From positions 136,106-180,966 of the forward strand of contig JBBQBA010000002.1 of the NCBI GenBank assembly GCA_038317055.1: a stretch of 44,861 nucleotides of DNA. The letters run 5' to 3'. The translations under genes were made by a program, and so were the position numbers. Position 1 is the first letter of the stretch; the number at the start of each line of letters is the position of its first letter. The notes under the pieces were generated by a model that saw nothing but the letters and a program-made list of their open reading frames with translations, did not search any database and was not told the origin of the DNA. This stretch comes from Candidatus Saccharimonadales bacterium (lineage in GTDB: Bacteria; Patescibacteriota; Saccharimonadia; Saccharimonadales; DATKHC01). This document shows positions 1 to 44,861 of this stretch, one piece after another.

Positions 1-480
1 AAGCTCATTATTATATGCAAGCTCAGTATTTCTAAAAACTTTTGGTGTTTGACTGAATAAATGTTCGATTTTATGCTTGTGAGATTCTACTTGAGCTTCA
101 AATTCTTCCTTTGAATAATAAAAAGCTAAACTGTGATAATAAGTCTCACCCAGTATTTCAACCCGACCAGTATTTACAAGTTCTTTAAAAGAATCTAATA
201 CCTCAGGAGCCCATTGTTCTAATTGTTCTATGAAAGTACCTGTTATAGATAAACTGACTTTGAAATCTGGATTTTCATTAAGCATTTTTATAAGTCTTTG
301 ATTGGTTGGAATATAAGATTTTTTGGCTACTTTTTCTAATATTCTTCGATTATTTGTGCGTGAATCATAATTATCTTCTTCAAAATATTTATGGTCTTCA
401 CTTATATCAAAAATTGAGTAATGTTTAATTCTGAACGGTTGGTGTGCGTGTAAATATAGTACGATTGCTTTTTGATCCAT
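1..480 (-). CDS. Glycoside hydrolase family 57 protein (alpha-amylase/branching-enzyme type), N-terminal part; gene runs off the window
   Basis: Reverse-strand translation from ATG 480-478 reads MDQKAIVLYLHAHQPFRIKHYSIFD...GETYYHSLAF and is open to base 1. LHxHQP and GETYYH resemble GH57 N-terminal motifs. The ATG overlaps the stop of the upstream glycosyltransferase (ATGA). Confidence 0.75.
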   Translation of the reverse strand, partial: MDQKAIVLYLHAHQPFRIKHYSIFDISEDHKYFEEDNYDSRTNNRRILEKVAKKSYIPTNQRLIKMLNENPDFKVSLSITGTFIEQLEQWAPEVLDSFKELVNTGRVEILGETYYHSLAFYYSKEEFEAQVESHKHKIEHLFSQTPKVFRNTELAYNNEL

Positions 481-1685
481 CACACTTTTTGTCCCACATA
501 ACCATTATATATCTTGAGTACATCCTTAGCTGAATGGTTCCAGCTTAATTTTACATATTCTTGATAAGCACTATTACTCAACTCTTCTGAAAGACTATCG
601 TTTCTAACTATCGCTGTTATATAGTCTGATAGTTTTCGTATGTCCCAGTAATCAACTTTCAGACTGTTTTTAAATATCTCGCTTACTCCTGACTGTTTAC
701 TGATTATCGTTGGTACATGATAACAAGCTGCTTCTAGGGGAGTAAGACCGAAGGGTTCTGAAACTGAAGGCATAACAAACAGATCACTTGCTTGGTAAGC
801 GTCGCGCCATCTTTTACCTCTTTGAAAACCAGCAAAAAGAACATTTTTACTGATGCCAAGCTCAGCACTTAATTCAATTAACTCATTTTGCATCTCACCA
901 TCACCCACAAATACAAATATGGTTTTAGGTTCGTATTTAATTACATTCTTTGCTGCAAACAGAAGGTTAGGGAGTCCTTTTTGAATAGTCATTCGACCAA
1001 CGTTAGCTACGATTTTGTAGCCGTGTTGTTTTAGTTTTATTAGATATTTGTAGGCATTTTCATCAATATTTTCTATATACAAATCTTCTTGACTAATGCT
1101 GTTATAAACTACTTCTACTTTATCTGTCGGTATACCGTATTCACGAACTATGTCTTCTTTGGTACGGTTACTAACAGCTATAACCTTATCCGCGATTAAC
1201 ATTGCTGTTTCCTCAATTTCTCGCATAAAAGGGTTACCATAACCACCACCGGAACGATCTTTTTCTATTGAGTGGACATGAAGTATTAACGGTTTTCCTG
1301 TTATCTCTTTTGCTTTTAGGGCTGCCCTAAAGGTTAGCCAGTCATGCGCATGAATAACATCATATTCATTAACTTCCACCAGTTTTACAACTACCTCTTC
1401 ATATTTATCGAGAACCTGTCCAATATTAACATGTCTTTTATCTGAATTAGTATATTCGTATTTAAGGTTATCGTAGGGTAAAAACTTTTCAATAACTTTA
1501 TCATAATGAATCTTATTGACAGGGAGTACACTCATAAAAGATTGGTCATAATCTCCGTCATAAGGAATTATAAATTCTATATCGGCACCAACATTTGAGA
1601 GAGCTTTACATAGCTTGTAACAAGCTACGCCAAGTCCACCACTGTTGTGAGGGGGTAATTCCCACCCCAACATTAATACCTTCAT
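480..1685 (-). CDS. Glycosyltransferase, glycogen/alpha-glucan synthase-like (GT4/GT5 fold)
   Basis: 401 aa. N-terminus MKVLMLGWELPPHNSGGLGVA resembles the KxGGL-type motif of glycogen synthases. C-terminal EPFGLTPLEA is a typical GT-B motif. Translationally coupled to the GH57 gene. Confidence 0.75.
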   Translation of the reverse strand: MKVLMLGWELPPHNSGGLGVACYKLCKALSNVGADIEFIIPYDGDYDQSFMSVLPVNKIHYDKVIEKFLPYDNLKYEYTNSDKRHVNIGQVLDKYEEVVVKLVEVNEYDVIHAHDWLTFRAALKAKEITGKPLILHVHSIEKDRSGGGYGNPFMREIEETAMLIADKVIAVSNRTKEDIVREYGIPTDKVEVVYNSISQEDLYIENIDENAYKYLIKLKQHGYKIVANVGRMTIQKGLPNLLFAAKNVIKYEPKTIFVFVGDGEMQNELIELSAELGISKNVLFAGFQRGKRWRDAYQASDLFVMPSVSEPFGLTPLEAACYHVPTIISKQSGVSEIFKNSLKVDYWDIRKLSDYITAIVRNDSLSEELSNSAYQEYVKLSWNHSAKDVLKIYNGYVGQKV

Positions 1686-1843
1686 TTCACACTGTTTCTT
1701 TTTAAAGTTTGTCTTGTATATTATATCTATATATGTTGACTATTAACACAATCATTTTAATACAGATTGTAACTCTTATCAAATATTTCAATGACAATAG
1801 TCAGACACTTAGGTATTATTATATTTAGTGTTTGTCAGTTTAA

Positions 1844-1919
1844 AGGGGAGTAGCTCAGCTGGTAGAGTACCGGTCTCCAAAACCGATGGTCGCAGGTTCG
1901 ATCCCTGTCTCCCCTGCCA
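1844..1919 (+). tRNA. tRNA-Trp (anticodon CCA)
   Basis: Manual cloverleaf: acceptor AGGGGAG/CTCCCCT, D arm GCTC..GAGT, anticodon loop CTCCAAA, T arm GCAGG-TTCGATC-CCTGT, G73 and encoded CCA. Confidence 0.95.
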
Positions 1920-1965
1920 ATATGCTTATGATTGTGAAATTACTTGAATGTAATATGATACTAAT

Positions 1966-2541
1966 ATGACTGAAAGACTTAGTGAAAGAACAGATATAGG
2001 ACAATTAGTTAGTCCAGACGACTTAATTAATGGTTTTCGTAGACTTGAATCACTTTTAACAACCGCAACAACAGTCGCCGGTGAAGGTGTTGGCATAGGA
2101 AGCGAAATACAGGACATTATAGTAAAACCGGACGGAATTGTTAGTTACGAAGATCTGACTAAAGATGATGAAGCTACAAATGAATTTATACTTAAAAGTT
2201 TAGCTTTTCACGTAGCCAATAGAAGTGCAAAGGAAGCATGGAGGCAGGCTTACGAACAGCAATATTCAGTTATATCCTTATTAGGTTTAACTAGGGGTAT
2301 GAAAGTTAAGGTTTCTGCGTTACGAGACGAAGAACGACCAATTAAAGCAACAATGTCTGATGGATCAGTGGTTTCAATGAATAAAGTAAAGGGTAAAATT
2401 GCTATGTCGAATCCGCTAAGCGAGCGAGGTATTTTAAAACTTGAAACAACAACCTTTAGACATCCCTTTAGTGTAGTTGACTTTAGTGTTTATCTTTTCG
2501 ATAAAGCGCTTCGACCAAAAGTAAGTATGGAATTCATGTAA
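1966..2541 (+). CDS. Hypothetical protein
   Basis: 191-aa ORF with no motif I recognise. The antisense 63-aa ORF is rejected. Confidence 0.5.
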   Translation: MTERLSERTDIGQLVSPDDLINGFRRLESLLTTATTVAGEGVGIGSEIQDIIVKPDGIVSYEDLTKDDEATNEFILKSLAFHVANRSAKEAWRQAYEQQYSVISLLGLTRGMKVKVSALRDEERPIKATMSDGSVVSMNKVKGKIAMSNPLSERGILKLETTTFRHPFSVVDFSVYLFDKALRPKVSMEFM

Positions 2542-2566
2542 TAATTATTTGGGGGTGGAAATTTAG

Positions 2567-3343
2567 ATGTATTCAGGCTCAAACTCGGACAATTCCACAT
2601 TATTGGAGCTAGTTATAATTTCTGTATTACTTATAGGTTACTTAATTATATTTATATACAAACGAAGTACAAATAATAGAATTGGTCCAGTTCTTGATGA
2701 TGCAACTGATACATCAATAATTTTAACTATGTATACTTCAGGTGTAATTCTTCAGAAAATAGCTGAAGGAAGTTTTCAAAACTATAAATATAGTTTGTTA
2801 ATAACTTCAGATGAAGTTCTCCCGACCTTAGATACAGAATCTTTAGGTATTGATAGAGCATTAGCACCGCAAAAATCTAACAATTTGGAGATGGGAGCAA
2901 TTAAAACCCCCGAAGGTCTAATCATAATGAAAATAGATTTACCAATCGTTAGTAAAGTGCATATTTTAGGTTTTACTACTCAAGATAAAACTTTCCAATC
3001 ATTACTAGATAACTCTAATCTAGGAGCATTATTAACAGAAGTGAATCTTGAGGGAAATTTTCCAGATTATTTCAAACTTTATACAAATAAAGATCAAGAA
3101 ATAGATATAAGAGAAGTACTTGATCCGACCGCAATGGCATTTTTGATAGATTTCTGCAATAAAATGAACTGGGAATTAGTAGAGAGCAGTTTATATTTTG
3201 TTGAAATTCGTTCATCAGGATCGCAGCCTAACAATATGTCTACCGTAGAAACAGCCGAAGACTTTGTTCAGAAAATACTACCTACACTAATAAGGATGAC
3301 AATACCTACTAATGTTACTCAAAATGATAAAATCGTCAGTTAA
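2567..3343 (+). CDS. Hypothetical membrane-anchored protein
   Basis: 258-aa ORF with one N-terminal hydrophobic helix (LLELVIISVLLIGYLIIFIY). GGGGG/GGTGGA SD-like run upstream. Confidence 0.55.
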   Translation: MYSGSNSDNSTLLELVIISVLLIGYLIIFIYKRSTNNRIGPVLDDATDTSIILTMYTSGVILQKIAEGSFQNYKYSLLITSDEVLPTLDTESLGIDRALAPQKSNNLEMGAIKTPEGLIIMKIDLPIVSKVHILGFTTQDKTFQSLLDNSNLGALLTEVNLEGNFPDYFKLYTNKDQEIDIREVLDPTAMAFLIDFCNKMNWELVESSLYFVEIRSSGSQPNNMSTVETAEDFVQKILPTLIRMTIPTNVTQNDKIVS

Positions 3344-3821
3344 ACCTAGATTCAAGTATTTCCACTATGCTATCAGCAACTAATATTCTTGAATCTAGAT
3401 TATCTTCGGTTAGTACAATAGGTATAAGTTCTGTGTTGTCTTCATTTGCTTCCATCAGTACAATTTGATTAGACCTTAAATAAAAACTAACTGTATTTTC
3501 TACAGGATGTATTTCTCCATCGTTTGAAACTTCTCTAGTCCAAAGATCAACTGTTTGAACTCGTCTTTTTATAGTATTTTCTTTTAAAATAAGTAGTCTT
3601 CCGTATATTGTTGTACCAGTTTCCGAACTCCGGCTTAATATAACAGTTTTTGTTTGTTCTACTTGTCTTGATACTCGAGAAGTTTGAACTCCATTAACGA
3701 TATTCTCTACACGATTATTTAGTTGCCGTAAATTATCACCAAATTCTTCAAATATATCAGGCACAATTAACGGATCTTCGCTAAGCAGGTCCATAACAGT
3801 AATAATTGATTCTTTTTTCAT
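3336..3821 (-). CDS. Hypothetical protein
   Basis: 161-aa ORF, convergent with the previous gene. No recognisable motif. Confidence 0.5.
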   Translation of the reverse strand: MKKESIITVMDLLSEDPLIVPDIFEEFGDNLRQLNNRVENIVNGVQTSRVSRQVEQTKTVILSRSSETGTTIYGRLLILKENTIKRRVQTVDLWTREVSNDGEIHPVENTVSFYLRSNQIVLMEANEDNTELIPIVLTEDNLDSRILVADSIVEILESRFN

Positions 3822-3942
3822 GGTTGTTAGATAATCTCATATAATTAAATATTTGCAAGCTAAAGCATGTTAATATTGATCCCGCTATTGGTTGCGGTAG
3901 GATAGCTCAACCTTTATACTTTTTTCTATAGACGGGGTTAGT

Positions 3943-4530
3943 ATGGTAAAGACAAAAGACAAATTTTTAATTGATAACTTGAACGCAAAAGGTCGTTATA
4001 TTGAAAAGTTTGATCGTTTAGAAGAGATTGTTAAAGCTCTTCGTGTAATTGGTGCAAAAATCGTCTTAACCCAAGGGACTTTTGACTTTATTCATGTTGG
4101 ACATTTCTTATATCTCGAAAGAGCAAAATCACACGGCGATATATTGATTGTCGGCGTAGACAGTGATGAAAAAGTTAGAAATAGAAAGGGGCCAGACCGC
4201 CCAATAGTCAACGAGAATGAGCGTTTAGATATGTTAACCCACGTAAGACACGTTGATTTAGTAGCATTGAAAACAGCTAAAATGCCTCATTGGAATCTAA
4301 TTAAAATCATAAAACCGGACACATTAATTGCTACTAAAGAAACTTATTCAACTAAAGAAATTAAAGAGTTAAATAAAATTTGTGGTGAAGTTATTGTGCT
4401 AGCTCCTCAGGCTACAACCTCTACAACCGCAAAGATTCGACGATTAAATATAGGATTGTCTGAAAAGATTAAAAGAGCAGTCACTGAATCTATAAATGAT
4501 ACTTTTGAAAAATTAGTCGATGAAGCGTGA
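3943..4530 (+). CDS. Cytidylyltransferase-family nucleotidyltransferase (RfaE domain II / TagD-like)
   Basis: GTFDFIHVGHFLYLERAK carries the (H/T)xGH signature of the cytidylyltransferase superfamily. Size is 195 aa. Confidence 0.7.
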   Translation: MVKTKDKFLIDNLNAKGRYIEKFDRLEEIVKALRVIGAKIVLTQGTFDFIHVGHFLYLERAKSHGDILIVGVDSDEKVRNRKGPDRPIVNENERLDMLTHVRHVDLVALKTAKMPHWNLIKIIKPDTLIATKETYSTKEIKELNKICGEVIVLAPQATTSTTAKIRRLNIGLSEKIKRAVTESINDTFEKLVDEA

Positions 4531-5440
4531 AAATACCAAAAAGATATATTTAGCTGGCTATATACCTGTAATTCATAAAGGATACATAAAACTATTTAAA
4601 AGATTTAAAGATGTCGATACTTTTTTAGTGTTCGATCAAGATTTAATTAAATCAGAAGATTATCTTAGGAAGGATATTCGAGCCCTTAAACCAAGCGAAG
4701 CTGTATCGTTAATAAGTAGCACCAATTATTTTTCAAATGTTGAGCTTTTAAATAAACAAAAAATAAAAATTCTAGATAGACCGTCTAATAAGTTTGTTTT
4801 TCCAGATGATGATATTAGTCACTCTATAGCTGAGGCTTATATTAATAAAGCAAAAGTTGAGTATTATCCGGTTTTTCTACGTTGGGATCGAAGAAATATT
4901 GGTAATTTAGATTTACCAATTCCAAACGAAACTATATCTAAAAATAAACTGGACGAAGACCTAATGAATATAGCTCTAGATATTTCAACAGGGAGTAGTG
5001 ACATTTGGAGGCGAGTTGGAGCTGTTTTAGTAGATAGATGGGGAAAAGTACTAGATAAATCAGCTAATACTAGTGAGCCATCTCAATATTCGCCGTGGAT
5101 AGAAGGCGAAACTAGGCTACTCAATAAAGTAGGTGAAGGAATCGATTTAACAAATTTTATGCATGCAGAAGCTAGACTTATTGCTAGAGCATCAAAAAAT
5201 GGCAAATCTATTAAAGACCTATCTATGTACGTGAGTACATTTCCTTGTCCAACATGTGCATTGCTGCTATCTGAATCAGGCATAAAAAAGATATATTATA
5301 AAGATGGATATGGAGTATTAAATGGCGCGGATATATTAGCAAAAGCTGGTGTAGAATTAATCAGAGTACCGGTTAAAGACTTAAAAGATAAAAAAGGCGA
5401 ATGGGAAAACTATCCAGTTAAGCCAAAAATCAATTCTTAG
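4520..5440 (+). CDS. Fusion protein: degenerate nucleotidyltransferase-like N-domain plus dCMP/cytidine deaminase zinc-binding domain
   Basis: C-terminal half has HAEARLI ... PCPTCA (the HAE / PCxxC deaminase zinc motif). N-terminal GYIPVIHKGYIKLF resembles a decayed HxGH motif. Overlaps the upstream gene by 11 nt. Confidence 0.75.
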   Translation: MKRENTKKIYLAGYIPVIHKGYIKLFKRFKDVDTFLVFDQDLIKSEDYLRKDIRALKPSEAVSLISSTNYFSNVELLNKQKIKILDRPSNKFVFPDDDISHSIAEAYINKAKVEYYPVFLRWDRRNIGNLDLPIPNETISKNKLDEDLMNIALDISTGSSDIWRRVGAVLVDRWGKVLDKSANTSEPSQYSPWIEGETRLLNKVGEGIDLTNFMHAEARLIARASKNGKSIKDLSMYVSTFPCPTCALLLSESGIKKIYYKDGYGVLNGADILAKAGVELIRVPVKDLKDKKGEWENYPVKPKINS

Positions 5441-5879
5441 GTTGACTACTCATTTTAAACCTGACAGGGTCTTTATCTTCTGAATCTTTATCTCCTACAA
5501 GTAATTGAGCATGTAAATGTTCCACACTACCACCGTTATATCGCATATCACCAGATCTCATACCTACCCCGTAACTGGTTAAACTATATTTAACTTCAAC
5601 AAGTGCAACTATATCTAAAAATTCAGACCTAGCAGACTTAGAAAGACTATTAATTGTCTTTACGTGTTTTTTTGATATCAGCAGGAAATGATACTTAGTG
5701 TTTTTATATGGAAAGTCGTTATTTTTAACATACCAATTGTCTGTTTCAATTATTATTTTTGATGTTGTTTCAGATTTAATGTTTTTTGGGCAAAAAGCAC
5801 AAACTTTTCTTCGGTCGAGATCAATCATTCGATCCAATTGTTCTTTAGCGCGTGCAGCATCAAAGTTATATTGAGCCAT
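5430..5879 (-). CDS. HIT-superfamily protein, HxHxQ (transferase/phosphorylase branch-like)
   Basis: CAFCPKN plus VEHLHAQLLV. The third His of the histidine triad is Gln, as in the GalT/Ap4A-phosphorylase branch. Its start overlaps the folA stop by 1 nt. Confidence 0.65.
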   Translation of the reverse strand: MAQYNFDAARAKEQLDRMIDLDRRKVCAFCPKNIKSETTSKIIIETDNWYVKNNDFPYKNTKYHFLLISKKHVKTINSLSKSARSEFLDIVALVEVKYSLTSYGVGMRSGDMRYNGGSVEHLHAQLLVGDKDSEDKDPVRFKMSSQPKN

Positions 5880-6382
5880 TACATCTTTCGTAGCTCAATA
5901 AAATCATAATCAAATTGGTTTTTCTCATCATTTTTATATTCTTGTTTGTTTATAGTTTTCCATTCATGTGGGTTTAGCTCAGGAAAAAAAGCATCACCAT
6001 CAATTTTAGTGTGTACGGTAGTTAAAAATATATGGTTAACAATTCCGGCATCAATAGCACTCTTATATAGTTGTCCTCCACCAATAATAAAACAAAAATC
6101 GTCACTTAAATCGATAGATTTACCTAAATCTTTGATTGATTTAAAAACCTCAAAACCATCCGGTACTTGAGTAAGTGAAGTCGATATTATTAAATTTCGG
6201 CGATTCGGAAGTGGTTTACCTAGACTGTTAATAATTGACTCATAAGTCTTTCGTCCCATAACAACTGTATGATTTTCAGTTATTTCCCTAAAGTGCTTCA
6301 TATCGTTAGATAATCGCCACGGTATAGTGTTAGCTTTTCCTATTACATGATTCTCTGATTCGGCAACAACTATTGTACTCAT
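5879..6382 (-). CDS. folA: Dihydrofolate reductase
   Basis: 167 aa. IPWRLSNDMKHFREIT, GRKTYESI and IIGGGQLY are classic DHFR motifs. ATGA overlap with thyA. Confidence 0.85.
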   Translation of the reverse strand: MSTIVVAESENHVIGKANTIPWRLSNDMKHFREITENHTVVMGRKTYESIINSLGKPLPNRRNLIISTSLTQVPDGFEVFKSIKDLGKSIDLSDDFCFIIGGGQLYKSAIDAGIVNHIFLTTVHTKIDGDAFFPELNPHEWKTINKQEYKNDEKNQFDYDFIELRKM

Positions 6383-7272
6383 GTCGCTACCGGTATTTTT
6401 AGGATTGAAGGATGAGGATCATAATCAGAAAGTTCAAAGTGTTCAGATCGAAAATCAAATATACTATTAATTTTTAAACCTTCCTTAGTTAGTTTTACGG
6501 TCGGAAGTTTTAGTGGTTTTCGTTTAATCATTTCTCTAACTTTTTCAATTTGATCTTCATAAATATGAGAATCTGAAATAGTGTGAATGTATTCGGTTGG
6601 TTCATAACCAGTTAAATGACCAATCATAATTAATAGTGCGGCATATTGAACCATATTAGACGGTACTCCAATTGGAACATCACCTGAACGCTGAAACATA
6701 TGGAGATATAATTTGCTATCTATAACACGAACATGAACCCAACCATGACACGGTGCAATAGTCACTTTTTGATGTTTACCCTTACCACGAACAATATACT
6801 GAGGAATCCAGGGTGTCACAAAATGTGTTCTCAACTCAGGTAACTCTTTAATTTGTTCGATAAGATGTTTAAATTGATTAAAGTTTTTGCCATCCTGAGT
6901 TGGAAAATCATGAAATGCGGCTCCGTATGAACCGGGTCCGATATCACCTTCTACTAATCCTCGTTTTTCAGTTTTTTCCTTCGAAGTCCAAGCGCCCCAC
7001 CAAGTACAGCCAAATTTTGCAAGTTCTTCAGTAGTCCTAGCGCCGTTTATAAATGCACAAAGTTCTCCGATTGGTTTTTGCCAAAAAGACAGTAGGCTTC
7101 TGTCTGTGATAAGCGGAAAACCATTATTTATTTTAAAGTGCATTTGAGTACCAATTACTGTTAGAGCTCTTGGTCCTTGTCTAGTATCACTAAAAACACC
7201 ATTCTTTAGAATATTTTTTAATAAATCAGAATATTGAGCATCCGGTATTCGTTTTGCAAAATCCTTATACAT
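6379..7272 (-). CDS. thyA: Thymidylate synthase (ThyA type, divergent)
   Basis: 297 aa with the catalytic APCH motif, QRSGDVPIGVPSN (QRS.D...G.P.N) and SDSHIY (GD.H.Y equivalent). Coupling to folA supports a DHF-producing ThyA. Confidence 0.8.
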   Translation of the reverse strand: MYKDFAKRIPDAQYSDLLKNILKNGVFSDTRQGPRALTVIGTQMHFKINNGFPLITDRSLLSFWQKPIGELCAFINGARTTEELAKFGCTWWGAWTSKEKTEKRGLVEGDIGPGSYGAAFHDFPTQDGKNFNQFKHLIEQIKELPELRTHFVTPWIPQYIVRGKGKHQKVTIAPCHGWVHVRVIDSKLYLHMFQRSGDVPIGVPSNMVQYAALLIMIGHLTGYEPTEYIHTISDSHIYEDQIEKVREMIKRKPLKLPTVKLTKEGLKINSIFDFRSEHFELSDYDPHPSILKIPVAT

Positions 7273-7371
7273 AAAACCCCTTAACTTGTTTCAGCCTAAT
7301 TATAACAAAATGAAGTGTTATGAGTATTAAACATATTTGCATACAGTAGTAGATTGTTATAAATTTATACT

Positions 7372-8034
7372 ATGCATAAACAAGTGTTGACTAAACCCGT
7401 ATTAATTATTCTCTACGGTTTCCCGGGATCTGGTAAAACCTTTTTTTCAAGACAATTTTCTGATGAAATCAATGCCGCCAATGTTAACGGTGACTATTTA
7501 AGGGATGAGTTCTTTGATGAACCAACATATAGTAAAGATGAAAACGATGTCGTAAATCATCTAAGTCTATTCATGGTTTCTCAGTTTTTAGAAACTGGAG
7601 TCAGCGTAGTTTATGATGCCAGCTCGATAAAAAAAAGCGAAAGAAGAATTTTAAAAGATATGGCTATGCGTGCTAAAACTGATTCATTAATTGTTTGGCT
7701 TCAAATAGACATAGAAAGTGCGTTTGCAAGAGTAAATAACCGAGATAGACGACGTACCGATGATAAATATAACCGTGAGTTAGACAGAACCACTTTTGAA
7801 ACGATAATAAGCCAAATGCAGAACCCAGTTCTTAACGAAGATTATGTAGTTATATCAGGTAAACATAACTTTATAACACACAAGAACGCTGTTATGAAGA
7901 AGCTGTATGAAAAAGGTCTTATTAACCAGGAAACAGCTGACACAAAAATGGTTAAACCAGGTCTTGTAAATCGTGTGCCTAATCTACTTGGAGGCAGAGT
8001 AGATGCTGCCAGACGTAATATTTCCATTCATTAA
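7372..8034 (+). CDS. P-loop kinase / AAA_33-like ATPase
   Basis: Walker A GFPGSGKTF near the N-terminus, 220 aa. Substrate unknown. Confidence 0.6.
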   Translation: MHKQVLTKPVLIILYGFPGSGKTFFSRQFSDEINAANVNGDYLRDEFFDEPTYSKDENDVVNHLSLFMVSQFLETGVSVVYDASSIKKSERRILKDMAMRAKTDSLIVWLQIDIESAFARVNNRDRRRTDDKYNRELDRTTFETIISQMQNPVLNEDYVVISGKHNFITHKNAVMKKLYEKGLINQETADTKMVKPGLVNRVPNLLGGRVDAARRNISIH

Positions 8035-8744
8035 TGGCTGTTAAAAAAGTTATTTTACCTAAGATTGGTGAAGTTAGTTTATATAAACGTAAGGGCGCTA
8101 AGTCGATGCGTATTAGTATCAGTCATGAAGGTGGTGTTAGGTTAACGCTACCAAAATGGACGCCATATAGCGCTGGAATCGCGTTTATCGGAAGTCATAT
8201 TGATTGGATTAATGCCCATAGAGTTCCTGATATGCCCGGCTTTTCGACTAATATGCGTATTGGTAAAGCACATAAATTAGTTTTTATAACTGATCCAACA
8301 ATAAAAAAAGTATCGACCAGAATTACTCTCAATGAAGCCAGAGTCATACTACCTATTGGAATTGAACCTGATTCTGAATCGGCGCAGAAATTTGCTAAAA
8401 CCGTAACTCTTAGAACATTAAAGTACGAAGCGGAGGAACTACTACCTAAAAAATTAAATCTATTGGCAGATTTACATGGTTTTAGCTATAACCAGATAAA
8501 AATTAAACAACTTAAAACTAGATGGGGAAGTTGTAATAATTTTAAACAAATAACCCTTAGTTTTTACTTGATGCAACTACCCTGGGAATTAATTGATTAC
8601 GTTATATTACATGAGCTTACGCATACTAAAGTCTTAGCCCATGGACCAAAGTTTTGGGAAGAATTTAATAAACACTTACCTAATGCCAAAGCTTTTAAGA
8701 AACAAATTAATACGTACAAACCGGTTATTGATACAACTTTATAA
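8034..8744 (+). CDS. DUF45 / YgjP-like zinc metallohydrolase (M48-like)
   Basis: ILHELTHTKVLAHGPKFW (HExxH followed by H..FW) near the C-terminus, as in the YgjP family. TAATG overlap with the upstream kinase. Confidence 0.75.
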   Translation: MAVKKVILPKIGEVSLYKRKGAKSMRISISHEGGVRLTLPKWTPYSAGIAFIGSHIDWINAHRVPDMPGFSTNMRIGKAHKLVFITDPTIKKVSTRITLNEARVILPIGIEPDSESAQKFAKTVTLRTLKYEAEELLPKKLNLLADLHGFSYNQIKIKQLKTRWGSCNNFKQITLSFYLMQLPWELIDYVILHELTHTKVLAHGPKFWEEFNKHLPNAKAFKKQINTYKPVIDTTL

Positions 8745-8785
8745 CTAGTCAGATTAGAGGTAATGTGATTTAATAACTGCTTATT

Positions 8786-9532
8786 ATGAGTGAATATAGA
8801 CACAATCATGACCTCGATAATGTTTTTGAAACAGATAAATACGTAGTAGAAAAGGTAGCCGAGTATCTAGCACGAGTTGTAGACGCTGAAATACCTGGTT
8901 TTCAAATTAGTCACGACATGAGTATTCCGATAATAGATGAGACCAAAAAGGATCCATCTTTTTCTTCGCAAAAACAGATTGCACATTGGAGACACCAAGC
9001 ATTAATATTGGCAGCAGCAAATTTAACTAATCCTAGTCTAATAGTTTCAAGAATGTTTAGTGAATCCGATAGCGAAAAATTCTCTAATGTAACAGCTGCT
9101 CACTACGATAAAGATAGAGATCCTTTTGATCCTGAAGATGGTTTTATTATGGTCTTGAGACTACATACTGCAGATGAACAAAACGGGGCAGTTGGTTTAA
9201 TGGTAAACGGTGCACCGGGTTTAACTGCTAAAAATGGTGACCAAGATTTGTTTGTTCCTGGTTCATGGGAACCGACAAAAGAAGCTTTAGAATTTGGTTA
9301 TGACGGATCACCTAGTTTATCTACATTTGATTTATTGGAGTATTTACATGAGGACAGTTTTGATCCAATAGTTAGTGAAGCAGACGTATATCACTTTACT
9401 CAATATCCGTTGTCAAGCATTATATTTAGATCTAAAACAAACCTTGGTCAGGCTGTACCTCATGTATTTGCCTCAGATTATAATGAAGATAGATATCCTT
9501 TGAGGTCAGATTTGGATGTATTTACCAGCTAG
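8786..9532 (+). CDS. Hypothetical protein (possible HxD...H cupin/oxygenase-like)
   Basis: 248-aa ORF. Motif order AHYD ... GFIMVLRL ... PHVF is shared with the cassette ORF at 16041-16886. Confidence 0.5.
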   Translation: MSEYRHNHDLDNVFETDKYVVEKVAEYLARVVDAEIPGFQISHDMSIPIIDETKKDPSFSSQKQIAHWRHQALILAAANLTNPSLIVSRMFSESDSEKFSNVTAAHYDKDRDPFDPEDGFIMVLRLHTADEQNGAVGLMVNGAPGLTAKNGDQDLFVPGSWEPTKEALEFGYDGSPSLSTFDLLEYLHEDSFDPIVSEADVYHFTQYPLSSIIFRSKTNLGQAVPHVFASDYNEDRYPLRSDLDVFTS

Positions 9533-10016
9533 GAGGTAAATCATCTAAAGAACGACTTAATATTTCAGCGTTTTGAACTACGTGCGTAGTTTCTAGTGTA
9601 GTTACTAGAGCACTTAGAGGTAATCTGTTTTCAGCATCTGTATTGGGAGAATTGTATGTCATATCACTATATTTAAATCTTTTACCACCTTGACTATCAG
9701 ATACATCTTTAATTCTATGAGCATAAACATTAGCTGGATGACTAACACCCTGGAAGTCCCAGGTAATCTCAATATCCATTAATTCATGTAGTCCATGATT
9801 ACGAACGCTATCAAGAACTATTTTACGACCGTGGTCAAATTCATTGACACACGCATAAGTTTGTTCATCAGGCGTCCAAAAAATACCTAAGGCTAGCTTT
9901 GCTGCCTTTTCAGATAGTCTACTTAACCTAAAGCTTTCTATATGATCACTAGTTATACTAAAAACAGCCTTGCCTACTTCAACTAATCCTTCAGATATTT
10001 CTGTTCTAATTTTCAT
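9522..10016 (-). CDS. Hypothetical protein
   Basis: 164-aa ORF. Its 3' end overlaps the convergent gene by 11 nt. Confidence 0.45.
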   Translation of the reverse strand: MKIRTEISEGLVEVGKAVFSITSDHIESFRLSRLSEKAAKLALGIFWTPDEQTYACVNEFDHGRKIVLDSVRNHGLHELMDIEITWDFQGVSHPANVYAHRIKDVSDSQGGKRFKYSDMTYNSPNTDAENRLPLSALVTTLETTHVVQNAEILSRSLDDLPPSW

Positions 10017-10069
10017 TTCTATAAATTATACTATTTGTAATATTTATGCAAGAATCTACATTAGAGTTC

Positions 10070-10098
10070 TTGACTACTGTAGTTATATGGGGTAGTAT
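10070..10098 (+). promoter_or_regulatory. Candidate sigma70-type promoter for secE-nusG-rplKA
   Basis: TTGACT (10070-10075), 17-nt spacer, TAGTAT (10093-10098), about 55 nt upstream of the secE start. Confidence 0.4.
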
Positions 10099-10151
10099 TG
10101 ACATATTGATCTACCAATTATAGGTAGATTTATTTAATTCAGGAGTCATGT

Positions 10152-10526
10152 GTGGCGACGTCAGATAAAGAAAAGAATAAACCTCAAGTTCAGCCGGAAT
10201 CAGTAAGAGAACGAGCTGAAAGAGCAATTTCTGAAGCTTCTAAACCAAAAAAGAAGCAAGAACAATCTGAGACTACAAAGAAACCTGAAGTTAAATCAAA
10301 GCCAGACAAACCCAAAAAAGAAAAAAAAGAACGACTATTTCATATTGTTCCAAAATTTATTAGACAAGCATTTGTTGAAATAAAGTTAGTATCTTGGCCA
10401 AACGCCAGAACGACTTTTAAACTAACAACAGCTGTAATAATTTTTGCGACAGTATTTGCAATATTAGTAAGTTTAGTCGACTTCGGATTCGGCAAAATAT
10501 TTAAGAAGGTATTTTTACATGGTTGA
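10152..10526 (+). CDS. secE: Preprotein translocase subunit SecE with a Lys-rich N-terminal extension
   Basis: GTG start 7 nt after AGGAG. C-terminal FIRQAFVEIKLVSWPNARTT plus a single TM helix is the SecE signature. Lies directly upstream of nusG. Confidence 0.8.
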   Translation: MATSDKEKNKPQVQPESVRERAERAISEASKPKKKQEQSETTKKPEVKSKPDKPKKEKKERLFHIVPKFIRQAFVEIKLVSWPNARTTFKLTTAVIIFATVFAILVSLVDFGFGKIFKKVFLHG

Positions 10527-11061
10527 TAGATATAACACCACCAGATTATGGTACGCAATTCACACTTATAGCGGTTATGAAGAAAAAGTTGCCGAAAGTA
10601 TCAGACAAAGAGCTGATAGTTTAGACATGAAAGATAAGATATTTCAGGTCCTTGTACCTAAAGAAAAAATGATCGAAGTTAAGAACGGTAAGCGGAAAGT
10701 TGTTGAAAAGCGAATCTTTCAAGGTTACGTATTAGTACAAATGAAAATGAGCGAGGATGCTTGGTATATCGTAAGAAATACACCTAGTGTAACTGGTTTC
10801 GTTGGTAGTGGTACAGAACCTACACCGATCGAGACAGATGAGATTGAAAAAATCATGAAGAGAATGGGCCGAGAAGAGCCTAAACATAAGATTGATTATA
10901 GAATTGGTGAAGTAGTTGGAATTACCGATGGCCCATTCAAAGGATTTGATGGGGCAATTAATGAAATTGATCCTACCAAAGGTAAACTCAAAGTATTAGT
11001 TAATATGTTCGGACGAGAAACTCCTGTTGAGCTTGATAGTCTACAAGTAAAGAGAATGTAA
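10519..11061 (+). CDS. nusG: Transcription termination/antitermination factor NusG
   Basis: WYAIHTYSGYEEKV N-terminus (NGN domain) and a C-terminal KOW (GEVVGITDGPFKGFDG). Confidence 0.9.
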   Translation: MVDRYNTTRLWYAIHTYSGYEEKVAESIRQRADSLDMKDKIFQVLVPKEKMIEVKNGKRKVVEKRIFQGYVLVQMKMSEDAWYIVRNTPSVTGFVGSGTEPTPIETDEIEKIMKRMGREEPKHKIDYRIGEVVGITDGPFKGFDGAINEIDPTKGKLKVLVNMFGRETPVELDSLQVKRM

Positions 11062-11072
11062 GGGAGTATTTT

Positions 11073-11498
11073 ATGGCAAAAGTAGTAAAAGCTAATCTTA
11101 AAATGAAGATTAAAGGTGGTCAGGCAAGTGCAGCGCCTCCAGTTGGTAGTATTTTGGGACAATATGGAGTAAACATGATGGACTTCATTAATCCTTTTAA
11201 TACTAAAACTAAAGATCAAATGGGACAAAACCTAACAGTTCACATTACGGTATATGAAGATCGTACTATGGACTGGCGAGTTGTTGGGGTTCCAACTGAT
11301 GATTTAATTCGAAAAGAATTAAATATTGATAAAGGATCCGGCCGACCTAATAGTGAGAAAATTGCTAAAAAATTAAATCATTCACAGTTAACCAATATTG
11401 CTACAACTAAAGCTGGTGATATGAACACTGATGATATTGAATCTGTAAAGAAAATGGTAGCTGGTACTGCTCGCAGTATGGGCGTTGAAATAGAATAA
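11073..11498 (+). CDS. rplK: 50S ribosomal protein L11
   Basis: 141 aa with GGQASAAPPVGSILGQYGVNMMDF, the canonical L11 motif. Confidence 0.95.
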   Translation: MAKVVKANLKMKIKGGQASAAPPVGSILGQYGVNMMDFINPFNTKTKDQMGQNLTVHITVYEDRTMDWRVVGVPTDDLIRKELNIDKGSGRPNSEKIAKKLNHSQLTNIATTKAGDMNTDDIESVKKMVAGTARSMGVEIE

Positions 11499-11552
11499 TT
11501 AAATAATTTGTGGGAGGTTTAAAAAACCGAATGCACCACGAAAGGAACTATA

Positions 11553-12530
11553 ATGGCAGAATCTAAAGCAAAAGTTAAGACAGAGTCAAAGACTAAAAAA
11601 ACAAAAGTAGAGAAGATTGAAGATCCAAAAGTAATAGTTGAGACTCCAGCTGAGGCTATCGAAGAGATAGAGGTTGAAAACACAGATTCTGATGAAGAAA
11701 AACTTGCTAAATCTGGAAAACGTAGTGCTAAAGCGGTAAAAGAAACCGAAGAGAAAGAAGCTAAAGAGGAACGTAAGAAATCCAAAGATACAGACGAAGA
11801 GGCGCAAAAACCTAAAATTATACAGAAACCATCCAGATCAATTTTGGAGCGAAAGGGCAAGAAATATCAAGAAGCTTCAAAGCAGATAGAAAAAGATAAA
11901 TTCTATAGTTTAAGCGATGCACTCAGTTTAGCGGTTAAAACAAGCACATCTAAGTTTGATTCGACAGTAGAACTACACGTTAGGCTTGGAGTAGATCCCA
12001 GACAAGCCGATCAGAACATTAGAGATAATGTAACTCTTCCTTCAGGAAGCGGTAAGTCATTAAAGGTAGCTGTTTATGGTGAAGAAGATGCTGTTACTGC
12101 CGCTAAAAAAGCTGGCGCTGAGATAGCACTAGGCGATGAAATGTTACAACAATTAGAAAAAGGAATTATGGATTTTGATATTCTTATCACCACCCCTTCA
12201 CAAATGCAGAAACTAAGTAAGTATGCTCGTGTACTGGGTCCTAAAGGATTAATGCCTAACCCTAAAAATGGCTCAGTTACTACCGACATCGCTAAGGCTG
12301 TAAATGAAGCAAAAGCCGGTAAGGTTGAGTATCGTATCGATAGCACAGGTATTATTCATCTCGGAATTGGCAAAGTGAGTTTCGGTCAAACAAAACTTCA
12401 AGCGAATGCTGAGACTGTACTCGCTAGTATTAAAGCAAATAAACCTTCAAGTCTTAAGGGTAACTATGTAGTTTCTGTTTACGCTACAACTAGCATGGGC
12501 CCTTCTATTCAAATTGACCGTAATATATAA
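11553..12530 (+). CDS. rplA: 50S ribosomal protein L1 with a roughly 95-aa Lys/Glu-rich N-terminal extension
   Basis: From about residue 100 (KKYQEASKQIEKDKFYSL...VELHVRLGVDPRQADQNIR...LGPKGLMPNPK) the protein is canonical L1. Residues 1-95 are low-complexity K/E-rich. Confidence 0.9.
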   Translation: MAESKAKVKTESKTKKTKVEKIEDPKVIVETPAEAIEEIEVENTDSDEEKLAKSGKRSAKAVKETEEKEAKEERKKSKDTDEEAQKPKIIQKPSRSILERKGKKYQEASKQIEKDKFYSLSDALSLAVKTSTSKFDSTVELHVRLGVDPRQADQNIRDNVTLPSGSGKSLKVAVYGEEDAVTAAKKAGAEIALGDEMLQQLEKGIMDFDILITTPSQMQKLSKYARVLGPKGLMPNPKNGSVTTDIAKAVNEAKAGKVEYRIDSTGIIHLGIGKVSFGQTKLQANAETVLASIKANKPSSLKGNYVVSVYATTSMGPSIQIDRNI

Positions 12531-12540
12531 AAAATTATTA

Positions 12541-12569
12541 GTTCGAATCCCACAACTCCAGCCATAAGC
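12541..12569 (+). repeat. Array repeat R1; a tRNA 3'-fragment (G53 to CCA) with no 5' part
   Basis: GTTCGAATCCCACAACTCCAGCCATAAGC. This parses as T-loop TTCGAAT, 5-nt T-stem strand CCCAC, 7-nt acceptor strand AACTCCA, G73, CCA. The upstream bases (ATTAG) cannot form the T stem. Starts 10 nt after the rplA stop. Confidence 0.8.
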
Positions 12570-12572
12570 ACT

Positions 12573-12600
12573 TTGGCAAATCGAATAATTAGTGTATAAA
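12573..12600 (+). promoter_or_regulatory. Candidate promoter of cassette 1
   Basis: TTGGCA, 16-nt spacer, TATAAA. The -35 lies in the tail of R1. ATG 12610 begins 10 nt after the -10. Confidence 0.4.
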
Positions 12601-12609
12601 TTGTCTTAT

Positions 12610-12807
12610 ATGAATAGATATAAAAGCTCATGGGAAGGAACTAATATTCCACCTGATGAAATGGATCCAGTAACTGTATCAATAGACGAAATTGAAAGAG
12701 GCCAAAGAGTTAACATAGAGGTTAGACACGAAGATGGAACGGTAAAAAACTTCCATATATATACAATACCTCTTCTTGAGACTATCGAACCCCCGTTGCC
12801 TCTTTAG
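12610..12807 (+). CDS. Small hypothetical protein (cassette 1)
   Basis: 65 aa from ATG 12610; the ORF track starts at GTG 12592 (71 aa). The C-terminal codons and the TAG stop lie inside degenerate repeat copy R1b. Confidence 0.4.
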   Translation: MNRYKSSWEGTNIPPDEMDPVTVSIDEIERGQRVNIEVRHEDGTVKNFHIYTIPLLETIEPPLPL

Positions 12808-12816
12808 ACCATAAGC
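12785..12816 (+). repeat. Degenerate array repeat (R1b)
   Basis: TCGAACCCCCGTTGCCTCTTTAGACCATAAGC shares TCGAA-CCC, CTTTAG and CCATAAGC with R1 and R9. Confidence 0.35.
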
Positions 12817-12840
12817 GGGTAAATAGCTTCCATTTAGACA

Positions 12841-12877
12841 GTTCTGAACTCGGACTCTAGCCCCAGCCAAGCATAAG
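12841..12877 (+). repeat. Array repeat R2
   Basis: GTTCTGAACTCGGACTCTAGCCCCAGCCAAGCATAAG. Contains the 10-mer CCCAGCCAAG, identical to tRNA-Gln 39366-39375. Confidence 0.8.
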
Positions 12878-12884
12878 TATAATG

Positions 12885-12910
12885 AAAGACTTTTTCGGAA
12901 GTCTTTTTTT
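12885..12910 (+). terminator. Rho-independent terminator
   Basis: AAAGACTT / loop TTCGG-type / AAGTCTTT 8-bp perfect stem followed by a T-run (12907-12910). Lies downstream of R2, so R2 would be transcribed in the 3' UTR. Confidence 0.6.
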
Positions 12911-12916
12911 AAAGAT

Positions 12917-12925
12917 TGCTATACT
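12917..12925 (+). promoter_or_regulatory. Extended -10 promoter of cassette 2 (leaderless geometry)
   Basis: TGcTATACT. ATG 12932 begins exactly 7 nt after the last -10 base. No SD. Confidence 0.45.
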
Positions 12926-12931
12926 TTTTAT

Positions 12932-13531
12932 ATGAGTAAAGTAACATGTGGTATAGCGATGTCCTTGGACGGTTTTGTTGCAGGTAATAATTTGACTTTA
13001 GAAAATCCGTTCGGTGATATAAAACCAGAAATACTCATGAAGTGGATGTTCGATGAGCCCGAGAAGCATAAGAAAGAGATTGAATCGCTGACTACTGCGG
13101 GTGCATTTATTATGGGAAGTAACATGTTTGGACCCGAGGACATCCGTATGACTGATGCCTGGAAAGGCTGGTGGGGTGATAATCCACCATACCATGCCCC
13201 AGTATTTGTTTTATCACACACGAAAAGAGACCCAATAGTTATGGATGGCGGCACAACCTTTACTTTTGTAACTGATGGTATCGAATCAGCATTGAAACTC
13301 GCACGATCCGCAGCTGGAACAAAAGATGTGGATATTGCAGGCGGTGCCAATACTATTAATCAGTATCTTAGAGCTGGGCATATAGATGAATTGTGGCTAC
13401 ACATTGTTCCCGTGACTATCGGCCATGGCCAACGACTTTTTTCGGATATGCCAGACATTCATTTTAAACCACTGGAAGTACGAACGACCGATTTAGTGAC
13501 ACATATCAAATACACTATTGTTCGTACCTAA
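12932..13531 (+). CDS. RibD C-terminal domain / dihydrofolate-reductase-family protein (cassette 2)
   Basis: 199 aa. MSKVTCGIAMSLDGFVAG..., GSNMFGP and DIAGGANTINQYLRAGHIDELWLHIVPV are typical of the RibD_C (YwjB/YyaP-like) family. Confidence 0.8.
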   Translation: MSKVTCGIAMSLDGFVAGNNLTLENPFGDIKPEILMKWMFDEPEKHKKEIESLTTAGAFIMGSNMFGPEDIRMTDAWKGWWGDNPPYHAPVFVLSHTKRDPIVMDGGTTFTFVTDGIESALKLARSAAGTKDVDIAGGANTINQYLRAGHIDELWLHIVPVTIGHGQRLFSDMPDIHFKPLEVRTTDLVTHIKYTIVRT

Positions 13532-13545
13532 AATACCTGATTGTA

Positions 13546-13586
13546 GTTCTGAGATCCGACTCCAGCCCTTGCCAAACTATATAGGA
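13546..13586 (+). repeat. Array repeat R3 (the copy most like tRNA-Gln plus its flank)
   Basis: GTTCTGAGATCCGACTCCAGCCCTTGCCAAACTATATAGGA. The head matches the tRNA-Gln T-loop region with two 1-nt insertions. The tail matches the flank after tRNA-Gln in 15 of 17 alignment columns (1 mismatch, 1 single-nt gap). Confidence 0.75.
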
Positions 13587-13637
13587 ATGCCCCTTTTTTA
13601 ATTGAAATTAAGGTGGGTGTTGATTGTATTTAAAGGC

Positions 13638-13673
13638 GTTTAACACTGAACATAATGTCCAGCCAAGCATTAG
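13638..13673 (+). repeat. Array repeat R4 (internally deleted copy)
   Basis: GTT-TAACA-CTGAAC...GTCCAGCCAAGCATTAG. Shares CTGAAC and CCAGCCAAGCAT-AG with R2. The unit between R3 and R4 has no ORF. Confidence 0.55.
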
Positions 13674-13713
13674 CACTATGACACTATTCTTGGAATCTTT
13701 TCGATCGGATTAT

Positions 13714-14061
13714 TTAGTGACGCCTTAGGTATTCAAGCAGGACTTGCGCGTGATTAACTGTTGGATCATGGGCCGCGTAGAGTAATGTGGTCGTGAGATG
13801 TTCTTTAAGGATACTCTTTAGCTGCGACACTACTGGGTTAATATCAAGCTCCAATTCATAACGAACTGTAAATTCAGCGAACCGCTCTGGCTTGTGGTCA
13901 AACCATGTTCGTAGGTCAGAAGAGGGTGCGATATCTTTGAGCCACAAGTCCAACAGCGCCTTTTCCTTACTAACTCCTCTTGGCCATAATCTATCAATCA
14001 GCACCCGATAGCCGTCAGCCTTCAAAGGTTTGTCGTAGATTCGTTTTATAGAAATAGCCAT
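13714..14061 (-). CDS. DUF488 (YeaO-like) protein (cassette 4, opposite strand)
   Basis: MAISIKRIYDKPLKADGYRVLIDRLWPRGVSKEKA...WLKDIAPSSDLRTWFDH closely parallels the E. coli YeaO architecture. The ORF-track start at 14103 adds 14 unlikely residues. TATTAT lies 9 nt upstream of ATG 14061. Confidence 0.8.
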   Translation of the reverse strand: MAISIKRIYDKPLKADGYRVLIDRLWPRGVSKEKALLDLWLKDIAPSSDLRTWFDHKPERFAEFTVRYELELDINPVVSQLKSILKEHLTTTLLYAAHDPTVNHAQVLLEYLRRH

Positions 14062-14161
14062 GTACTTTTTATAATACGCCGAATCAATCGTGTTTCTCAA
14101 CAATTAATCAAATAGTGGTACAATATTTGGTAACGGTAAAATACAAAAAGAACGTTTTTTT

Positions 14162-15575
14162 ATGACGGGAACACACCCTCTAGGCAAAGCAATAAAAGAC
14201 CTGATGATTAAAGATGTGCCTAGCTATGGTAACAAGCTTTTCTATTCTTTGGGCTTTTTGTCAATGATATCATTCTTAGTTCTCATAGTTACAGGTACAA
14301 TTATGGCAATGTACGGCCCGAATTGGTGGCTAACCAGCAGCTTTGGTACTTACTTGCGCAGCGTCCATTTATGGGCCACACAAGCCTTCGTATTGTTTAT
14401 ATTGCTCCATGTGCTAATAGTGTTCTTTACGTCCGGCTTTAAGAAACCACGTCGGCTCACGTGGGTTCTTGGTGTACTTATGTTGTTTATTGTGCTTGCG
14501 GAAACTGAGTTTGGGTATGTCCTTAGAGGCGACTTTTTCCTCGCAGTGGAGAGGTTTACAAGGAGCTGACTTCTATAATGGCAGCGGACTTGGCAAGTAC
14601 TTTAACCCCTTAAATTATAATCAGATATACGGCATACACATTGTTGTAATACCACTGTCTATAATTGGCTTACTCTTTTTACATTATTTGTTAGTCCGCG
14701 TGCTAGGCATTGCCAAGCCATATAGAAAAGACGTCCATGTTAAAACCGTATCCGCGAATCATAAAATCCTATTTATGCGTGGCGGCGTCCTTGTTGTTCT
14801 CATACTGGGATTAGCTGTAGTTCTGCCCTCCCCATACATAAAACCAACGACTATCCAATCGGTCGCTCTACAAGATCCGATACTATTTAGCAAAACGGTC
14901 GTTTCTGAGCTTGATCATTCCTCAGACACTGCTACATATGTCGACAACATTGCCCCTTATACTTACGACACGCGTTCAATTTACGTTACACAGCCGTACA
15001 CTCAGCTTTTACAAACCCGTGCCATAGTTGTTAATAATCTGTCACTATTCTTCACCGAACCACGAGCAATCCAAGATCAACAGATAAAAACTCTCTCCGA
15101 CTATTTAGCTAACGATAATGCCGACTTCGCCAAGCTACCTACTAGCCCTGTTTCATCAATTGCAAAATCCTTAACCATTATGGCGCAGGCTGGGTTATAC
15201 GAGTCATCACTAAATAGCAACAGCAGCGTGACCAAATTTAAAGATGGGACCACTTACTCTAGTCGCTTTTTATCAGACACGGGGGTGCTTGAAGACAAAG
15301 CCACAGCCCTAAATATTACGACGGATCAGTACGGTATGATAAGAGAGGAAAAAGGGCACACTCCCGGCGCCTGGTGGTTAGGTCCGATTGGCATACTAAA
15401 CCATACTGTTCTTAAGAATGATGATACTGGCGATCGGGATGGCGCCATAATTTTCGGCTCGTTATTGCTCACGATGTTAGCATTTCCGTTCATCCCTTAT
15501 GTTAACCAACTTCCTGACAAGCTCAAAGTATACAAGTTAATTTGGCATGAAAAAGGCGGTCGTTTAACGAAATAG
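14162..15575 (+). pseudogene. Cytochrome b N-terminal-domain-like membrane protein, interrupted by a 1-nt frameshift in a T5 run
   Basis: Frame 1 (14162-14569) has LRSVHLWATQAFVLFILLHVL (cytochrome b/b6-like His-containing helices) and ends 30 nt after TTTTT at 14534-14538. Frame +1 (to 15575) continues as ...SSQWRGLQGADFYNG. Skipping one T joins GYVLRGDF to SSQWRG. Confidence 0.65.
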
Positions 15576-15606
15576 TTCCTGGTCCATATACTCAGTCAGC
15601 GTAAGC
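15575..15606 (+). repeat. Degenerate array repeat (R5)
   Basis: GTTCCTGGTCCATATACTCAGTCAGCGTAAGC shares GTTC.., ..TC..., CAGC.TAAGC with the family. Starts on the G of the TAG stop. Confidence 0.35.
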
Positions 15607-15628
15607 TGTTTGGGATTTATATCCAGTC

Positions 15629-15637
15629 TGATAATAT
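15629..15637 (+). promoter_or_regulatory. Extended -10 promoter of cassette 5 (leaderless geometry)
   Basis: TGaTAATAT. ATG 15644 begins exactly 7 nt after the -10. Confidence 0.4.
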
Positions 15638-15643
15638 GATTCT

Positions 15644-15913
15644 ATGAAACAGAGTAAACTCATCCTATCTCTTATAACAATTGATGCAATTGTATTTATA
15701 TTTTCTTTATCCGCAACAATTAATAATATCCAGAGACTCGAAGGGTCTATTAATAACACTCCAGTATGCAACACCGCTGCAAATGGAGGACCCTGCTATC
15801 TAACTTCAAATTTATGGGCATACTTCACTATAATGATTCTTACTGCTGGGATTATGGGGCTGCTTGCCGCCCATCTTTATAAACGAGTTATAGATAAACC
15901 AGAACCGAAATAG
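15644..15913 (+). CDS. Small two-TM membrane protein (cassette 5)
   Basis: 89 aa with two hydrophobic helices (LILSLITIDAIVFIFSL and YFTIMILTAGIMGLLAAHL). Confidence 0.5.
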   Translation: MKQSKLILSLITIDAIVFIFSLSATINNIQRLEGSINNTPVCNTAANGGPCYLTSNLWAYFTIMILTAGIMGLLAAHLYKRVIDKPEPK

Positions 15914-15933
15914 AGTCATATTTGTCCTAAAAT

Positions 15934-15966
15934 GTTCGGAACTCGGACTGGATGATCAGCCATTAG
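15934..15966 (+). repeat. Array repeat R6
   Basis: GTTCGGAACTCGGACTGGATGATCAGCCATTAG. The first 16 nt are identical to R7. Confidence 0.8.
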
Positions 15967-15987
15967 TGGTTTAACTATTTAGTGGGT

Positions 15988-16016
15988 TTGATTTATCTTA
16001 AATTAAGTCGGATAAT
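15988..16016 (+). promoter_or_regulatory. Candidate promoter of cassette 6
   Basis: TTGATT, 17-nt spacer, GATAAT. An SD GGGGA at 16031-16035 precedes ATG 16041. Confidence 0.45.
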
Positions 16017-16040
16017 AGGTACATTAAATAGGGGAATGAC

Positions 16041-16886
16041 ATGCCGAACTTAGATATGGACAGAATGTTTGAGTCTATGACAGAGCCAACAGAATTGACT
16101 GCTGAAATTGATTTAATTGGGAAAGAAGGCCAAGGTGATTTTAGAGTATCTGAAATACATGGTGGAGTACTAAATTTTTCTGAAACTATCTTCAAAGGTG
16201 TGCCTTTAGATAGTGTATATGCTCAAGAGGGTCATAGGGAGGCACAAGGTAAAGGTCCACATTTTGATTTATCGGGCGATTTTCTAGATGAACAATACCC
16301 AATACTTGGTGTTTATAACTTGTCAGGTTTCTCGATTTTGAGATTAGCTACTATGCCTGATCAACTGGCTAAGGCTTATTTTGATACATATCCTGAGCTT
16401 AATGAGGCAGCTTACGAAGCGAGAAGGCAATTTGGAGCTATTGTATTGAATGCTCCAAATATTCAATCGTTTGAAGGCAATTTTACGCCAGGTATGGCAT
16501 TAGTGATACCTCAACTAAAGAACCATGAAGGTCCTCATGTAGTCCACGAGATTATTCCGACAGGTCATGGAAATACTTTCGGAAAATATGTAAAATTAGC
16601 AGTTCCCGACTATGAAAGTGATACTGCAGTGGAAATGTTAAAGAACGATGGCTTTATTCCATTGGATGAGCTAGTAACATCTCGTTTAACCGGAGAAGAC
16701 GAAGCCAATGACAGCATAGTTAGACCAGTGGTTGTACCGGGGGTGTCTGTTTCCGATAAAAATGGTGGAATAATAGATGCATTTACTGAAGGAAGATTGC
16801 CTGCTGACCCTACTCAACCTAATAGCAGAACTACAAGAATCCCACGCCCAACTGGAAGAGCGCGAAGATCAGGCTTAATAGATTGA
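16041..16886 (+). CDS. Hypothetical protein (cassette 6), possible HxD...H cupin/oxygenase-like
   Basis: 281-aa ORF. Motif order PHFD ... GFSILRL ... GPHVVHE parallels ORF 8786-9532. Pro/Arg-rich C-terminal tail. Confidence 0.6.
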   Translation: MPNLDMDRMFESMTEPTELTAEIDLIGKEGQGDFRVSEIHGGVLNFSETIFKGVPLDSVYAQEGHREAQGKGPHFDLSGDFLDEQYPILGVYNLSGFSILRLATMPDQLAKAYFDTYPELNEAAYEARRQFGAIVLNAPNIQSFEGNFTPGMALVIPQLKNHEGPHVVHEIIPTGHGNTFGKYVKLAVPDYESDTAVEMLKNDGFIPLDELVTSRLTGEDEANDSIVRPVVVPGVSVSDKNGGIIDAFTEGRLPADPTQPNSRTTRIPRPTGRARRSGLID

Positions 16887-16948
16887 TCAAGTTTATAATT
16901 GGTTAATGTGTTAACTGTTAGGAAAATGTAATATCTGACACCTTAATT

Positions 16949-16982
16949 GTTCGGAACTCGGACTATAGCTCCAGCCATAAAC
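16949..16982 (+). repeat. Array repeat R7 (closest to consensus)
   Basis: GTTCGGAACTCGGACTATAGCTCCAGCCATAAAC. The tail GCCATAAACATTTTGAC parallels the R1 tail GCCATAAGCACTTTGGC. Confidence 0.85.
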
Positions 16983-17038
16983 ATTTTGACCTCAATCAAC
17001 TTTTATGTCGTAAAGTTTAAGTTTTAGTTACTTACGGG

Positions 17039-17047
17039 TGATATAAT
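17039..17047 (+). promoter_or_regulatory. Extended -10 promoter of cassette 7 (leaderless geometry)
   Basis: TGaTATAAT (perfect TGnTATAAT). ATG 17054 begins exactly 7 nt after the -10. Confidence 0.5.
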
Positions 17048-17053
17048 TAGATA

Positions 17054-17302
17054 ATGAGTTTAACAAGTACAGATCTAGCAGATATTAGAGGCATTCTTAA
17101 GGAGGAGCTAGAGCTACTACAAGGTGAGCTTAAAGCTTTGAGTAATGATATAAATGTTATTTACCAAATGATCTCTGATTTACAGAATAAAACATTACCA
17201 AATAAGTAATTCCAAAAACTTAGCGTGTAGCAGAAGCTTATAAAATTAAACTCTGACCTTCTTTTTGCTGCAAAACAAGCTGGTGTACGGTTACCGCGAT
17301 AA
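17054..17302 (+). pseudogene. Small coiled-coil ORF (51 aa to TAA 17207-17209) whose frame continues through TAA and TAG to 17302; likely a decayed gene
   Basis: MSLTSTDLADIRGILKEELELLQGELKALSNDINVIYQMISDLQNKTLPNK*FQKLSV*QKLIKLNSDLLFAAKQAGVRLPR*, all in one frame. Below the ORF-track size cut-off. Confidence 0.35.
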
Positions 17303-17320
17303 TTGAATATAACCTAAAAA

Positions 17321-17352
17321 GTTATGTACTCAACCTCTAGCCCCAGCCAAAT
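17321..17352 (+). repeat. Array repeat R8
   Basis: GTTATGTACTCAACCTCTAGCCCCAGCCAAAT. The 3' half CTCTAGCCCCAGCCAA is identical to R2. Confidence 0.7.
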
Positions 17353-17361
17353 TACTTAAAC

Positions 17362-17390
17362 TTGCATTGAGACATGAATAGTAAGATACT
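17362..17390 (+). promoter_or_regulatory. Candidate promoter of cassette 8
   Basis: TTGCAT, 17-nt spacer, GATACT. An SD GGAG at 17406-17409 precedes ATG 17417. Confidence 0.4.
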
Positions 17391-17416
17391 TTCATTAGAT
17401 TTAATCGGAGACAAGC

Positions 17417-17797
17417 ATGAAAATACGAAGTAAGTTAAATGAAGAAAGACATCCTGAATTCCTACCATCAGAATGTCTAGGAGAAGCATGTCCGAATTTC
17501 ACCGGTTCAGCCTGTGATGATAGTGAAGTTGAATGGATGAGAGCGGACGCTCCGACCAAAAAAAGAGATACAAAAAAACCACCTTTTAAAGATGACACAA
17601 GATATATAATTTATGGACAACGATGTCTGACTGGAGAGGGCCCAGAATTAGTAGCACAACGAGTAGAAATTTATAAACCTGACGAAGTTAATATGGCTGG
17701 AATCATTGCAATAACAGGCATGTATGGCGAAATGCCAGTTGAAGTTGTAAACGGGTATCTATCTGGGTCTATTCAGAATATCGTTACTTCAGAATAA
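17417..17797 (+). CDS. Hypothetical protein (cassette 8)
   Basis: 126-aa ORF with a GGAG SD. Cys-containing N-terminus (ECLGEACPNFTGSAC). No family recognised. Confidence 0.55.
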   Translation: MKIRSKLNEERHPEFLPSECLGEACPNFTGSACDDSEVEWMRADAPTKKRDTKKPPFKDDTRYIIYGQRCLTGEGPELVAQRVEIYKPDEVNMAGIIAITGMYGEMPVEVVNGYLSGSIQNIVTSE

Positions 17798-17798
17798 A

Positions 17799-17832
17799 GT
17801 TCGGAACTCGGTCTTTAGCTCCAGTCAAGATG
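17799..17832 (+). repeat. Array repeat R9 (last clear copy)
   Basis: GTTCGGAACTCGGTCTTTAGCTCCAGTCAAGATG, with 1 nt between it and the stop of the preceding ORF. Confidence 0.8.
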
Positions 17833-17862
17833 TAACCTTATTTTTACAATACTTGCACTAAA

Positions 17863-17871
17863 TGTTACTAT
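17863..17871 (+). promoter_or_regulatory. Extended -10 promoter upstream of the patatin-like gene
   Basis: TGtTACTAT. This geometry favours ATG 17881 (10 nt after the -10) over the ORF-track ATG 17872, which abuts the -10. Confidence 0.4.
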
Positions 17872-18864
17872 ATGTTCTCAATGAGTTTGGAAGTTTTAGA
17901 TATATTAAAGGAACGGTCATTAGACGGCTATATATCAGGTTATGATAATGACGAGCATAATGTAGTTATTTCTATAGACAGCGGGGGCATGGCGGGTTCT
18001 GTTGGTTGTGGATCCCTAGAGGTTCTACAGGAAGAAGGCTTACTTAAAGTAGTCGATGGTTACTCTGGGGCATCAATCGGAGCAATTATTGCCTCATATG
18101 CTGCATTAGGTCGCATCGATCAAATTGAAGAAGCATTTACTGAACCGATGACTGAGACTAGATTTATGGCTTCTAATTTACTAGGTAGAGTTGCATCCTA
18201 TGTTAGTTTCAAAAGAGATAAAACCGGAAATATTCCAGCCGCACAAAATATGGGAGTACTTGGTGACATTATTCATGGAGATCTCGATACAAAAAATCTA
18301 AGAATGTCTGAAGTACCAATAGTAGCTAGTATCACATCTTTAGATGAGTTTGAAACAGTTGGTCGAGACCTAAGAGAACTAAATGATAATCAAATTATAG
18401 ATTTTTTAACTCGTGGTTGTGCGTTTCCATTTGTAAGCGGCCAATATATTGGAGTTGAAGGCATTACCAGTCGAGCAATTGATGGTGCTTTTACTTTGTT
18501 AGCTAGCGAACAACTCGCACTTTCGCTAGACCCAACTAATATTCTAAGTATAGGGCTTACACCATATAAAAAATGGGAATATGGAATAAAAGAAAAACTA
18601 GCTAGAAGAATAGTTGGAATGTGGTTAGCTCAAGATGCAGGATTAGGTGTAAATATATATAAAAAATACGTCCAGCTGGGTGATGTACAAGCCGAGTATT
18701 TAAAACAGTTTAGTAAGAGTGGCTTTACTCTAAATGGAGTGATTGTGGAGAAAGTATATCCACGGGCTGATAAAGATTTGCCAGGTAGACTTACTATGGA
18801 TCCTAATAAGATAAAAAGAGGTTTCATATTAGGACGACAGGCAATGCAAACTGCGCTTAAATAA
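17872..18864 (+). CDS. Patatin-like phospholipase
   Basis: DSGGMAGSVG (oxyanion Gly-rich loop), GASIG (GxSxG nucleophile) and AIDGAF (catalytic Asp, DGA). The start may be 17881. Confidence 0.75.
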   Translation: MFSMSLEVLDILKERSLDGYISGYDNDEHNVVISIDSGGMAGSVGCGSLEVLQEEGLLKVVDGYSGASIGAIIASYAALGRIDQIEEAFTEPMTETRFMASNLLGRVASYVSFKRDKTGNIPAAQNMGVLGDIIHGDLDTKNLRMSEVPIVASITSLDEFETVGRDLRELNDNQIIDFLTRGCAFPFVSGQYIGVEGITSRAIDGAFTLLASEQLALSLDPTNILSIGLTPYKKWEYGIKEKLARRIVGMWLAQDAGLGVNIYKKYVQLGDVQAEYLKQFSKSGFTLNGVIVEKVYPRADKDLPGRLTMDPNKIKRGFILGRQAMQTALK

Positions 18865-18931
18865 AAGGTAAATAATTAAAATAATTATAATATACAAGAT
18901 CGCAAATAAATCGTTTTACTCCTAATTTAAA

Positions 18932-19114
18932 TTAAAGTATTTTCTGGTCAGGTTTAATTACTTGATCTGATTGTTTCACTGTGGAGCCATTGAGTGGCTC
19001 GTTGCTGATATGCATCTGATCAATATTTATTGTTGATACTGGAGTTAAACTACCAAGATCTTTCAGCGAACGATGATGAAATTTCCAATAAACAAATCCA
19101 CTTCCAAGTAACAC
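18932..19114 (-). CDS. Small protein; probable N-terminal TM anchor lies upstream of any canonical start
   Basis: The frame is open from 19189. The hydrophobic helix SIYYLLATVVLVLLGSGFVYW is cut by the only canonical start (GTG 19114). Only ATT codons lie further upstream. Confidence 0.3.
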   Translation of the reverse strand: MLLGSGFVYWKFHHRSLKDLGSLTPVSTINIDQMHISNEPLNGSTVKQSDQVIKPDQKIL

Positions 19115-19181
19115 AAGAACTACAGTAGCTAGTAAGTAATAAATTGAGTCAGAATTAGTGCTTTTACTAATAGGTTTAGTA

Positions 19182-20198
19182 CTAACTAGCTAACTCTATA
19201 CTTAGTAGTTTATTTTGAGCGCTGGTGAGTGTAACTTGCGTACTAGTAATTTTGTTGTTGGGTCCAACAACAATAATGGTGTGTTTACCAATTAAAACAT
19301 TTTGAAAAGTAGCTAGTCCGTCTTTATCTGTCGTAACGGACATTTTGTTATCCAGGGTTACTTTAGCTCCCGGGATTGATTGAGCCTGTTTAGTATCGAC
19401 AGCTACAGTTAGCGTGGCGGTTGATTTAACGGTAGACGAATCGACTAATGGATTTGTTGAGCTTGGTATCGCTGCTGTAATAGCTGGTGTGGTTGTGGTG
19501 GTAGTTGTTGTTTTCTTAGATGAAGAACTAGAACCTGTTCCAGAAACCGGGGTTGACCCTGAGCTTTGGGCTGGGGTAGATGTAGTTAAAAAAGTCAAAT
19601 TTTGGACTGCATTATCATTTGATACATCGCCAAAACTGAGATTACAGATATAACCCGCCGCAACCTGAGCAGGAGTTGGAGGACAAGGATATTTAGCTGC
19701 GTCAACAGCGGCATCACCGCCCGTACTATCTGTACCTGTATTTGGAGGTCCAACTGTGCCGGTAACGATAGTAAAGGCCGTTGAAGGTATATTTCCACTA
19801 CTATCAGTGTTTACTAACGCTGAAAAAGGCTTAGAGCACGATACAGGTATTGGATTCCCGAAAAAAGTGATTGTAGGTTGACTTGGATCGCTATTACATT
19901 CAAGTATTGATCCAGTTGAATTTGCCGTAAAACCTGACCCCGAAACAGTAACAACCTGTCCGTTACTAAGGTTAGTGCTTGGCGTGACACTCATGGACCC
20001 GGATGCCCAAATAACAACGGGACTAAATATATAAGCTACTACTGAAATAGTAAGTAAATATTTTATTATATTTTGTTTTATTGAAGTTTGTTTTTCTATA
20101 GTGATGCTCCTAGAACTATAGTCTACTTTGATTATACAATTAAATTGGATATTAAATATATATAATAATTTCATAAATCTCACCACTACAGTGGTCAT
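19182..20198 (-). CDS. Secreted/cell-surface protein with a poly-Thr linker
   Basis: Hydrophobic signal/anchor (YLLTISVVAYIFSPVVIWASG), a beta-rich domain (VTPSTNLSNGQVVTVSGSGF), a Ser/Thr-rich linker (KKTTTTTTTTP) and a C-terminal beta domain. Exact start uncertain. Confidence 0.6.
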   Translation of the reverse strand: MTTVVVRFMKLLYIFNIQFNCIIKVDYSSRSITIEKQTSIKQNIIKYLLTISVVAYIFSPVVIWASGSMSVTPSTNLSNGQVVTVSGSGFTANSTGSILECNSDPSQPTITFFGNPIPVSCSKPFSALVNTDSSGNIPSTAFTIVTGTVGPPNTGTDSTGGDAAVDAAKYPCPPTPAQVAAGYICNLSFGDVSNDNAVQNLTFLTTSTPAQSSGSTPVSGTGSSSSSKKTTTTTTTTPAITAAIPSSTNPLVDSSTVKSTATLTVAVDTKQAQSIPGAKVTLDNKMSVTTDKDGLATFQNVLIGKHTIIVVGPNNKITSTQVTLTSAQNKLLSIELAS

Positions 20199-20239
20199 AG
20201 GATAGGTTTTAGGTGAAATATCCCCTATAATACCTGGTT

Positions 20240-21898
20240 ATGCTCTTATCCGTTGAAATAGCTGAAAAATCTTTTGGTCATAAAACTCTATATAATGATT
20301 TAAGTTTTGATATTCAAGAAAATGAAAAAGTGGGATTTATCGGCAGGAATGGTACCGGTAAATCAACTTTGCTAAATTTAATAACCGGAGAAGATAAAGA
20401 TTTTCATGGTAAAGTTCAGATTAAGCGTGGAACAGTACTTATAAGTAGTAGGCAAGAACATCATGATCATGAAGCTAAGACAGTACTAGAATACATTCAG
20501 GGCGATTTACCGGAATACGCATACCTAACAAAGATTATCGATACATATCCAGACACGATGGGTAGTGACACTAGAAAACTACAAGTTTTTTCAGATGCGT
20601 TAGAACGTTTTGGTCAACTTGATTATTATCAAATTGAAGACGAAATTAAACAAGCTTTTGAAAGTTATCAAATTGACCCAAATAAACTTCATAAATCCAT
20701 TGGCTCATTAAGTGGTGGTGAGAAAAGAATGATAGAGCTAATTAAAGTCCAACGTAGCCGTGGGCATGTTGCACTAATTGACGAACCAACCAACCATATG
20801 GACTATGTTGCCAAAGCTGAGTTTATTAAGTGGCTCAAAAGTGCTCAAGAAGCTGTTCTTGTTATAACTCACGATAGAGACGTATTAACTACGGTAGATA
20901 GAATAATTGAGATTCGAGATGGAAAGTGTTTTAGCTTCCGAGGAAACTACGACGCATATTTAAAAACAAACACAAATCAAATTACTAATCAGGTTAATGA
21001 ATACGAATTATCTCAGAGACGTATAGCAAATCTCGAAGATGATGTTATTAGATTTAGACGATTAAAAGAAAAATCTCGTGATCCCGGTACAATTCATCGA
21101 TTTAAAGCACAAGAAACAAGAGCTAAAGACGAAATCGAAAAATTAAGAAAAACCGATAAACCTTCTTTTTGGATCGATCAAGAATCAGCAAACACGATGA
21201 ACGATAAATTAACGGCTGCTTATGACAAACATAAAGCCAAAAATATAAAAGTTTCGACCCGTAAAAAACATACAGATAGCGAAGGTAGGCGATTAATAAA
21301 AATTACTAAACTAAGCTTAGGATATGACGCCCCATTATTTAAAAATATTAACCTAGATCTACACGAGGGTGAGAGAATCAGACTACATGGTCGTAATGGG
21401 GCAGGTAAATCCACAATAGTTCAAGCGATTATGGCAGAAGCGAACAATCAGCAATTAGCATCTAAATGTTTTGATGGTTTAATAGAGGTTGAAAAAGAGA
21501 TAAAAATCGGACTATACGAACAAGAAATAAATTCTAGCTATTTAAAACTAACACTTAATGATGCACTTGAAAAAATCTTAGAAGATAAAAATCTTCCAAT
21601 TAATCCTCAAAAAATTAAACAACTTTTAAGCGATTATTTATTTAATCCTAATTCTGATGGGCAAATGTTAGTAGAACGATTAAGTGGCGGTCAAAAGGCA
21701 AGAGTACAGTTAATTTCAATGCTAGTTAATGATCCACAAGTATTAATTTTAGATGAACCAACAAATCACTTAGACCTACCTAGTATCGAAGAACTTGAAA
21801 ACTCCTTGAAAGATTATCATGGAGCTATAATATATATATCTCATGATAGCTTTTTTTCAAATAAAATGGGCGGTGATACCGTAACTATAAACGGTTAG
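20240..21898 (+). CDS. ABC-F family ATPase (two ABC domains, no TM domain)
   Basis: Two Walker A motifs (GRNGTGKST, GRNGAGKST), two signatures (LSGGEKRM, LSGGQKARV) and a charged inter-domain linker. Confidence 0.9.
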   Translation: MLLSVEIAEKSFGHKTLYNDLSFDIQENEKVGFIGRNGTGKSTLLNLITGEDKDFHGKVQIKRGTVLISSRQEHHDHEAKTVLEYIQGDLPEYAYLTKIIDTYPDTMGSDTRKLQVFSDALERFGQLDYYQIEDEIKQAFESYQIDPNKLHKSIGSLSGGEKRMIELIKVQRSRGHVALIDEPTNHMDYVAKAEFIKWLKSAQEAVLVITHDRDVLTTVDRIIEIRDGKCFSFRGNYDAYLKTNTNQITNQVNEYELSQRRIANLEDDVIRFRRLKEKSRDPGTIHRFKAQETRAKDEIEKLRKTDKPSFWIDQESANTMNDKLTAAYDKHKAKNIKVSTRKKHTDSEGRRLIKITKLSLGYDAPLFKNINLDLHEGERIRLHGRNGAGKSTIVQAIMAEANNQQLASKCFDGLIEVEKEIKIGLYEQEINSSYLKLTLNDALEKILEDKNLPINPQKIKQLLSDYLFNPNSDGQMLVERLSGGQKARVQLISMLVNDPQVLILDEPTNHLDLPSIEELENSLKDYHGAIIYISHDSFFSNKMGGDTVTING

Positions 21899-21959
21899 TT
21901 ATTAATTTAATATCCAATAGTCAGAATTGGTTATCTCATTATTGATATATAATGAACTT

Positions 21960-22511
21960 ATGTATTTAAGTAAGAATCAAGTTGCTCCAAACTTTACTAT
22001 TTCCGATATAAACGGCAAAAAGATTAAGTTAAGTGATTACGAAGGTAAAAAGCTACTTCTTTGTTTTTTTAGATATGCTGGTTGTCCATTCTGTAACTTA
22101 ATTCTTCAGAGTTTTATAGAACGCTACCCTAAACTTCATAAAAACGGTTTAGAGATATTAGCTTTTGTTCAATCTCCTAAAGAATCAATAATAGACTATA
22201 CGATGAAGCGTCATCATCCCAAACCACCTTTCCCCTTAATTGCTGATCCCAAACAAGAAATATACAAACTGTACGGAGTAGAAGCATCTGTGAGTAAGTT
22301 CGCTAGAAGTATTTTTAAAGTACCTTCTATGTTGAAAACTCTATATAAATATAAATATCCGCAAGGTAAAATAGACGGAAATGTTTTTTTAATGCCGGCA
22401 TTTTTCTTAATAGGTCCAGACGATCTAAAAATTTACGAATCTTATTATAGCCCTGATTTTTCAACGATGATACCAGATATAGATATAATCAATTTTCTCT
22501 CGGCGGTATAG
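21960..22511 (+). CDS. AhpC/TSA-redoxin family thioredoxin-fold protein (CPFC motif)
   Basis: APNFTISDINGKKIKLSDYEGKKLLLCFFRYAGCPFC is a peroxiredoxin-like N-terminus. ATG 21960 is preferred over TTG 21927. Confidence 0.65.
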   Translation: MYLSKNQVAPNFTISDINGKKIKLSDYEGKKLLLCFFRYAGCPFCNLILQSFIERYPKLHKNGLEILAFVQSPKESIIDYTMKRHHPKPPFPLIADPKQEIYKLYGVEASVSKFARSIFKVPSMLKTLYKYKYPQGKIDGNVFLMPAFFLIGPDDLKIYESYYSPDFSTMIPDIDIINFLSAV

Positions 22512-22514
22512 TCT

Positions 22515-24203
22515 TTATTTATTTCTAAACTTATGAGTTTTCATTGCTATATTTAGCGAATTTAAAGTTCGAGTAAGACCACTAATACCATTTTTATATA
22601 CTATAAATCTATCACTCCATACCGGTTCATACTTTTGTTTAAATTTATATAACCCGCTAAACGAATAGAATCTGTCACCATTTGCATATAGAAAACCTAG
22701 ACCGTTATCTATTAATGATCTGTTTTCTTCTTTCTTATCTAATCCTACGAGTGGGCATAAACCTAAATTAACCCTTTTAAAACCTTGTTTATGTGCAAAA
22801 TCAATGAAGTTCATAAGTATAAAATCATTGCTGTTTCCCGGAGAACTACTCGAATGTCTTAACATGTCAAAATTAGCTTCATCTTTATCAAATGAATGAA
22901 TTTGATTTATAAAAGCTTGAATAGTTGAAGCTTCATCTCGGATAACAAGTATATTACATTGTTGAATATAGGCTTTTGTAAAATAGCCCATCATAAAACT
23001 TCGCTCGGTTCGACCAGGCTTTTTTAACCAATCATTAGATATTTCCTGTAAACGGTTAACTATTGCATCATTGTGTGGAGGTGTAAGTACTTCAAATGTA
23101 AATTTTTGCTTTATAAATTTATTATTAATATTTCTAAAATACTTATTCTTAGACACAGATTTAACGAAATGATCTGTATCAACTATTGCTTCTTCACCAA
23201 TTTTTTGGCTCATAAAGCCAAGTTCTAGATATAAAGGATTATAATGACCTACTGTATGAATAAAGCTAGGTAACCAGTCATTAATTCTACAAAACTCACT
23301 AAATTGAATTATTAGGTCCTTAAACTCAGAAACAGCACCAAAAGGGTCACCAACTACTATTGCGATACCTCTGTGTACGTCAAAGGCTAGTCCAGCGCTA
23401 TCCTTGTCATTAAAGTAATAGTATTTGTCATGTGGCCATAATTTAAAATAATCTTCACTGTTGTTATGGCTAGATTCTAATAATTTCTTTGCTTTCTCTC
23501 GATTAACTGTTTGATCCTCATAACGAGCTTTCAAGGGTTGGAACAAAGATAATAGTATATAGCCAGCAGCAGCAATGCTTATAACGTTAAGTGAATCTAG
23601 AAAAACTCTTGCTCTTCGGGTATACGGGGTTAAATCCGAATCAGTAAAGTTAAATTGATCTATTGTGCGATGTACAGATTCGCTGAAACTAATCTCATGA
23701 TGAAAATCATTGTGATCCATTAAATGAAAACCAGCAATACCGTATATTAGAGTTACTAGAATAACAATAGAGATAATTCTAAGCGACACACCGAAACTTC
23801 TAATGTCGCTCCTTACATTATATGAACTACGGTTGAACATTAGTACCAAGATAATTAATAGGGGTAAAATTAAATCAAAAATGTAGATCATTGGACTATG
23901 ATGATGGCTTATAAATGACGAAAAATGGCTCAACCTAAAAAGAATATAGAAAGCATAAACAACTAATGTGAAAACCCAAGCTGTGTGTTTACGTCGCCAT
24001 AGCAAGTTTGAAAGATATATTAAAGTAATTCCAACAAGTAAATAGATTTCGACATTAAATTGGGTAGACCTAAAATCATGTTTAATAAATTGACCAATTA
24101 AAGTACCTAGAATAATAATAATTCCATTTAGTAAGACTCCGAAGGCGACTACTTGAACAGCGAAATATCTAACGTCTCTCGTTTTATTTAGGGATTGCTT
24201 CAT
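22515..24203 (-). CDS. MprF-like aminoacyl-phosphatidylglycerol synthase (polytopic N-domain plus DUF2156 domain)
   Basis: 562 aa. Multiple N-terminal TM helices. The C-terminal half (GLAFDVHRGIAIVVGDPFG, RTERSFMMGYF, FYSFSGLYKFKQKYEPVW) matches the lysyl-PG synthase C-domain pattern. Confidence 0.7.
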   Translation of the reverse strand: MKQSLNKTRDVRYFAVQVVAFGVLLNGIIIILGTLIGQFIKHDFRSTQFNVEIYLLVGITLIYLSNLLWRRKHTAWVFTLVVYAFYILFRLSHFSSFISHHHSPMIYIFDLILPLLIILVLMFNRSSYNVRSDIRSFGVSLRIISIVILVTLIYGIAGFHLMDHNDFHHEISFSESVHRTIDQFNFTDSDLTPYTRRARVFLDSLNVISIAAAGYILLSLFQPLKARYEDQTVNREKAKKLLESSHNNSEDYFKLWPHDKYYYFNDKDSAGLAFDVHRGIAIVVGDPFGAVSEFKDLIIQFSEFCRINDWLPSFIHTVGHYNPLYLELGFMSQKIGEEAIVDTDHFVKSVSKNKYFRNINNKFIKQKFTFEVLTPPHNDAIVNRLQEISNDWLKKPGRTERSFMMGYFTKAYIQQCNILVIRDEASTIQAFINQIHSFDKDEANFDMLRHSSSSPGNSNDFILMNFIDFAHKQGFKRVNLGLCPLVGLDKKEENRSLIDNGLGFLYANGDRFYSFSGLYKFKQKYEPVWSDRFIVYKNGISGLTRTLNSLNIAMKTHKFRNK

Positions 24204-24366
24204 AAGTCCATTTTTACACGACTATTGTAAGAACTTATCATAACAGGCACAAGCTTTTTTAGGGAGTCACAAAATAACCATATTCATATATAAAGGTTGT
24301 AGATTTGTGCTAGTGCTTGCATCACACATTTGACACCGCGTACACTATCTACTAAAGAGAGGTCGT

Positions 24367-25098
24367 ATGCAAGATAGTATTCCTACCGGTATATATAGCA
24401 ATATAGATATAGAAGAAGCAATGTTAGATGGACATATTATATGTACGCCATTTGATAAATTAAATGTACGTCAAACTAGTCTAGATGTTACGCTGGGTCA
24501 TTATTATTATCGAACCCAAGTATCAGCTGATAAACCAATATATAATCCTTTTGACAAAATCGAAGTTGAGGCGTTCTTTGATGGACCATATGAGGCAATG
24601 ATTCATGAACAGTGGGCTACTATGAATGGACTTAAGCCTCTTAAAAACATACCTCTCGATCAACCTGTTATTTCTCTTAAACCTGGAGAAAGAATACTAG
24701 GTCATACTCATGAGTTTTTGGGAATAAAGGCACCTGGTGCGTACATATTAAAGTCTCGTTCTAGTTGGGCTCGGAACGGTATTGCGGTTTGCTTAGATGC
24801 TGGTTTCGTAGACCCAGGCTACATTAATCGTTTGACGCTTGAAATTTACAATATAAATAGCAGCCAAACAATAGTCCTGCCAGTAGGTGAACGAATTGCC
24901 CAAGCAGTTTTTTTTCATAGTGGAGTCGTAAGAGGTGATTATGGCAAAGATAGTAAAGAAGGTTTTAGCGGCAAATATCAACATGAAACTGATATTGAAA
25001 ATACAATGCTTACTTGGTCACCCGACTTAATGTTACCAAAGGCATATCAAGACAAACGTAAAAAACCGACTAAAATCGATGGAATAGTTTATGAGTAG
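24367..25098 (+). CDS. dcd: dCTP deaminase family protein (long form)
   Basis: SLDVTLG, KSRSSWARNGI, GFVDPGY and TLEIYN (conserved Glu) parallel E. coli Dcd motifs. 243 aa. Confidence 0.8.
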   Translation: MQDSIPTGIYSNIDIEEAMLDGHIICTPFDKLNVRQTSLDVTLGHYYYRTQVSADKPIYNPFDKIEVEAFFDGPYEAMIHEQWATMNGLKPLKNIPLDQPVISLKPGERILGHTHEFLGIKAPGAYILKSRSSWARNGIAVCLDAGFVDPGYINRLTLEIYNINSSQTIVLPVGERIAQAVFFHSGVVRGDYGKDSKEGFSGKYQHETDIENTMLTWSPDLMLPKAYQDKRKKPTKIDGIVYE

Positions 25099-27298
25099 AG
25101 GTAAGTACATCGTAATAGAAGGTCCCGACAGCATAGGTAAAACCAATCAAATAACTTTGCTTGCAGAAAAACTTAAATCAGCAGGTTTACCTATAAAGAT
25201 TATTAAAGAGTCAGAAAACCAAAATAGCATATCCGCAAAAGCTATTAGCTCAATAATAAATAATCCGAATTATCCTATGAATAACAGAACTGAAGTTCTT
25301 TTATATAATGCCGCCAGGTCTCAATCTCTCGAATTAATTCGTAAAAGTGTAGCAAATGGGATTTATTGTATTTGTGATCAAAACTACTTAACAACTTTGG
25401 CTATTCAATATTATGGTCAAAATAATACATCAGACTATAACGTTATTAATCAGATAATCGATTTTGCGGTTGCTGGTGTCGAACCAGACCTTACGGTCGT
25501 TATGGATGCAGCGGTGAATATCATGATCGAAAATCACGAGATACAAAGTAGTAATAATTCAAACAATGTAAGTGAAGAGTATCTTGAAAAAGTTAGAGCA
25601 GGATATTTATGGGAAGCTAATCAACGTAGTTATCCGATAGTTTTTTCAACTCCAGATATAGAAACAGCTGCTAATGATATATGGAATTTAGTTACACCAG
25701 TAATAGCACGACGCGAACTTAGCAATATACTTGCAGTCGAACCAGCTTCAATTAAGGAAATAATTTCAGAAAAACTTAGCACTTTAGAAGCTACAAACGT
25801 AGTAGATATATTAGATGAAATAGAACCTGATGAACAAATAGGAAGTGTTACGTTATTATCTGACAAGATAAGCCCGATCACACGATCGGCTGCTATGGCG
25901 AGGTTAAGTCGGCTTGGTGAAGATTTTCGCACGCATATATTTAACGATAAATCAGGAAATATTGATAAAGACGAAAAACTACTTCAAGGACTCATTAATA
26001 CACTTGGAGACAATTCTATTAAAGAATCTGCTAGTCAACATATAATTATTGAAAACGCTAGTCATATGCTCGTAAAACTCATTGAAGCTAATCGATTCAC
26101 CACATATTACGAGCAACCTGTAAAGTATATTAATTACTCAGCTAAGGATGACCTCGATCATTATAAGTTCTATGTACCTAAGAATTTAAATTCTAATATT
26201 AAAAAAACATATACTTCGAAAATAAATGAAATATTTAAAATATATTCTGAAATGTTTCAAGAATTAACTAACTACATGAAAATAAATACTATGGTACCTA
26301 AATCAAAACAAAATCAAGAATTGCAAGATGTAATAAATAACAATGTTCGAATGTTATTGAGCTCAGTTTTACCAATTTCATGTAAAACAATTGTAGGAAT
26401 TTATGGTTCAACACAAGCAATCGAGTCTATTATCACAAACCTAAAAAGTAGCACACTAATAGAGGCAAATAACTGCGGTGACGAGATTTTAGCAAAAGTA
26501 CGAAAGAGTACTCCGGCATTCTATGAGCATTTAAATCTGACTAAAAAAAGTGAAGCTGAAATTGAATATAGAGTTTCTAACGACCAAAACATAAATGAGT
26601 TAGCTGAAATATATCTAAAGGATAGTTACGGTGTAACTGGTGAACCAGTTATTTTGACTGATTACTTTCCTAAAAATGAACTCGATTTAATTCCAGACAT
26701 GTTATATGAAAATAGCAGCCTTCCTTATAACGACATAAAAGTAGAAACCAATGAATGGTCATATAAGAAAAAAAGTGAAATATTTAACGCATATATGGGT
26801 GATCGAGTTAACTTACAGTTAATACCTGGTAGAGCAATAGAAAAGGCACATTATTCATTGGATATAGTTTGCGATTTTAGTGTATTTAAAGAGTTACAGA
26901 GGCACAGAATAGTTGAAAATCTGAATATACAGGAACTAACACCAAGATATGGTTATGAGACTCCAGACCTTATAGACGAAGCTGGACTAACAGATAAATA
27001 TCAAGAATGTTTCAGTATAAGTCTGGAACTGTTTAGTATCTTACAGGGAGCTGGCTATAACGAGGAAGCTCAGTATGCAACATTATTAGGTCATAAGCTT
27101 AGGTGGCAGCTTACATATAACGCTCGGGAGGCGTTTCATATACATGAGCTACATACAAATCCTCAAAGTAATCCTGAGACTCGAAAATTGGTTCAAAAAA
27201 TACATGAAAAACTTTTAGAAGTACACCCTTTAATTGGAGGTGCTATGAAATTCGTAAATCTAGAGGATATACCCACTCAACCAACTAGAATATATTAA
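25091..27298 (+). CDS. Fusion: thymidylate kinase N-domain plus a large ThyX-like (FAD-dependent thymidylate synthase family) region
   Basis: N-terminus IVIEGPDSIGKTNQ (Tmk P-loop). The distal region has FKELQRHRIVEN...ELTPRYGY and W..TYNAREAFH, resembling the ThyX RHR...RY and W..N.R motifs. An upstream half (AAMARLSRL ... ANRFTTYYEQPVKY) looks like a degenerate ThyX copy. Overlaps dcd by 8 nt. Confidence 0.7.
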   Translation: MSRGKYIVIEGPDSIGKTNQITLLAEKLKSAGLPIKIIKESENQNSISAKAISSIINNPNYPMNNRTEVLLYNAARSQSLELIRKSVANGIYCICDQNYLTTLAIQYYGQNNTSDYNVINQIIDFAVAGVEPDLTVVMDAAVNIMIENHEIQSSNNSNNVSEEYLEKVRAGYLWEANQRSYPIVFSTPDIETAANDIWNLVTPVIARRELSNILAVEPASIKEIISEKLSTLEATNVVDILDEIEPDEQIGSVTLLSDKISPITRSAAMARLSRLGEDFRTHIFNDKSGNIDKDEKLLQGLINTLGDNSIKESASQHIIIENASHMLVKLIEANRFTTYYEQPVKYINYSAKDDLDHYKFYVPKNLNSNIKKTYTSKINEIFKIYSEMFQELTNYMKINTMVPKSKQNQELQDVINNNVRMLLSSVLPISCKTIVGIYGSTQAIESIITNLKSSTLIEANNCGDEILAKVRKSTPAFYEHLNLTKKSEAEIEYRVSNDQNINELAEIYLKDSYGVTGEPVILTDYFPKNELDLIPDMLYENSSLPYNDIKVETNEWSYKKKSEIFNAYMGDRVNLQLIPGRAIEKAHYSLDIVCDFSVFKELQRHRIVENLNIQELTPRYGYETPDLIDEAGLTDKYQECFSISLELFSILQGAGYNEEAQYATLLGHKLRWQLTYNAREAFHIHELHTNPQSNPETRKLVQKIHEKLLEVHPLIGGAMKFVNLEDIPTQPTRIY

Positions 27299-27310
27299 TT
27301 AAATATAGGT

Positions 27311-27658
27311 TTACTCGTGAGTAAACAAGACTTTATGGTACTGGATAACGCCTGCGTATGTACGTAAGTCATACATTTCATTACCTCGACTTGCGACCAT
27401 ACCTATATAACTCAAAACACTCCAAGGAGGTACTACTAGACTACTTATAAGTTCTCTATGAGTTTTTATATTTAAAATATCCCAGAGTTTTTCTGTAAAT
27501 TCTTGACTGTGAATTAGTTCGTATTCCGGATCATCGATTTCAATATCATCTGCTAAAATCTTTTCTTCTAGGTGCTGAAGTGTCTCAACAAAATAATCCG
27601 CACCAAATTCTTCTTCTGGTGTAGTGTCGCGAATTCGTACTACTTCATGATATACCAT
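27311..27658 (-). CDS. Hypothetical acidic protein
   Basis: 115-aa ORF with no recognisable motif. Confidence 0.45.
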   Translation of the reverse strand: MVYHEVVRIRDTTPEEEFGADYFVETLQHLEEKILADDIEIDDPEYELIHSQEFTEKLWDILNIKTHRELISSLVVPPWSVLSYIGMVASRGNEMYDLRTYAGVIQYHKVLFTHE

Positions 27659-27727
27659 TTTTATATTCCCAAAGATTTATTAACAAATAGAATCATAACT
27701 CTTGCATAGAATAAATCAAGTACATTA

Positions 27728-27756
27728 TTGACGTTAAAGCCATTTTAAGATATACT
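27728..27756 (+). promoter_or_regulatory. Promoter of rplJL
   Basis: TTGACG, 17-nt spacer, TATACT, about 135 nt upstream of the rplJ ATG. Confidence 0.55.
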
Positions 27757-27769
27757 TACGAAGTTATTT

Positions 27770-27867
27770 ACCAAAGAAAGTAGCTGTCTCACAACGACTT
27801 AATTTGCTACCCAGGTGAAATCTCAATTCAAAATGAGTCTTTCGCTTTGGTAAAACCAAAGTTTTTT
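27770..27867 (+). promoter_or_regulatory. rplJ leader with terminator/antiterminator alternative (L10-leader-type attenuator)
   Basis: Terminator: CTTTGGT (27845-51), AAA loop, ACCAAAG (27855-61), then T6 (27862-67). The upstream ACCAAAGAAAG (27770-80) can pair instead with CTTTcgCTTTGGT (27839-51). Confidence 0.5.
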
Positions 27868-27890
27868 AATTTAAAGGTGTGGAAATATAT

Positions 27891-28418
27891 ATGGCATTAT
27901 TACGAGAAAAAAAGAATCAGATAGTTGACGAAATCAGTCAGTCTATTGTTGATTCTAAAATGACTGTAATAGCTGAGTATGAAGGTACTCCAGTTAAAGC
28001 ACTTCAAAGTTTACGTAGGGAAGCCCGAGATAGCGGAACAACTATTAAGGTTATAAAAAACCGATTAGTTATAAAGGCTCTTCAAAGCAATCCAGACTTC
28101 AAAGCTATTGATACTAAATTCATAAACGGAATGCTCCTATATGTATTTAATAAAGACGACGAAGTTGCTGGAGCACAAGCTATTGCTAGATTCGCTAAAG
28201 CTCAACCTACTTTAAAGATTATTGGTGCAATCACAAATAATGGAGAATTCGTTAGTGAGCAGGATGCAAATGCAATCGCCCTATTACCAACCAAGGAACA
28301 ATTAAGAGGCCAACTTGTTGGCGTACTTGCAGCTCCATTAACAGGTTTTGTTGGGGTGATGTCAGCCAATTTAAGAAGTGTATTTAACGTTCTTAACGCA
28401 AGAGCAGATAGTATTTAG
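27891..28418 (+). CDS. rplJ: 50S ribosomal protein L10
   Basis: MALLREKKNQIVDEI...TVIAEYEGTPVKALQSLRREAR is canonical L10. ATG 27891 with AAGGTG upstream is preferred over GTG 27879. Confidence 0.9.
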   Translation: MALLREKKNQIVDEISQSIVDSKMTVIAEYEGTPVKALQSLRREARDSGTTIKVIKNRLVIKALQSNPDFKAIDTKFINGMLLYVFNKDDEVAGAQAIARFAKAQPTLKIIGAITNNGEFVSEQDANAIALLPTKEQLRGQLVGVLAAPLTGFVGVMSANLRSVFNVLNARADSI

Positions 28419-28460
28419 TTAATTATTAATAAATTAGTCTTTTAAGAAGGAGATAAAATC

Positions 28461-28871
28461 ATGGCAGAAGAAAATAAGAAAGTAGAAGTACCAAAAGAAT
28501 TTGAGAAGCTAGTAGAGCTACTTGATAAAATGAGCGCTTTAGAAATTAGTAAATTTGTTAGTTTTCTAGAAGAATACTGGAATGTTAGCGCAGCAGCTCC
28601 AGCTGTAGCAATTGCTGCACCAGCAGGTGGTGGTGATGCAGCTCCAGCAGCTGAAGAGAAATCAGAGTTCGATGTTGTACTTAAAGATGCCGGAGCTCAA
28701 AAGGTTGCTGTTATTAAAGCAGTAAAGGACATTACACAGCTTGGACTTGGTGAAGCTAAAGCATTAGTTGATGGTGCTCCTAAAACAATCCTAGAAAAAG
28801 CTAAAACTGAAGACGCAAACGCCGCTAAAAAGACATTAGAAGACGCTGGCGCGACTGTCGAATTAGCTTAA
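28461..28871 (+). CDS. rplL: 50S ribosomal protein L7/L12
   Basis: Ala-rich hinge plus C-terminal [34 protein letters not shown] upstream. Confidence 0.95.
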
Positions 28872-29036
28872 TTAACTCCTTAGTGCTCATTAGTTATACA
28901 CAGTAGCAGTTGTTTTTAATAACTACTTTATCCACAAATGGATATTGATATTTTGACTTACATAATACTTCATGATACGGTTGGAGACAGAAAGTGTACT
29001 AAATAAACACTTATCGAAGAGATATAGAGACAAAAT

Positions 29037-29549
29037 ATGGCAGATTTACCTGACAAACAAATAAAACGTCTTCGTGCGTTGATCGCGGAAGCTGAGACTA
29101 GTTTAGCTGCAGCTAAAGAACTACTCGTTAGTTTAGTTGGTGATGACAAAGATGTTGCAGCAATTGCGACCGATGAACCTTTAGGTAAGATTATAGAAGG
29201 CGTATTTGATGGACAGAACATGATTGGTTCGGACGGGAAGATATACCCAGTTCCAGCAAACTATGCCAGCAAGTCAAAGTTAGTCCAGGGTGACATATTG
29301 AAGTTAACTATAGCTGACGATGGTGCATTTATGTACAAACAGATAGGACCTATACCCAGAAAACAAGTAGTAGGTAGTCTAAGGTTAGAGAACGGTCACT
29401 ATTTTGTTGACGTTGGTGATAAAGCATACCGTATCCTACTTGCTAGTGTTACTTACTTTAAGGCTAAGCCTGGCGACCAAGTAAGCGTAAACATCCCAGA
29501 AGACCCTTCAGCTAATATAGAGTGGGCAGCACTAGAAGCTGCTCTATAA
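29037..29549 (+). CDS. Hypothetical protein (coiled N-terminus, beta-rich C-terminal region)
   Basis: 170-aa ORF occupying the position where rpoB usually follows rplL. No family recognised. Confidence 0.55.
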   Translation: MADLPDKQIKRLRALIAEAETSLAAAKELLVSLVGDDKDVAAIATDEPLGKIIEGVFDGQNMIGSDGKIYPVPANYASKSKLVQGDILKLTIADDGAFMYKQIGPIPRKQVVGSLRLENGHYFVDVGDKAYRILLASVTYFKAKPGDQVSVNIPEDPSANIEWAALEAAL

Positions 29550-29647
29550 TTACTTCTAAAGTACTGTATCTATAAATAATTATTATTTGAATTTAGGTAT
29601 TATCACAACAGATATCTCTAGCCAAAAGAGTTATAATATTGTTATAC

Positions 29648-31141
29648 ATGGGGCAAGCTTTATATCGTAAATATCGACCTAAGAAACTATCCGAAATAGT
29701 CGGTGAAGAGCATATTACTTCAACCCTAACCAATGCGCTAGCTAATGACCAAATTAGTCATGCATATTTGTTTACAGGACCTAGAGGAGTTGGTAAAACA
29801 TCTGTGGCTAGAATACTTGCTCATGAAATTAATAAGTTTGACTACTCTGATGGCCAAGAATATCTAGATATAATTGAAATAGATGCTGCTAGTAACAGAC
29901 GTATAGATGAAATAAGACAACTACGTGATCGTGTAAATATCGCACCCACATCTGGTAAATATAAGGTTTATATAATCGATGAGGTCCACATGTTAACTCG
30001 CGAGGCTTTTAATGCTCTACTTAAAACGCTAGAAGAACCTCCAGCTCACGCTATTTTTATACTTGCAACAACGGAAGCTTATAAAGTACCCGATACTATT
30101 GTAAGTAGAACTCAACAATTTAATTTTAGGCCAATATCAGTTGGTCAATTAATTGGGCAGCTTAAAGATATAGCTAAAAAAGAAAATATTGTAATTGACG
30201 ACAAAGCACTAGATATAATCGCAGATTATGGTCAAGGAAGTTTTAGAGACAGTATTAGCCTACTAGATCAAGCTAGTAGTATAAGTAATAAAGTTACAGA
30301 TGAAGATATAATTTCGCTTCTTGGGATGGCTCCATCAAAAATTATAGAGAATATAATCAAAGCATTAGAATACGGTTCTATTAATGATCTTACTGATGTG
30401 TTAAAGCTAGTTGATGAGAATGGTTATAATATTACAGTTCTATGTAAGCAATTATTAACTAAACTTAAATCAGAGCTTACCGAGGGTCAAACAAACCTAG
30501 AATCAATTAATATTCTTAATTTAATGAAAAGTATAGTAGACGTACCTTCGAGTAGTGATTCTTCAACATCGTTGGAAATCATATTAATGGAAGCAGTGCT
30601 TAAACGAAAAATAATTGCACCAGTAAATGTACTTGAACCACCTAATATATCAGAACCAACAGTATTGGAAGAAGAATTACAAATAATTGACGAGATAAAA
30701 CCCATAACTGAAGTAGTAGAAGTACAAACATTACCTGAACCAAAAGAAAAAGTAATCAAAAATGTTAAAACAAAAAAAAGAATACCCGGTAATAAAGAAT
30801 TTAATGAAGAGCTGTGGCAGGATTTACTAGACGCTATAAAAATTAAATATAACACTTTATATGGAATTATGAGGATGGCTATTCCAACCTTTAAGTCTAA
30901 TAGGCTAGTATTAACTACAAAATTTGATTTTCATAAACGACTTTTGAATGACACAAAAAATCAAGCTATTATGATTGAATTAATTAAAGAACTAACCGGA
31001 AATATCATAGAAATTCAGGCAGTTCATGATAAAAACATTGAAATTGAGAACAGGGAAGAAAGAACTAAAGATTTGATAGAAAATAACGAATCTATAACTA
31101 CCATAAACAATATTTTTGGAAGCTCTGAGGTGGTAGAGTAA
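29648..31141 (+). CDS. dnaX: DNA polymerase III subunit gamma/tau
   Basis: LYRKYRPKKLSEIVGEEH, GPRGVGKTS and IIDEVHMLT (AAA+ clamp-loader motifs). ATG 29648 preferred. Confidence 0.9.
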   Translation: MGQALYRKYRPKKLSEIVGEEHITSTLTNALANDQISHAYLFTGPRGVGKTSVARILAHEINKFDYSDGQEYLDIIEIDAASNRRIDEIRQLRDRVNIAPTSGKYKVYIIDEVHMLTREAFNALLKTLEEPPAHAIFILATTEAYKVPDTIVSRTQQFNFRPISVGQLIGQLKDIAKKENIVIDDKALDIIADYGQGSFRDSISLLDQASSISNKVTDEDIISLLGMAPSKIIENIIKALEYGSINDLTDVLKLVDENGYNITVLCKQLLTKLKSELTEGQTNLESINILNLMKSIVDVPSSSDSSTSLEIILMEAVLKRKIIAPVNVLEPPNISEPTVLEEELQIIDEIKPITEVVEVQTLPEPKEKVIKNVKTKKRIPGNKEFNEELWQDLLDAIKIKYNTLYGIMRMAIPTFKSNRLVLTTKFDFHKRLLNDTKNQAIMIELIKELTGNIIEIQAVHDKNIEIENREERTKDLIENNESITTINNIFGSSEVVE

Positions 31142-31145
31142 TATT

Positions 31146-32510
31146 ATGGAGCCAGGGTCTAACAGAACTATTCCACCGCAAAGTACGGATGCAGAAGCAT
31201 CTCTACTGGGTGCTATTCTTATAGATAGTGACGCTATTGTAAAAGTTGCAGATATTGTAACTTATGATGATTTTTATGATGAAAAACATAGACGAATATT
31301 CGAAGCTGTAGTAACTTTGTATGAACAACATAGTCCAATTGACGTACTAACCTTATCTAATAAACTAACAGAGATGGGGTTTATCGAATTTGTCGGAGGA
31401 GCATCTTATCTTACCGAACTTACAAACTATGTACCCACCGCTTCTCACGTTAATCAGTATGCTGACATTGTTGCCCAAAAAGCATTACGTCGTAGGTTAA
31501 TTAAAGCCTCTCAGGATATTGTAGGACTTGGCTTTGACGAAACAATTGGACTTCAAGGTTTAATTGAAAATGCAGAAATTAAAATTTTTGAAGTAAGTCA
31601 AAAACATGTAAAGCAAGATATTACTAGCCTAGAAAATATATTGACGGAAAGTTTTGATAGATTGGACGAACTGCATAAAGACAAAGGCAAGCTTCGAGGA
31701 GTACCAACAGGTTATAAAGATCTAGATCGAATACTAGCTGGACTACAAAATTCAGACCTTATGGTACTAGCTGCACGTCCTTCAATGGGTAAAACTGCAT
31801 TAGCTCTAAATCTTGCACATAATATAGCCCTAGAATCAAAGGTACCTGTCTTAATATTTAGTTTAGAAATGAGCAAAGAACAACTAGTTGATAGAATGCT
31901 GGCTATGTCTTCAGGGGTTGATGCTTGGGCACTTAGAACAGGTAATCTAACAGATCGAGACTTTGAGAAGATAGGTCATGCAATGGGTACTCTAAGTGAA
32001 GCGGAAATTTTTATAGACGACACACCTAGTATTACTGTGAGTGAACTTAGAACTAAAGCACGGCGCCAATCGCACACCAAAAAAACGGGGTTGATAATTG
32101 TAGATTATTTACAGTTAATGAGTGGGACACAGAGGCCAGGTGGAGGAGAAGGAAACAGAGTTCAAGAAATATCAGAAATATCCCGAGGGCTAAAAGGTGT
32201 AGCAAGAGAATTAAATGTTCCTGTTCTAGCTTTAAGTCAGTTAAGTCGATCTGTTGAAAGTCGAAGTCCTCAAATTCCACAACTCGCAGACTTACGTGAA
32301 TCAGGCTCGATTGAACAGGATAGTGATGTAGTGGCATTCATATATAGAGAAGACTACTATAATGCAGAAACAGACCGTAAAAACATTGCGGACATACTTA
32401 TAAAGAAACACAGAAACGGACCAACAGGTAACATTGAGCTTTATTTTGATAGAGACAAACAGAGATTTAGGAGTGTCGATACAAAACATAATAACGATGC
32501 TTTTGAGTAA
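31146..32510 (+). CDS. dnaB: Replicative DNA helicase DnaB
   Basis: PPQSTDAEASLLGAIL, GYKDLD, ARPSMGKTALALN, IVDYLQLM and LSQLSR motifs. Confidence 0.95.
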   Translation: MEPGSNRTIPPQSTDAEASLLGAILIDSDAIVKVADIVTYDDFYDEKHRRIFEAVVTLYEQHSPIDVLTLSNKLTEMGFIEFVGGASYLTELTNYVPTASHVNQYADIVAQKALRRRLIKASQDIVGLGFDETIGLQGLIENAEIKIFEVSQKHVKQDITSLENILTESFDRLDELHKDKGKLRGVPTGYKDLDRILAGLQNSDLMVLAARPSMGKTALALNLAHNIALESKVPVLIFSLEMSKEQLVDRMLAMSSGVDAWALRTGNLTDRDFEKIGHAMGTLSEAEIFIDDTPSITVSELRTKARRQSHTKKTGLIIVDYLQLMSGTQRPGGGEGNRVQEISEISRGLKGVARELNVPVLALSQLSRSVESRSPQIPQLADLRESGSIEQDSDVVAFIYREDYYNAETDRKNIADILIKKHRNGPTGNIELYFDRDKQRFRSVDTKHNNDAFE

Positions 32511-32547
32511 GTCTACACAAGTTCTAATGCTATAATTACTATTAAGA

Positions 32548-33744
32548 ATGAGTAAAATATATAAGTGGGTAACAAACTATTGGGTTTTTAATGTTTCATT
32601 AGCCATATCTTTGCCTGCACTTATAGGTTTAATATGGTATAGGTTAGTGTCTATACCGAAAGGTTATAGCCCGTTTGAATGGAATATACACAATAATCTA
32701 GCTATTCATACTTACACTTTGTCATATTTGTGGAATCATGTAATTTTTGCTCCATATTATTTAGTTTTAACAGTGCCTCAATACCTTAATCGTTATGGAC
32801 TTTTTTCAATACGTAGTGTAGGTGCCTTTATTGGACTTCTATGTGTTGCGATCTTCTTTTATATTTCTTGGAGATGGTGGGGAACTCTAATTGCTGTCCT
32901 TGGTACTTTATTATTCACTACCAGTTTATGGTTCTTACAATTATCTAGAAACAGTGGACCAGTGATTTTATATTTATTTGCGGCACTTGTAATAATTTTA
33001 CTTGGATTTGTTGTTAGAAATAAAAAACGACATGAAACCAAAACATTACTCTCTGCCTTGCTTGCTCTTACTTTGTTATATATTCCTGGAATTATTTGGT
33101 TTATAATTGCAGCCTGCATCTTACAGCGTAAATTAATCATAGAAGAATTTAAGAAGTTACCAACTCAAGTAAAGATTATAATACCTTTAGCTGGATTAAT
33201 ATTCCTACTTCCACTTCTACATGCAAGCTATAGTAGCGTCAATGAATTTAAAACTATAATTGGTTTGCCTATACATTTTTCTTTTATTATATTTTTAAAA
33301 AATCTATACGAATGGCCGTTAATAATATTCTTAAGAGATAATTCTATGAGTGCATTTTCTTTAGGACATCTACCAATACTGAGTGTATTTATAGATATAA
33401 TGTTCGTTTTAGGTTTGTACTGGATTTGGCTTAAACGAAAACTTGATAGATTCTATCTACTAGGTGCAACTATTATCATATCTTGGATACTTTATGCCCT
33501 AGGTGGACCAGTTTCAATATATCTCGCAGTCCCATTCATTATGTGTATCGCAATAACAGGAATGGCTTTCATGATAAGTCAGTGGTTTACGATCTTTCCT
33601 AGAAATCCCCTAGCAAGAACTACCGGAATGGTTGTACTCATAGTTGCTGTCGCCGTTGTATGTTGGTTCCATGTTAATGAATACTTTGTTGCGTGGCCAA
33701 ATACTTTAAATACAATATCGATTTACTCTACTCATAAGGGATAA
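32548..33744 (+). CDS. Polytopic membrane protein (possibly a GT-C/ArnT-like glycosyltransferase)
   Basis: 398 aa with about 10 hydrophobic helices. The functional guess rests on topology and size only. Confidence 0.5.
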   Translation: MSKIYKWVTNYWVFNVSLAISLPALIGLIWYRLVSIPKGYSPFEWNIHNNLAIHTYTLSYLWNHVIFAPYYLVLTVPQYLNRYGLFSIRSVGAFIGLLCVAIFFYISWRWWGTLIAVLGTLLFTTSLWFLQLSRNSGPVILYLFAALVIILLGFVVRNKKRHETKTLLSALLALTLLYIPGIIWFIIAACILQRKLIIEEFKKLPTQVKIIIPLAGLIFLLPLLHASYSSVNEFKTIIGLPIHFSFIIFLKNLYEWPLIIFLRDNSMSAFSLGHLPILSVFIDIMFVLGLYWIWLKRKLDRFYLLGATIIISWILYALGGPVSIYLAVPFIMCIAITGMAFMISQWFTIFPRNPLARTTGMVVLIVAVAVVCWFHVNEYFVAWPNTLNTISIYSTHKG

Positions 33745-33785
33745 TCTGATAAAATACTAAGTAGCAAGTAACGAAAGGGCATATT

Positions 33786-34079
33786 ATGGGCCGAGTTGAT
33801 CAAGCAAAGACTTTATTAAAAGCAAAGAAATTACAAAAAGAATTAAAAAATGCTCTAATTACTGTAGAAAAAGGTGATGGTGCGGTTAAGGTTGAGATTA
33901 CCGGAGAACAAAAGATAAAAAAAATACATATCGATCCTGAATTCGTTGATCTGGACGATATAACTCAACTGGAACGTTGGGTTGAAGATGCAGTTAAGGA
34001 AGCTATTCAGGAAAGCCAGAAACTGGCTCAAGAGAAAATGCAACCTATGTTAGGTGTACTCAGCCAATTAGGTTTATAA
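33786..34079 (+). CDS. ybaB: YbaB/EbfC family nucleoid-associated protein
   Basis: 97 aa. KLQKELKN...VEKGDGAVKVEITGEQKIKKIHIDPE is the YbaB pattern. Confidence 0.85.
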   Translation: MGRVDQAKTLLKAKKLQKELKNALITVEKGDGAVKVEITGEQKIKKIHIDPEFVDLDDITQLERWVEDAVKEAIQESQKLAQEKMQPMLGVLSQLGL

Positions 34080-34104
34080 GATTAATGATAAATAAAGGAT
34101 AAAT

Positions 34105-34710
34105 GTGCAGATACTACCGCCTGCGCTTCAGTCAGTTATTGACGCACTAGGTACATTACCGGGAGTAGGACCTCGAACAGCTGAGCGTTATGCTTATTTT
34201 TTACTTAGGTCTGACTTTGGTAACTCTAAGAAACTAGCTAGTTCACTAAACAATCTTCACGATGGTATAGACTTTTGCGATGTAACTTTTGCCTTAATAC
34301 CAAGTGGAACTAAACTATCTCAGCTATATACGGATCCTAGTAGAGATAAGAAGATAATTGCTGTTGTAGCAGAACCTTTTGATATAGTAGCGCTTGAGAA
34401 AACTGGTCATTTCAGAGGCACCTATCATGTACTTGGTGGTCTAATATCTCCTATTGATGGTATTAACCCAGAACAACTTCATATTACTGAATTAATAAAA
34501 CGAATAGACAACGATAATGTAGAAGAGATAATTTTAGCAACAAATGCTAGTGTCGAAGGCGAATCAACCGCTTTATATCTTCAACAAGAAATCGGTAAAC
34601 GAGAAGTAAAAATTACAAGACTAGCTAGAGGACTGCCTGTTGGTGTTGATTTAGAATACGCTGATCAAATAACTTTAAGTAGAGCGCTTGAAGGAAGAAC
34701 GAACCTATAA
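34105..34710 (+). CDS. recR: Recombination protein RecR (lacking the Cys4 zinc finger)
   Basis: GTG start. LPGVGPRTAERYAYFLL (HhH), a Toprim region (AVVAEPFDIVALEKTGHFRGTYHVLGG) and ATNASVEGESTA. Only one Cys lies where CxxC...CxxC is expected. Confidence 0.85.
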   Translation: MQILPPALQSVIDALGTLPGVGPRTAERYAYFLLRSDFGNSKKLASSLNNLHDGIDFCDVTFALIPSGTKLSQLYTDPSRDKKIIAVVAEPFDIVALEKTGHFRGTYHVLGGLISPIDGINPEQLHITELIKRIDNDNVEEIILATNASVEGESTALYLQQEIGKREVKITRLARGLPVGVDLEYADQITLSRALEGRTNL

Positions 34711-35714
34711 TGACTTACGACGAATCACCAAAAATAGCTGAATTAATTTTAAGTTCAACTAAAATTCTTATACTACAAGCAGATAATCCTGATGGAGATA
34801 GTTTAGGCAGTGCATTGGCTCTTGAACAAATAATCCACGAAATGGGAAAAGAACCGATTTTATATTGTGGTATAGATATACCAACATATCTTCGACATAT
34901 GTCGGGTTGGGATAGGGTTGAGAAATTTATAGATATCGACTTCGATCTAAGTATAATTGTTGATACTAGTAGTATTGGTTTATTTGACTCTATGAATAAA
35001 ACTGATTTACAGCAAAAATTGTCCAAAATACCTTGTATAGTAATAGATCATCATGACGTAGAAGATGGAATACCCTTTGCTACTATTATTTGTAATAAAA
35101 AAGCAGTTGCAACCGGTGAAGTAATATACGAGATAGCAAGAGATCTAAATTGGAAATTGAATAACGAAGCTAAAAATAGAATTGCTAGCTCGATTATGTC
35201 GGATAGCCAGGGTTTAATTACTGATGGTACAACTGCTAGAAGTATTCATATTATTGGAGAATTGGTAGAACAAGGTGTTAGCTTAACTAAACTAGATAAT
35301 GAGCGTAGAGAACTTATGAAAAAAAGTCCTGAATTAATTAAGTACAAAGGTGAGCTATTACAAAGAATTGAGTATTTTGACGATAATCGGATAGCGTTAA
35401 TTACGATTCCCTGGGAAGAGATTGAAAAATACTCGAATGAATATAATCCTTCAATGCTAGTTATAGATGAAATGAGATTTACAGAAAATACTCAAATTGC
35501 TATAGCTTTTAAAACTTATAATAGCGGTCGAATTACTGCAAAAATTCGCTGTAATTATGGTGCAGATATTGCTTCTAAGCTTGCTGGCCATTTTGGAGGT
35601 GGTGGTCATAAATACGCAAGTGGATTTAGAATTGAAGGCGAAAGTAAACGAGATATTAATGAAATTAAGCAAGAGTGCATTAAAATAGCAACAGAACTAT
35701 TAAATAGTAAGTAA
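34710..35714 (+). CDS. DHH-family phosphoesterase (NrnA-like)
   Basis: DNPDGDSLGS, DTSS, IDHHD (DHH) and GGGGHKYASG (DHHA1 GGGH) motifs. Confidence 0.8.
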   Translation: MTYDESPKIAELILSSTKILILQADNPDGDSLGSALALEQIIHEMGKEPILYCGIDIPTYLRHMSGWDRVEKFIDIDFDLSIIVDTSSIGLFDSMNKTDLQQKLSKIPCIVIDHHDVEDGIPFATIICNKKAVATGEVIYEIARDLNWKLNNEAKNRIASSIMSDSQGLITDGTTARSIHIIGELVEQGVSLTKLDNERRELMKKSPELIKYKGELLQRIEYFDDNRIALITIPWEEIEKYSNEYNPSMLVIDEMRFTENTQIAIAFKTYNSGRITAKIRCNYGADIASKLAGHFGGGGHKYASGFRIEGESKRDINEIKQECIKIATELLNSK

Positions 35715-35719
35715 TATTT

Positions 35720-37126
35720 ATGCTAAAACTATACAATTCACTGAGTCGTAAAATAGAAATATTTAAACCAATAGACAAAGAGGTCAAAATATATACTTGT
35801 GGACCAACAGTATATGATCATGTTCATATTGGTAATCTAAGTTCATTTATATATGCCGATTTATTAGCAAGAATATTAGAGATTGATGGTTACAAGATAA
35901 AACAAGTTATGAATATTACGGATATTGACGACAAGATGATTTTGAGAAGTAAGGAAGAATATCCTGAAGAAAGTCCAGAAAATGCTTTAGCTAATTTAGC
36001 TAAACTATATGAAACTACATTTAAACAAGATATTAGTAGCGTAGGAATTAGACTAAATAAACTAGATTTTATTAAAGCTACAGACTCTATTTTACAAATG
36101 CAATCACTAATTACTAAACTTGTAAAAAATGGTTTCGCATACATCGCAGATGATGGAATATATTTTTCTATTGAAGCTTATCAAAAAGATAAGAAAAAAT
36201 ACGGACAATTACTTGAATTAGATATTCAGAATACTTCCAAAGCAAGGATAAATAATGACGAATACGACAAGCATACTGCCCACGATTTTGCATTATGGAA
36301 ATTCATGAAACCTAATGAACCAGCTTGGTCGTTTGAAATAGACGGTAAGGACTACATTGGAAGGCCTGGATGGCATATTGAATGTTCAGCAATGAGTAAT
36401 GAAAAACTAGGTATACCTTTTGATATTCATACCGGAGGTATAGATTTAATATTCCCACATCACGAGAATGAAATCGCACAGAGCACTGCCGGTAATTCTA
36501 GTCCACTATATGCTAAATATTTTATTCACAACGAACATTTACTTATAGATAAAAGAAAAATGAGTAAATCATTAGGAAACGTATATAATTTGACCGATCT
36601 TGAAGAAAAAAAGCTTGATCCACTAGCATTCAGACTGCTAATACTACAGAGTCATTACCGCAATCAAGCTAATTTTAGCTGGGAACTTCTTAAGGCTGCT
36701 TCAAATAGATTAAAAGATCTTAAGAATTTTGCAGTACTGTATTATCAAACTAAACCAACGGCTGGTAGCGAAATAAACTTCACAAAAATAACGGATGAAA
36801 TAAAAGAAGCTAGTTTTGACGACCTAAATATAGCCAAAGTCCTCGCCATTCTAAGTAATTTTCAGAATTTGATTCAAGATGAATTAGTTAATGATAATCA
36901 AAAAGAAGAATTTAAAATATTTCTTAATATGCTAGACAATCTACTTGGTCTTACACTAGGTAAAACAACAGATATTAATAGTGAACAATATAAAATTATA
37001 TTAGATAGAGACATCGCAAGAAAATCCAATGACTGGAAGAGAAGTGATGAACTTAGAGATGAATTGCTTAAATCTAATATTGGTATCAGGGATACCACAC
37101 AAGGACAAATTTGGTTTCTAGTTTAA
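35720..37126 (+). CDS. cysS: Cysteine--tRNA ligase
   Basis: CGPTVYDHVHIGN (HIGH), WHIECS and KMSKSLGN motifs. Confidence 0.95.
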   Translation: MLKLYNSLSRKIEIFKPIDKEVKIYTCGPTVYDHVHIGNLSSFIYADLLARILEIDGYKIKQVMNITDIDDKMILRSKEEYPEESPENALANLAKLYETTFKQDISSVGIRLNKLDFIKATDSILQMQSLITKLVKNGFAYIADDGIYFSIEAYQKDKKKYGQLLELDIQNTSKARINNDEYDKHTAHDFALWKFMKPNEPAWSFEIDGKDYIGRPGWHIECSAMSNEKLGIPFDIHTGGIDLIFPHHENEIAQSTAGNSSPLYAKYFIHNEHLLIDKRKMSKSLGNVYNLTDLEEKKLDPLAFRLLILQSHYRNQANFSWELLKAASNRLKDLKNFAVLYYQTKPTAGSEINFTKITDEIKEASFDDLNIAKVLAILSNFQNLIQDELVNDNQKEEFKIFLNMLDNLLGLTLGKTTDINSEQYKIILDRDIARKSNDWKRSDELRDELLKSNIGIRDTTQGQIWFLV

Positions 37127-38196
37127 TCTTCAATCATATTTCGGTGAACTAAATATTCTTTCAAAGCAATTTTAAGACAACCAGCTAAAGGAATGGCTAC
37201 AAAGGCACCAAGAAGACCACCAGCGCTTATTCCTAATAGAGCTGCTATTAACACTAACATTGGAGAAAGTTCATTATACTTGGACTGAACATAAGGCTGA
37301 ATAGTTACACTTGCAAGCTGGATATAAATAATCAGAATGATACCCATAATTAAAGCTAGAGGCCAAGAAACAAATAAACAGGCCAAAACTACAATTACCG
37401 CACCAATTATATGGCCTATCATTGGAATCAATCCAGTCAAAATAATAATTGCTGCTAATGCGACTTCATTAACAGAAACATGTAAAATATTCGTAACTAT
37501 GACTAGAGAAATTAAAGTCACAAATCCGGCTAGCAAAGCAAGTAGTATTTGACCATTTACATAACCTGTAATTATTCTATACATTCTCGAAGCAAGATCA
37601 TCTTGCCAATCATGTTTCTTAATTCTTAGTTTCTCCCATCTTTCTATCCAAGTTGGTCCTTCAACAATCATCATAAATGTAAGTACAACCACTATTATTG
37701 TAGATCCTAGTATTTGACCTATTTTTGTTGCAGTAGATAATGCTGGTGCGGTTAAGTCCGTAGTATGATTACTTACTTCTGCGTTTAAATTATTAATCTC
37801 TTTTGTTAACTTATATTTATTCACAAATTTACCAGCGGCTGTGTTAGGTTGTTTTAGTGAATTTATATTATTAGGCAAATTACTAACGAAAGTTTTAGTT
37901 TGTTTGAATAGAGGAGGTAGAATTAAAGCAAAGAAACCAACTAAAACAATCACTACCAATACATATGCTATTGATGTTGCTGCACCTCTGCTCTTTATTC
38001 TTAAATTTTTAGCTAACCATGTCACCGCAGGATTAAGTGCAATACCTAAAAACAATGAAGTAAAAACCAGCTCTAAAATGTGATCTACTTTAATAATAAA
38101 TTTCAAAGATATATAGGTAACTAGTATTAATGCTAATACTCGTATTACTGTTCTATTAGTAATTGTAACTTTTACAGAACGATTTTCATGACTCAT
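37123..38196 (-). CDS. AI-2E family transporter (PerM/YhhT-like)
   Basis: 357 aa and polytopic. The conserved C-terminal region IPMIGHIIGA...QPYVQSKYNELSPMLVL...GAFVAIPLAG is typical of the family. Confidence 0.8.
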   Translation of the reverse strand: MSHENRSVKVTITNRTVIRVLALILVTYISLKFIIKVDHILELVFTSLFLGIALNPAVTWLAKNLRIKSRGAATSIAYVLVVIVLVGFFALILPPLFKQTKTFVSNLPNNINSLKQPNTAAGKFVNKYKLTKEINNLNAEVSNHTTDLTAPALSTATKIGQILGSTIIVVVLTFMMIVEGPTWIERWEKLRIKKHDWQDDLASRMYRIITGYVNGQILLALLAGFVTLISLVIVTNILHVSVNEVALAAIIILTGLIPMIGHIIGAVIVVLACLFVSWPLALIMGIILIIYIQLASVTIQPYVQSKYNELSPMLVLIAALLGISAGGLLGAFVAIPLAGCLKIALKEYLVHRNMIED

Positions 38197-38256
38197 AGGA
38201 TTATTATCTAGTTAATTACCAACTTTTGCAATCAGATAAGCACAATAAAATATTTA

Positions 38257-39237
38257 TTACTTAGCTCTATTCTGTCTATTAAAAAGTTGTTTTAGTTTAT
38301 ATGGCATAGCTTCAGCAACATATTCAGGAGTTATTTCATTAAACTCAACCATGTGAGTAGACTTTTTTAATTTAATTTCATGATATTTTATATATATTGA
38401 TTCAAGATTAGATTTCACATTTTCAGAATATAAATATTCATCATATTTCCCGACGAGAGACCAAACGGGTAAATTAATTTTCTTTTTTGTATTATCTAGT
38501 CTTAGTATTTCTCCCAATAAGAACATTTGAGTCCTGGTGTCATTTTTCTTTTGTATATTATAATCGGCTTTAATTAATTTACGTCGTTTTTCGGTACTTG
38601 TATTTTTTCCTATACGGCTTTTTCTCTTATACATCAACTTAAAAACTGATTCCTCAAATATAACTGTTCTGTAAAGTTTAGACATTGATTTCGAACTAAA
38701 TAGTCTAGAATATGCTTTAATTTGTTTTTTTTGCCAATTAGATAATTTAAGATCATTTTTATTTGTAAAGCCTGACAAATTTATAATAAGGTTAATTTTT
38801 TTAGTAATTTCCGGGTACTTTTGTAGCATTCTAGTAACGATTACAAAACCAAAGGACATACCAACTATAGTAATTTTCTTTCTGCTAAATCTTAATTGTA
38901 TAAAAGATGCTAGATAATCGGCGTAATTATCTATTGTAGGTAATTCTCCAATCTTATAGAAGCTTTGCATGCCACCAATTCCAGGAAGATCAGGCATAGT
39001 CACATTGCCGTAATTTCTAAGTTCATGTGCTAAGACTGTCCATTTTTCTATTGTAGATTTTTGTCCATATACTAATAGAAATTCTAATTTAGATTTCTGA
39101 CTAAATTTAGGCAAGTTTAACATACGCCCCCTTAACTTGTTCATGTTTATAGGTACTATATATTTAAGGCTAGTGTGAGGCTTAATATTTTGCATTTCGT
39201 TATTTAAAACTTTAGGTGATAAGCTATAGACTAGCAA
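38257..39237 (-). CDS. Alpha/beta hydrolase-fold protein
   Basis: VGMSFGF (GxSxG nucleophile elbow) after a beta-strand, with size and pattern typical of the fold. Start uncertain: TTG 39237 or ATG 39195. Confidence 0.55.
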   Translation of the reverse strand: MLVYSLSPKVLNNEMQNIKPHTSLKYIVPINMNKLRGRMLNLPKFSQKSKLEFLLVYGQKSTIEKWTVLAHELRNYGNVTMPDLPGIGGMQSFYKIGELPTIDNYADYLASFIQLRFSRKKITIVGMSFGFVIVTRMLQKYPEITKKINLIINLSGFTNKNDLKLSNWQKKQIKAYSRLFSSKSMSKLYRTVIFEESVFKLMYKRKSRIGKNTSTEKRRKLIKADYNIQKKNDTRTQMFLLGEILRLDNTKKKINLPVWSLVGKYDEYLYSENVKSNLESIYIKYHEIKLKKSTHMVEFNEITPEYVAEAMPYKLKQLFNRQNRAK

Positions 39238-39299
39238 GCATAAGCTTATACTTTGTTACTAGATAAGAATCTCAGGCTTATGTATAATCTCAATAGCAA

Positions 39300-39373
39300 T
39301 GGGAAGTCGTCTAGTGGTAGGACACCGGGTTTTGGTCCCGGCAACAGGGGTTCGAGTCCCTTCTTCCCAGCCA
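39300..39373 (+). tRNA. tRNA-Gln (anticodon TTG)
   Basis: Manual cloverleaf: acceptor TGGGAAG/CTTCCCA (U1-A72), anticodon stem CCGGG/CCCGG with loop TTTTGGT, T arm AGGGG-TTCGAGT-CCCTT, G73 and encoded CCA. TATAAT at 39283-39288. Confidence 0.95.
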
Positions 39374-39473
39374 AGACTATTTAGGATATTTAGGTTTCAG
39401 TTATTTATTAGAACGAGATTATTATTACAGAAATATAAGATTACAAATTATAATATCTAAAGATAGATTAGTT

Positions 39474-40397
39474 TTAGTACCCTGGACCGCCAAATCTAAA
39501 ACCATTTGTTTTATTAGAACCATTACTATAAGCCGTAGCAGTTACACCAACACTATATTCACTAAGTGCAGGTTTTTGACTAGTACCTATAAGTGAGAAA
39601 CTATGAAAAAATGCAGACTTAACTTTACTACCAAGCACTCCATTACCCATTTGTGTTTTTGGTAATTGTGTCATAGATGCTGCAACCTCTCCAAATACTT
39701 GAATTAATCCGGTTTTAATAAAGTATCCACCCCATAGACTTTCTGGATAGTATCCTAGTTCGGTATTATTGTAATAAATTTGCCATTGATTGTTACTATA
39801 TTGTATTTTGAATTTGCCGGTTGTTCCTGCTTGAATTGGTTCACCGGCATAATAAGTCCCTTTTAGTGCTACGAAACCACATCCGTTATAACAACTTGAT
39901 ACTCGATTTACCCAATGATAAACGAATAAATGCGCCAAGTTATCACCATTAATTTGATTTGCTACTACCCAGCCAACTTCAACTATTTGTTGACCATCTG
40001 GAGATTGGACAGCTAATTCAGCTAAAGAATGCATATCTGAAGTTCCTACTTTAGGATCTGCTTGAGCAATACTAACTGAAGCACCTGTACCTGAAAAATT
40101 ACTTTGTGATGCACCGACATAATAGTAACATGCACCTAATTGACAGACACCCGTTGGAGCAGTATTTGTAGTTGTAGTAGTGCTTAAATTGGAATGTGCG
40201 ACTGGTTGATTAGCGGTTGTTAATGCCGGAGGTAGACCTTTTGGAGCATTTATAATATGAGCTACTTCTATATTATTTGGTGTCGCTGCATGACTAGCAG
40301 TTATAACTCTGACACCAACTGCAGCTATTATAAATACTGCAAGTAATGGAAACATAAGATGAGTAGATCCAATTTGATTTAATTTTAGTAGTTTCAT
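39474..40397 (-). CDS. Secreted neprosin/DUF239-like protein (putative glutamic peptidase family)
   Basis: N-terminal signal/anchor. The C-terminal 200 aa (HSLAELAVQS...IVEVGWVV...LFVYHWVN...CYNGCGFV...QWQIYYNNTELGYYPESLW...VFGEV) follows the DUF239/neprosin motif order as I remember it. Confidence 0.6.
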   Translation of the reverse strand: MKLLKLNQIGSTHLMFPLLAVFIIAAVGVRVITASHAATPNNIEVAHIINAPKGLPPALTTANQPVAHSNLSTTTTTNTAPTGVCQLGACYYYVGASQSNFSGTGASVSIAQADPKVGTSDMHSLAELAVQSPDGQQIVEVGWVVANQINGDNLAHLFVYHWVNRVSSCYNGCGFVALKGTYYAGEPIQAGTTGKFKIQYSNNQWQIYYNNTELGYYPESLWGGYFIKTGLIQVFGEVAASMTQLPKTQMGNGVLGSKVKSAFFHSFSLIGTSQKPALSEYSVGVTATAYSNGSNKTNGFRFGGPGY

Positions 40398-40598
40398 TAT
40401 TTTCCTTATTATTGTTTTATTGTATCTGTAATTAATTAACTTATACGCTAATAATCAAAGTTAGTCAATCTGTTTAAGCTTTAGTGTTAGTTAACAGGTT
40501 TTTGATGTATTATTTCTAAATTAAAATAATATTTCTAACTATTAACAAAGTTACCACCGTAGATAACGGCGGTGACTTTGTTTTCTACCGGTGCTTAT

Positions 40599-40784
40599 TT
40601 AGTGATGATGAATCAACCAAATAAATATACCCGAAGATATAGCAACTAACGCGTAGAATATGCCTAGACCAACTGGTGATCCCCAACTGAACCAAGAACC
40701 CCAAGCTCGCCAATTTAATGGCCAATTTTCAAGATGCTTTTTAGCATACTGATCTGCCAACTCTTCTTTTGCTAACTTATCCAT
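40599..40784 (-). CDS. Small Trp-rich membrane protein
   Basis: 61 aa from ATG 40784, 6-7 nt after SD AGGGTG (the ORF track starts at GTG 40793). One C-terminal TM helix, ending in HHH. Confidence 0.45.
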   Translation of the reverse strand: MDKLAKEELADQYAKKHLENWPLNWRAWGSWFSWGSPVGLGIFYALVAISSGIFIWLIHHH

Positions 40785-40853
40785 ATTTTTCACCCTTATA
40801 TATATTTAAACTAATCAAGTCGACCTATTTAATTAGTGCTCCAAAGGTGAAAA

Positions 40854-40901
40854 CCACATTCCCTTGAAGTCATGAGCGATGACAGGGTAGTTGCGAGGTG
40901 G
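40854..40901 (-). terminator. Nested GC-rich hairpin followed by a U-run (terminator of the upstream gene and/or leader attenuator)
   Basis: Minus-strand RNA: CCAC..CCCU-GUCAU-cgcuc-AUGAC-uuca-AGGG-aau-GUGG, then UUUUCACCUU. All stems are Watson-Crick. Confidence 0.4.
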
Positions 40902-40990
40902 ATTTATATCAATTTAATAATATCACTTTTATTGAAAATTTATCCGAGATTATATATTCAAATAAAATAGCTAATTAAGATATGAATAAT

Positions 40991-41440
40991 TTAAATACTT
41001 CTTGATCTGTTTCTATTTGATGTTTGTTGTGTTCGAGATACAGTCTTGTTATTTGAAGTTTCGGCTTTATCGTTAAATTCTTCAATTTCTATTAATTCCG
41101 TCTGATGTTTGGTTTGTTTTAAGGTAATGTAGGTGATTAAACTGTGTATTGCTATTGCAGCTATACCATAAACAATAATCGCAAAAAGTCCCGCTGCGCT
41201 AAAGTAGCTTCGATCAGAAATTTGATGGATTGGGAATATATCTCTAAACGGTTGCAAAAATTCAGATGCAATATTATATACAAAATGAGCGAAAGAAGCA
41301 TTAGGATTAGCGCCAAACAAAAGAAGAAGAAATCCGAGCAATAGAAACACAACTGCAATTATCAAATATGCGTAAACTAAATATGTTAAAATTCGAGCAA
41401 ATTTTATAAAGTTTAGCTTACCGTCGGATGGCTTTTTCAT
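40991..41440 (-). CDS. Integral membrane protein (YggT-like?) with a polar C-terminal tail
   Basis: 149 aa with 2-3 TM helices. FLQPFRDIFP resembles the YggT motif. Confidence 0.5.
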   Translation of the reverse strand: MKKPSDGKLNFIKFARILTYLVYAYLIIAVVFLLLGFLLLLFGANPNASFAHFVYNIASEFLQPFRDIFPIHQISDRSYFSAAGLFAIIVYGIAAIAIHSLITYITLKQTKHQTELIEIEEFNDKAETSNNKTVSRTQQTSNRNRSRSI

Positions 41441-41694
41441 ATTAACACTCCCAAATTAGAAACATTTAATTCATGTTAATTATATGACTTTAATGAATAA
41501 ATGCCAATATATGAAAAGTACGTTTAATATTACCATAAACAAGTCTCACATTAATTAGTCTAGAATTAAACACTTAGCCTGATAAAATTAAATATATCTA
41601 TAATTAGTTTTTACTAATCTCGCGATCAAAATAACTATGCTAGTAAAAATAGATCCATTCATACTATAATAAATTTAAATAGGAGAAATGACGA

Positions 41695-43278
41695 ATGTCG
41701 AAGGTAGCTGTAAAGCCGACTAACAATAGTAAATTATCATTATTATTAGCAATGGCAATGTTTGTATTAGTAGTTGATACATCACTGATGAATGTATCTA
41801 TTACCGCTGTAACACATTCTCTTCATACAACAGTTAGTGGAGTTCAATCAGCTATAGCGCTTGAAGCATTAATATCTGCTGCATTTATTCTTATAAACAG
41901 TAAGGTTGGCGATATTATCGGACGTAAAAGGGCATATGTCCTTGGATTGATGGCTTATGGTGTTGGAGCCTTAGCTATGACGTTAGCTCAAAATTTAAGT
42001 ACAATCATCTTTTTTTGGGCAATCATCGGTGGTCTAGGAGCTTCATTGCTTTTACCAGCTATGCAGTCACTTATACATGGTAATTTTACGGGTACTGCTC
42101 AAAAGAAAACCTATGCACTAGTCGGAGCTGCTTCTGCAATTGCAGCTGCTGTTGGACCCTTACTGGGAGGTGTAATAACTACTTATTTATCATATAGAGT
42201 AGCGTTTTTTCTTGAATTCGCGGTAATTGTTATTGTTCTCATTGGCAGCAAACTCATTAAAGACGTTAAATACACCGGACCTAGAAAAATAGATTATGTT
42301 GGTGCTGTGTTATCGGTATTTGGAATGGGCGGAGTAGTACTGGGAATTTTAGCTTGGCAAGAAGGTGGTAAGTATGTTGGTCTATATATATCAGTAGGCG
42401 TAATTATGTTATTACTATTTGCAAAATGGCTTGTTATGCAGGATCGCAAAAATAACATCACCCTGATTGATCCAAAATTATTTAAAGTTCATAACTTTCG
42501 CTTAGGGATATCAGGTCAAATGATGCAAAACATTGTACTAGGTGGTTCAATGATTGCGCTACCGCTATTCTTACAAATTTCACTAGAATATAATGCTATG
42601 AAAACTGGATTAAGTATTGCACCACTCTCGCTATCAATGTTTGCGGTTGCGCTTTATGCAGGAAAGCGATTAACTCATATTAAATCCAGCACACTAATAA
42701 AATATGGTTTTGCTTCAACTTCCTTGGGTCTACTTATTTTATTACCAATAATACCTCGTGCTGAATCAGGTTGGTCTTTATTCTTTCCGTTATTAATTTT
42801 GGGATCAGGTTTGGGATTATTAGTGTCTCAACTAAATAATTTTACTCTTGCGCCTATAAAAGAAGAGCGTATTAGTGAGGCTGCAGGAGTTAATTCAGCG
42901 GCTGGATCATTTGGTTTATCTTTTGGGTTAGCTATAGCTGGAGGACTGATGCTGGCCGTATTATCTCTTAGTTTTACGAATCTAACTAACAAAAGCACCG
43001 TTATTCCTCAGTCTCAGAAACAACAGATATCTACAAAAATGGAAACTAGTGCAGAAATAGTTAGTAACACCCATCTGCAATCGTCAATCTCAAACCAACC
43101 TGAGAATATACAACATGAAGTACTTAGCATAAATAAAAAAGCCACTCATCGTTCTTTACAAATTGCTCTTTTAGTACCTCTCTTTGCTTCGATAATAGGC
43201 ACATTTAATGGTTTCAGGATGGAAAAACTCCCAAACATAAAACCTTCCGGTAGTGCAGAAGCAGTTGCTCTAGGTTAA
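41695..43278 (+). CDS. MFS transporter, 14-TM DHA2 (EmrB/QacA)-like
   Basis: 527 aa. GDIIGRKRAYVLG (MFS motif A-like), many TM helices and a long polar insertion before the last helix. GGAG SD upstream. Confidence 0.85.
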   Translation: MSKVAVKPTNNSKLSLLLAMAMFVLVVDTSLMNVSITAVTHSLHTTVSGVQSAIALEALISAAFILINSKVGDIIGRKRAYVLGLMAYGVGALAMTLAQNLSTIIFFWAIIGGLGASLLLPAMQSLIHGNFTGTAQKKTYALVGAASAIAAAVGPLLGGVITTYLSYRVAFFLEFAVIVIVLIGSKLIKDVKYTGPRKIDYVGAVLSVFGMGGVVLGILAWQEGGKYVGLYISVGVIMLLLFAKWLVMQDRKNNITLIDPKLFKVHNFRLGISGQMMQNIVLGGSMIALPLFLQISLEYNAMKTGLSIAPLSLSMFAVALYAGKRLTHIKSSTLIKYGFASTSLGLLILLPIIPRAESGWSLFFPLLILGSGLGLLVSQLNNFTLAPIKEERISEAAGVNSAAGSFGLSFGLAIAGGLMLAVLSLSFTNLTNKSTVIPQSQKQQISTKMETSAEIVSNTHLQSSISNQPENIQHEVLSINKKATHRSLQIALLVPLFASIIGTFNGFRMEKLPNIKPSGSAEAVALG

Positions 43279-43389
43279 CTCGTTTGGTAATTAATCTATA
43301 AACAGATACTTAAGGTGACCAGAAGGTTATTATGAAAGTTGTCATATTTTTAGTTGTTGATGTTAGTTTTGATTAACTAAGTTATTAAC

Positions 43390-43791
43390 TTATTCTTGTT
43401 TCAACTCGTGTCCGTGAACAAGTAGAGCGTAAATAATAAGTACATCGACTATCATTATCATTATTGACCAGATAGGATATGCATCAACGAAAGCCATATT
43501 TGCAAGAAGACTCATTCCTACTAATATTATTGCAACTATCCTAGCCCATAGAGCACCTCGAAATAGTTCAAGTCCTGCAAAAAATACTATGATTCCAAGT
43601 ATAAGTGCAAACCATCCCCATTGCTTATAATCTAAGAGCAGTAGGTGGCTTTGTGTAACAACATAGAAGGAATCCTTAAATATTGCTACTAGACCTGCTA
43701 TTGCTTGCATTCCTCCAAGAATCATCATCATGAATCCCGCGAAGTATGACCAACCTACCCAACCTGTTGGTGTATTATTTTGAGCTACCAT
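43390..43791 (-). CDS. Four-TM membrane protein
   Basis: 133 aa. WVGWSYFAGFMMMILGGMQAIAG... Hydrophobic throughout. Confidence 0.55.
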   Translation of the reverse strand: MVAQNNTPTGWVGWSYFAGFMMMILGGMQAIAGLVAIFKDSFYVVTQSHLLLLDYKQWGWFALILGIIVFFAGLELFRGALWARIVAIILVGMSLLANMAFVDAYPIWSIMIMIVDVLIIYALLVHGHELKQE

Positions 43792-43840
43792 TAAGACCCC
43801 CTATAACCCACCGCGTTATATGTTAATTTTTTTATTATGA

Positions 43841-43892
43841 TCTTTAGCAAACAGTATTGTCAAGCCAGACTGCAAGATTTAGATTATTTTAC
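43841..43892 (+). repeat. Possible degenerate copy of the tRNA-Gln-end/array repeat
   Basis: TCTTTAGC....GTCAAGCCAGACTGCAAGATTTAGATTATTT. Shares TCTTTAGC and GTCAAG with R9, and AGCCA-GACT...ATTTAG-AT.ATTT with tRNA-Gln 39369-39395. Confidence 0.25.
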
Positions 43893-44345
43893 GAAAGTCC
43901 ACCAATAACCAAACACATATATTCCACTAGCAAAAAATATCCCAGCCATCAACCATCGTTTATAAATTTTTTTATCTAAATCAAATAGATATACTGCAGC
44001 TGTTGATATTAGAACTCCAGGAAATATTGGACATAGAAATGAAAATATTCTAAGTCCATGTTTATCTATAAAGTTTCTAGCCTTAATAACTTTTTTATTA
44101 TCATCACCTTCATCTAATACTTTAACAATTTTTTTACCAATTCTTATTTTTTGAAATCGTTCCCTAAATCCTTTTTTAGATAATCTTTCACTTATATAGA
44201 TTACAACCAGTGCTGAAAGTAATGAACCAAGAGCATTACCTATCCACACTATTACCGGTGAACTATTAACACCAAAACAAAATGGGATGGAAATTCCACC
44301 AAAAATAATACATATTATTGCTATTTTTATAATGTCTTTCAGCAT
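43884..44345 (-). CDS. Small polytopic membrane protein
   Basis: 153 aa with four hydrophobic helices and a basic central loop. Confidence 0.55.
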   Translation of the reverse strand: MLKDIIKIAIICIIFGGISIPFCFGVNSSPVIVWIGNALGSLLSALVVIYISERLSKKGFRERFQKIRIGKKIVKVLDEGDDNKKVIKARNFIDKHGLRIFSFLCPIFPGVLISTAAVYLFDLDKKIYKRWLMAGIFFASGIYVFGYWWTFVK

Positions 44346-44442
44346 GACAGATTAACTTTAGCATATAAGCGAATAGTTATTTTAGGGATATAATATAATT
44401 AATTAATATGCATATTCTTCTCATATTGGTTATGATTAAAGT

Positions 44443-44861
44443 ATGGATAATGCATCTGATCTGAAGAAGTATGCAAAAAACAAACTAAGCAACGATAAAT
44501 TTGGTCTATTAATGAGTCCAATAGAATTAGCTGTTGTGGCAGCTTTTTTTATACTTACAAAAAGTTGGCAAAACGCTAACCCGATTGCTTACATAGTTAT
44601 TTTTGTTTTAATAATTCTACAGATGCTATTTCTAAAACTACCTCAAACAAAAAATAAAGTATTTTTTAGTAGTGGTGGAGCATCTCCGTTACTAATATAC
44701 AATATCGGGCTATATATAATGTTAGTATTTTATTTACCACTATATAGCCCTTTTTTGATTCTAGTTTGCGTAATAATGTTTATTACTATTTATTTCCGTG
44801 GACCATTAATTATGGCAATTTCAATACTTAATTTATTAGCGATTGTTGTTACTTCCTATAT
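44443..44861 (+). CDS. Membrane protein, N-terminal part (runs off the window)
   Basis: ATG 44443; MDNASDLKKYAKNKLSNDKFGLLMSPIELAVVAAFFILTK... is open to the window end and has several hydrophobic helices. Absent from the ORF track because no stop is present. Confidence 0.45.
   Translation, partial: MDNASDLKKYAKNKLSNDKFGLLMSPIELAVVAAFFILTKSWQNANPIAYIVIFVLIILQMLFLKLPQTKNKVFFSSGGASPLLIYNIGLYIMLVFYLPLYSPFLILVCVIMFITIYFRGPLIMAISILNLLAIVVTSY

Follow-up and report, generated by a model that had tools for sequence, protein, structure and literature searches.

A tRNA-Gln-derived direct-repeat array beside rplA in a Candidatus Saccharimonadales genome and related arrays behind tRNA-Gln

Inserted segment and repeat copies at rplA

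The window analyzed here, a 44,861-nt stretch of a Candidatus Saccharimonadales genome, carries a repeat array within an inserted segment that also holds genes for a patatin, a neocarzinostatin/CarboxypepD_reg-domain protein, an ABC-F protein, and AhpC. In the three closest relatives, the convergent LPG_synthase_C gene lies 0 to 7 nt after rplA, and the segment is absent. The GC content is 0.39 to 0.43 at 13 to 17 kb, against a background of about 0.33, and the segment looks foreign. Independent Logan contigs are 100% identical from rplA to 13916 and also contain the AhpC/mprF-like junction. The features are as follows.

12531..22514, no strand: insertion of about 10 kb between the convergent stop codons of rplA and an mprF-like (LPG_synthase_C) gene
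12541..12575, + strand: R1, array head; 24-nt canonical tRNA-Gln 3′ fragment, then trailer TAAGCACTTTG
12610..12807, + strand: unit 1 cargo, 65-aa ORF; called as a gene in independent contig L001; no Pfam, NCBIfam, or PHROGs match
12785..12819, + strand: R1b, putative degenerate copy resembling the motif only in CCATAAGCGG; no profile or pattern match
12840..12881, + strand: R2, strong copy; GTTCTGAACTCGGACTCTAGCCCCAGCCA plus trailer AGCATAAGT; E = 4.3e-10; 1 mismatch to consensus
12886..12910, + strand: terminator-like hairpin (AAGACTT-N6-AAGTCTT, then a T run) directly 3′ of R2, by inspection
12932..13531, + strand: unit 2 cargo, RibD_C-family reductase (Pfam PF01872, E = 1.2e-17)
13545..13583, + strand: R3, weak, degenerate copy; 60% identity in repeat family D2; E = 1.7
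13638..13680, + strand: R4, second site type (GTTTAACACTGAACATAATGTCCAGCCAAGCATTAGC); closes an "empty" 92-nt unit
13714..14103, − strand: unit 4 cargo, DUF488 protein (Pfam PF22752/PF04343), opposite to the repeats
14162..15575, + strand: unit 4 cargo, cytochrome-b-like gene in overlapping frames 14162-14569 and 14469-15575, both matching Pfam Cytochrome_B/Cytochrom_B_N_2
15575..15610, + strand: R5, putative degenerate copy, by eye; no profile match; trailer-like GCGTAAGC at 15598
15644..15913, + strand: unit 5 cargo, 89-aa predicted membrane protein; no family match
15931..15967, + strand: R6, strong copy; E = 3.7e-9
16041..16886, + strand: unit 6 cargo, 281-aa ORFan; no family match
16947..16988, + strand: R7, strong copy; 0 mismatches to consensus; E = 6e-9; repeat family D16
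17054..17209, + strand: unit 7 cargo, 51-aa ORF with coiled-coil-like sequence; no family match
17321..17351, + strand: R8, weak copy; left arm decayed, TAGCCCCAGCCA intact; 63% in family D1; E = 3
17417..17797, + strand: unit 8 cargo, 126-aa protein; no family match
17796..17836, + strand: R9, last strong copy; 2 mismatches; E = 3e-7; nonconsensus trailer (AGATGTAACC)
17872..18864, + strand: patatin-like phospholipase (Pfam PF01734), first gene past the last repeat, within the inserted segment
39300..39373, + strand: intact tRNA-Gln(TTG), the locus where relatives have arrays

The array described in the earlier note on this sequence exists, with small, functionally unrelated units and direct repeats in one orientation. 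The sequences quoted at ten start coordinates are all present, the units span 92 to 1937 nt, and Pfam searches recovered the named contents (RibD_C, DUF488, a cytochrome-b-like gene in two frames, and patatin). Eight copies had been called clear, but only 4 of the 10 (12841, 15934, 16949, and 17799) are so by statistics, and these are highly significant. GTTC[GT]GAAC matches nowhere else in the 44.9 kb, each of the four matches being on the + strand, and these copies score E = 4e-10 to 3e-7 with a profile built from 33 copies, all from other genomes, with the window copies left out. Three of them (12841, 16949, and 17799) match the consensus at ≤3 mismatches, where shuffles expect 0. Four weak copies (12541, 13546, 13638, and 17321) draw support from where they lie or from similar sequences in other genomes. 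Individually, 13546 (E = 1.7), 13638 (E = 0.21), and 17321 (E = 3) are nonsignificant with the foreign-copy profile. The copy at 13638 is 90.5% identical over 42 nt to a variant site in another genome's array (L017:244-285), 17321 holds an exact 12-mer, TAGCCCCAGCCA, and at 12541 there is a canonical tRNA-Gln 3′ end whose CTCCAGCCA end and trailer are 90% identical over 20 nt to the copy at 16949, the R7 trailer TAAACATTTTG being similar to that of R1. The copies at 12785 and 15575 were picked up by no tool and are short trailer resemblances seen by eye (CCATAAGCGG and CAGTCAGCGTAAGC).

Pattern and profile searches confine the motif to 12.5 to 17.8 kb of the window. It is not palindromic, shows no structure beyond shuffled controls, and has no Rfam match, and its readings as CRISPR, REP, or attC remain excluded. 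The cassettes had been thought to carry their own promoters, but promoter-like sites number 18 against 18.3 expected, which is chance. The split cytochrome-b-like gene is a pseudogene or else carries a frameshift. The 281-aa ORFan has no homologue except itself among 5.8 billion proteins. The R2-type hairpin module also follows the motif copies L016:644 and L017:1187 in two other genomes (blastn between the two, 78% over 81 nt).

tRNA-Gln origin and arrays in related genomes

The repeats derive from a tRNA-Gln gene, namely from its 3′ end, and are read as junction sites; this makes specific the earlier, correct proposal of a tRNA-derived site. The motif aligns with real tRNA-Gln 3′ ends from the T-loop GTTC to the CCA, interrupted by a single 5-nt indel, and shares their trailer; it is a diverged tRNA-Gln 3′ end (GTTC...CCAGCCA), 5 nt longer, plus (A/T)AAGCATAAGC. 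The 24 nt of R1 comprise the T-loop, the 3′ strands of the T-stem and acceptor, G73, and CCA, with 3/24 mismatches to the tRNA-Gln(CTG) 3′ end of L005 and 7/24 to the window's own tRNA-Gln(TTG). ARAGORN found no tRNA at R1, which looks like an attL site minus the 5′ two-thirds of its tRNA. The intact tRNA-Gln(TTG) of the window has a different trailer, and profile matches with CCAGCCA downstream of it occur only at chance level (E about 10), inside a neprosin gene. The hydrolase upstream of it is syntenic with L004, L011, L026, L028, and L029.

In 185,579 species genomes, an exact scan for the degenerate pattern found 5 loci, 2 titled Saccharimonadales/Saccharibacteria and 3 only "uncultured bacterium"; of 16 loci from a metagenome scan, 12 were true copies. 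The motif thus scanned appears only in Saccharibacteria-type DNA. It is not scattered genome-wide but restricted to arrays. At least seven other Saccharimonadales contigs have same-orientation arrays at tRNA-Gln: those of L004, L005, L011, L026, L028, and L029 lie directly 3′ of the intact gene, and that of L002 begins behind a decayed tRNA-Gln remnant. A position right after rplA is therefore true here but peculiar to this genome: the rplA locus of relatives lacks the array, whose usual home is behind intact tRNA-Gln. The 29-nt core of R2 is identical to the copy behind tRNA-Gln in L029. Two counterpoints to the model given below may be recorded here, namely that L011 is an array without the AAGCATAAGC trailer at its tRNA and that the window array adjoins no intact tRNA.

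Array units measure about 0.35 to 1.9 kb (median, about 0.5 kb), with a tight cluster at about 0.35 to 0.8 kb, and "empty" units also occur (92 nt, window; about 20 nt, L015). The units carry unrelated accessory genes in both orientations, among them toxin-antitoxin pairs (PIN/antitoxin and YoeB/YefM-like), Fic, NYN, DUF4396 (a tandem duplicate in L005), RibD_C, and glyoxalase. In relatives, roughly one in two cargo genes points opposite to the motif, and the ORF-plus-3′-repeat layout suggested from the window is not a general rule. Site scores mostly drop with distance from the tRNA (45, 42, 13.5, and 7.7 bits in L005; likewise in L004, L011, and L028).

Breakpoints at the site and searches for a recombinase

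Different relatives carry different units, and homology between them breaks exactly at the repeat; this comparison favors the reading of the repeats as recombination sites. Homology among L026, L028, and L029 ends 4 to 15 nt beyond the tRNA 3′ end, and that between the window and L011 ends exactly at it. Array-heading tRNAs have canonical, self-complementary acceptor and T arms and, L011 excepted, are followed by a AAGCATAAGC-type trailer; the trailers of array-less tRNA-Gln genes (window, L030, and L032) are unrelated. L006, L012, and L014 have identical 29-nt motifs and part immediately after CCAGCCA, and L009 and L010 have similar motifs with different flanks on both sides. A Fic cassette common to L004 and L015 (81% over 1025 nt) starts right after CCAGCCA, with differing neighbors on both sides. 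Its 3′ site differs between the two, which disagrees with a left arm linked to the unit on its left, a linkage suggested by few cases. The AAGCATAAGC trailer is kept at most unit starts.

Searches of the window, of the recognized units of about 12 arrays, and of the array flanks covered, which for four arrays extend as far as 10 kb to either side, turned up neither a recombinase gene of any family nor integrase fragments; for the window this agrees with the lack of integrase and transposase noticed earlier. Circular or excised forms were not seen, and viral, phage, and plasmid collections contained neither the motif nor a full-size motif-bearing element.

Proposed insertion at tRNA-Gln and competing explanations

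We favor, with moderate confidence, a hotspot at which non-autonomous cassettes are inserted site-specifically next to tRNA-Gln, with exchange at CCAGCCA and with the present array translocated or orphaned. The tRNA-Gln 3′ end in this Saccharimonadales clade would be a site where small foreign DNA pieces enter one by one, each carrying its own site, and the repeats would be att-type recombination junctions. Each site would comprise a left arm, a conserved, non-tRNA-compatible mimic of the T-loop/acceptor region (GTTCGGAACTCGGACT plus 7 variable nt); the common block CCAGCCA (last acceptor bases, G73, and CCA); and the right arm (A/T)AAGCATAAGC. Exchange at or just after CCAGCCA would leave the tRNA intact and place each new unit between it and older units, the new unit ending with its own left arm. 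Since the units are too small for a recombinase and none is encoded nearby, we infer non-autonomous cassettes moved in trans by a putative unlinked site-specific recombinase, perhaps through circular intermediates. Sites would decay once inserted. The window array, whose head retains no more than the final 24 nt of a CTG-type tRNA-Gln gene, would have arrived at rplA as part of the 10-kb insertion reaching to the mprF-like gene. It is probably largely fossil, as fresh and decayed sites are mixed with a broken gene.

A rather unlikely account is that the units are remnants of larger integrase-carrying elements (prophage, ICE, or IME) integrated at tRNA-Gln, in which deletions in reduced genomes spared only a gene or two and attR, with no special cassette system. 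It is well documented that tRNA-seeded islands can contain partial tRNAs at scattered positions as well as decayed elements, and the many decayed sites, the empty units, and the frameshifted gene of the window fit this account. The recognized units of about 12 arrays, however, hold no integrase fragment; the tight size cluster and the preserved trailer at most unit starts also speak against it, as does the absence of full-size elements from the collections. The Fic cassette would moreover require random deletions to begin exactly at the core every time.

Less probable still is a process with no dedicated recombinase, in which recombination, either RecA-dependent or homology-facilitated illegitimate, uses the conserved tRNA-Gln gene and the 30- to 45-bp motif as homology anchors, DNA enters by natural transformation, and units are swapped between strains at the anchors. 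Saccharibacteria have been reported to be naturally competent. The failure to find recombinase genes in the places searched and the similar motifs with different flanks (L009/L010; L006/L012/L014) are in keeping with this process, but mismatched anchors of about 30 bp are poor RecA substrates. It also leaves unexplained the original source of the sites, the breaks exactly after CCAGCCA, and the conservation of a non-tRNA left arm, fixed in both sequence and length, among genomes whose L1 proteins are only 60 to 79% identical.

A motif acting on RNA or transcription (a tRNA-like 3′-end processing signal, an insulator, or an alternative-sigma promoter of the GGAAC-N16/17 type) is very improbable: 7 of 8 window ORFs are co-oriented with the motif, which starts 0 to 62 nt after stop codons, some copies precede a terminator-like hairpin, and GGAAC lies within the motif, but the opposite-strand cargo of relatives, the lack of a 5′ partner for a tRNA-like fold, structure no better than in shuffled controls, and the missing Rfam match oppose it, and the tRNA-Gln linkage and the synteny breaks at the site are left unexplained.

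The usual home of the repeat behind intact tRNA-Gln points to a tRNA-seeded insertion hotspot, a known class, although the array had not been recognized as a described system. Its likeness to an integron extends to the cassette logic, but the defining features, an IntI gene next to the array and an attC that folds, are lacking, so the tRNA-Gln arrays are not integrons. Among known structures, the Dehalococcoides ssrA islands and tycheposon-seeded islands come closest. In the former, the 3′ end of the gene recurs as direct repeats, beside which lies a conserved motif that is carried by the element and has no match in the gene, and some of their units have no integration modules (PMC3146451); tycheposons integrate sequentially at tRNAs, leaving partial tRNAs (bioRxiv 10.1101/2020.12.28.424599).

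The segment behind rplA and its repeat array

The window resembles Saccharibacteria DNA, with a GC content of ~33% and values of 0.39 to 0.43 across 13 to 17 kb. Its gene order is tRNA-Trp, secE, nusG, rplK, and rplA, followed ~15 kb on by the L10 leader, rplJ, and rplL. In the three closest available relatives, with L1 proteins 69 to 79% identical (nearest L1 proteins in the collections, 75 to 79%), a convergent mprF-like (LPG_synthase_C) gene lies 0 to 7 nt past rplA and is followed by dcd, tmk-thyX, a small ORF, and rplJ. From 22515 on, the window has the gene content that the relatives have after rplA. Since the rplA/mprF-like junction is uninterrupted in the relatives and the window resumes at 22515, positions 12531 to 22514 represent a ~10-kb insertion located exactly between two convergent stop codons. 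Independent Logan contigs reproduce its left part (rplA to 13916, at 100% identity) and also carry its right junction, so the array is not an assembly artifact. The inserted segment contains the following:

12541-17836 (+): repeat array, forming the first part of the insertion
Beyond the array: patatin, then a neocarzinostatin/CarboxypepD_reg-domain protein, ABC-F, and AhpC
19182-20198 (-): the protein joining neocarzinostatin-family and CarboxypepD_reg domains

In full-text literature searches, this locus was not found to have been described for Saccharibacteria or Patescibacteria.

The earlier note, made from the sequence alone, listed ten motif copies (R1, R1b, and R2 to R9, starting at 12541, 12785, 12841, 13546, 13638, 15575, 15934, 16949, 17321, and 17799), and all ten are present at these positions with the sequences it quoted. 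It had spotted a real feature correctly and interpreted it only partly right, as set out below. The copies at 12841, 15934, 16949, and 17799 are genuine beyond doubt. They score E = 4e-10 to 3e-7 with a profile built from 33 copies of other genomes only, and GTTC[GT]GAAC has exactly four matches in the window, always on the + strand and at these four copies. The 29-nt consensus with at most three mismatches matches at 12841, 16949, and 17799, for an expectation of 0 from shuffled sequences. The copies at 13546, 13638, and 17321 are not individually significant with the foreign-copy profile (E = 1.7, 0.21, and 3, respectively); the second matches, at 90% identity over 42 nt, a variant site from the array of L017, one of the numbered loci and contigs from other genomes and metagenomes used for comparison (L002 to L033), and the third retains an exact TAGCCCCAGCCA. 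Those at 12785 and 15575, whose sequences are there, were recovered by none of the tools and are conjecture. The motif copies occupy one 5.3-kb block on one strand; over the rest of the 44.9-kb window, the profile gave chance-level matches only and no convincing copy. On the complete 780-kb chromosome OY969420.1, the exact pattern likewise matched at two array loci only.

Six copies folded as single-stranded DNA gave z-scores of -1.1 to +1.05 against shuffles, with no conserved hairpin, and the attC-, REP-, and terminator-type readings were rejected because the copies are unstructured. Rfam found no family at the repeats, either at gathering thresholds (window and eight loci) or in a permissive scan of 12.4 to 18 kb, and none of the inverted-repeat families in the window coincides with a copy. 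A dispersed repeat of the REP, BIME, or MITE kind was dismissed, as within the 44.9 kb of the window the copies are clustered and lie on one strand, and they do not fold. A CRISPR array, discounted in the earlier note on the basis of spacing and ORF content, is indeed excluded by copy spacing of 56 to 1,937 nt, ORFs inside the units, and the absence of cas domains from the window. The description of the cassettes as self-promoted was not borne out, as a promoter and terminator scan of the window showed no enrichment. No additional copies were found for the 3′ ends of tRNA-Trp and of the native tRNA-Gln(TTG). A hairpin resembling a terminator, AAGACTTCTTCGGAAGTCTT with a T run behind it, is located after motif and trailer at 12886 to 12910 in the window, at ~680 to 725 in L016, and at ~1225 to 1268 in L017; some sites may be 80-nt modules of site plus terminator, possibly copied from a native tRNA-Gln terminator.

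Arrays at tRNA-Gln genes and the structure of their units

An exact scan with the degenerate pattern, covering 185,579 species with one genome each, yielded five loci, four of which are in MAGs with a size or title typical of Saccharibacteria. Two are titled Saccharimonadales or Saccharibacteria and three "uncultured bacterium" only; one of the five, L003, is on a 1.9-Mb chromosome. A metagenome scan yielded 16 loci, 12 of them with true copies. Viral, phage, and plasmid collections yielded no true copy: three motif patterns gave zero matches in IMG/VR or one chance match within a high-GC phage gene, and blastn against phage and plasmid collections returned nothing. Copy orientation is uniform inside every locus. 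Six of the twelve short metagenomic contigs with a true copy (L007, L010, L012, L014, L015, and L017) stop 2 to 90 nt from a motif, and Logan contig L027 stops inside tRNA-Gln; assemblies evidently break at motif repeats, through either within-genome repetition or strain heterogeneity.

In alignments with real genes, the motif runs along the tRNA-Gln 3′ end, starting at G53/T54 in the T-loop and extending through CCA, with one 5-nt indel and with a common trailer, (A/T)AAGCATAAGC, past the CCA. The repeats are same-orientation tRNA-Gln 3′-end direct repeats that bound successive units, in the form of a 5-nt-longer variant rather than literal copies. Arrays lie directly 3′ of an intact tRNA-Gln in L004, L005, L011, L026, L028, and L029 (anticodon CTG in L005 and TTG in the others), and the L002 array starts at a decayed tRNA-Gln remnant adjoining rplS. 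The window, L026, L028, and L029 share a syntenic hydrolase/AI-2E transporter/cysS block on the 5′ side of tRNA-Gln(TTG). Homology ends 4 to 15 nt past the tRNA among the latter three and exactly at the tRNA-Gln 3′ end between the window and L011, and the DNA beyond differs in every genome compared. The more distant Saccharibacteria L030 and L032 have tRNA-Gln and lack the motif. The window's own tRNA-Gln(TTG), at 39300 to 39373, is unoccupied, with another trailer and only chance-level CCAGCCA-containing profile matches downstream; the intergenic regions inspected 3′ of it contain no decayed motif. A neprosin-domain protein, like the neocarzinostatin/CarboxypepD_reg-domain protein an unusual one, is encoded directly downstream (39474-40397, - strand).

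In place of the intact tRNA-Gln that heads arrays in relatives, the window array is bordered by a 24-nt fragment after rplA. This copy, R1 (12541), lacks the 5-nt indel and displays the T-loop TTCGAAT, T-stem CCCAC, acceptor AACTCCA, discriminator G, and CCA, and it is a bona fide tRNA-Gln 3′ fragment. Over its 24 nt, it has 3 mismatches to a relative's CTG-type tRNA-Gln gene versus 7 to the window tRNA-Gln(TTG). Because R1 begins only 10 nt past the rplA stop, the 5′ two-thirds of the tRNA are missing. L029 and L033 share a sample of origin and may be parts of the genome of the closest relative; in that case, this relative has a tRNA-Gln(TTG) array with the window's site variant (…CTCTAGCCCCAGCCA) together with an unbroken rplA/mprF junction. 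A tblastx comparison of the window island with all loci revealed no common cargo.

Each site consists of a left arm, CCAGCCA, and a trailer. Among 37 copies compared, GTTCGGAACTCGGACT shows high conservation and is followed by 7 nt that vary in families (GGATGCC, CTAGCCC, ATAGCTC, and AGTTCTC), CAGCCA is nearly invariant, and the trailer is moderately conserved. At least two further left-arm types occur with the same CCAGCCA and trailer:

tRNA-like, 24 nt: window R1, the head of the L002 array, and the 3′ end of the L004 and L006 Fic cassettes
GTTTAACACTGAACATAATG: window R4 and L017

Three observations place the probable exchange point at or just after CCAGCCA. First, array-heading tRNAs have acceptor and T arms that still pair with the 5′ half of the same gene, which means that the tRNA end is never replaced by the 5-nt-longer arm. 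Second, a AAGCATAAGC-type trailer lies 3′ of the array-heading tRNAs, L011 excepted, and is absent at unoccupied tRNA-Gln genes (window, L030, and L032), so the trailer seems to arrive with the inserted DNA. Third, divergence begins immediately past CCAGCCA in L006, L012, and L014, which have identical 29-nt motifs; similarly, the Fic cassettes of L004 and L015, 81% identical over 1,025 nt, start to match right after CCAGCCA, with unrelated left flanks and different right flanks. With exchange at this point, a unit would comprise trailer, cargo, and left arm, and neighbors would share CCAGCCA. Profile scores mostly drop with distance from the tRNA, which fits the entry of new units beside the tRNA and later site decay. 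A conserved stretch of ~45 to 60 nt (ATGATACGTACAGCATGAAAGTCCGTAAAGTC...) directly follows a tRNA-like site variant in L003 (1736-1790), L004 (3701-3642, - strand), and L006 (4546-4487, - strand); it has no Rfam match and could be ancestral tRNA-Gln flank or a small RNA.

The units are gene sized, of unrelated functions, and each ended by a recombination-type site. Their lengths are 56 to 1,937 nt in the window and ~350 to 1,900 nt in other arrays, with outliers of >3 kb, a median of ~0.5 kb, and a few "empty" units. Cargo includes PIN plus antitoxin, YoeB/YefM-like and ParE-like pairs, Fic/Doc, NYN, DUF4396, PNPOx, RibD_C, glyoxalase, and many ORFans, one of which is the 281-amino-acid protein of the window; the ORFs closest to the tRNA are mutually unrelated across arrays. 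The ORF-then-repeat layout described earlier holds in the window, where seven of eight ORFs are co-oriented with the motif, and is not general: L002, L004, L005, L028, and L029 are divided roughly half and half. At 4766 to 5806 in L005, a whole unit (DUF4396 gene plus site) is duplicated in tandem, with proteins 93% identical and 3′ sites far more diverged. In the window, the cytochrome-b-like cargo gene falls into two overlapping frames close to a T run (14469-14569), owing to a frameshift, to pseudogene decay, or to an error in sequencing.

Neither intact nor fragmentary tyrosine or serine recombinases turned up within the window, among the units, or in flanking DNA of up to 10 kb. The searches comprised Pfam on essentially all window ORFs, in agreement with the earlier statement that the window has no integrase or transposase; Pfam on the concatenated ORFs of L002 to L006 (8-kb loci around five arrays); NCBIfam and PHROGs on ORFs lacking a family; and precomputed Pfam in the 10-kb flanks of six tRNA-Gln loci, among them four further arrays. 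The only transposases are incidental ones of insertion sequences, namely an IS200 Y1 transposase in L003 (Pfam) and IS30-like and rve-like ORFs recognized by eye in translations of L008 and L006. Contigs with terminal overlaps, as expected of circular forms, were not found.

Probable mode of insertion and relation to described systems

The arrays probably arose by serial, site-specific insertion of small nonautonomous units, each with its own site, at the 3′ end of tRNA-Gln. The units would be moved in trans by an unlinked recombinase, and new units would enter beside the tRNA, their sites decaying afterwards. The window array, with a truncated CTG-type tRNA-Gln end at its head, fresh and decayed sites alternating, and one frameshifted cargo gene, is best read as an orphaned or translocated example. 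It may have reached the rplA/mprF junction, for example, through a rearrangement or deletion that had one of its breakpoints in the T-loop, through gain by illegitimate recombination of a segment holding the tRNA 3′ end plus array, or through a recombinase-mediated event at a secondary site.

More tentatively, the arrays may belong to a hitherto undescribed gene-cassette capture system of one clade within the Saccharibacteria, in which an unlinked chromosomal recombinase inserts, excises, and shuffles single-gene, recombinase-less cassettes with short double-stranded sites at the tRNA-Gln 3′ end. These sites would have a variable left arm (at least three types), an invariant CCAGCCA, and a AAGCATAAGC right arm. 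Such a system would be an integron analogue with a tRNA gene as attI and unstructured sites instead of attC, and the rplA-adjacent array would show that relocation of whole arrays is possible.

It is unlikely that the units are remnants of large integrase-bearing elements: they start at precise positions, fall within a tight size range, and come with no integrase debris at all. Less probable again is an exchange that is anchored by homology, follows natural transformation, and involves no dedicated enzyme, as it leaves both the conserved non-tRNA arm and the fixed breakpoint unexplained. That the motif is an RNA-level or promoter element is hardly credible, as the cargo genes are in mixed orientation, the motif has no fold, and the tRNA-Gln linkage and synteny breaks contradict it.

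The closest described case is that of the Dehalococcoides ssrA islands (McMurdie et al. 2011, PMC3146451). There, as here, tandem units lie 3′ of a small stable-RNA gene, the 3′ end of that gene recurs as a direct repeat closing each unit, and a conserved element-borne motif unlike the gene lies just 5′ of the repeat; the ssrA islands are hypervariable between strains, and some of their units, read as cis-mobilizable elements, likewise have no integration module. The target is tmRNA in the ssrA islands and tRNA-Gln here, and the likely insertion point is the T-loop there and the CCA end here. About half of the ssrA islands encode several genes each along with a CcrB-like serine recombinase module (PMC3146451), whereas no unit here has a recombinase and most are ~0.35 to 1.9 kb with 0 to 2 genes. 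The tycheposon islands of Prochlorococcus (Hackl et al., bioRxiv 10.1101/2020.12.28.424599) also lie beside tRNA genes in a streamlined genome and follow the same logic, with successive integrations that push older elements inward and leave partial tRNAs as att remnants. Tycheposons, however, encode tyrosine recombinases and replication modules, and their islands contain fragmented integrases, unlike the arrays here; their repeats are literal partial tRNAs rather than a conserved non-tRNA variant.

Two traits of tRNA-seeded islands are present here, namely 3′-end repeats and a synteny break 0 to 15 nt past the tRNA (L026, L028, L029, L011, and the window), and a third, an integrase or its fragments in at least some units, was not found. 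The integron logic proposed in the earlier note was partly upheld. Like integrons, especially sedentary chromosomal ones, the arrays iterate gene-sized cassettes of unrelated or unknown function, including toxin-antitoxin pairs, with a recombination-type site ending each cassette, insertion apparently at one privileged end, and tandem cassette duplicates. The resemblance fails in the adjacent IntI gene and attI/Pc platform; in attC, an imperfect palindrome that folds as a hairpin, whereas the sites here are not palindromic and do not fold; in orientation, as integron cassettes are co-oriented with Pc and mostly promoterless and those here lie in both orientations; and in the insertion point, a tRNA gene end.

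CIMEs and accretion at ICE/IME att sites (PMC5704250) similarly involve att-bounded tandem segments without recombination genes, a tRNA-type target, and presumed trans mobilization. CIMEs are described as deletion derivatives of ICEs/IMEs, usually of several kilobases and beside a helper element; the arrays here consist of single-gene units, and a helper element was not observed. Xer-dependent modules (IMEX and Acinetobacter pdif) share with the arrays small size, short simple sites, and a recombinase encoded elsewhere rather than on the module. Their sites are dif-like 11-6-11 dyads for XerC/XerD, and pdif modules reside on plasmids with inverted flanking sites, whereas the site here is tied to tRNA-Gln and, by inspection of the alignment, has at most a 4-bp ATGC/GCAT dyad around CCAGCCAA in its commonest variant, absent from the window copies. 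The array falls into a known class, that of insertion hotspots seeded by tRNA genes, and differs from the described cases in its tRNA-Gln target, cassette-sized units, lack of a recombinase module, and family of site variants with one core; it is apparently an unusual cassette-like, recombinase-less variant in a poorly explored phylum.

The acquisition and turnover of accessory genes in the ultra-small, host-dependent Patescibacteria are poorly understood, with few mobile elements described. A hypervariable site at tRNA-Gln, with its toxin-antitoxin, Fic, lipase, redox, and unknown genes, would be a main gene entry point in the clade and would provide a ready strain-typing marker for metagenomes. 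If the units are mobilized in trans, they would constitute a second, independently evolved integron-like system, and Saccharibacteria genetics could gain an integration tool in the ~45-bp site together with its recombinase. For annotation, it is notable that a tRNA-type att array can sit detached from its tRNA, directly 3′ of a core ribosomal operon gene.

Other features of the rplA-rplJ region and its surroundings

The L10 leader (RF00557, 54 bits; 27753-27876) is intact 5′ of rplJ despite the 15-kb rplA-rplJ gap. The window L1 protein (11553-12530) has a Lys/Glu-rich N-terminal extension of ~125 amino acids, with the Pfam domain from residue 128; this long form of L1 (295 to 373 amino acids) is common to all listed relatives. 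A second variable region spans tRNA-Trp to secE (1966-10016); the relatives have 1.5 to 6.5 kb here with other genes, and no tRNA-Trp fragment repeats were found in this interval of the window. In the window, the region contains genes of nucleotide metabolism (dCMP deaminase, DHFR, ThyA, a cytidylyltransferase, and HIT) and five ORFs without a family match. ThyA (6379-7272) and DHFR (5879-6382) on one side and a 735-amino-acid Tmk-ThyX fusion (25091-27298) on the other give the window two thymidylate synthase systems <20 kb apart.

Follow-up and report, generated by a model that had tools for sequence, protein, structure and literature searches.

A tRNA-Gln-like 3' fragment heads an array of small gene cassettes behind rplA in a Saccharibacteria chromosome

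Introduction

How does a fragment with the geometry of a tRNA 3' end come to stand directly behind rplA, and what are the similar repeats that follow it? The question is raised by a locus from the Saccharibacteria, a group of bacteria with very small genomes that live attached to other bacteria and whose gene gain and loss are little understood. The DNA analysed, referred to below as the window, is a stretch of 44,861 nucleotides and comes from a Saccharibacteria chromosome of low GC content. Its genes stand in the order tRNA-Trp (1844-1919), secE, nusG, rplK, rplA, the L10 leader (27753-27876), rplJ, rplL and tRNA-Gln(ttg). The distance between rplA and rplJ amounts to 4.3-8.3 kb in this group, so that a long gap at this place is normal. 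A first reading made from the letters of the window (the sequence-only reading) had described the fragment as a displaced tRNA-Gln end and had suggested site-specific integration into a tRNA gene as its origin.

The tRNA-like fragment behind rplA

The first 24 nucleotides of the site named C1 (12541-12564, GTTCGAATCCCACAACTCCAGCCA) correspond without a gap to tRNA positions G53 to A76. Direct reading confirmed the parse proposed earlier and identified, in sequential order: G53, the T-loop TTCGAAT, the 5-nt 3' strand of the T-stem (CCCAC), the 7-nt 3' strand of the acceptor stem (AACTCCA), the discriminator G73 and CCA, all at the exact spacing and with an A72/G73 end of the tRNA-Gln type. The remaining parts of a complete cloverleaf, namely the 5' acceptor strand, the D arm and the anticodon arm, are absent, as had been noted. 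The rplA stop codon (12528-12530) and G53 are separated by 10 nt, so the 5' two-thirds of a tRNA cannot fit, and neither ARAGORN nor Rfam calls a tRNA in the interval 12460-12570. Applied to the whole array at a permissive threshold, Rfam returned two weak chance matches, none of them a tRNA.

The pattern GTTC[AG]A-N-[CT]C-N12-CCA, which covers the region from the T-loop to CCA, matches three sites in the window when both strands are considered: tRNA-Trp, tRNA-Gln and C1. The number of matches expected by chance is 0.037 per window, according to 300 first-order Markov simulations. C1 was also compared with 87 tRNAs from Saccharibacteria loci, a sample enriched in tRNA-Gln by the way in which it was collected; the nearest were tRNA-Gln 3' ends (best 21/24, median 0.83), followed by tRNA-Asn (0.79) and tRNA-Trp (0.75). 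The assignment to tRNA-Gln made from the A72/G73 end is in line with this result, and the identity of 17 out of 24 positions with the 3' end of the resident tRNA-Gln (39350-39373) was correct on direct comparison.

Across 185,579 species, each represented by one genome, the exact C1 end was found in no tRNA, its 21-mer had a single match located within a coding sequence, and the acceptor strand AACTCCA likewise occurred in no tRNA. With no tRNA carrying its exact end, C1 is read as a diverged relic and not as a copy of a living tRNA. Two observations had been named beforehand as together speaking against a tRNA origin: an acceptor strand without a counterpart in any tRNA, and a high frequency of comparable matches by chance. 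The former was made and the latter was not.

Organization of the array in the window

Eight co-directional sites (C1 to C8) lie between 12541 and 17827; C1 opens the row, and its earlier description as the first repeat copy holds. Two kinds of site are distinguished here: (i) the T-type head, with tRNA geometry from G53 to A76 followed by trailer; and (ii) the X-type site of 38 nt, in which a 22-nt arm precedes a 16-nt core. The core is composed of the last 7 nt of tRNA-Gln (CCAGCCA) and 9 nt of its trailer (AGCATAAGC). The array, its left border and the resident tRNA-Gln used for comparison consist of the following features.

11553..12530, plus strand: rplA, ribosomal protein L1, 325 aa (Pfam Ribosomal_L1, E 1.4e-53); left border of the array
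12541..12571, plus strand: C1, T-type head; 12541-12564 is the tRNA-Gln 3' fragment and 12565-12571 (TAAGCAC) a shortened tRNA-Gln trailer
12572..12840, plus strand: cassette a, with a 71-aa ORF (12592-12807) matching no known family
12841..12878, plus strand: C2, X-type; arm GTTCTGAACTCGGACTCTAGCC and core CCAGCCAAGCATAAGT; one mismatch to the 29-nt consensus
12879..12912, plus strand: flank of the native tRNA-Gln type; ATAATG, then the rho-independent terminator AAAGACTTTTTCGGAAGTCTTTTTTT (-9.6 kcal/mol, z-score -2.0)
12932..13531, plus strand: gene of cassette b, RibD_C / dihydrofolate-reductase-like, 199 aa (Pfam PF01872, E 1.2e-17)
13546..13574, plus strand: C3, degenerate X-type (GTTCTGAGATCCGACTCCAGCCCTTGCCA); seven mismatches to the consensus, nhmmer E 1.9e-6
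13637..13674, plus strand: C4, X-type of a second subfamily; arm CGTTTAACACTGAACATAATGT and core CCAGCCAAGCATTAGC
13675..15933, no strand assigned: cassette d, 2.26 kb, with the next three features (Pfam, ORF list)
13714-14103, minus strand: DUF488 gene of cassette d (Pfam)
14162-14569 and 14469-15575: cytochrome b-like gene of cassette d, split in two frames (Pfam, ORF list)
15644-15913: 89-aa ORF of cassette d (ORF list)
15934..15962, plus strand: C5, X-type (GTTCGGAACTCGGACTGGATGATCAGCCA; consensus comparison, nhmmer)
16041..16886, plus strand: gene of cassette e, 281 aa, no Pfam match
16949..16977, plus strand: C6, X-type (GTTCGGAACTCGGACTATAGCTCCAGCCA; consensus comparison)
17054-17209: 51-aa ORF of cassette f (ORF list)
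17321..17349, plus strand: C7, degenerate X-type, closing cassette f (consensus comparison, nhmmer)
17417..17797, plus strand: gene of cassette g, 126 aa, no family match
17799..17827, plus strand: C8, the last X-type site, 1 nt past the stop of the 126-aa ORF; right end of the array
39300..39373, plus strand: resident intact tRNA-Gln(ttg), the comparison gene; trailer AGACTATTT and not the conserved AGCATAAGC

The consensus of C2-C8 (GTTCGGAACTCGGACTnnnnnnnCCAGCCA) is 29 nt long and gave no chance match in 100 shuffles; nhmmer detected no additional copies in the window beyond C1-C8. These seven sites exceed tRNA geometry by 5 nt, and most of them carry G at the position of tRNA A58, so the internal sites are not tRNA fragments. 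What they share with tRNA-Gln is limited to its last 7 nt and the 9-nt trailer. The earlier view of the repeats as tRNA 3' fragments thus stands for C1 but fails for the other sites on account of their length. The 16-nt core is present at C1, C2 and C4 and in a weaker form at the remaining sites, the decay of the copies following no order along the array. An inverted-repeat partner was not reported for the window sites by the repeat analysis.

Most sites are located 1-110 nt downstream of a small ORF, and the interval between C3 and C4 (13575-13636) is nearly empty. The 281-aa protein of cassette e has no relatives, its sole match among 5.8 billion protein clusters being itself (an ORFan), and the RibD_C protein of cassette b was found on the source contig only, the source metagenome being Logan record SRR19962015. 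The arm and core of C4 also occur in a metagenome contig (L098). The sole public run containing the locus also contains another contig, of 10 kb, in which a site resembling C6 leads into the 13 nt that stand behind C3. At the resident tRNA-Gln(ttg) the conserved trailer has been lost, and no array is present 3' of the gene.

Arrays behind tRNA-Gln in other Saccharibacteria

The repeat pattern was searched in the same set of one genome for each species, revealing other Saccharibacteria with several copies on one strand; arrays with a spacing of 350-650 nt were found on metagenome contigs. In locus L087 an intact tRNA-Gln(ctg) is followed by four sites, and in locus L085 an intact tRNA-Gln(ttg) by three, in both cases on the same strand. 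The tRNA end and trailer of L087 (ATCCCCAGCCAAGCATAAGC) and the adjacent repeat (ATGCCCAGCCAAGCATAAGC) agree in their last ~20 nt, which are nearly identical: AGCATAAGC is preceded by GGTTCGAATCCCTCATCCCCAGCCA at the tRNA and by GTTCGGAACTCGGTCTGAATGCCCAGCCA at the next site, and the beginnings (GTTCG..AA) are alike. An intact tRNA at the end of the insert is present in L085, L087 and L143; in the window it is represented by the 3' 24 nt only. The proposed integration footprint is therefore upheld in one respect, since the same repeat arrays start at an intact tRNA-Gln in L085 and L087, but not in the other: the comparison of loci supports C1 as the probable stump of a lost tRNA-Gln paralogue at the array head, and not as a copy moved to the distal border of an element.

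A pattern joining a tRNA-Gln end to NNCATAAGC matched 58 loci; about 50 of these are tRNA-Gln(ttg) or tRNA-Gln(ctg) genes of Saccharibacteria, and the few matches from elsewhere correspond, by a rough estimate, to the number expected by chance. The trailer AGCATAAGC stands behind tRNA-Gln in about 50 species. Five independent genome pairs share nucleotide similarity across the upstream genes and the tRNA-Gln, up to a point 9-10 nt past CCA. The genes upstream are ordinary core genes in a conserved order that recur between genomes; no conserved gene adjoins the tRNA-Gln downstream, where genes hardly recur. Both the point at which similarity ends and the recurrence of upstream genes alone indicate that the variable region starts right after CCAGCCA followed by AGCATAAGC. 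Identical 29-mers in L088, L093 and L095 lead into unrelated sequence right after CCAGCCA, which supports a junction at or just past this motif. A variant junction, CCAGCCA followed by TAAGC, is found at several loci, C1 among them.

Arrays are present in at least 16 of the ~50 tRNA-Gln loci examined. After the tRNA-Gln of L085, L087 and no fewer than 14 further loci, the 16-nt core (CCAGCCAAGCATAAGC) is directly repeated on the same strand, as attachment sites of integrated elements are. Each extra core is preceded by a 22-nt arm, which is constant within a genome and varies by lineage, with at least five types; examples from different lineages are GTTCGGAACTCGGACTGGATGC, GTACGGAACTCAACCTCAATTC, GTTCGAAGTACGTCCACTAGGG, TCCTGAAACACATCCACTAGCC and GTTCTAATATTGTCGCTGATGC. 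Sites of the window type number 40 in 20 loci, always on one strand per locus and at a spacing of 43-4382 nt. The RNA fold of the sites is not significant (z-scores -0.5 to +1.3), and the arm has no conserved fold. With respect to the sites, related genes are found pointing either way. Among the accessory genes of the arrays are those for toxin-antitoxin pairs, a Fic protein, a heliorhodopsin and proteins without known relatives.

Most tRNA-Gln loci with the conserved trailer have no array within the 8-kb block compared; conservation of the trailer may therefore have causes tied to the tRNA itself. In Saccharibacteria a rho-independent terminator (AAAGACTTC...GAAGTCTTTTT) commonly stands behind the trailer AGCATAAGC(A)nTATn, and trailer and terminator are found after an intact tRNA-Gln in many loci (e.g. 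L114, L115, L124, L129, L138 and L141). In the window it is C2 that is followed by AGCATAAGTATAATG and then by the hairpin AAAGACTTTTTCGGAAGTCTTTTTTT, which are of the normal tRNA-Gln trailer and terminator type. The order C1, cassette a, C2, native trailer and terminator fits the remains that a single insertion into a tRNA-Gln 3' core would be expected to leave. Several other loci show diverged trailer copies and a terminator after both the head and the X-type sites.

Array heads without an intact tRNA

Heads consisting of a tRNA 3' end without an intact tRNA have also been identified in L083, L108 (with five sites behind it), L153 and L020. L083, L108 and L020 each retain some 45 nt of the 5' part in decayed form, alike in all three. 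Six of the seven acceptor-stem pairs survive in L083, and alignment with a normal tRNA-Gln suggests a deletion of its anticodon arm. The decayed heads showed no conserved fold beyond these acceptor-stem remnants, and displaced 5' halves of tRNA-Gln were not found in the arrays without an intact tRNA.

Of these loci, L020 corresponds directly to the one under study. It represents the rplA region of OY969420.1, a complete genome with at least three loci of this kind and apparently the closest of the relatives found; OY969420.1 and the window share the 29-nt repeat family, the 3' ends of their tRNA-Gln(ttg) are identical, and their rplA genes show 77% nucleotide identity over 509 nt. A decayed tRNA-Gln, located 8 nt past the rplA stop and thus at the same position after rplA as C1, retains more of the tRNA than C1 does, ends in GATCGAATTCCTAATCCCCGGCCAAGCATAAGC and is followed by one cassette and one X-type site. 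A comparable head after rplA is absent in 30 other relatives, most of which have an apparent terminator hairpin there (read by eye). In all 32 relatives checked no intact tRNA is located between rplA and rplJ or downstream of rplA. On the simplest reading, an extra tRNA-Gln would have stood after rplA and headed an array in the common ancestor of the window and OY969420.1 lineages; the tRNA body would then have decayed in OY969420.1 and been deleted in the lineage of the window.

Search for a recombinase and for traces of mobility

Pfam scans of the larger ORFs revealed no recombinase in the window, and none was found by Pfam among the cargo of L085 and L087. A jackhmmer screen of ORFs of at least 90 aa with XerD and Hin as queries, which were confirmed as integrase and resolvase family members, was run without a positive control and detected neither an integrase nor an integrase fragment in ~130 related loci, including the 20 window-type loci. 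The integrase gene that tRNA-integrating elements carry inside the insert was thus found neither in the window nor in these loci. The proteins picked out by crude motif screens for a recombinase, namely a GTPase, a glycogen-debranching-like protein and a Fic protein, were all false positives. Excision or circle joints were not seen in the contigs of the sole public run containing the locus, and DNA comparisons between loci revealed no case of one cassette at two array positions with clean boundaries. A viral origin of the sites was considered and rejected: the 29-mer pattern matches no viral contig, and a 17-nt core gave one chance match to viral contigs, in a high-GC coding region.

Origin of the array

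The reading that we favour, with a confidence somewhat above an even chance, is that gene cassettes dock at the 3' end of tRNA-Gln by recombination within the core, that the recombinase acts in trans, and that C1 is the remnant of an extra tRNA-Gln located after rplA. The docking site would comprise the last 24 nt of tRNA-Gln (from the T-loop to CCA) and the first 9 nt of the trailer. The cassettes would be small, usually with one gene, each provided with its own 38-nt arm-plus-core site, the core of which (CCAGCCA followed by AGCATAAGC) reproduces the end of the docking site exactly. A circular cassette would recombine with the docking site inside this shared core, thereby preserving the tRNA; the cassette would be inserted directly after the tRNA, with arm and core at its far side. 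Repeated docking would lead to a co-directional array with a head of tRNA geometry and arm-plus-core sites at all internal positions. In the window, the outcome would be C1, cassette a, C2, the original tRNA-Gln trailer and terminator, and six more sites, while the tRNA body upstream of G53 would have been lost later and the part belonging to the docking site survived. Recombination and a crossover inside the core are what we infer from the comparison of loci; an unlinked recombinase is proposed because none is encoded nearby. The structure of the array, its kinship with tRNA-Gln, its recurrence in other genomes and the place of the boundary are direct observations. Counting against the reading are the negative searches for a recombinase (window and ~130 loci), the lack of excision or circle joints in the one public run and of any cassette at two array positions with clean boundaries, the two orientations of related genes, the unordered decay of the copies, and the fact that most tRNA-Gln loci with the conserved trailer show no array in the 8-kb block.

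A broader claim is advanced tentatively, at rather less than even confidence. Saccharibacteria may own an integron-like capture platform made up of (i) a tRNA-Gln docking end; (ii) unstructured 38-nt sites, each composed of a lineage-specific arm and a universal core; (iii) a recombinase encoded elsewhere in the genome; and (iv) a head that remains functional without the tRNA body. A docking site that works without the tRNA body would explain why tRNA-Gln stubs persist at array heads in several genomes, that of the window among them.

Among the alternatives, an ordinary decayed island is unlikely. Here full-size integrase-bearing elements would have entered tRNA-Gln serially, in the manner of tycheposons, and deletions would have left cargo and attachment-site scars. 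This is a known origin of tRNA-adjacent islands with scattered partial tRNAs (bioRxiv 10.1101/2020.12.28.424599), and decay is visible in the window, where C3 and C7 are degenerate and the interval 13575-13636 is almost without content. Most intervals, however, consist of one intact ORF of 0.3-1 kb whose end lies 1-60 nt before a site, and the internal sites form a conserved type of their own instead of displaced tRNA ends. Serial entry of such elements is also hard to reconcile with the lack of an integrase or its fragment in the window (Pfam) and in ~130 loci (jackhmmer), and with the absence of the site from viral contigs.

We consider it decidedly unlikely that no dedicated recombinase is involved and that the 38-nt sites serve as short homology anchors, by which arrays exchange genes through natural transformation and RecA-dependent recombination. 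Such exchange would suit the absence of a recombinase near any array (~130 loci) and sites without hairpin structure; Saccharibacteria are moreover said to be naturally transformable, as a study in Cell in 2023 reportedly described. An anchor of 16-38 nt, on the other hand, is at the lower limit for homologous recombination, and three features would be left unexplained: the origin of tRNA-end-plus-arm sites at every cassette border, the fixed end of similarity 9-10 nt past CCA, and the uniform direction of the sites in each locus.

A role at the RNA level is very improbable. The repeats would then be modules that copy the tRNA-Gln 3' end, trailer and terminator, act in the processing or termination of transcript 3' ends and spread by duplication. 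The location of the sites just past stop codons, and the terminator hairpin that follows the core in many loci as it does at the real tRNA-Gln, would agree with this role. It is at odds with an arm that has no conserved or significant fold (z-scores -0.5 to +1.3), with genes on the strand opposite to the site (DUF488 in the window and most cassettes in L083 and L087), and with the confinement of the sites, in the loci examined, to tRNA-Gln-headed arrays in place of a genome-wide distribution.

Finally, the view that C1 resembles a tRNA by chance, as a copy of the 29-nt repeat shortened by a 5-nt deletion, can point to GTTCG..AA and CTCCAGCCATAA, which C1 shares with the neighbouring repeats, and to an acceptor strand found in no living tRNA, but it is close to refuted by the expectation of 0.037 matches per window, by four other arrays that begin with a 24-nt site of tRNA geometry, by two arrays that begin with real tRNA-Gln genes, and by the fuller tRNA-Gln relic at the same place in L020.

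Significance of tRNA-Gln docking

If cassettes dock singly at the tRNA-Gln end, as the favoured reading proposes, small genomes would have a compact route for exchanging accessory genes. Such docking would point to a recombinase so far unrecognised, and would offer a natural, defined site for inserting genes into Saccharibacteria; a test is feasible in the few strains available in culture and open to genetic manipulation. For annotation, it accounts for a class of tRNA-like fragments, and of 38-nt repeats, to which current tools give no label. The interest of the arrays rests on their recurrence (at least 16 of ~50 loci), on the fact that no linked recombinase was found, and on full-text literature searches, which returned no description of them in Saccharibacteria.

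Comparison with known systems

Several identities were rejected from the properties of the sites. A CRISPR array, with its regular repeats and short spacers of uniform length, is ruled out by the spacing of 43-4382 nt and by intervals that hold ORFs. The sites are not Xer/dif sites, which measure 28 bp and have two inverted 11-bp arms on either side of a 6-bp spacer, as inspection of the consensus showed that the outer 11-mers GTTCGGAACTC and ATGCCCAGCCA are not mutual inverted repeats. A retroelement primer-binding site is ruled out by the conserved trailer, which lies outside the mature tRNA. Nor are they integron attC sites, which are hairpin-forming imperfect palindromes with R''/L''/L'/R' boxes: they are not imperfect palindromes, have no fold (z-scores -0.5 to +1.3) and lack GTTRRRY/RYYYAAC boxes; their start, GTTCGGA, does not fit GTTRRRY.

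Integrases with their crossover point at the very 3' end of a tRNA gene are said to form sublocation classes of their own, reportedly set out by Williams in Nucleic Acids Research in 2002. The arrays resemble the targets of such enzymes in that the identity block consists of the acceptor 3' strand, CCA and a few trailer bases, and in that the tRNA is preserved. In contrast, the phages and islands in question carry an adjacent integrase gene, and the arrays described here do not.

The CIMEs of streptococci are decayed integrative conjugative elements of several kb that lie in tandem at a tRNA att site and have known helper elements. Common to CIMEs and the arrays are att-bounded units without recombination genes, located side by side at a tRNA-linked site, and a presumed mobilisation in trans. 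The array units are far smaller, however, and no helper element is known for them.

Integrons are built of co-directional small cassettes with attC sites behind a distinct head site, attI, and encode the recombinase IntI; clusters of attC sites without an integrase are called CALINs. The likeness to integrons and CALINs is considerable in organization: the arrays, too, consist of co-directional small, mostly single-gene cassettes with recombination-type sites at their borders, placed behind one distinct head, and their recombinase is possibly not nearby. An IntI-type tyrosine recombinase was not found next to the array, either by Pfam on the window ORFs or by jackhmmer in ~130 loci. The arrays differ from integrons in that the head is the end of a tRNA gene and that the cassette genes stand in both orientations.

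The tycheposons of Prochlorococcus build tRNA-anchored islands with scattered partial tRNAs, in which newcomers push older elements inward; they are several kb long and carry their own tyrosine or large serine recombinase and usually a replication module (bioRxiv 10.1101/2020.12.28.424599). Neither a recombinase nor a replication module of this kind was found here (jackhmmer, and Pfam on the cargo). Major differences relate to the units, which are mostly single genes in the arrays, with no recombinase found in the 20 window-type loci, and to the internal sites, which are composed of a 22-nt arm, 7 nt of tRNA and 9 nt of trailer and are not partial tRNAs. Tycheposon islands are nevertheless the nearest described situation, and they have in common with the arrays of Saccharibacteria a variable region right after a tRNA, direct repeats of a partial tRNA, a presumed inward shift of older units by newcomers, accessory cargo and a streamlined host genome.

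Decayed tRNA-Gln genes at the array heads

A similar decayed tRNA-Gln gene is common to three array heads from two genomes: the rplA locus of the relative OY969420.1 (L020) and the array loci L083 and L108. The anticodon arm is seemingly missing from each of these genes, which are located as follows:

L020, 10842-10915: decayed tRNA-Gln head
L083, 6485-6556, minus strand: decayed tRNA-Gln head
L108, head region: decayed tRNA-Gln head

The likeness of the three sequences suggests that a single pseudo-tRNA head has been copied or moved among these loci, possibly with its array travelling along.

The nine nucleotides located 3' of the tRNA-Gln CCA, AGCATAAGC, are near-invariant across about 50 pattern-selected Saccharibacteria loci (L101-L155), an invariance that is partly built in, since CATAAGC was demanded by the search pattern. 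The independent signal is thus the many matches in Saccharibacteria, together with the further conservation of (A)nTATn and a terminator. The GC content of these loci ranges from 35 to 53%, and most of them carry no array within the fetched block. The intact tRNA-Gln of the window is without the conserved trailer (compared at 39374-39390).

A second contig with a C6-like site

In the single public metagenome run holding the locus of the window, a separate contig of 10,141 nt matches window positions 16949-16989 and contains a site similar to C6, one of the X-type sites of the array. The sequence 5' of this site differs from that at C6, and the 13 nt following it, AACTATATAGGAA, are the same as those after another X-type site, C3 (13575-13587). 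The contig may derive from another array, or from a variant strain whose cassette start is the same.

Genomic setting of the array

The rplA product (11553-12530), ribosomal protein L1, consists of 325 residues, with the L1 domain restricted to residues 128-317; the Lys- and Glu-rich N-terminal extension of about 125 residues seems, at least partly, common to relatives. The distance between rplA and rplJ is 15.3 kb (12531-27752), of which about 5.3 kb is the cassette array. In this group the two genes are normally 4.3-8.3 kb apart, indicating that the order as a whole has a split version of the usual rplKAJL cluster. Genes of thymidylate and folate metabolism have been identified within and upstream of this interval:

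25091-27298: 735-aa fusion of thymidylate kinase and a ThyX domain, between rplA and rplJ
5879-7272: ThyA and DHFR pair, upstream of the interval

With the ThyX fusion and ThyA both encoded in the window, thymidylate synthases of both kinds seem to be present in this genome. A further DHFR-like gene (RibD_C) lies within the array.

Two genes are located just past the array:

17872-18864: patatin-like phospholipase
19182-20198, minus strand: protein of 338 residues that combines a neocarzinostatin-family domain with carboxypeptidase-regulatory-like domains

The two are possible accessory genes, located outside any recognisable site.

Cassette cargo

One cassette of the window contains a cytochrome b-like gene in two overlapping ORFs of different frames:

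14162-14569: first ORF
14469-15575: second ORF

Either the gene is a pseudogene disrupted by a frameshift or the split reflects a sequencing error; it is an odd cargo given that the host organism is thought to be without a respiratory chain.

Related arrays carry apparent toxin-antitoxin pairs, called by eye from sequence and not confirmed by family scan, in L083 (3856-4373, head orientation) and in array locus L085 (6757-7403). A Fic protein, a heliorhodopsin and short-chain dehydrogenases have been identified in related arrays through Pfam.

Follow-up and report, generated by a model that had tools for sequence, protein, structure and literature searches.

Repeats resembling a tRNA-Gln gene end separate small gene cassettes behind rplA in a Saccharibacteria genome: a probable array of attachment sites

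Little is understood of how genes are gained by Saccharibacteria and other Patescibacteria, whose genomes are tiny and which live on other bacteria. The window analyzed here, a stretch of 44,861 nucleotides, is chromosomal DNA of a member of the Saccharibacteria (Saccharimonadales), and MAGs of this group supply all the best relatives of its ribosomal protein L1. Eight repeats (R1 to R8), all on the plus strand and all within 12540-17837, separate gene cassettes of 0.1-2.3 kb. The question raised by this locus is what these repeats are, and why one of them, R3, resembles the 3' end of a tRNA-Gln gene together with the DNA following it. The original prediction had answered with common descent of the repeat and the tRNA-Gln 3' end plus flank.

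To place the repeats in their gene context we annotated the window with Pfam and Rfam. The genes secE-nusG-rplK-rplA lie at 10152-12530, rplJ-rplL at 27879-28871 and an L10 leader at 27753. There are two tRNAs, tRNA-Trp at 1844 and tRNA-Gln(UUG) at 39300-39373 with encoded CCA, and these two and the L10 leader are the only Rfam matches in the window at gathering score. The landmarks are:

11553-12530, plus strand: rplA (L1; Pfam Ribosomal_L1), the last conserved gene before the insertion
17872-22511, mixed strands: distal, repeat-free part of the insertion; Pfam finds a patatin-like phospholipase, a neocarzinostatin/Ig-like secreted protein (minus strand), an ABC-F ATPase and an AhpC/TSA peroxiredoxin
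22515-24203, minus strand: mprF-like gene, at which the conserved backbone resumes
39300-39386, plus strand: tRNA-Gln(UUG) (39300-39373; ARAGORN, Rfam) plus the 13-nt flank AGACTATTTAGGA, which matches the R3 tail

A 10 kb insertion (12531-22514) separates rplA from mprF in the window. It is absent from the three closest relatives fetched for this junction: the gap between the rplA stop and the convergent mprF end is 7 nt in L084 and 2 nt in L087, and in L085 the rplA stop overlaps the annotated mprF end, a split mprF fragment, by 4 nt. In all three, mprF is followed by dcd, tmk-thyX and rplJ. The L1 of L084 is 79% identical to that of the window. The GC content of the array is 0.40, compared to 0.34 in the backbone. 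In the distal part the repeat profile detects no decayed repeats (17.8-22.5 kb). Its genes are absent from 32 Saccharibacteria rplA loci, save weak ABC-F-like matches upstream of rplA in L015 and L024, and none occurs in the gene tables of L084, L085 and L087. A secreted-looking protein in this part (19182-20198, minus strand) combines a neocarzinostatin-family domain, a Ser/Thr-rich linker and a CarboxypepD_reg/Ig-like domain.

A sequence-only covariance model was made from the eight window copies. Scanned against the window, it returned exactly R1-R8 and had no other match below E=1; the outcome was the same for a second model, based on 14 copies from four genomes. The eight copies are:

12540-12577, plus strand: R1, a 25-nt pseudo-tRNA 3' fragment AGTTCGAATCCCACAACTCCAGCCA with tail TAAGCACTTTGGC, 10 nt after the rplA stop; E=0.0028
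12833-12884, plus strand: R2, expanded, GTTCTGAACTCGGACTCTAGCCCCAGCCA with tail AGCATAAGTA; profile E=2e-12
13542-13588, plus strand: R3, expanded, with tail AACTATATAGGAA; profile E=1.8e-7
13629-13679, plus strand: R4, degenerate (…CTGAACATAATGTCCAGCCA) with tail AGCATTAGCACTATGAC; profile E=2.6e-4
15926-15975, plus strand: R5, expanded; profile E=1e-9
16941-16989, plus strand: R6, expanded, with tail TAAACATTTTGAC; profile E=3e-11
17313-17362, plus strand: R7, expanded, with diverged head; profile E=4e-9
17793-17837, plus strand: R8, the last recognizable repeat, ending CCAGTCA; profile E=9e-10

The window copies are mutually about 60-80% alike over approximately 45 nt. Seven are "expanded" and read (CCTAAAA)GTTCnGAACTCGGACTnTAGCyCCAGCCA, followed by the tail. 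R1 is the sole "compact" copy: AGTTCGAATCCCACAACTCCAGCCA has the exact tRNA geometry from G53 to A76, with T-loop, a 5-nt T-stem strand and a 7-nt acceptor strand ending in A72, then G73 and CCA, a pattern typical of bacterial tRNA-Gln. No tRNA was called at the position of R1. By eye the tails contain CATAA-like motifs and no consistent dif-like site, and all sites are direct. From repeat to repeat the spacings are 305, 705, 91, 2297, 1015, 372 and 478 nt, and each repeat follows an ORF at a distance of 1-55 nt.

The DNA between the repeats is organized as follows:

12592-12807, plus strand: cassette 1, a 71-aa ORF of no known family
12932-13531, plus strand: cassette 2, a RibD_C-domain reductase-like protein; GC 0.43
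13714-15913, mixed strands: cassette 4 (2.3 kb), with DUF488 (13714-14103, minus), a cytochrome-b-like gene (14162-14569 and 14469-15575, plus) and an 89-aa membrane ORF (15644-15913, plus)
16041-16886, plus strand: cassette 5, a 281-aa protein of a small uncharacterized family
17054-17209, plus strand: cassette 6, a 51-aa coiled-coil-like ORF
17417-17797, plus strand: cassette 7, a 126-aa ORF of no known family

R3 and R4 are spaced by only 91 nt and enclose an empty cassette position. The ORFs are co-oriented with the repeats in 8 out of 9 cases in the window, and orientation is mixed in relatives. The three genes of cassette 4 have GC contents of 0.44, 0.43 and 0.37. For the protein of cassette 5 a word-indexed search finds only the protein itself, and 97 remote homologues are found at ≤44% identity. 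PADLOC and PHROGs give no function for the cassette proteins; their matches are confined to the distal block, with a weak phospholipase match for the patatin protein and a generic ABC-ATPase match for the ABC-F protein. No cassette is common to the genomes compared, as expected for a locus of fast turnover. The cytochrome-b-like gene of cassette 4 (Cytochrome_B N-terminal domains) is split over two overlapping frames, either as a frameshifted pseudogene or by an assembly error; it lies in a cassette of a lineage from which respiration is not expected.

The resemblance of R3 to the tRNA-Gln end was then quantified. Positions 13546-13586 read GTTCTGAGATCCGACTCCAGCCCTTGCCAAACTATATAGGA, with coordinates and letters as in the original prediction, and positions 39370-39386 read GCCAAGACTATTTAGGA, which is the end of tRNA-Gln plus 13 nt of flank. 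Local alignment of the R3 end, GCCAA-ACTATATAGGA, with GCCAAGACTATTTAGGA reproduced exactly the 15 identities, one mismatch and one gap that had been claimed, and the exact 10-mer reported for R2 is also there (CCCAGCCAAG, as at 39366-39375). The head of R3 had been equated with the T-loop region. Here a resemblance remains by inspection, GTTC[T]GAG[A]TCC to GTTCGAGTCC, which is not significant alone.

If R3 plus 20 nt is aligned un-anchored to 39340-39400, the local score is 22; dinucleotide shuffles reach 11.9 ± 2.2 (z 4.5, p~0.005), and among all same-length windows of the sequence 0.4% score as high. This is the comparison with shuffles that the original prediction had proposed as a check; the other repeats gave p values from 0.004 to 0.17. 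An anchored test is the fairer one because the CCA is where the match starts in both sequences. With the CCA end as anchor, R3 is at an edit distance of 2 from AGACTATTTAGGA; a distance of 2 or less occurs at a fraction of 1.1e-4 of the positions on both strands, or approximately 1e-3 after eight repeats tested. Exact matches to the 11-mer ACTATWTAGGA are found at just these two places in the window, and both lie 1-2 nt behind a GCCA end. The first repeat profile has no match to the tRNA-Gln end at E≤10, and the second reaches it at E=0.45 only, via CCCAGCCA and the tail only. Left of this shared block the repeats carry a conserved arm of their own, (CCTAAAA)GTTCnGAACTCGGACTnTAG, which is T-arm-like and not alignable with the T-arm. 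Downstream of the window's own tRNA-Gln the profile recognizes no repeat, decayed ones included. Directly behind this tRNA lies a gene for a neprosin-family (PF03080) protein with a signal-like N-terminus (39474-40397, minus strand), and every relative compared has different genes at this place.

To follow the repeat beyond the window, the tRNA-Gln(UUG) loci of five relatives were fetched via the hydrolase next to tRNA-Gln. In three of them (L088, L090, L093) the tRNA-Gln(UUG) gene is intact and has a cassette array immediately downstream, on the strand of the tRNA, in which 2-3 repeats of the present family (E from 1e-11 to 2e-4) separate cassettes of 0.45-0.77 kb. The tRNA-Gln is identical to that of the window in L088 and differs by one base in L093 and by two in L090. 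Two repeats stand behind the tRNA in L088, the second of them (r2) degenerate or truncated; in L090 two repeats flank a 128-aa ORF and an RHH-PIN toxin-antitoxin pair (L090 689-1333); L093 has three. The head of L093 r2 is identical to the head of window R2 in 29 out of 29 positions, and its tail is of the R1 type. For comparison, the clade proteins compared are mostly about 45-95% identical to those of the window (NusG 97-99%). The search of related genomes for cassettes at the tRNA-Gln 3' end, likewise proposed at the outset, is positive, and it is the decisive support for common descent of the repeat and the tRNA-Gln 3' end with its flank.

Just after the CCA of tRNA-Gln, four out of five relatives (the exception is L094) share one flank family, (AGCA)TAAGCAnTTTG, which is also the tail of window R2 and R4, more loosely of R1 and R6, and occurs in L022a as well. 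The R4 tail is at an anchored edit distance of 3 to the L088 tRNA-Gln flank (p=2e-4); the R2 tail matches the L091 flank (anchored p=4.5e-4) and also that of L088. Past the flank the DNA is unrelated in every genome compared: the tRNA-Gln of L091 is identical to that of the window over 74 of 74 positions, the common sequence runs on to GCCAAG, and from 2 nt past the CCA all similarity is lost.

The rplA junction was scanned in 32 Saccharibacteria rplA loci (motif and k-mer), and the repeat core in all 82 loci in hand. Among these the repeat was found only in L022, a locus of the complete chromosome OY969420.1, from which L088 also comes. Its rplA|mprF junction holds a 0.67-kb one-cassette insertion made of the compact fragment AGATCGAATTCCTAATCCCCGGCCA followed by AGCATAAGC, a single gene, and an expanded repeat that abuts the stop codon of mprF. 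The left repeat carries the tail of its own genome's tRNA-Gln, and this fragment behind rplA looks orthologous to window R1. A scan of genome contigs with an exact degenerate pattern found no repeat. The sole metagenome-contig match of this pattern (L002) was rejected as a chance match in GC-rich coding sequence, and its sole viral-contig match (L095) as a GC-rich chance match.

Further copies occur in the sediment metagenome SRR19962015, the run to which the window also belongs. A contig of 10,141 nt, at 9.4x depth compared to 8.4-9.3x for the window, carries at least four repeat copies at cassette-like spacing, so that this genome would have one or more additional arrays. One of these copies joins an exact R6-type head to AACTATATAGGAA, the tail of R3; the tail thus recurs as a component of the repeat. 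Among the tails, the R3 type (ACTATATAGGA) is a minority allele, seen in this genome only, in R3, at its own tRNA-Gln and in one copy on another contig of the sample. One more copy, on a 3,456-nt contig of the same depth, has TAAGCACTTTA behind it, a sequence similar to the R1 tail. Diverged copies belonging to other strains are present on shorter contigs of low depth. An apparent deletion joint (12872->16949) was discarded as an alignment artefact, in which the repeat of another contig matches two window repeats.

We therefore regard the eight repeats as probable attachment (att) sites: small cassettes, none with a recombinase of its own, would have inserted again and again by site-specific recombination and would have left the repeats behind. 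The primary chromosomal target would be the extreme 3' end of tRNA-Gln(UUG). The att block common to the tRNA locus and the repeats would consist of CCCAGCCA (the last acceptor bases, G73 and CCA; approximately 8 nt) and approximately 13-20 nt of flank. The label "attB-like", given to the tRNA-Gln region by the original prediction, is inferred for this genome, as the window's own tRNA-Gln has no recognizable repeat downstream; 39300-39386 would be the primary attachment site. Two facts would place the crossover within CCCAGCCA or immediately behind it: the tRNA remains intact next to the cassettes, and the repeats share only CCCAGCCA and the tail with the tRNA locus, their heads not being alignable with the tRNA. 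The same reasoning was applied to the ssrA islands of Dehalococcoides (PMC3146451).

A new cassette would insert at an existing site, leading to tandem growth of the array, and heads and tails would re-assort during accretion. Such re-assortment would explain R3, in which a cassette-type head is joined to the tail of this genome's tRNA-Gln. The resulting layout would begin with the gene end (or R1) carrying an element tail, continue with internal junctions of head and tail, and have decayed older material farthest away. The window array would stand at a second site, with R1, the 25-nt pseudo-tRNA-Gln 3' fragment behind rplA, at its start. The cassettes may still be mobile at present.

The recombinase would have to act in trans, as for cis-mobilisable elements (PMC5704250) or integron cassettes, because the units are too small to encode one and none was found within reach. 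With Pfam and NCBIfam no integrase or recombinase was detected among all ORFs of the 44.9 kb window, nor near the arrays of the relatives (up to 10 kb on each side; 0.5-2 kb past the array in short contigs). No replication genes accompany the partial-tRNA-type repeats. The conserved 398-aa protein of unknown function is a polytopic membrane protein.

Several observations weigh against the att-site reading. No integrase was found, the assembled contigs show no excision product, circular junction or polymorphism within populations, the genome's own tRNA-Gln is without a repeat, the profile match to it stands at E=0.45, and cassette orientation is mostly the same and not uniform. Furthermore, legitimate recombination does not explain how a compact tRNA-type head reached the rplA site in two genomes while their closest relatives are without it, since legitimate excision never mobilizes the gene-side arm.

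One alternative sees in the locus a graveyard of full-size integrative elements (prophages or islands with integrases) that entered tRNA-Gln-type sites and were whittled down by deletion, the cassettes being inert remnants. The absence of an integrase agrees with this, as do the frameshift that splits the cytochrome b-like cargo gene, the degenerate or truncated state of R4 and of L088 r2, the loss of any repeats from the distal 4.7 kb of the insertion, and the decay to att-only elements documented elsewhere (PMC5704250). We nevertheless consider it unlikely: the tidy order of ORF, repeat and ORF with units of 0.1-2.3 kb recurs in four genomes and at two loci, Pfam finds no integrase fragments, and the heads are highly conserved across genomes (29/29), unlike inert scars.

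The repeat could also be a self-spreading or regulatory intergenic sequence, for instance a REP/MITE-like or tRNA-derived element, a terminator or an RNA-processing signal, without having brought the genes in between. Copies at three or more loci of the same genome and their position right after stop codons would suit such an element. The copies of each locus are, however, clustered in one orientation and anchored at the tRNA-Gln end or the pseudo-fragment, and the intervening DNA is absent from relatives. Single-strand DNA folding of the eight repeats is no better than that of shuffles (z from -0.9 to +1.2), no Rfam family matches them at E≤10, and they have no terminal inverted repeats. As they neither fold nor match an RNA family, the repeats are not attC-type hairpins, terminators or tRNA-like RNAs. 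A role of the tails as outward promoters is unsupported as well, promoter-like sites not being enriched (16 compared to 16.6 in shuffles). Altogether an intergenic repeat of this kind appears quite improbable.

Equally improbable is a role of the repeats as short homology anchors, between which natural transformation and RecA-dependent exchange would move genes with no dedicated recombinase. This would account for the failure to find a recombinase and for identical heads in different genomes. Against it stands that the copies within one genome are only about 60-80% alike over approximately 45 nt; RecA does not work efficiently on stretches so short and so diverged. Finally, a chance similarity of AT-rich sequences is hardly credible as the source of the match between R3 and the tRNA-Gln flank, since the merely moderate un-anchored significance (p~0.005) and the profile E=0.45 are outweighed by the anchored p~1e-4, a motif unique to two places in the window, the same tail behind a third copy in the sample and the physical attachment of the relatives' arrays to tRNA-Gln.

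If the repeats are att sites, the closest known kinds are the tandem accretion of non-autonomous elements at tRNA or tmRNA gene ends (CIMEs, Dehalococcoides ssrA islands) and the tRNA-seeded islands of Prochlorococcus. The present arrays are set apart from them by the cassette size, by the lack of an adjacent recombinase in our searches, by att identity that lies mostly in the flank, and by the second array on a pseudo-tRNA fragment behind a ribosomal-protein operon. The Dehalococcoides ssrA islands (PMC3146451) are likewise tandem insertions downstream of a small RNA gene, bounded by direct repeats of its 3' end; there too the crossover is located by a motif preceding the repeat, which is conserved from copy to copy and not alignable with the gene, and some units without an integration module are read as cis-mobilisable. 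Those units are many kb long, often with a serine recombinase module next to attL, whereas here units of 0.1-2.3 kb with no recombinase found sit at a tRNA-Gln target, with the shared block mostly in the flank and a second array behind rplA.

CIMEs formed by site-specific accretion of the ICESt1/ICESt3 type (PMC5704250) also retain attL and attR without integration or transfer genes, lie in tandem at the 3' end of the target gene and rely on the recombinase of another element. They are decayed ICEs and IMEs of Firmicutes measuring kb to tens of kb, in contrast to single-gene cassettes in an episymbiont-type genome of approximately 0.8 Mb with no helper element seen. The Tycheposon islands of Prochlorococcus (bioRxiv 10.1101/2020.12.28.424599) share with our case a streamlined genome, a start at tRNA genes, partial tRNA copies between integrations, older remnants further in and a cargo that is adaptive or of unknown function. 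Tycheposons have a tyrosine recombinase, replication genes and partial tRNAs spread over many kb; the arrays described here, with cassette-sized units, no recombinase found and only about 8 nt of tRNA in common, fall outside that class.

Chromosomal integrons and CALINs come near in architecture, with same-strand arrays of single-gene cassettes of fast turnover (here mostly co-oriented in the window and of mixed orientation in the relatives), site-like repeats of about 50 nt and, in CALINs, no adjacent recombinase. The repeats here differ from attC sites in that they are not imperfect palindromes and do not fold. The R'/R'' GTTRRRY cores are absent from the repeat alignment, there is no IntI in the window, and the repeats derive from a tRNA gene end and its flank. 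REP/MITE-type repeats are a poor fit too, as the copies have one orientation, are clustered and anchored at tRNA-Gln or pseudo-tRNA, and do not fold.

The intact target gene at one end and the displaced 3' fragment at the other, known from Islander-type tRNA/tmRNA islands (PMC4383910), are seen in L088, L090 and L093, where the tRNA forms one boundary and same-strand 3'-end repeats form the others. The window departs from this boundary rule: its left "gene" end is R1, a 25-nt pseudo-fragment only, and the real tRNA-Gln lies 21 kb away without a repeat behind it. Synteny is interrupted as in tRNA-targeted islands, both at the rplA|mprF junction relative to L084, L085 and L087 and in the DNA after tRNA-Gln. 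An integrase gene, present in autonomous islands, is not found here, so only the non-autonomous (CIME-like) sub-class fits.

Our literature searches turned up neither att-bounded cassette arrays nor tRNA-anchored islands in Saccharibacteria or Patescibacteria, and the arrangement has apparently not been described in these groups before. A conserved and easily recognized repeat that marks hot spots of gene turnover would help to map the flexible genome, and it would direct the search for the recombinase that is still missing. Genetic tools for cultivable members could be inserted at a natural, defined place, namely the tRNA-Gln end or the 3' site of rplA. In a wider sense, the locus would show that att sites derived from a tRNA end can give rise to an architecture like that of integrons, with no need for hairpin attC sites. 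We tentatively extend this to the idea, possible though doubtful at present, that the clade possesses an integron-like capture platform which is not an integron: a recombinase encoded elsewhere would insert and shuffle cassettes of one gene each, acting on double-stranded att sites made up of the final 8 nt of tRNA-Gln and its flank, and one array would have been relocated behind the highly expressed rplKA operon. If this is true, read-through from the rplKA operon could express newly captured genes.

Some minor observations concern the surroundings of the array. After R2, at 12886-12911, there is a clean hairpin with a T-run (AAAGACTTTTTCGGAAGTCTTTTTTT), which a consensus terminator scan missed because its stem is AT-rich; no hairpin of this kind lies between rplA and the first cassette ORF. 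Just upstream of dnaX, at 29613-29636, TCTCTAGCCAAAAGAGTTATAAT weakly matches both repeat profiles (E=0.41 and 3.5) and may be a decayed repeat or chance; L085 carries extra genes at the corresponding position. The L1 protein has a Lys/Glu-rich N-terminal extension of about 95-120 aa (11553-11900), which seems to be a feature of the clade, as the L1 proteins of relatives measure 295-373 aa. In the whole clade the rplKA and rplJL operons are not adjacent, and the (mprF)-dcd-tmk/thyX block lies between them (window 12530-27879; loci L003-L031). Part of this block is a 735-aa thymidylate kinase-ThyX fusion (25091-27298), kept in relatives. ThyA and DHFR are encoded in addition (5879-7272), so that both types of thymidylate synthase occur in one small genome.
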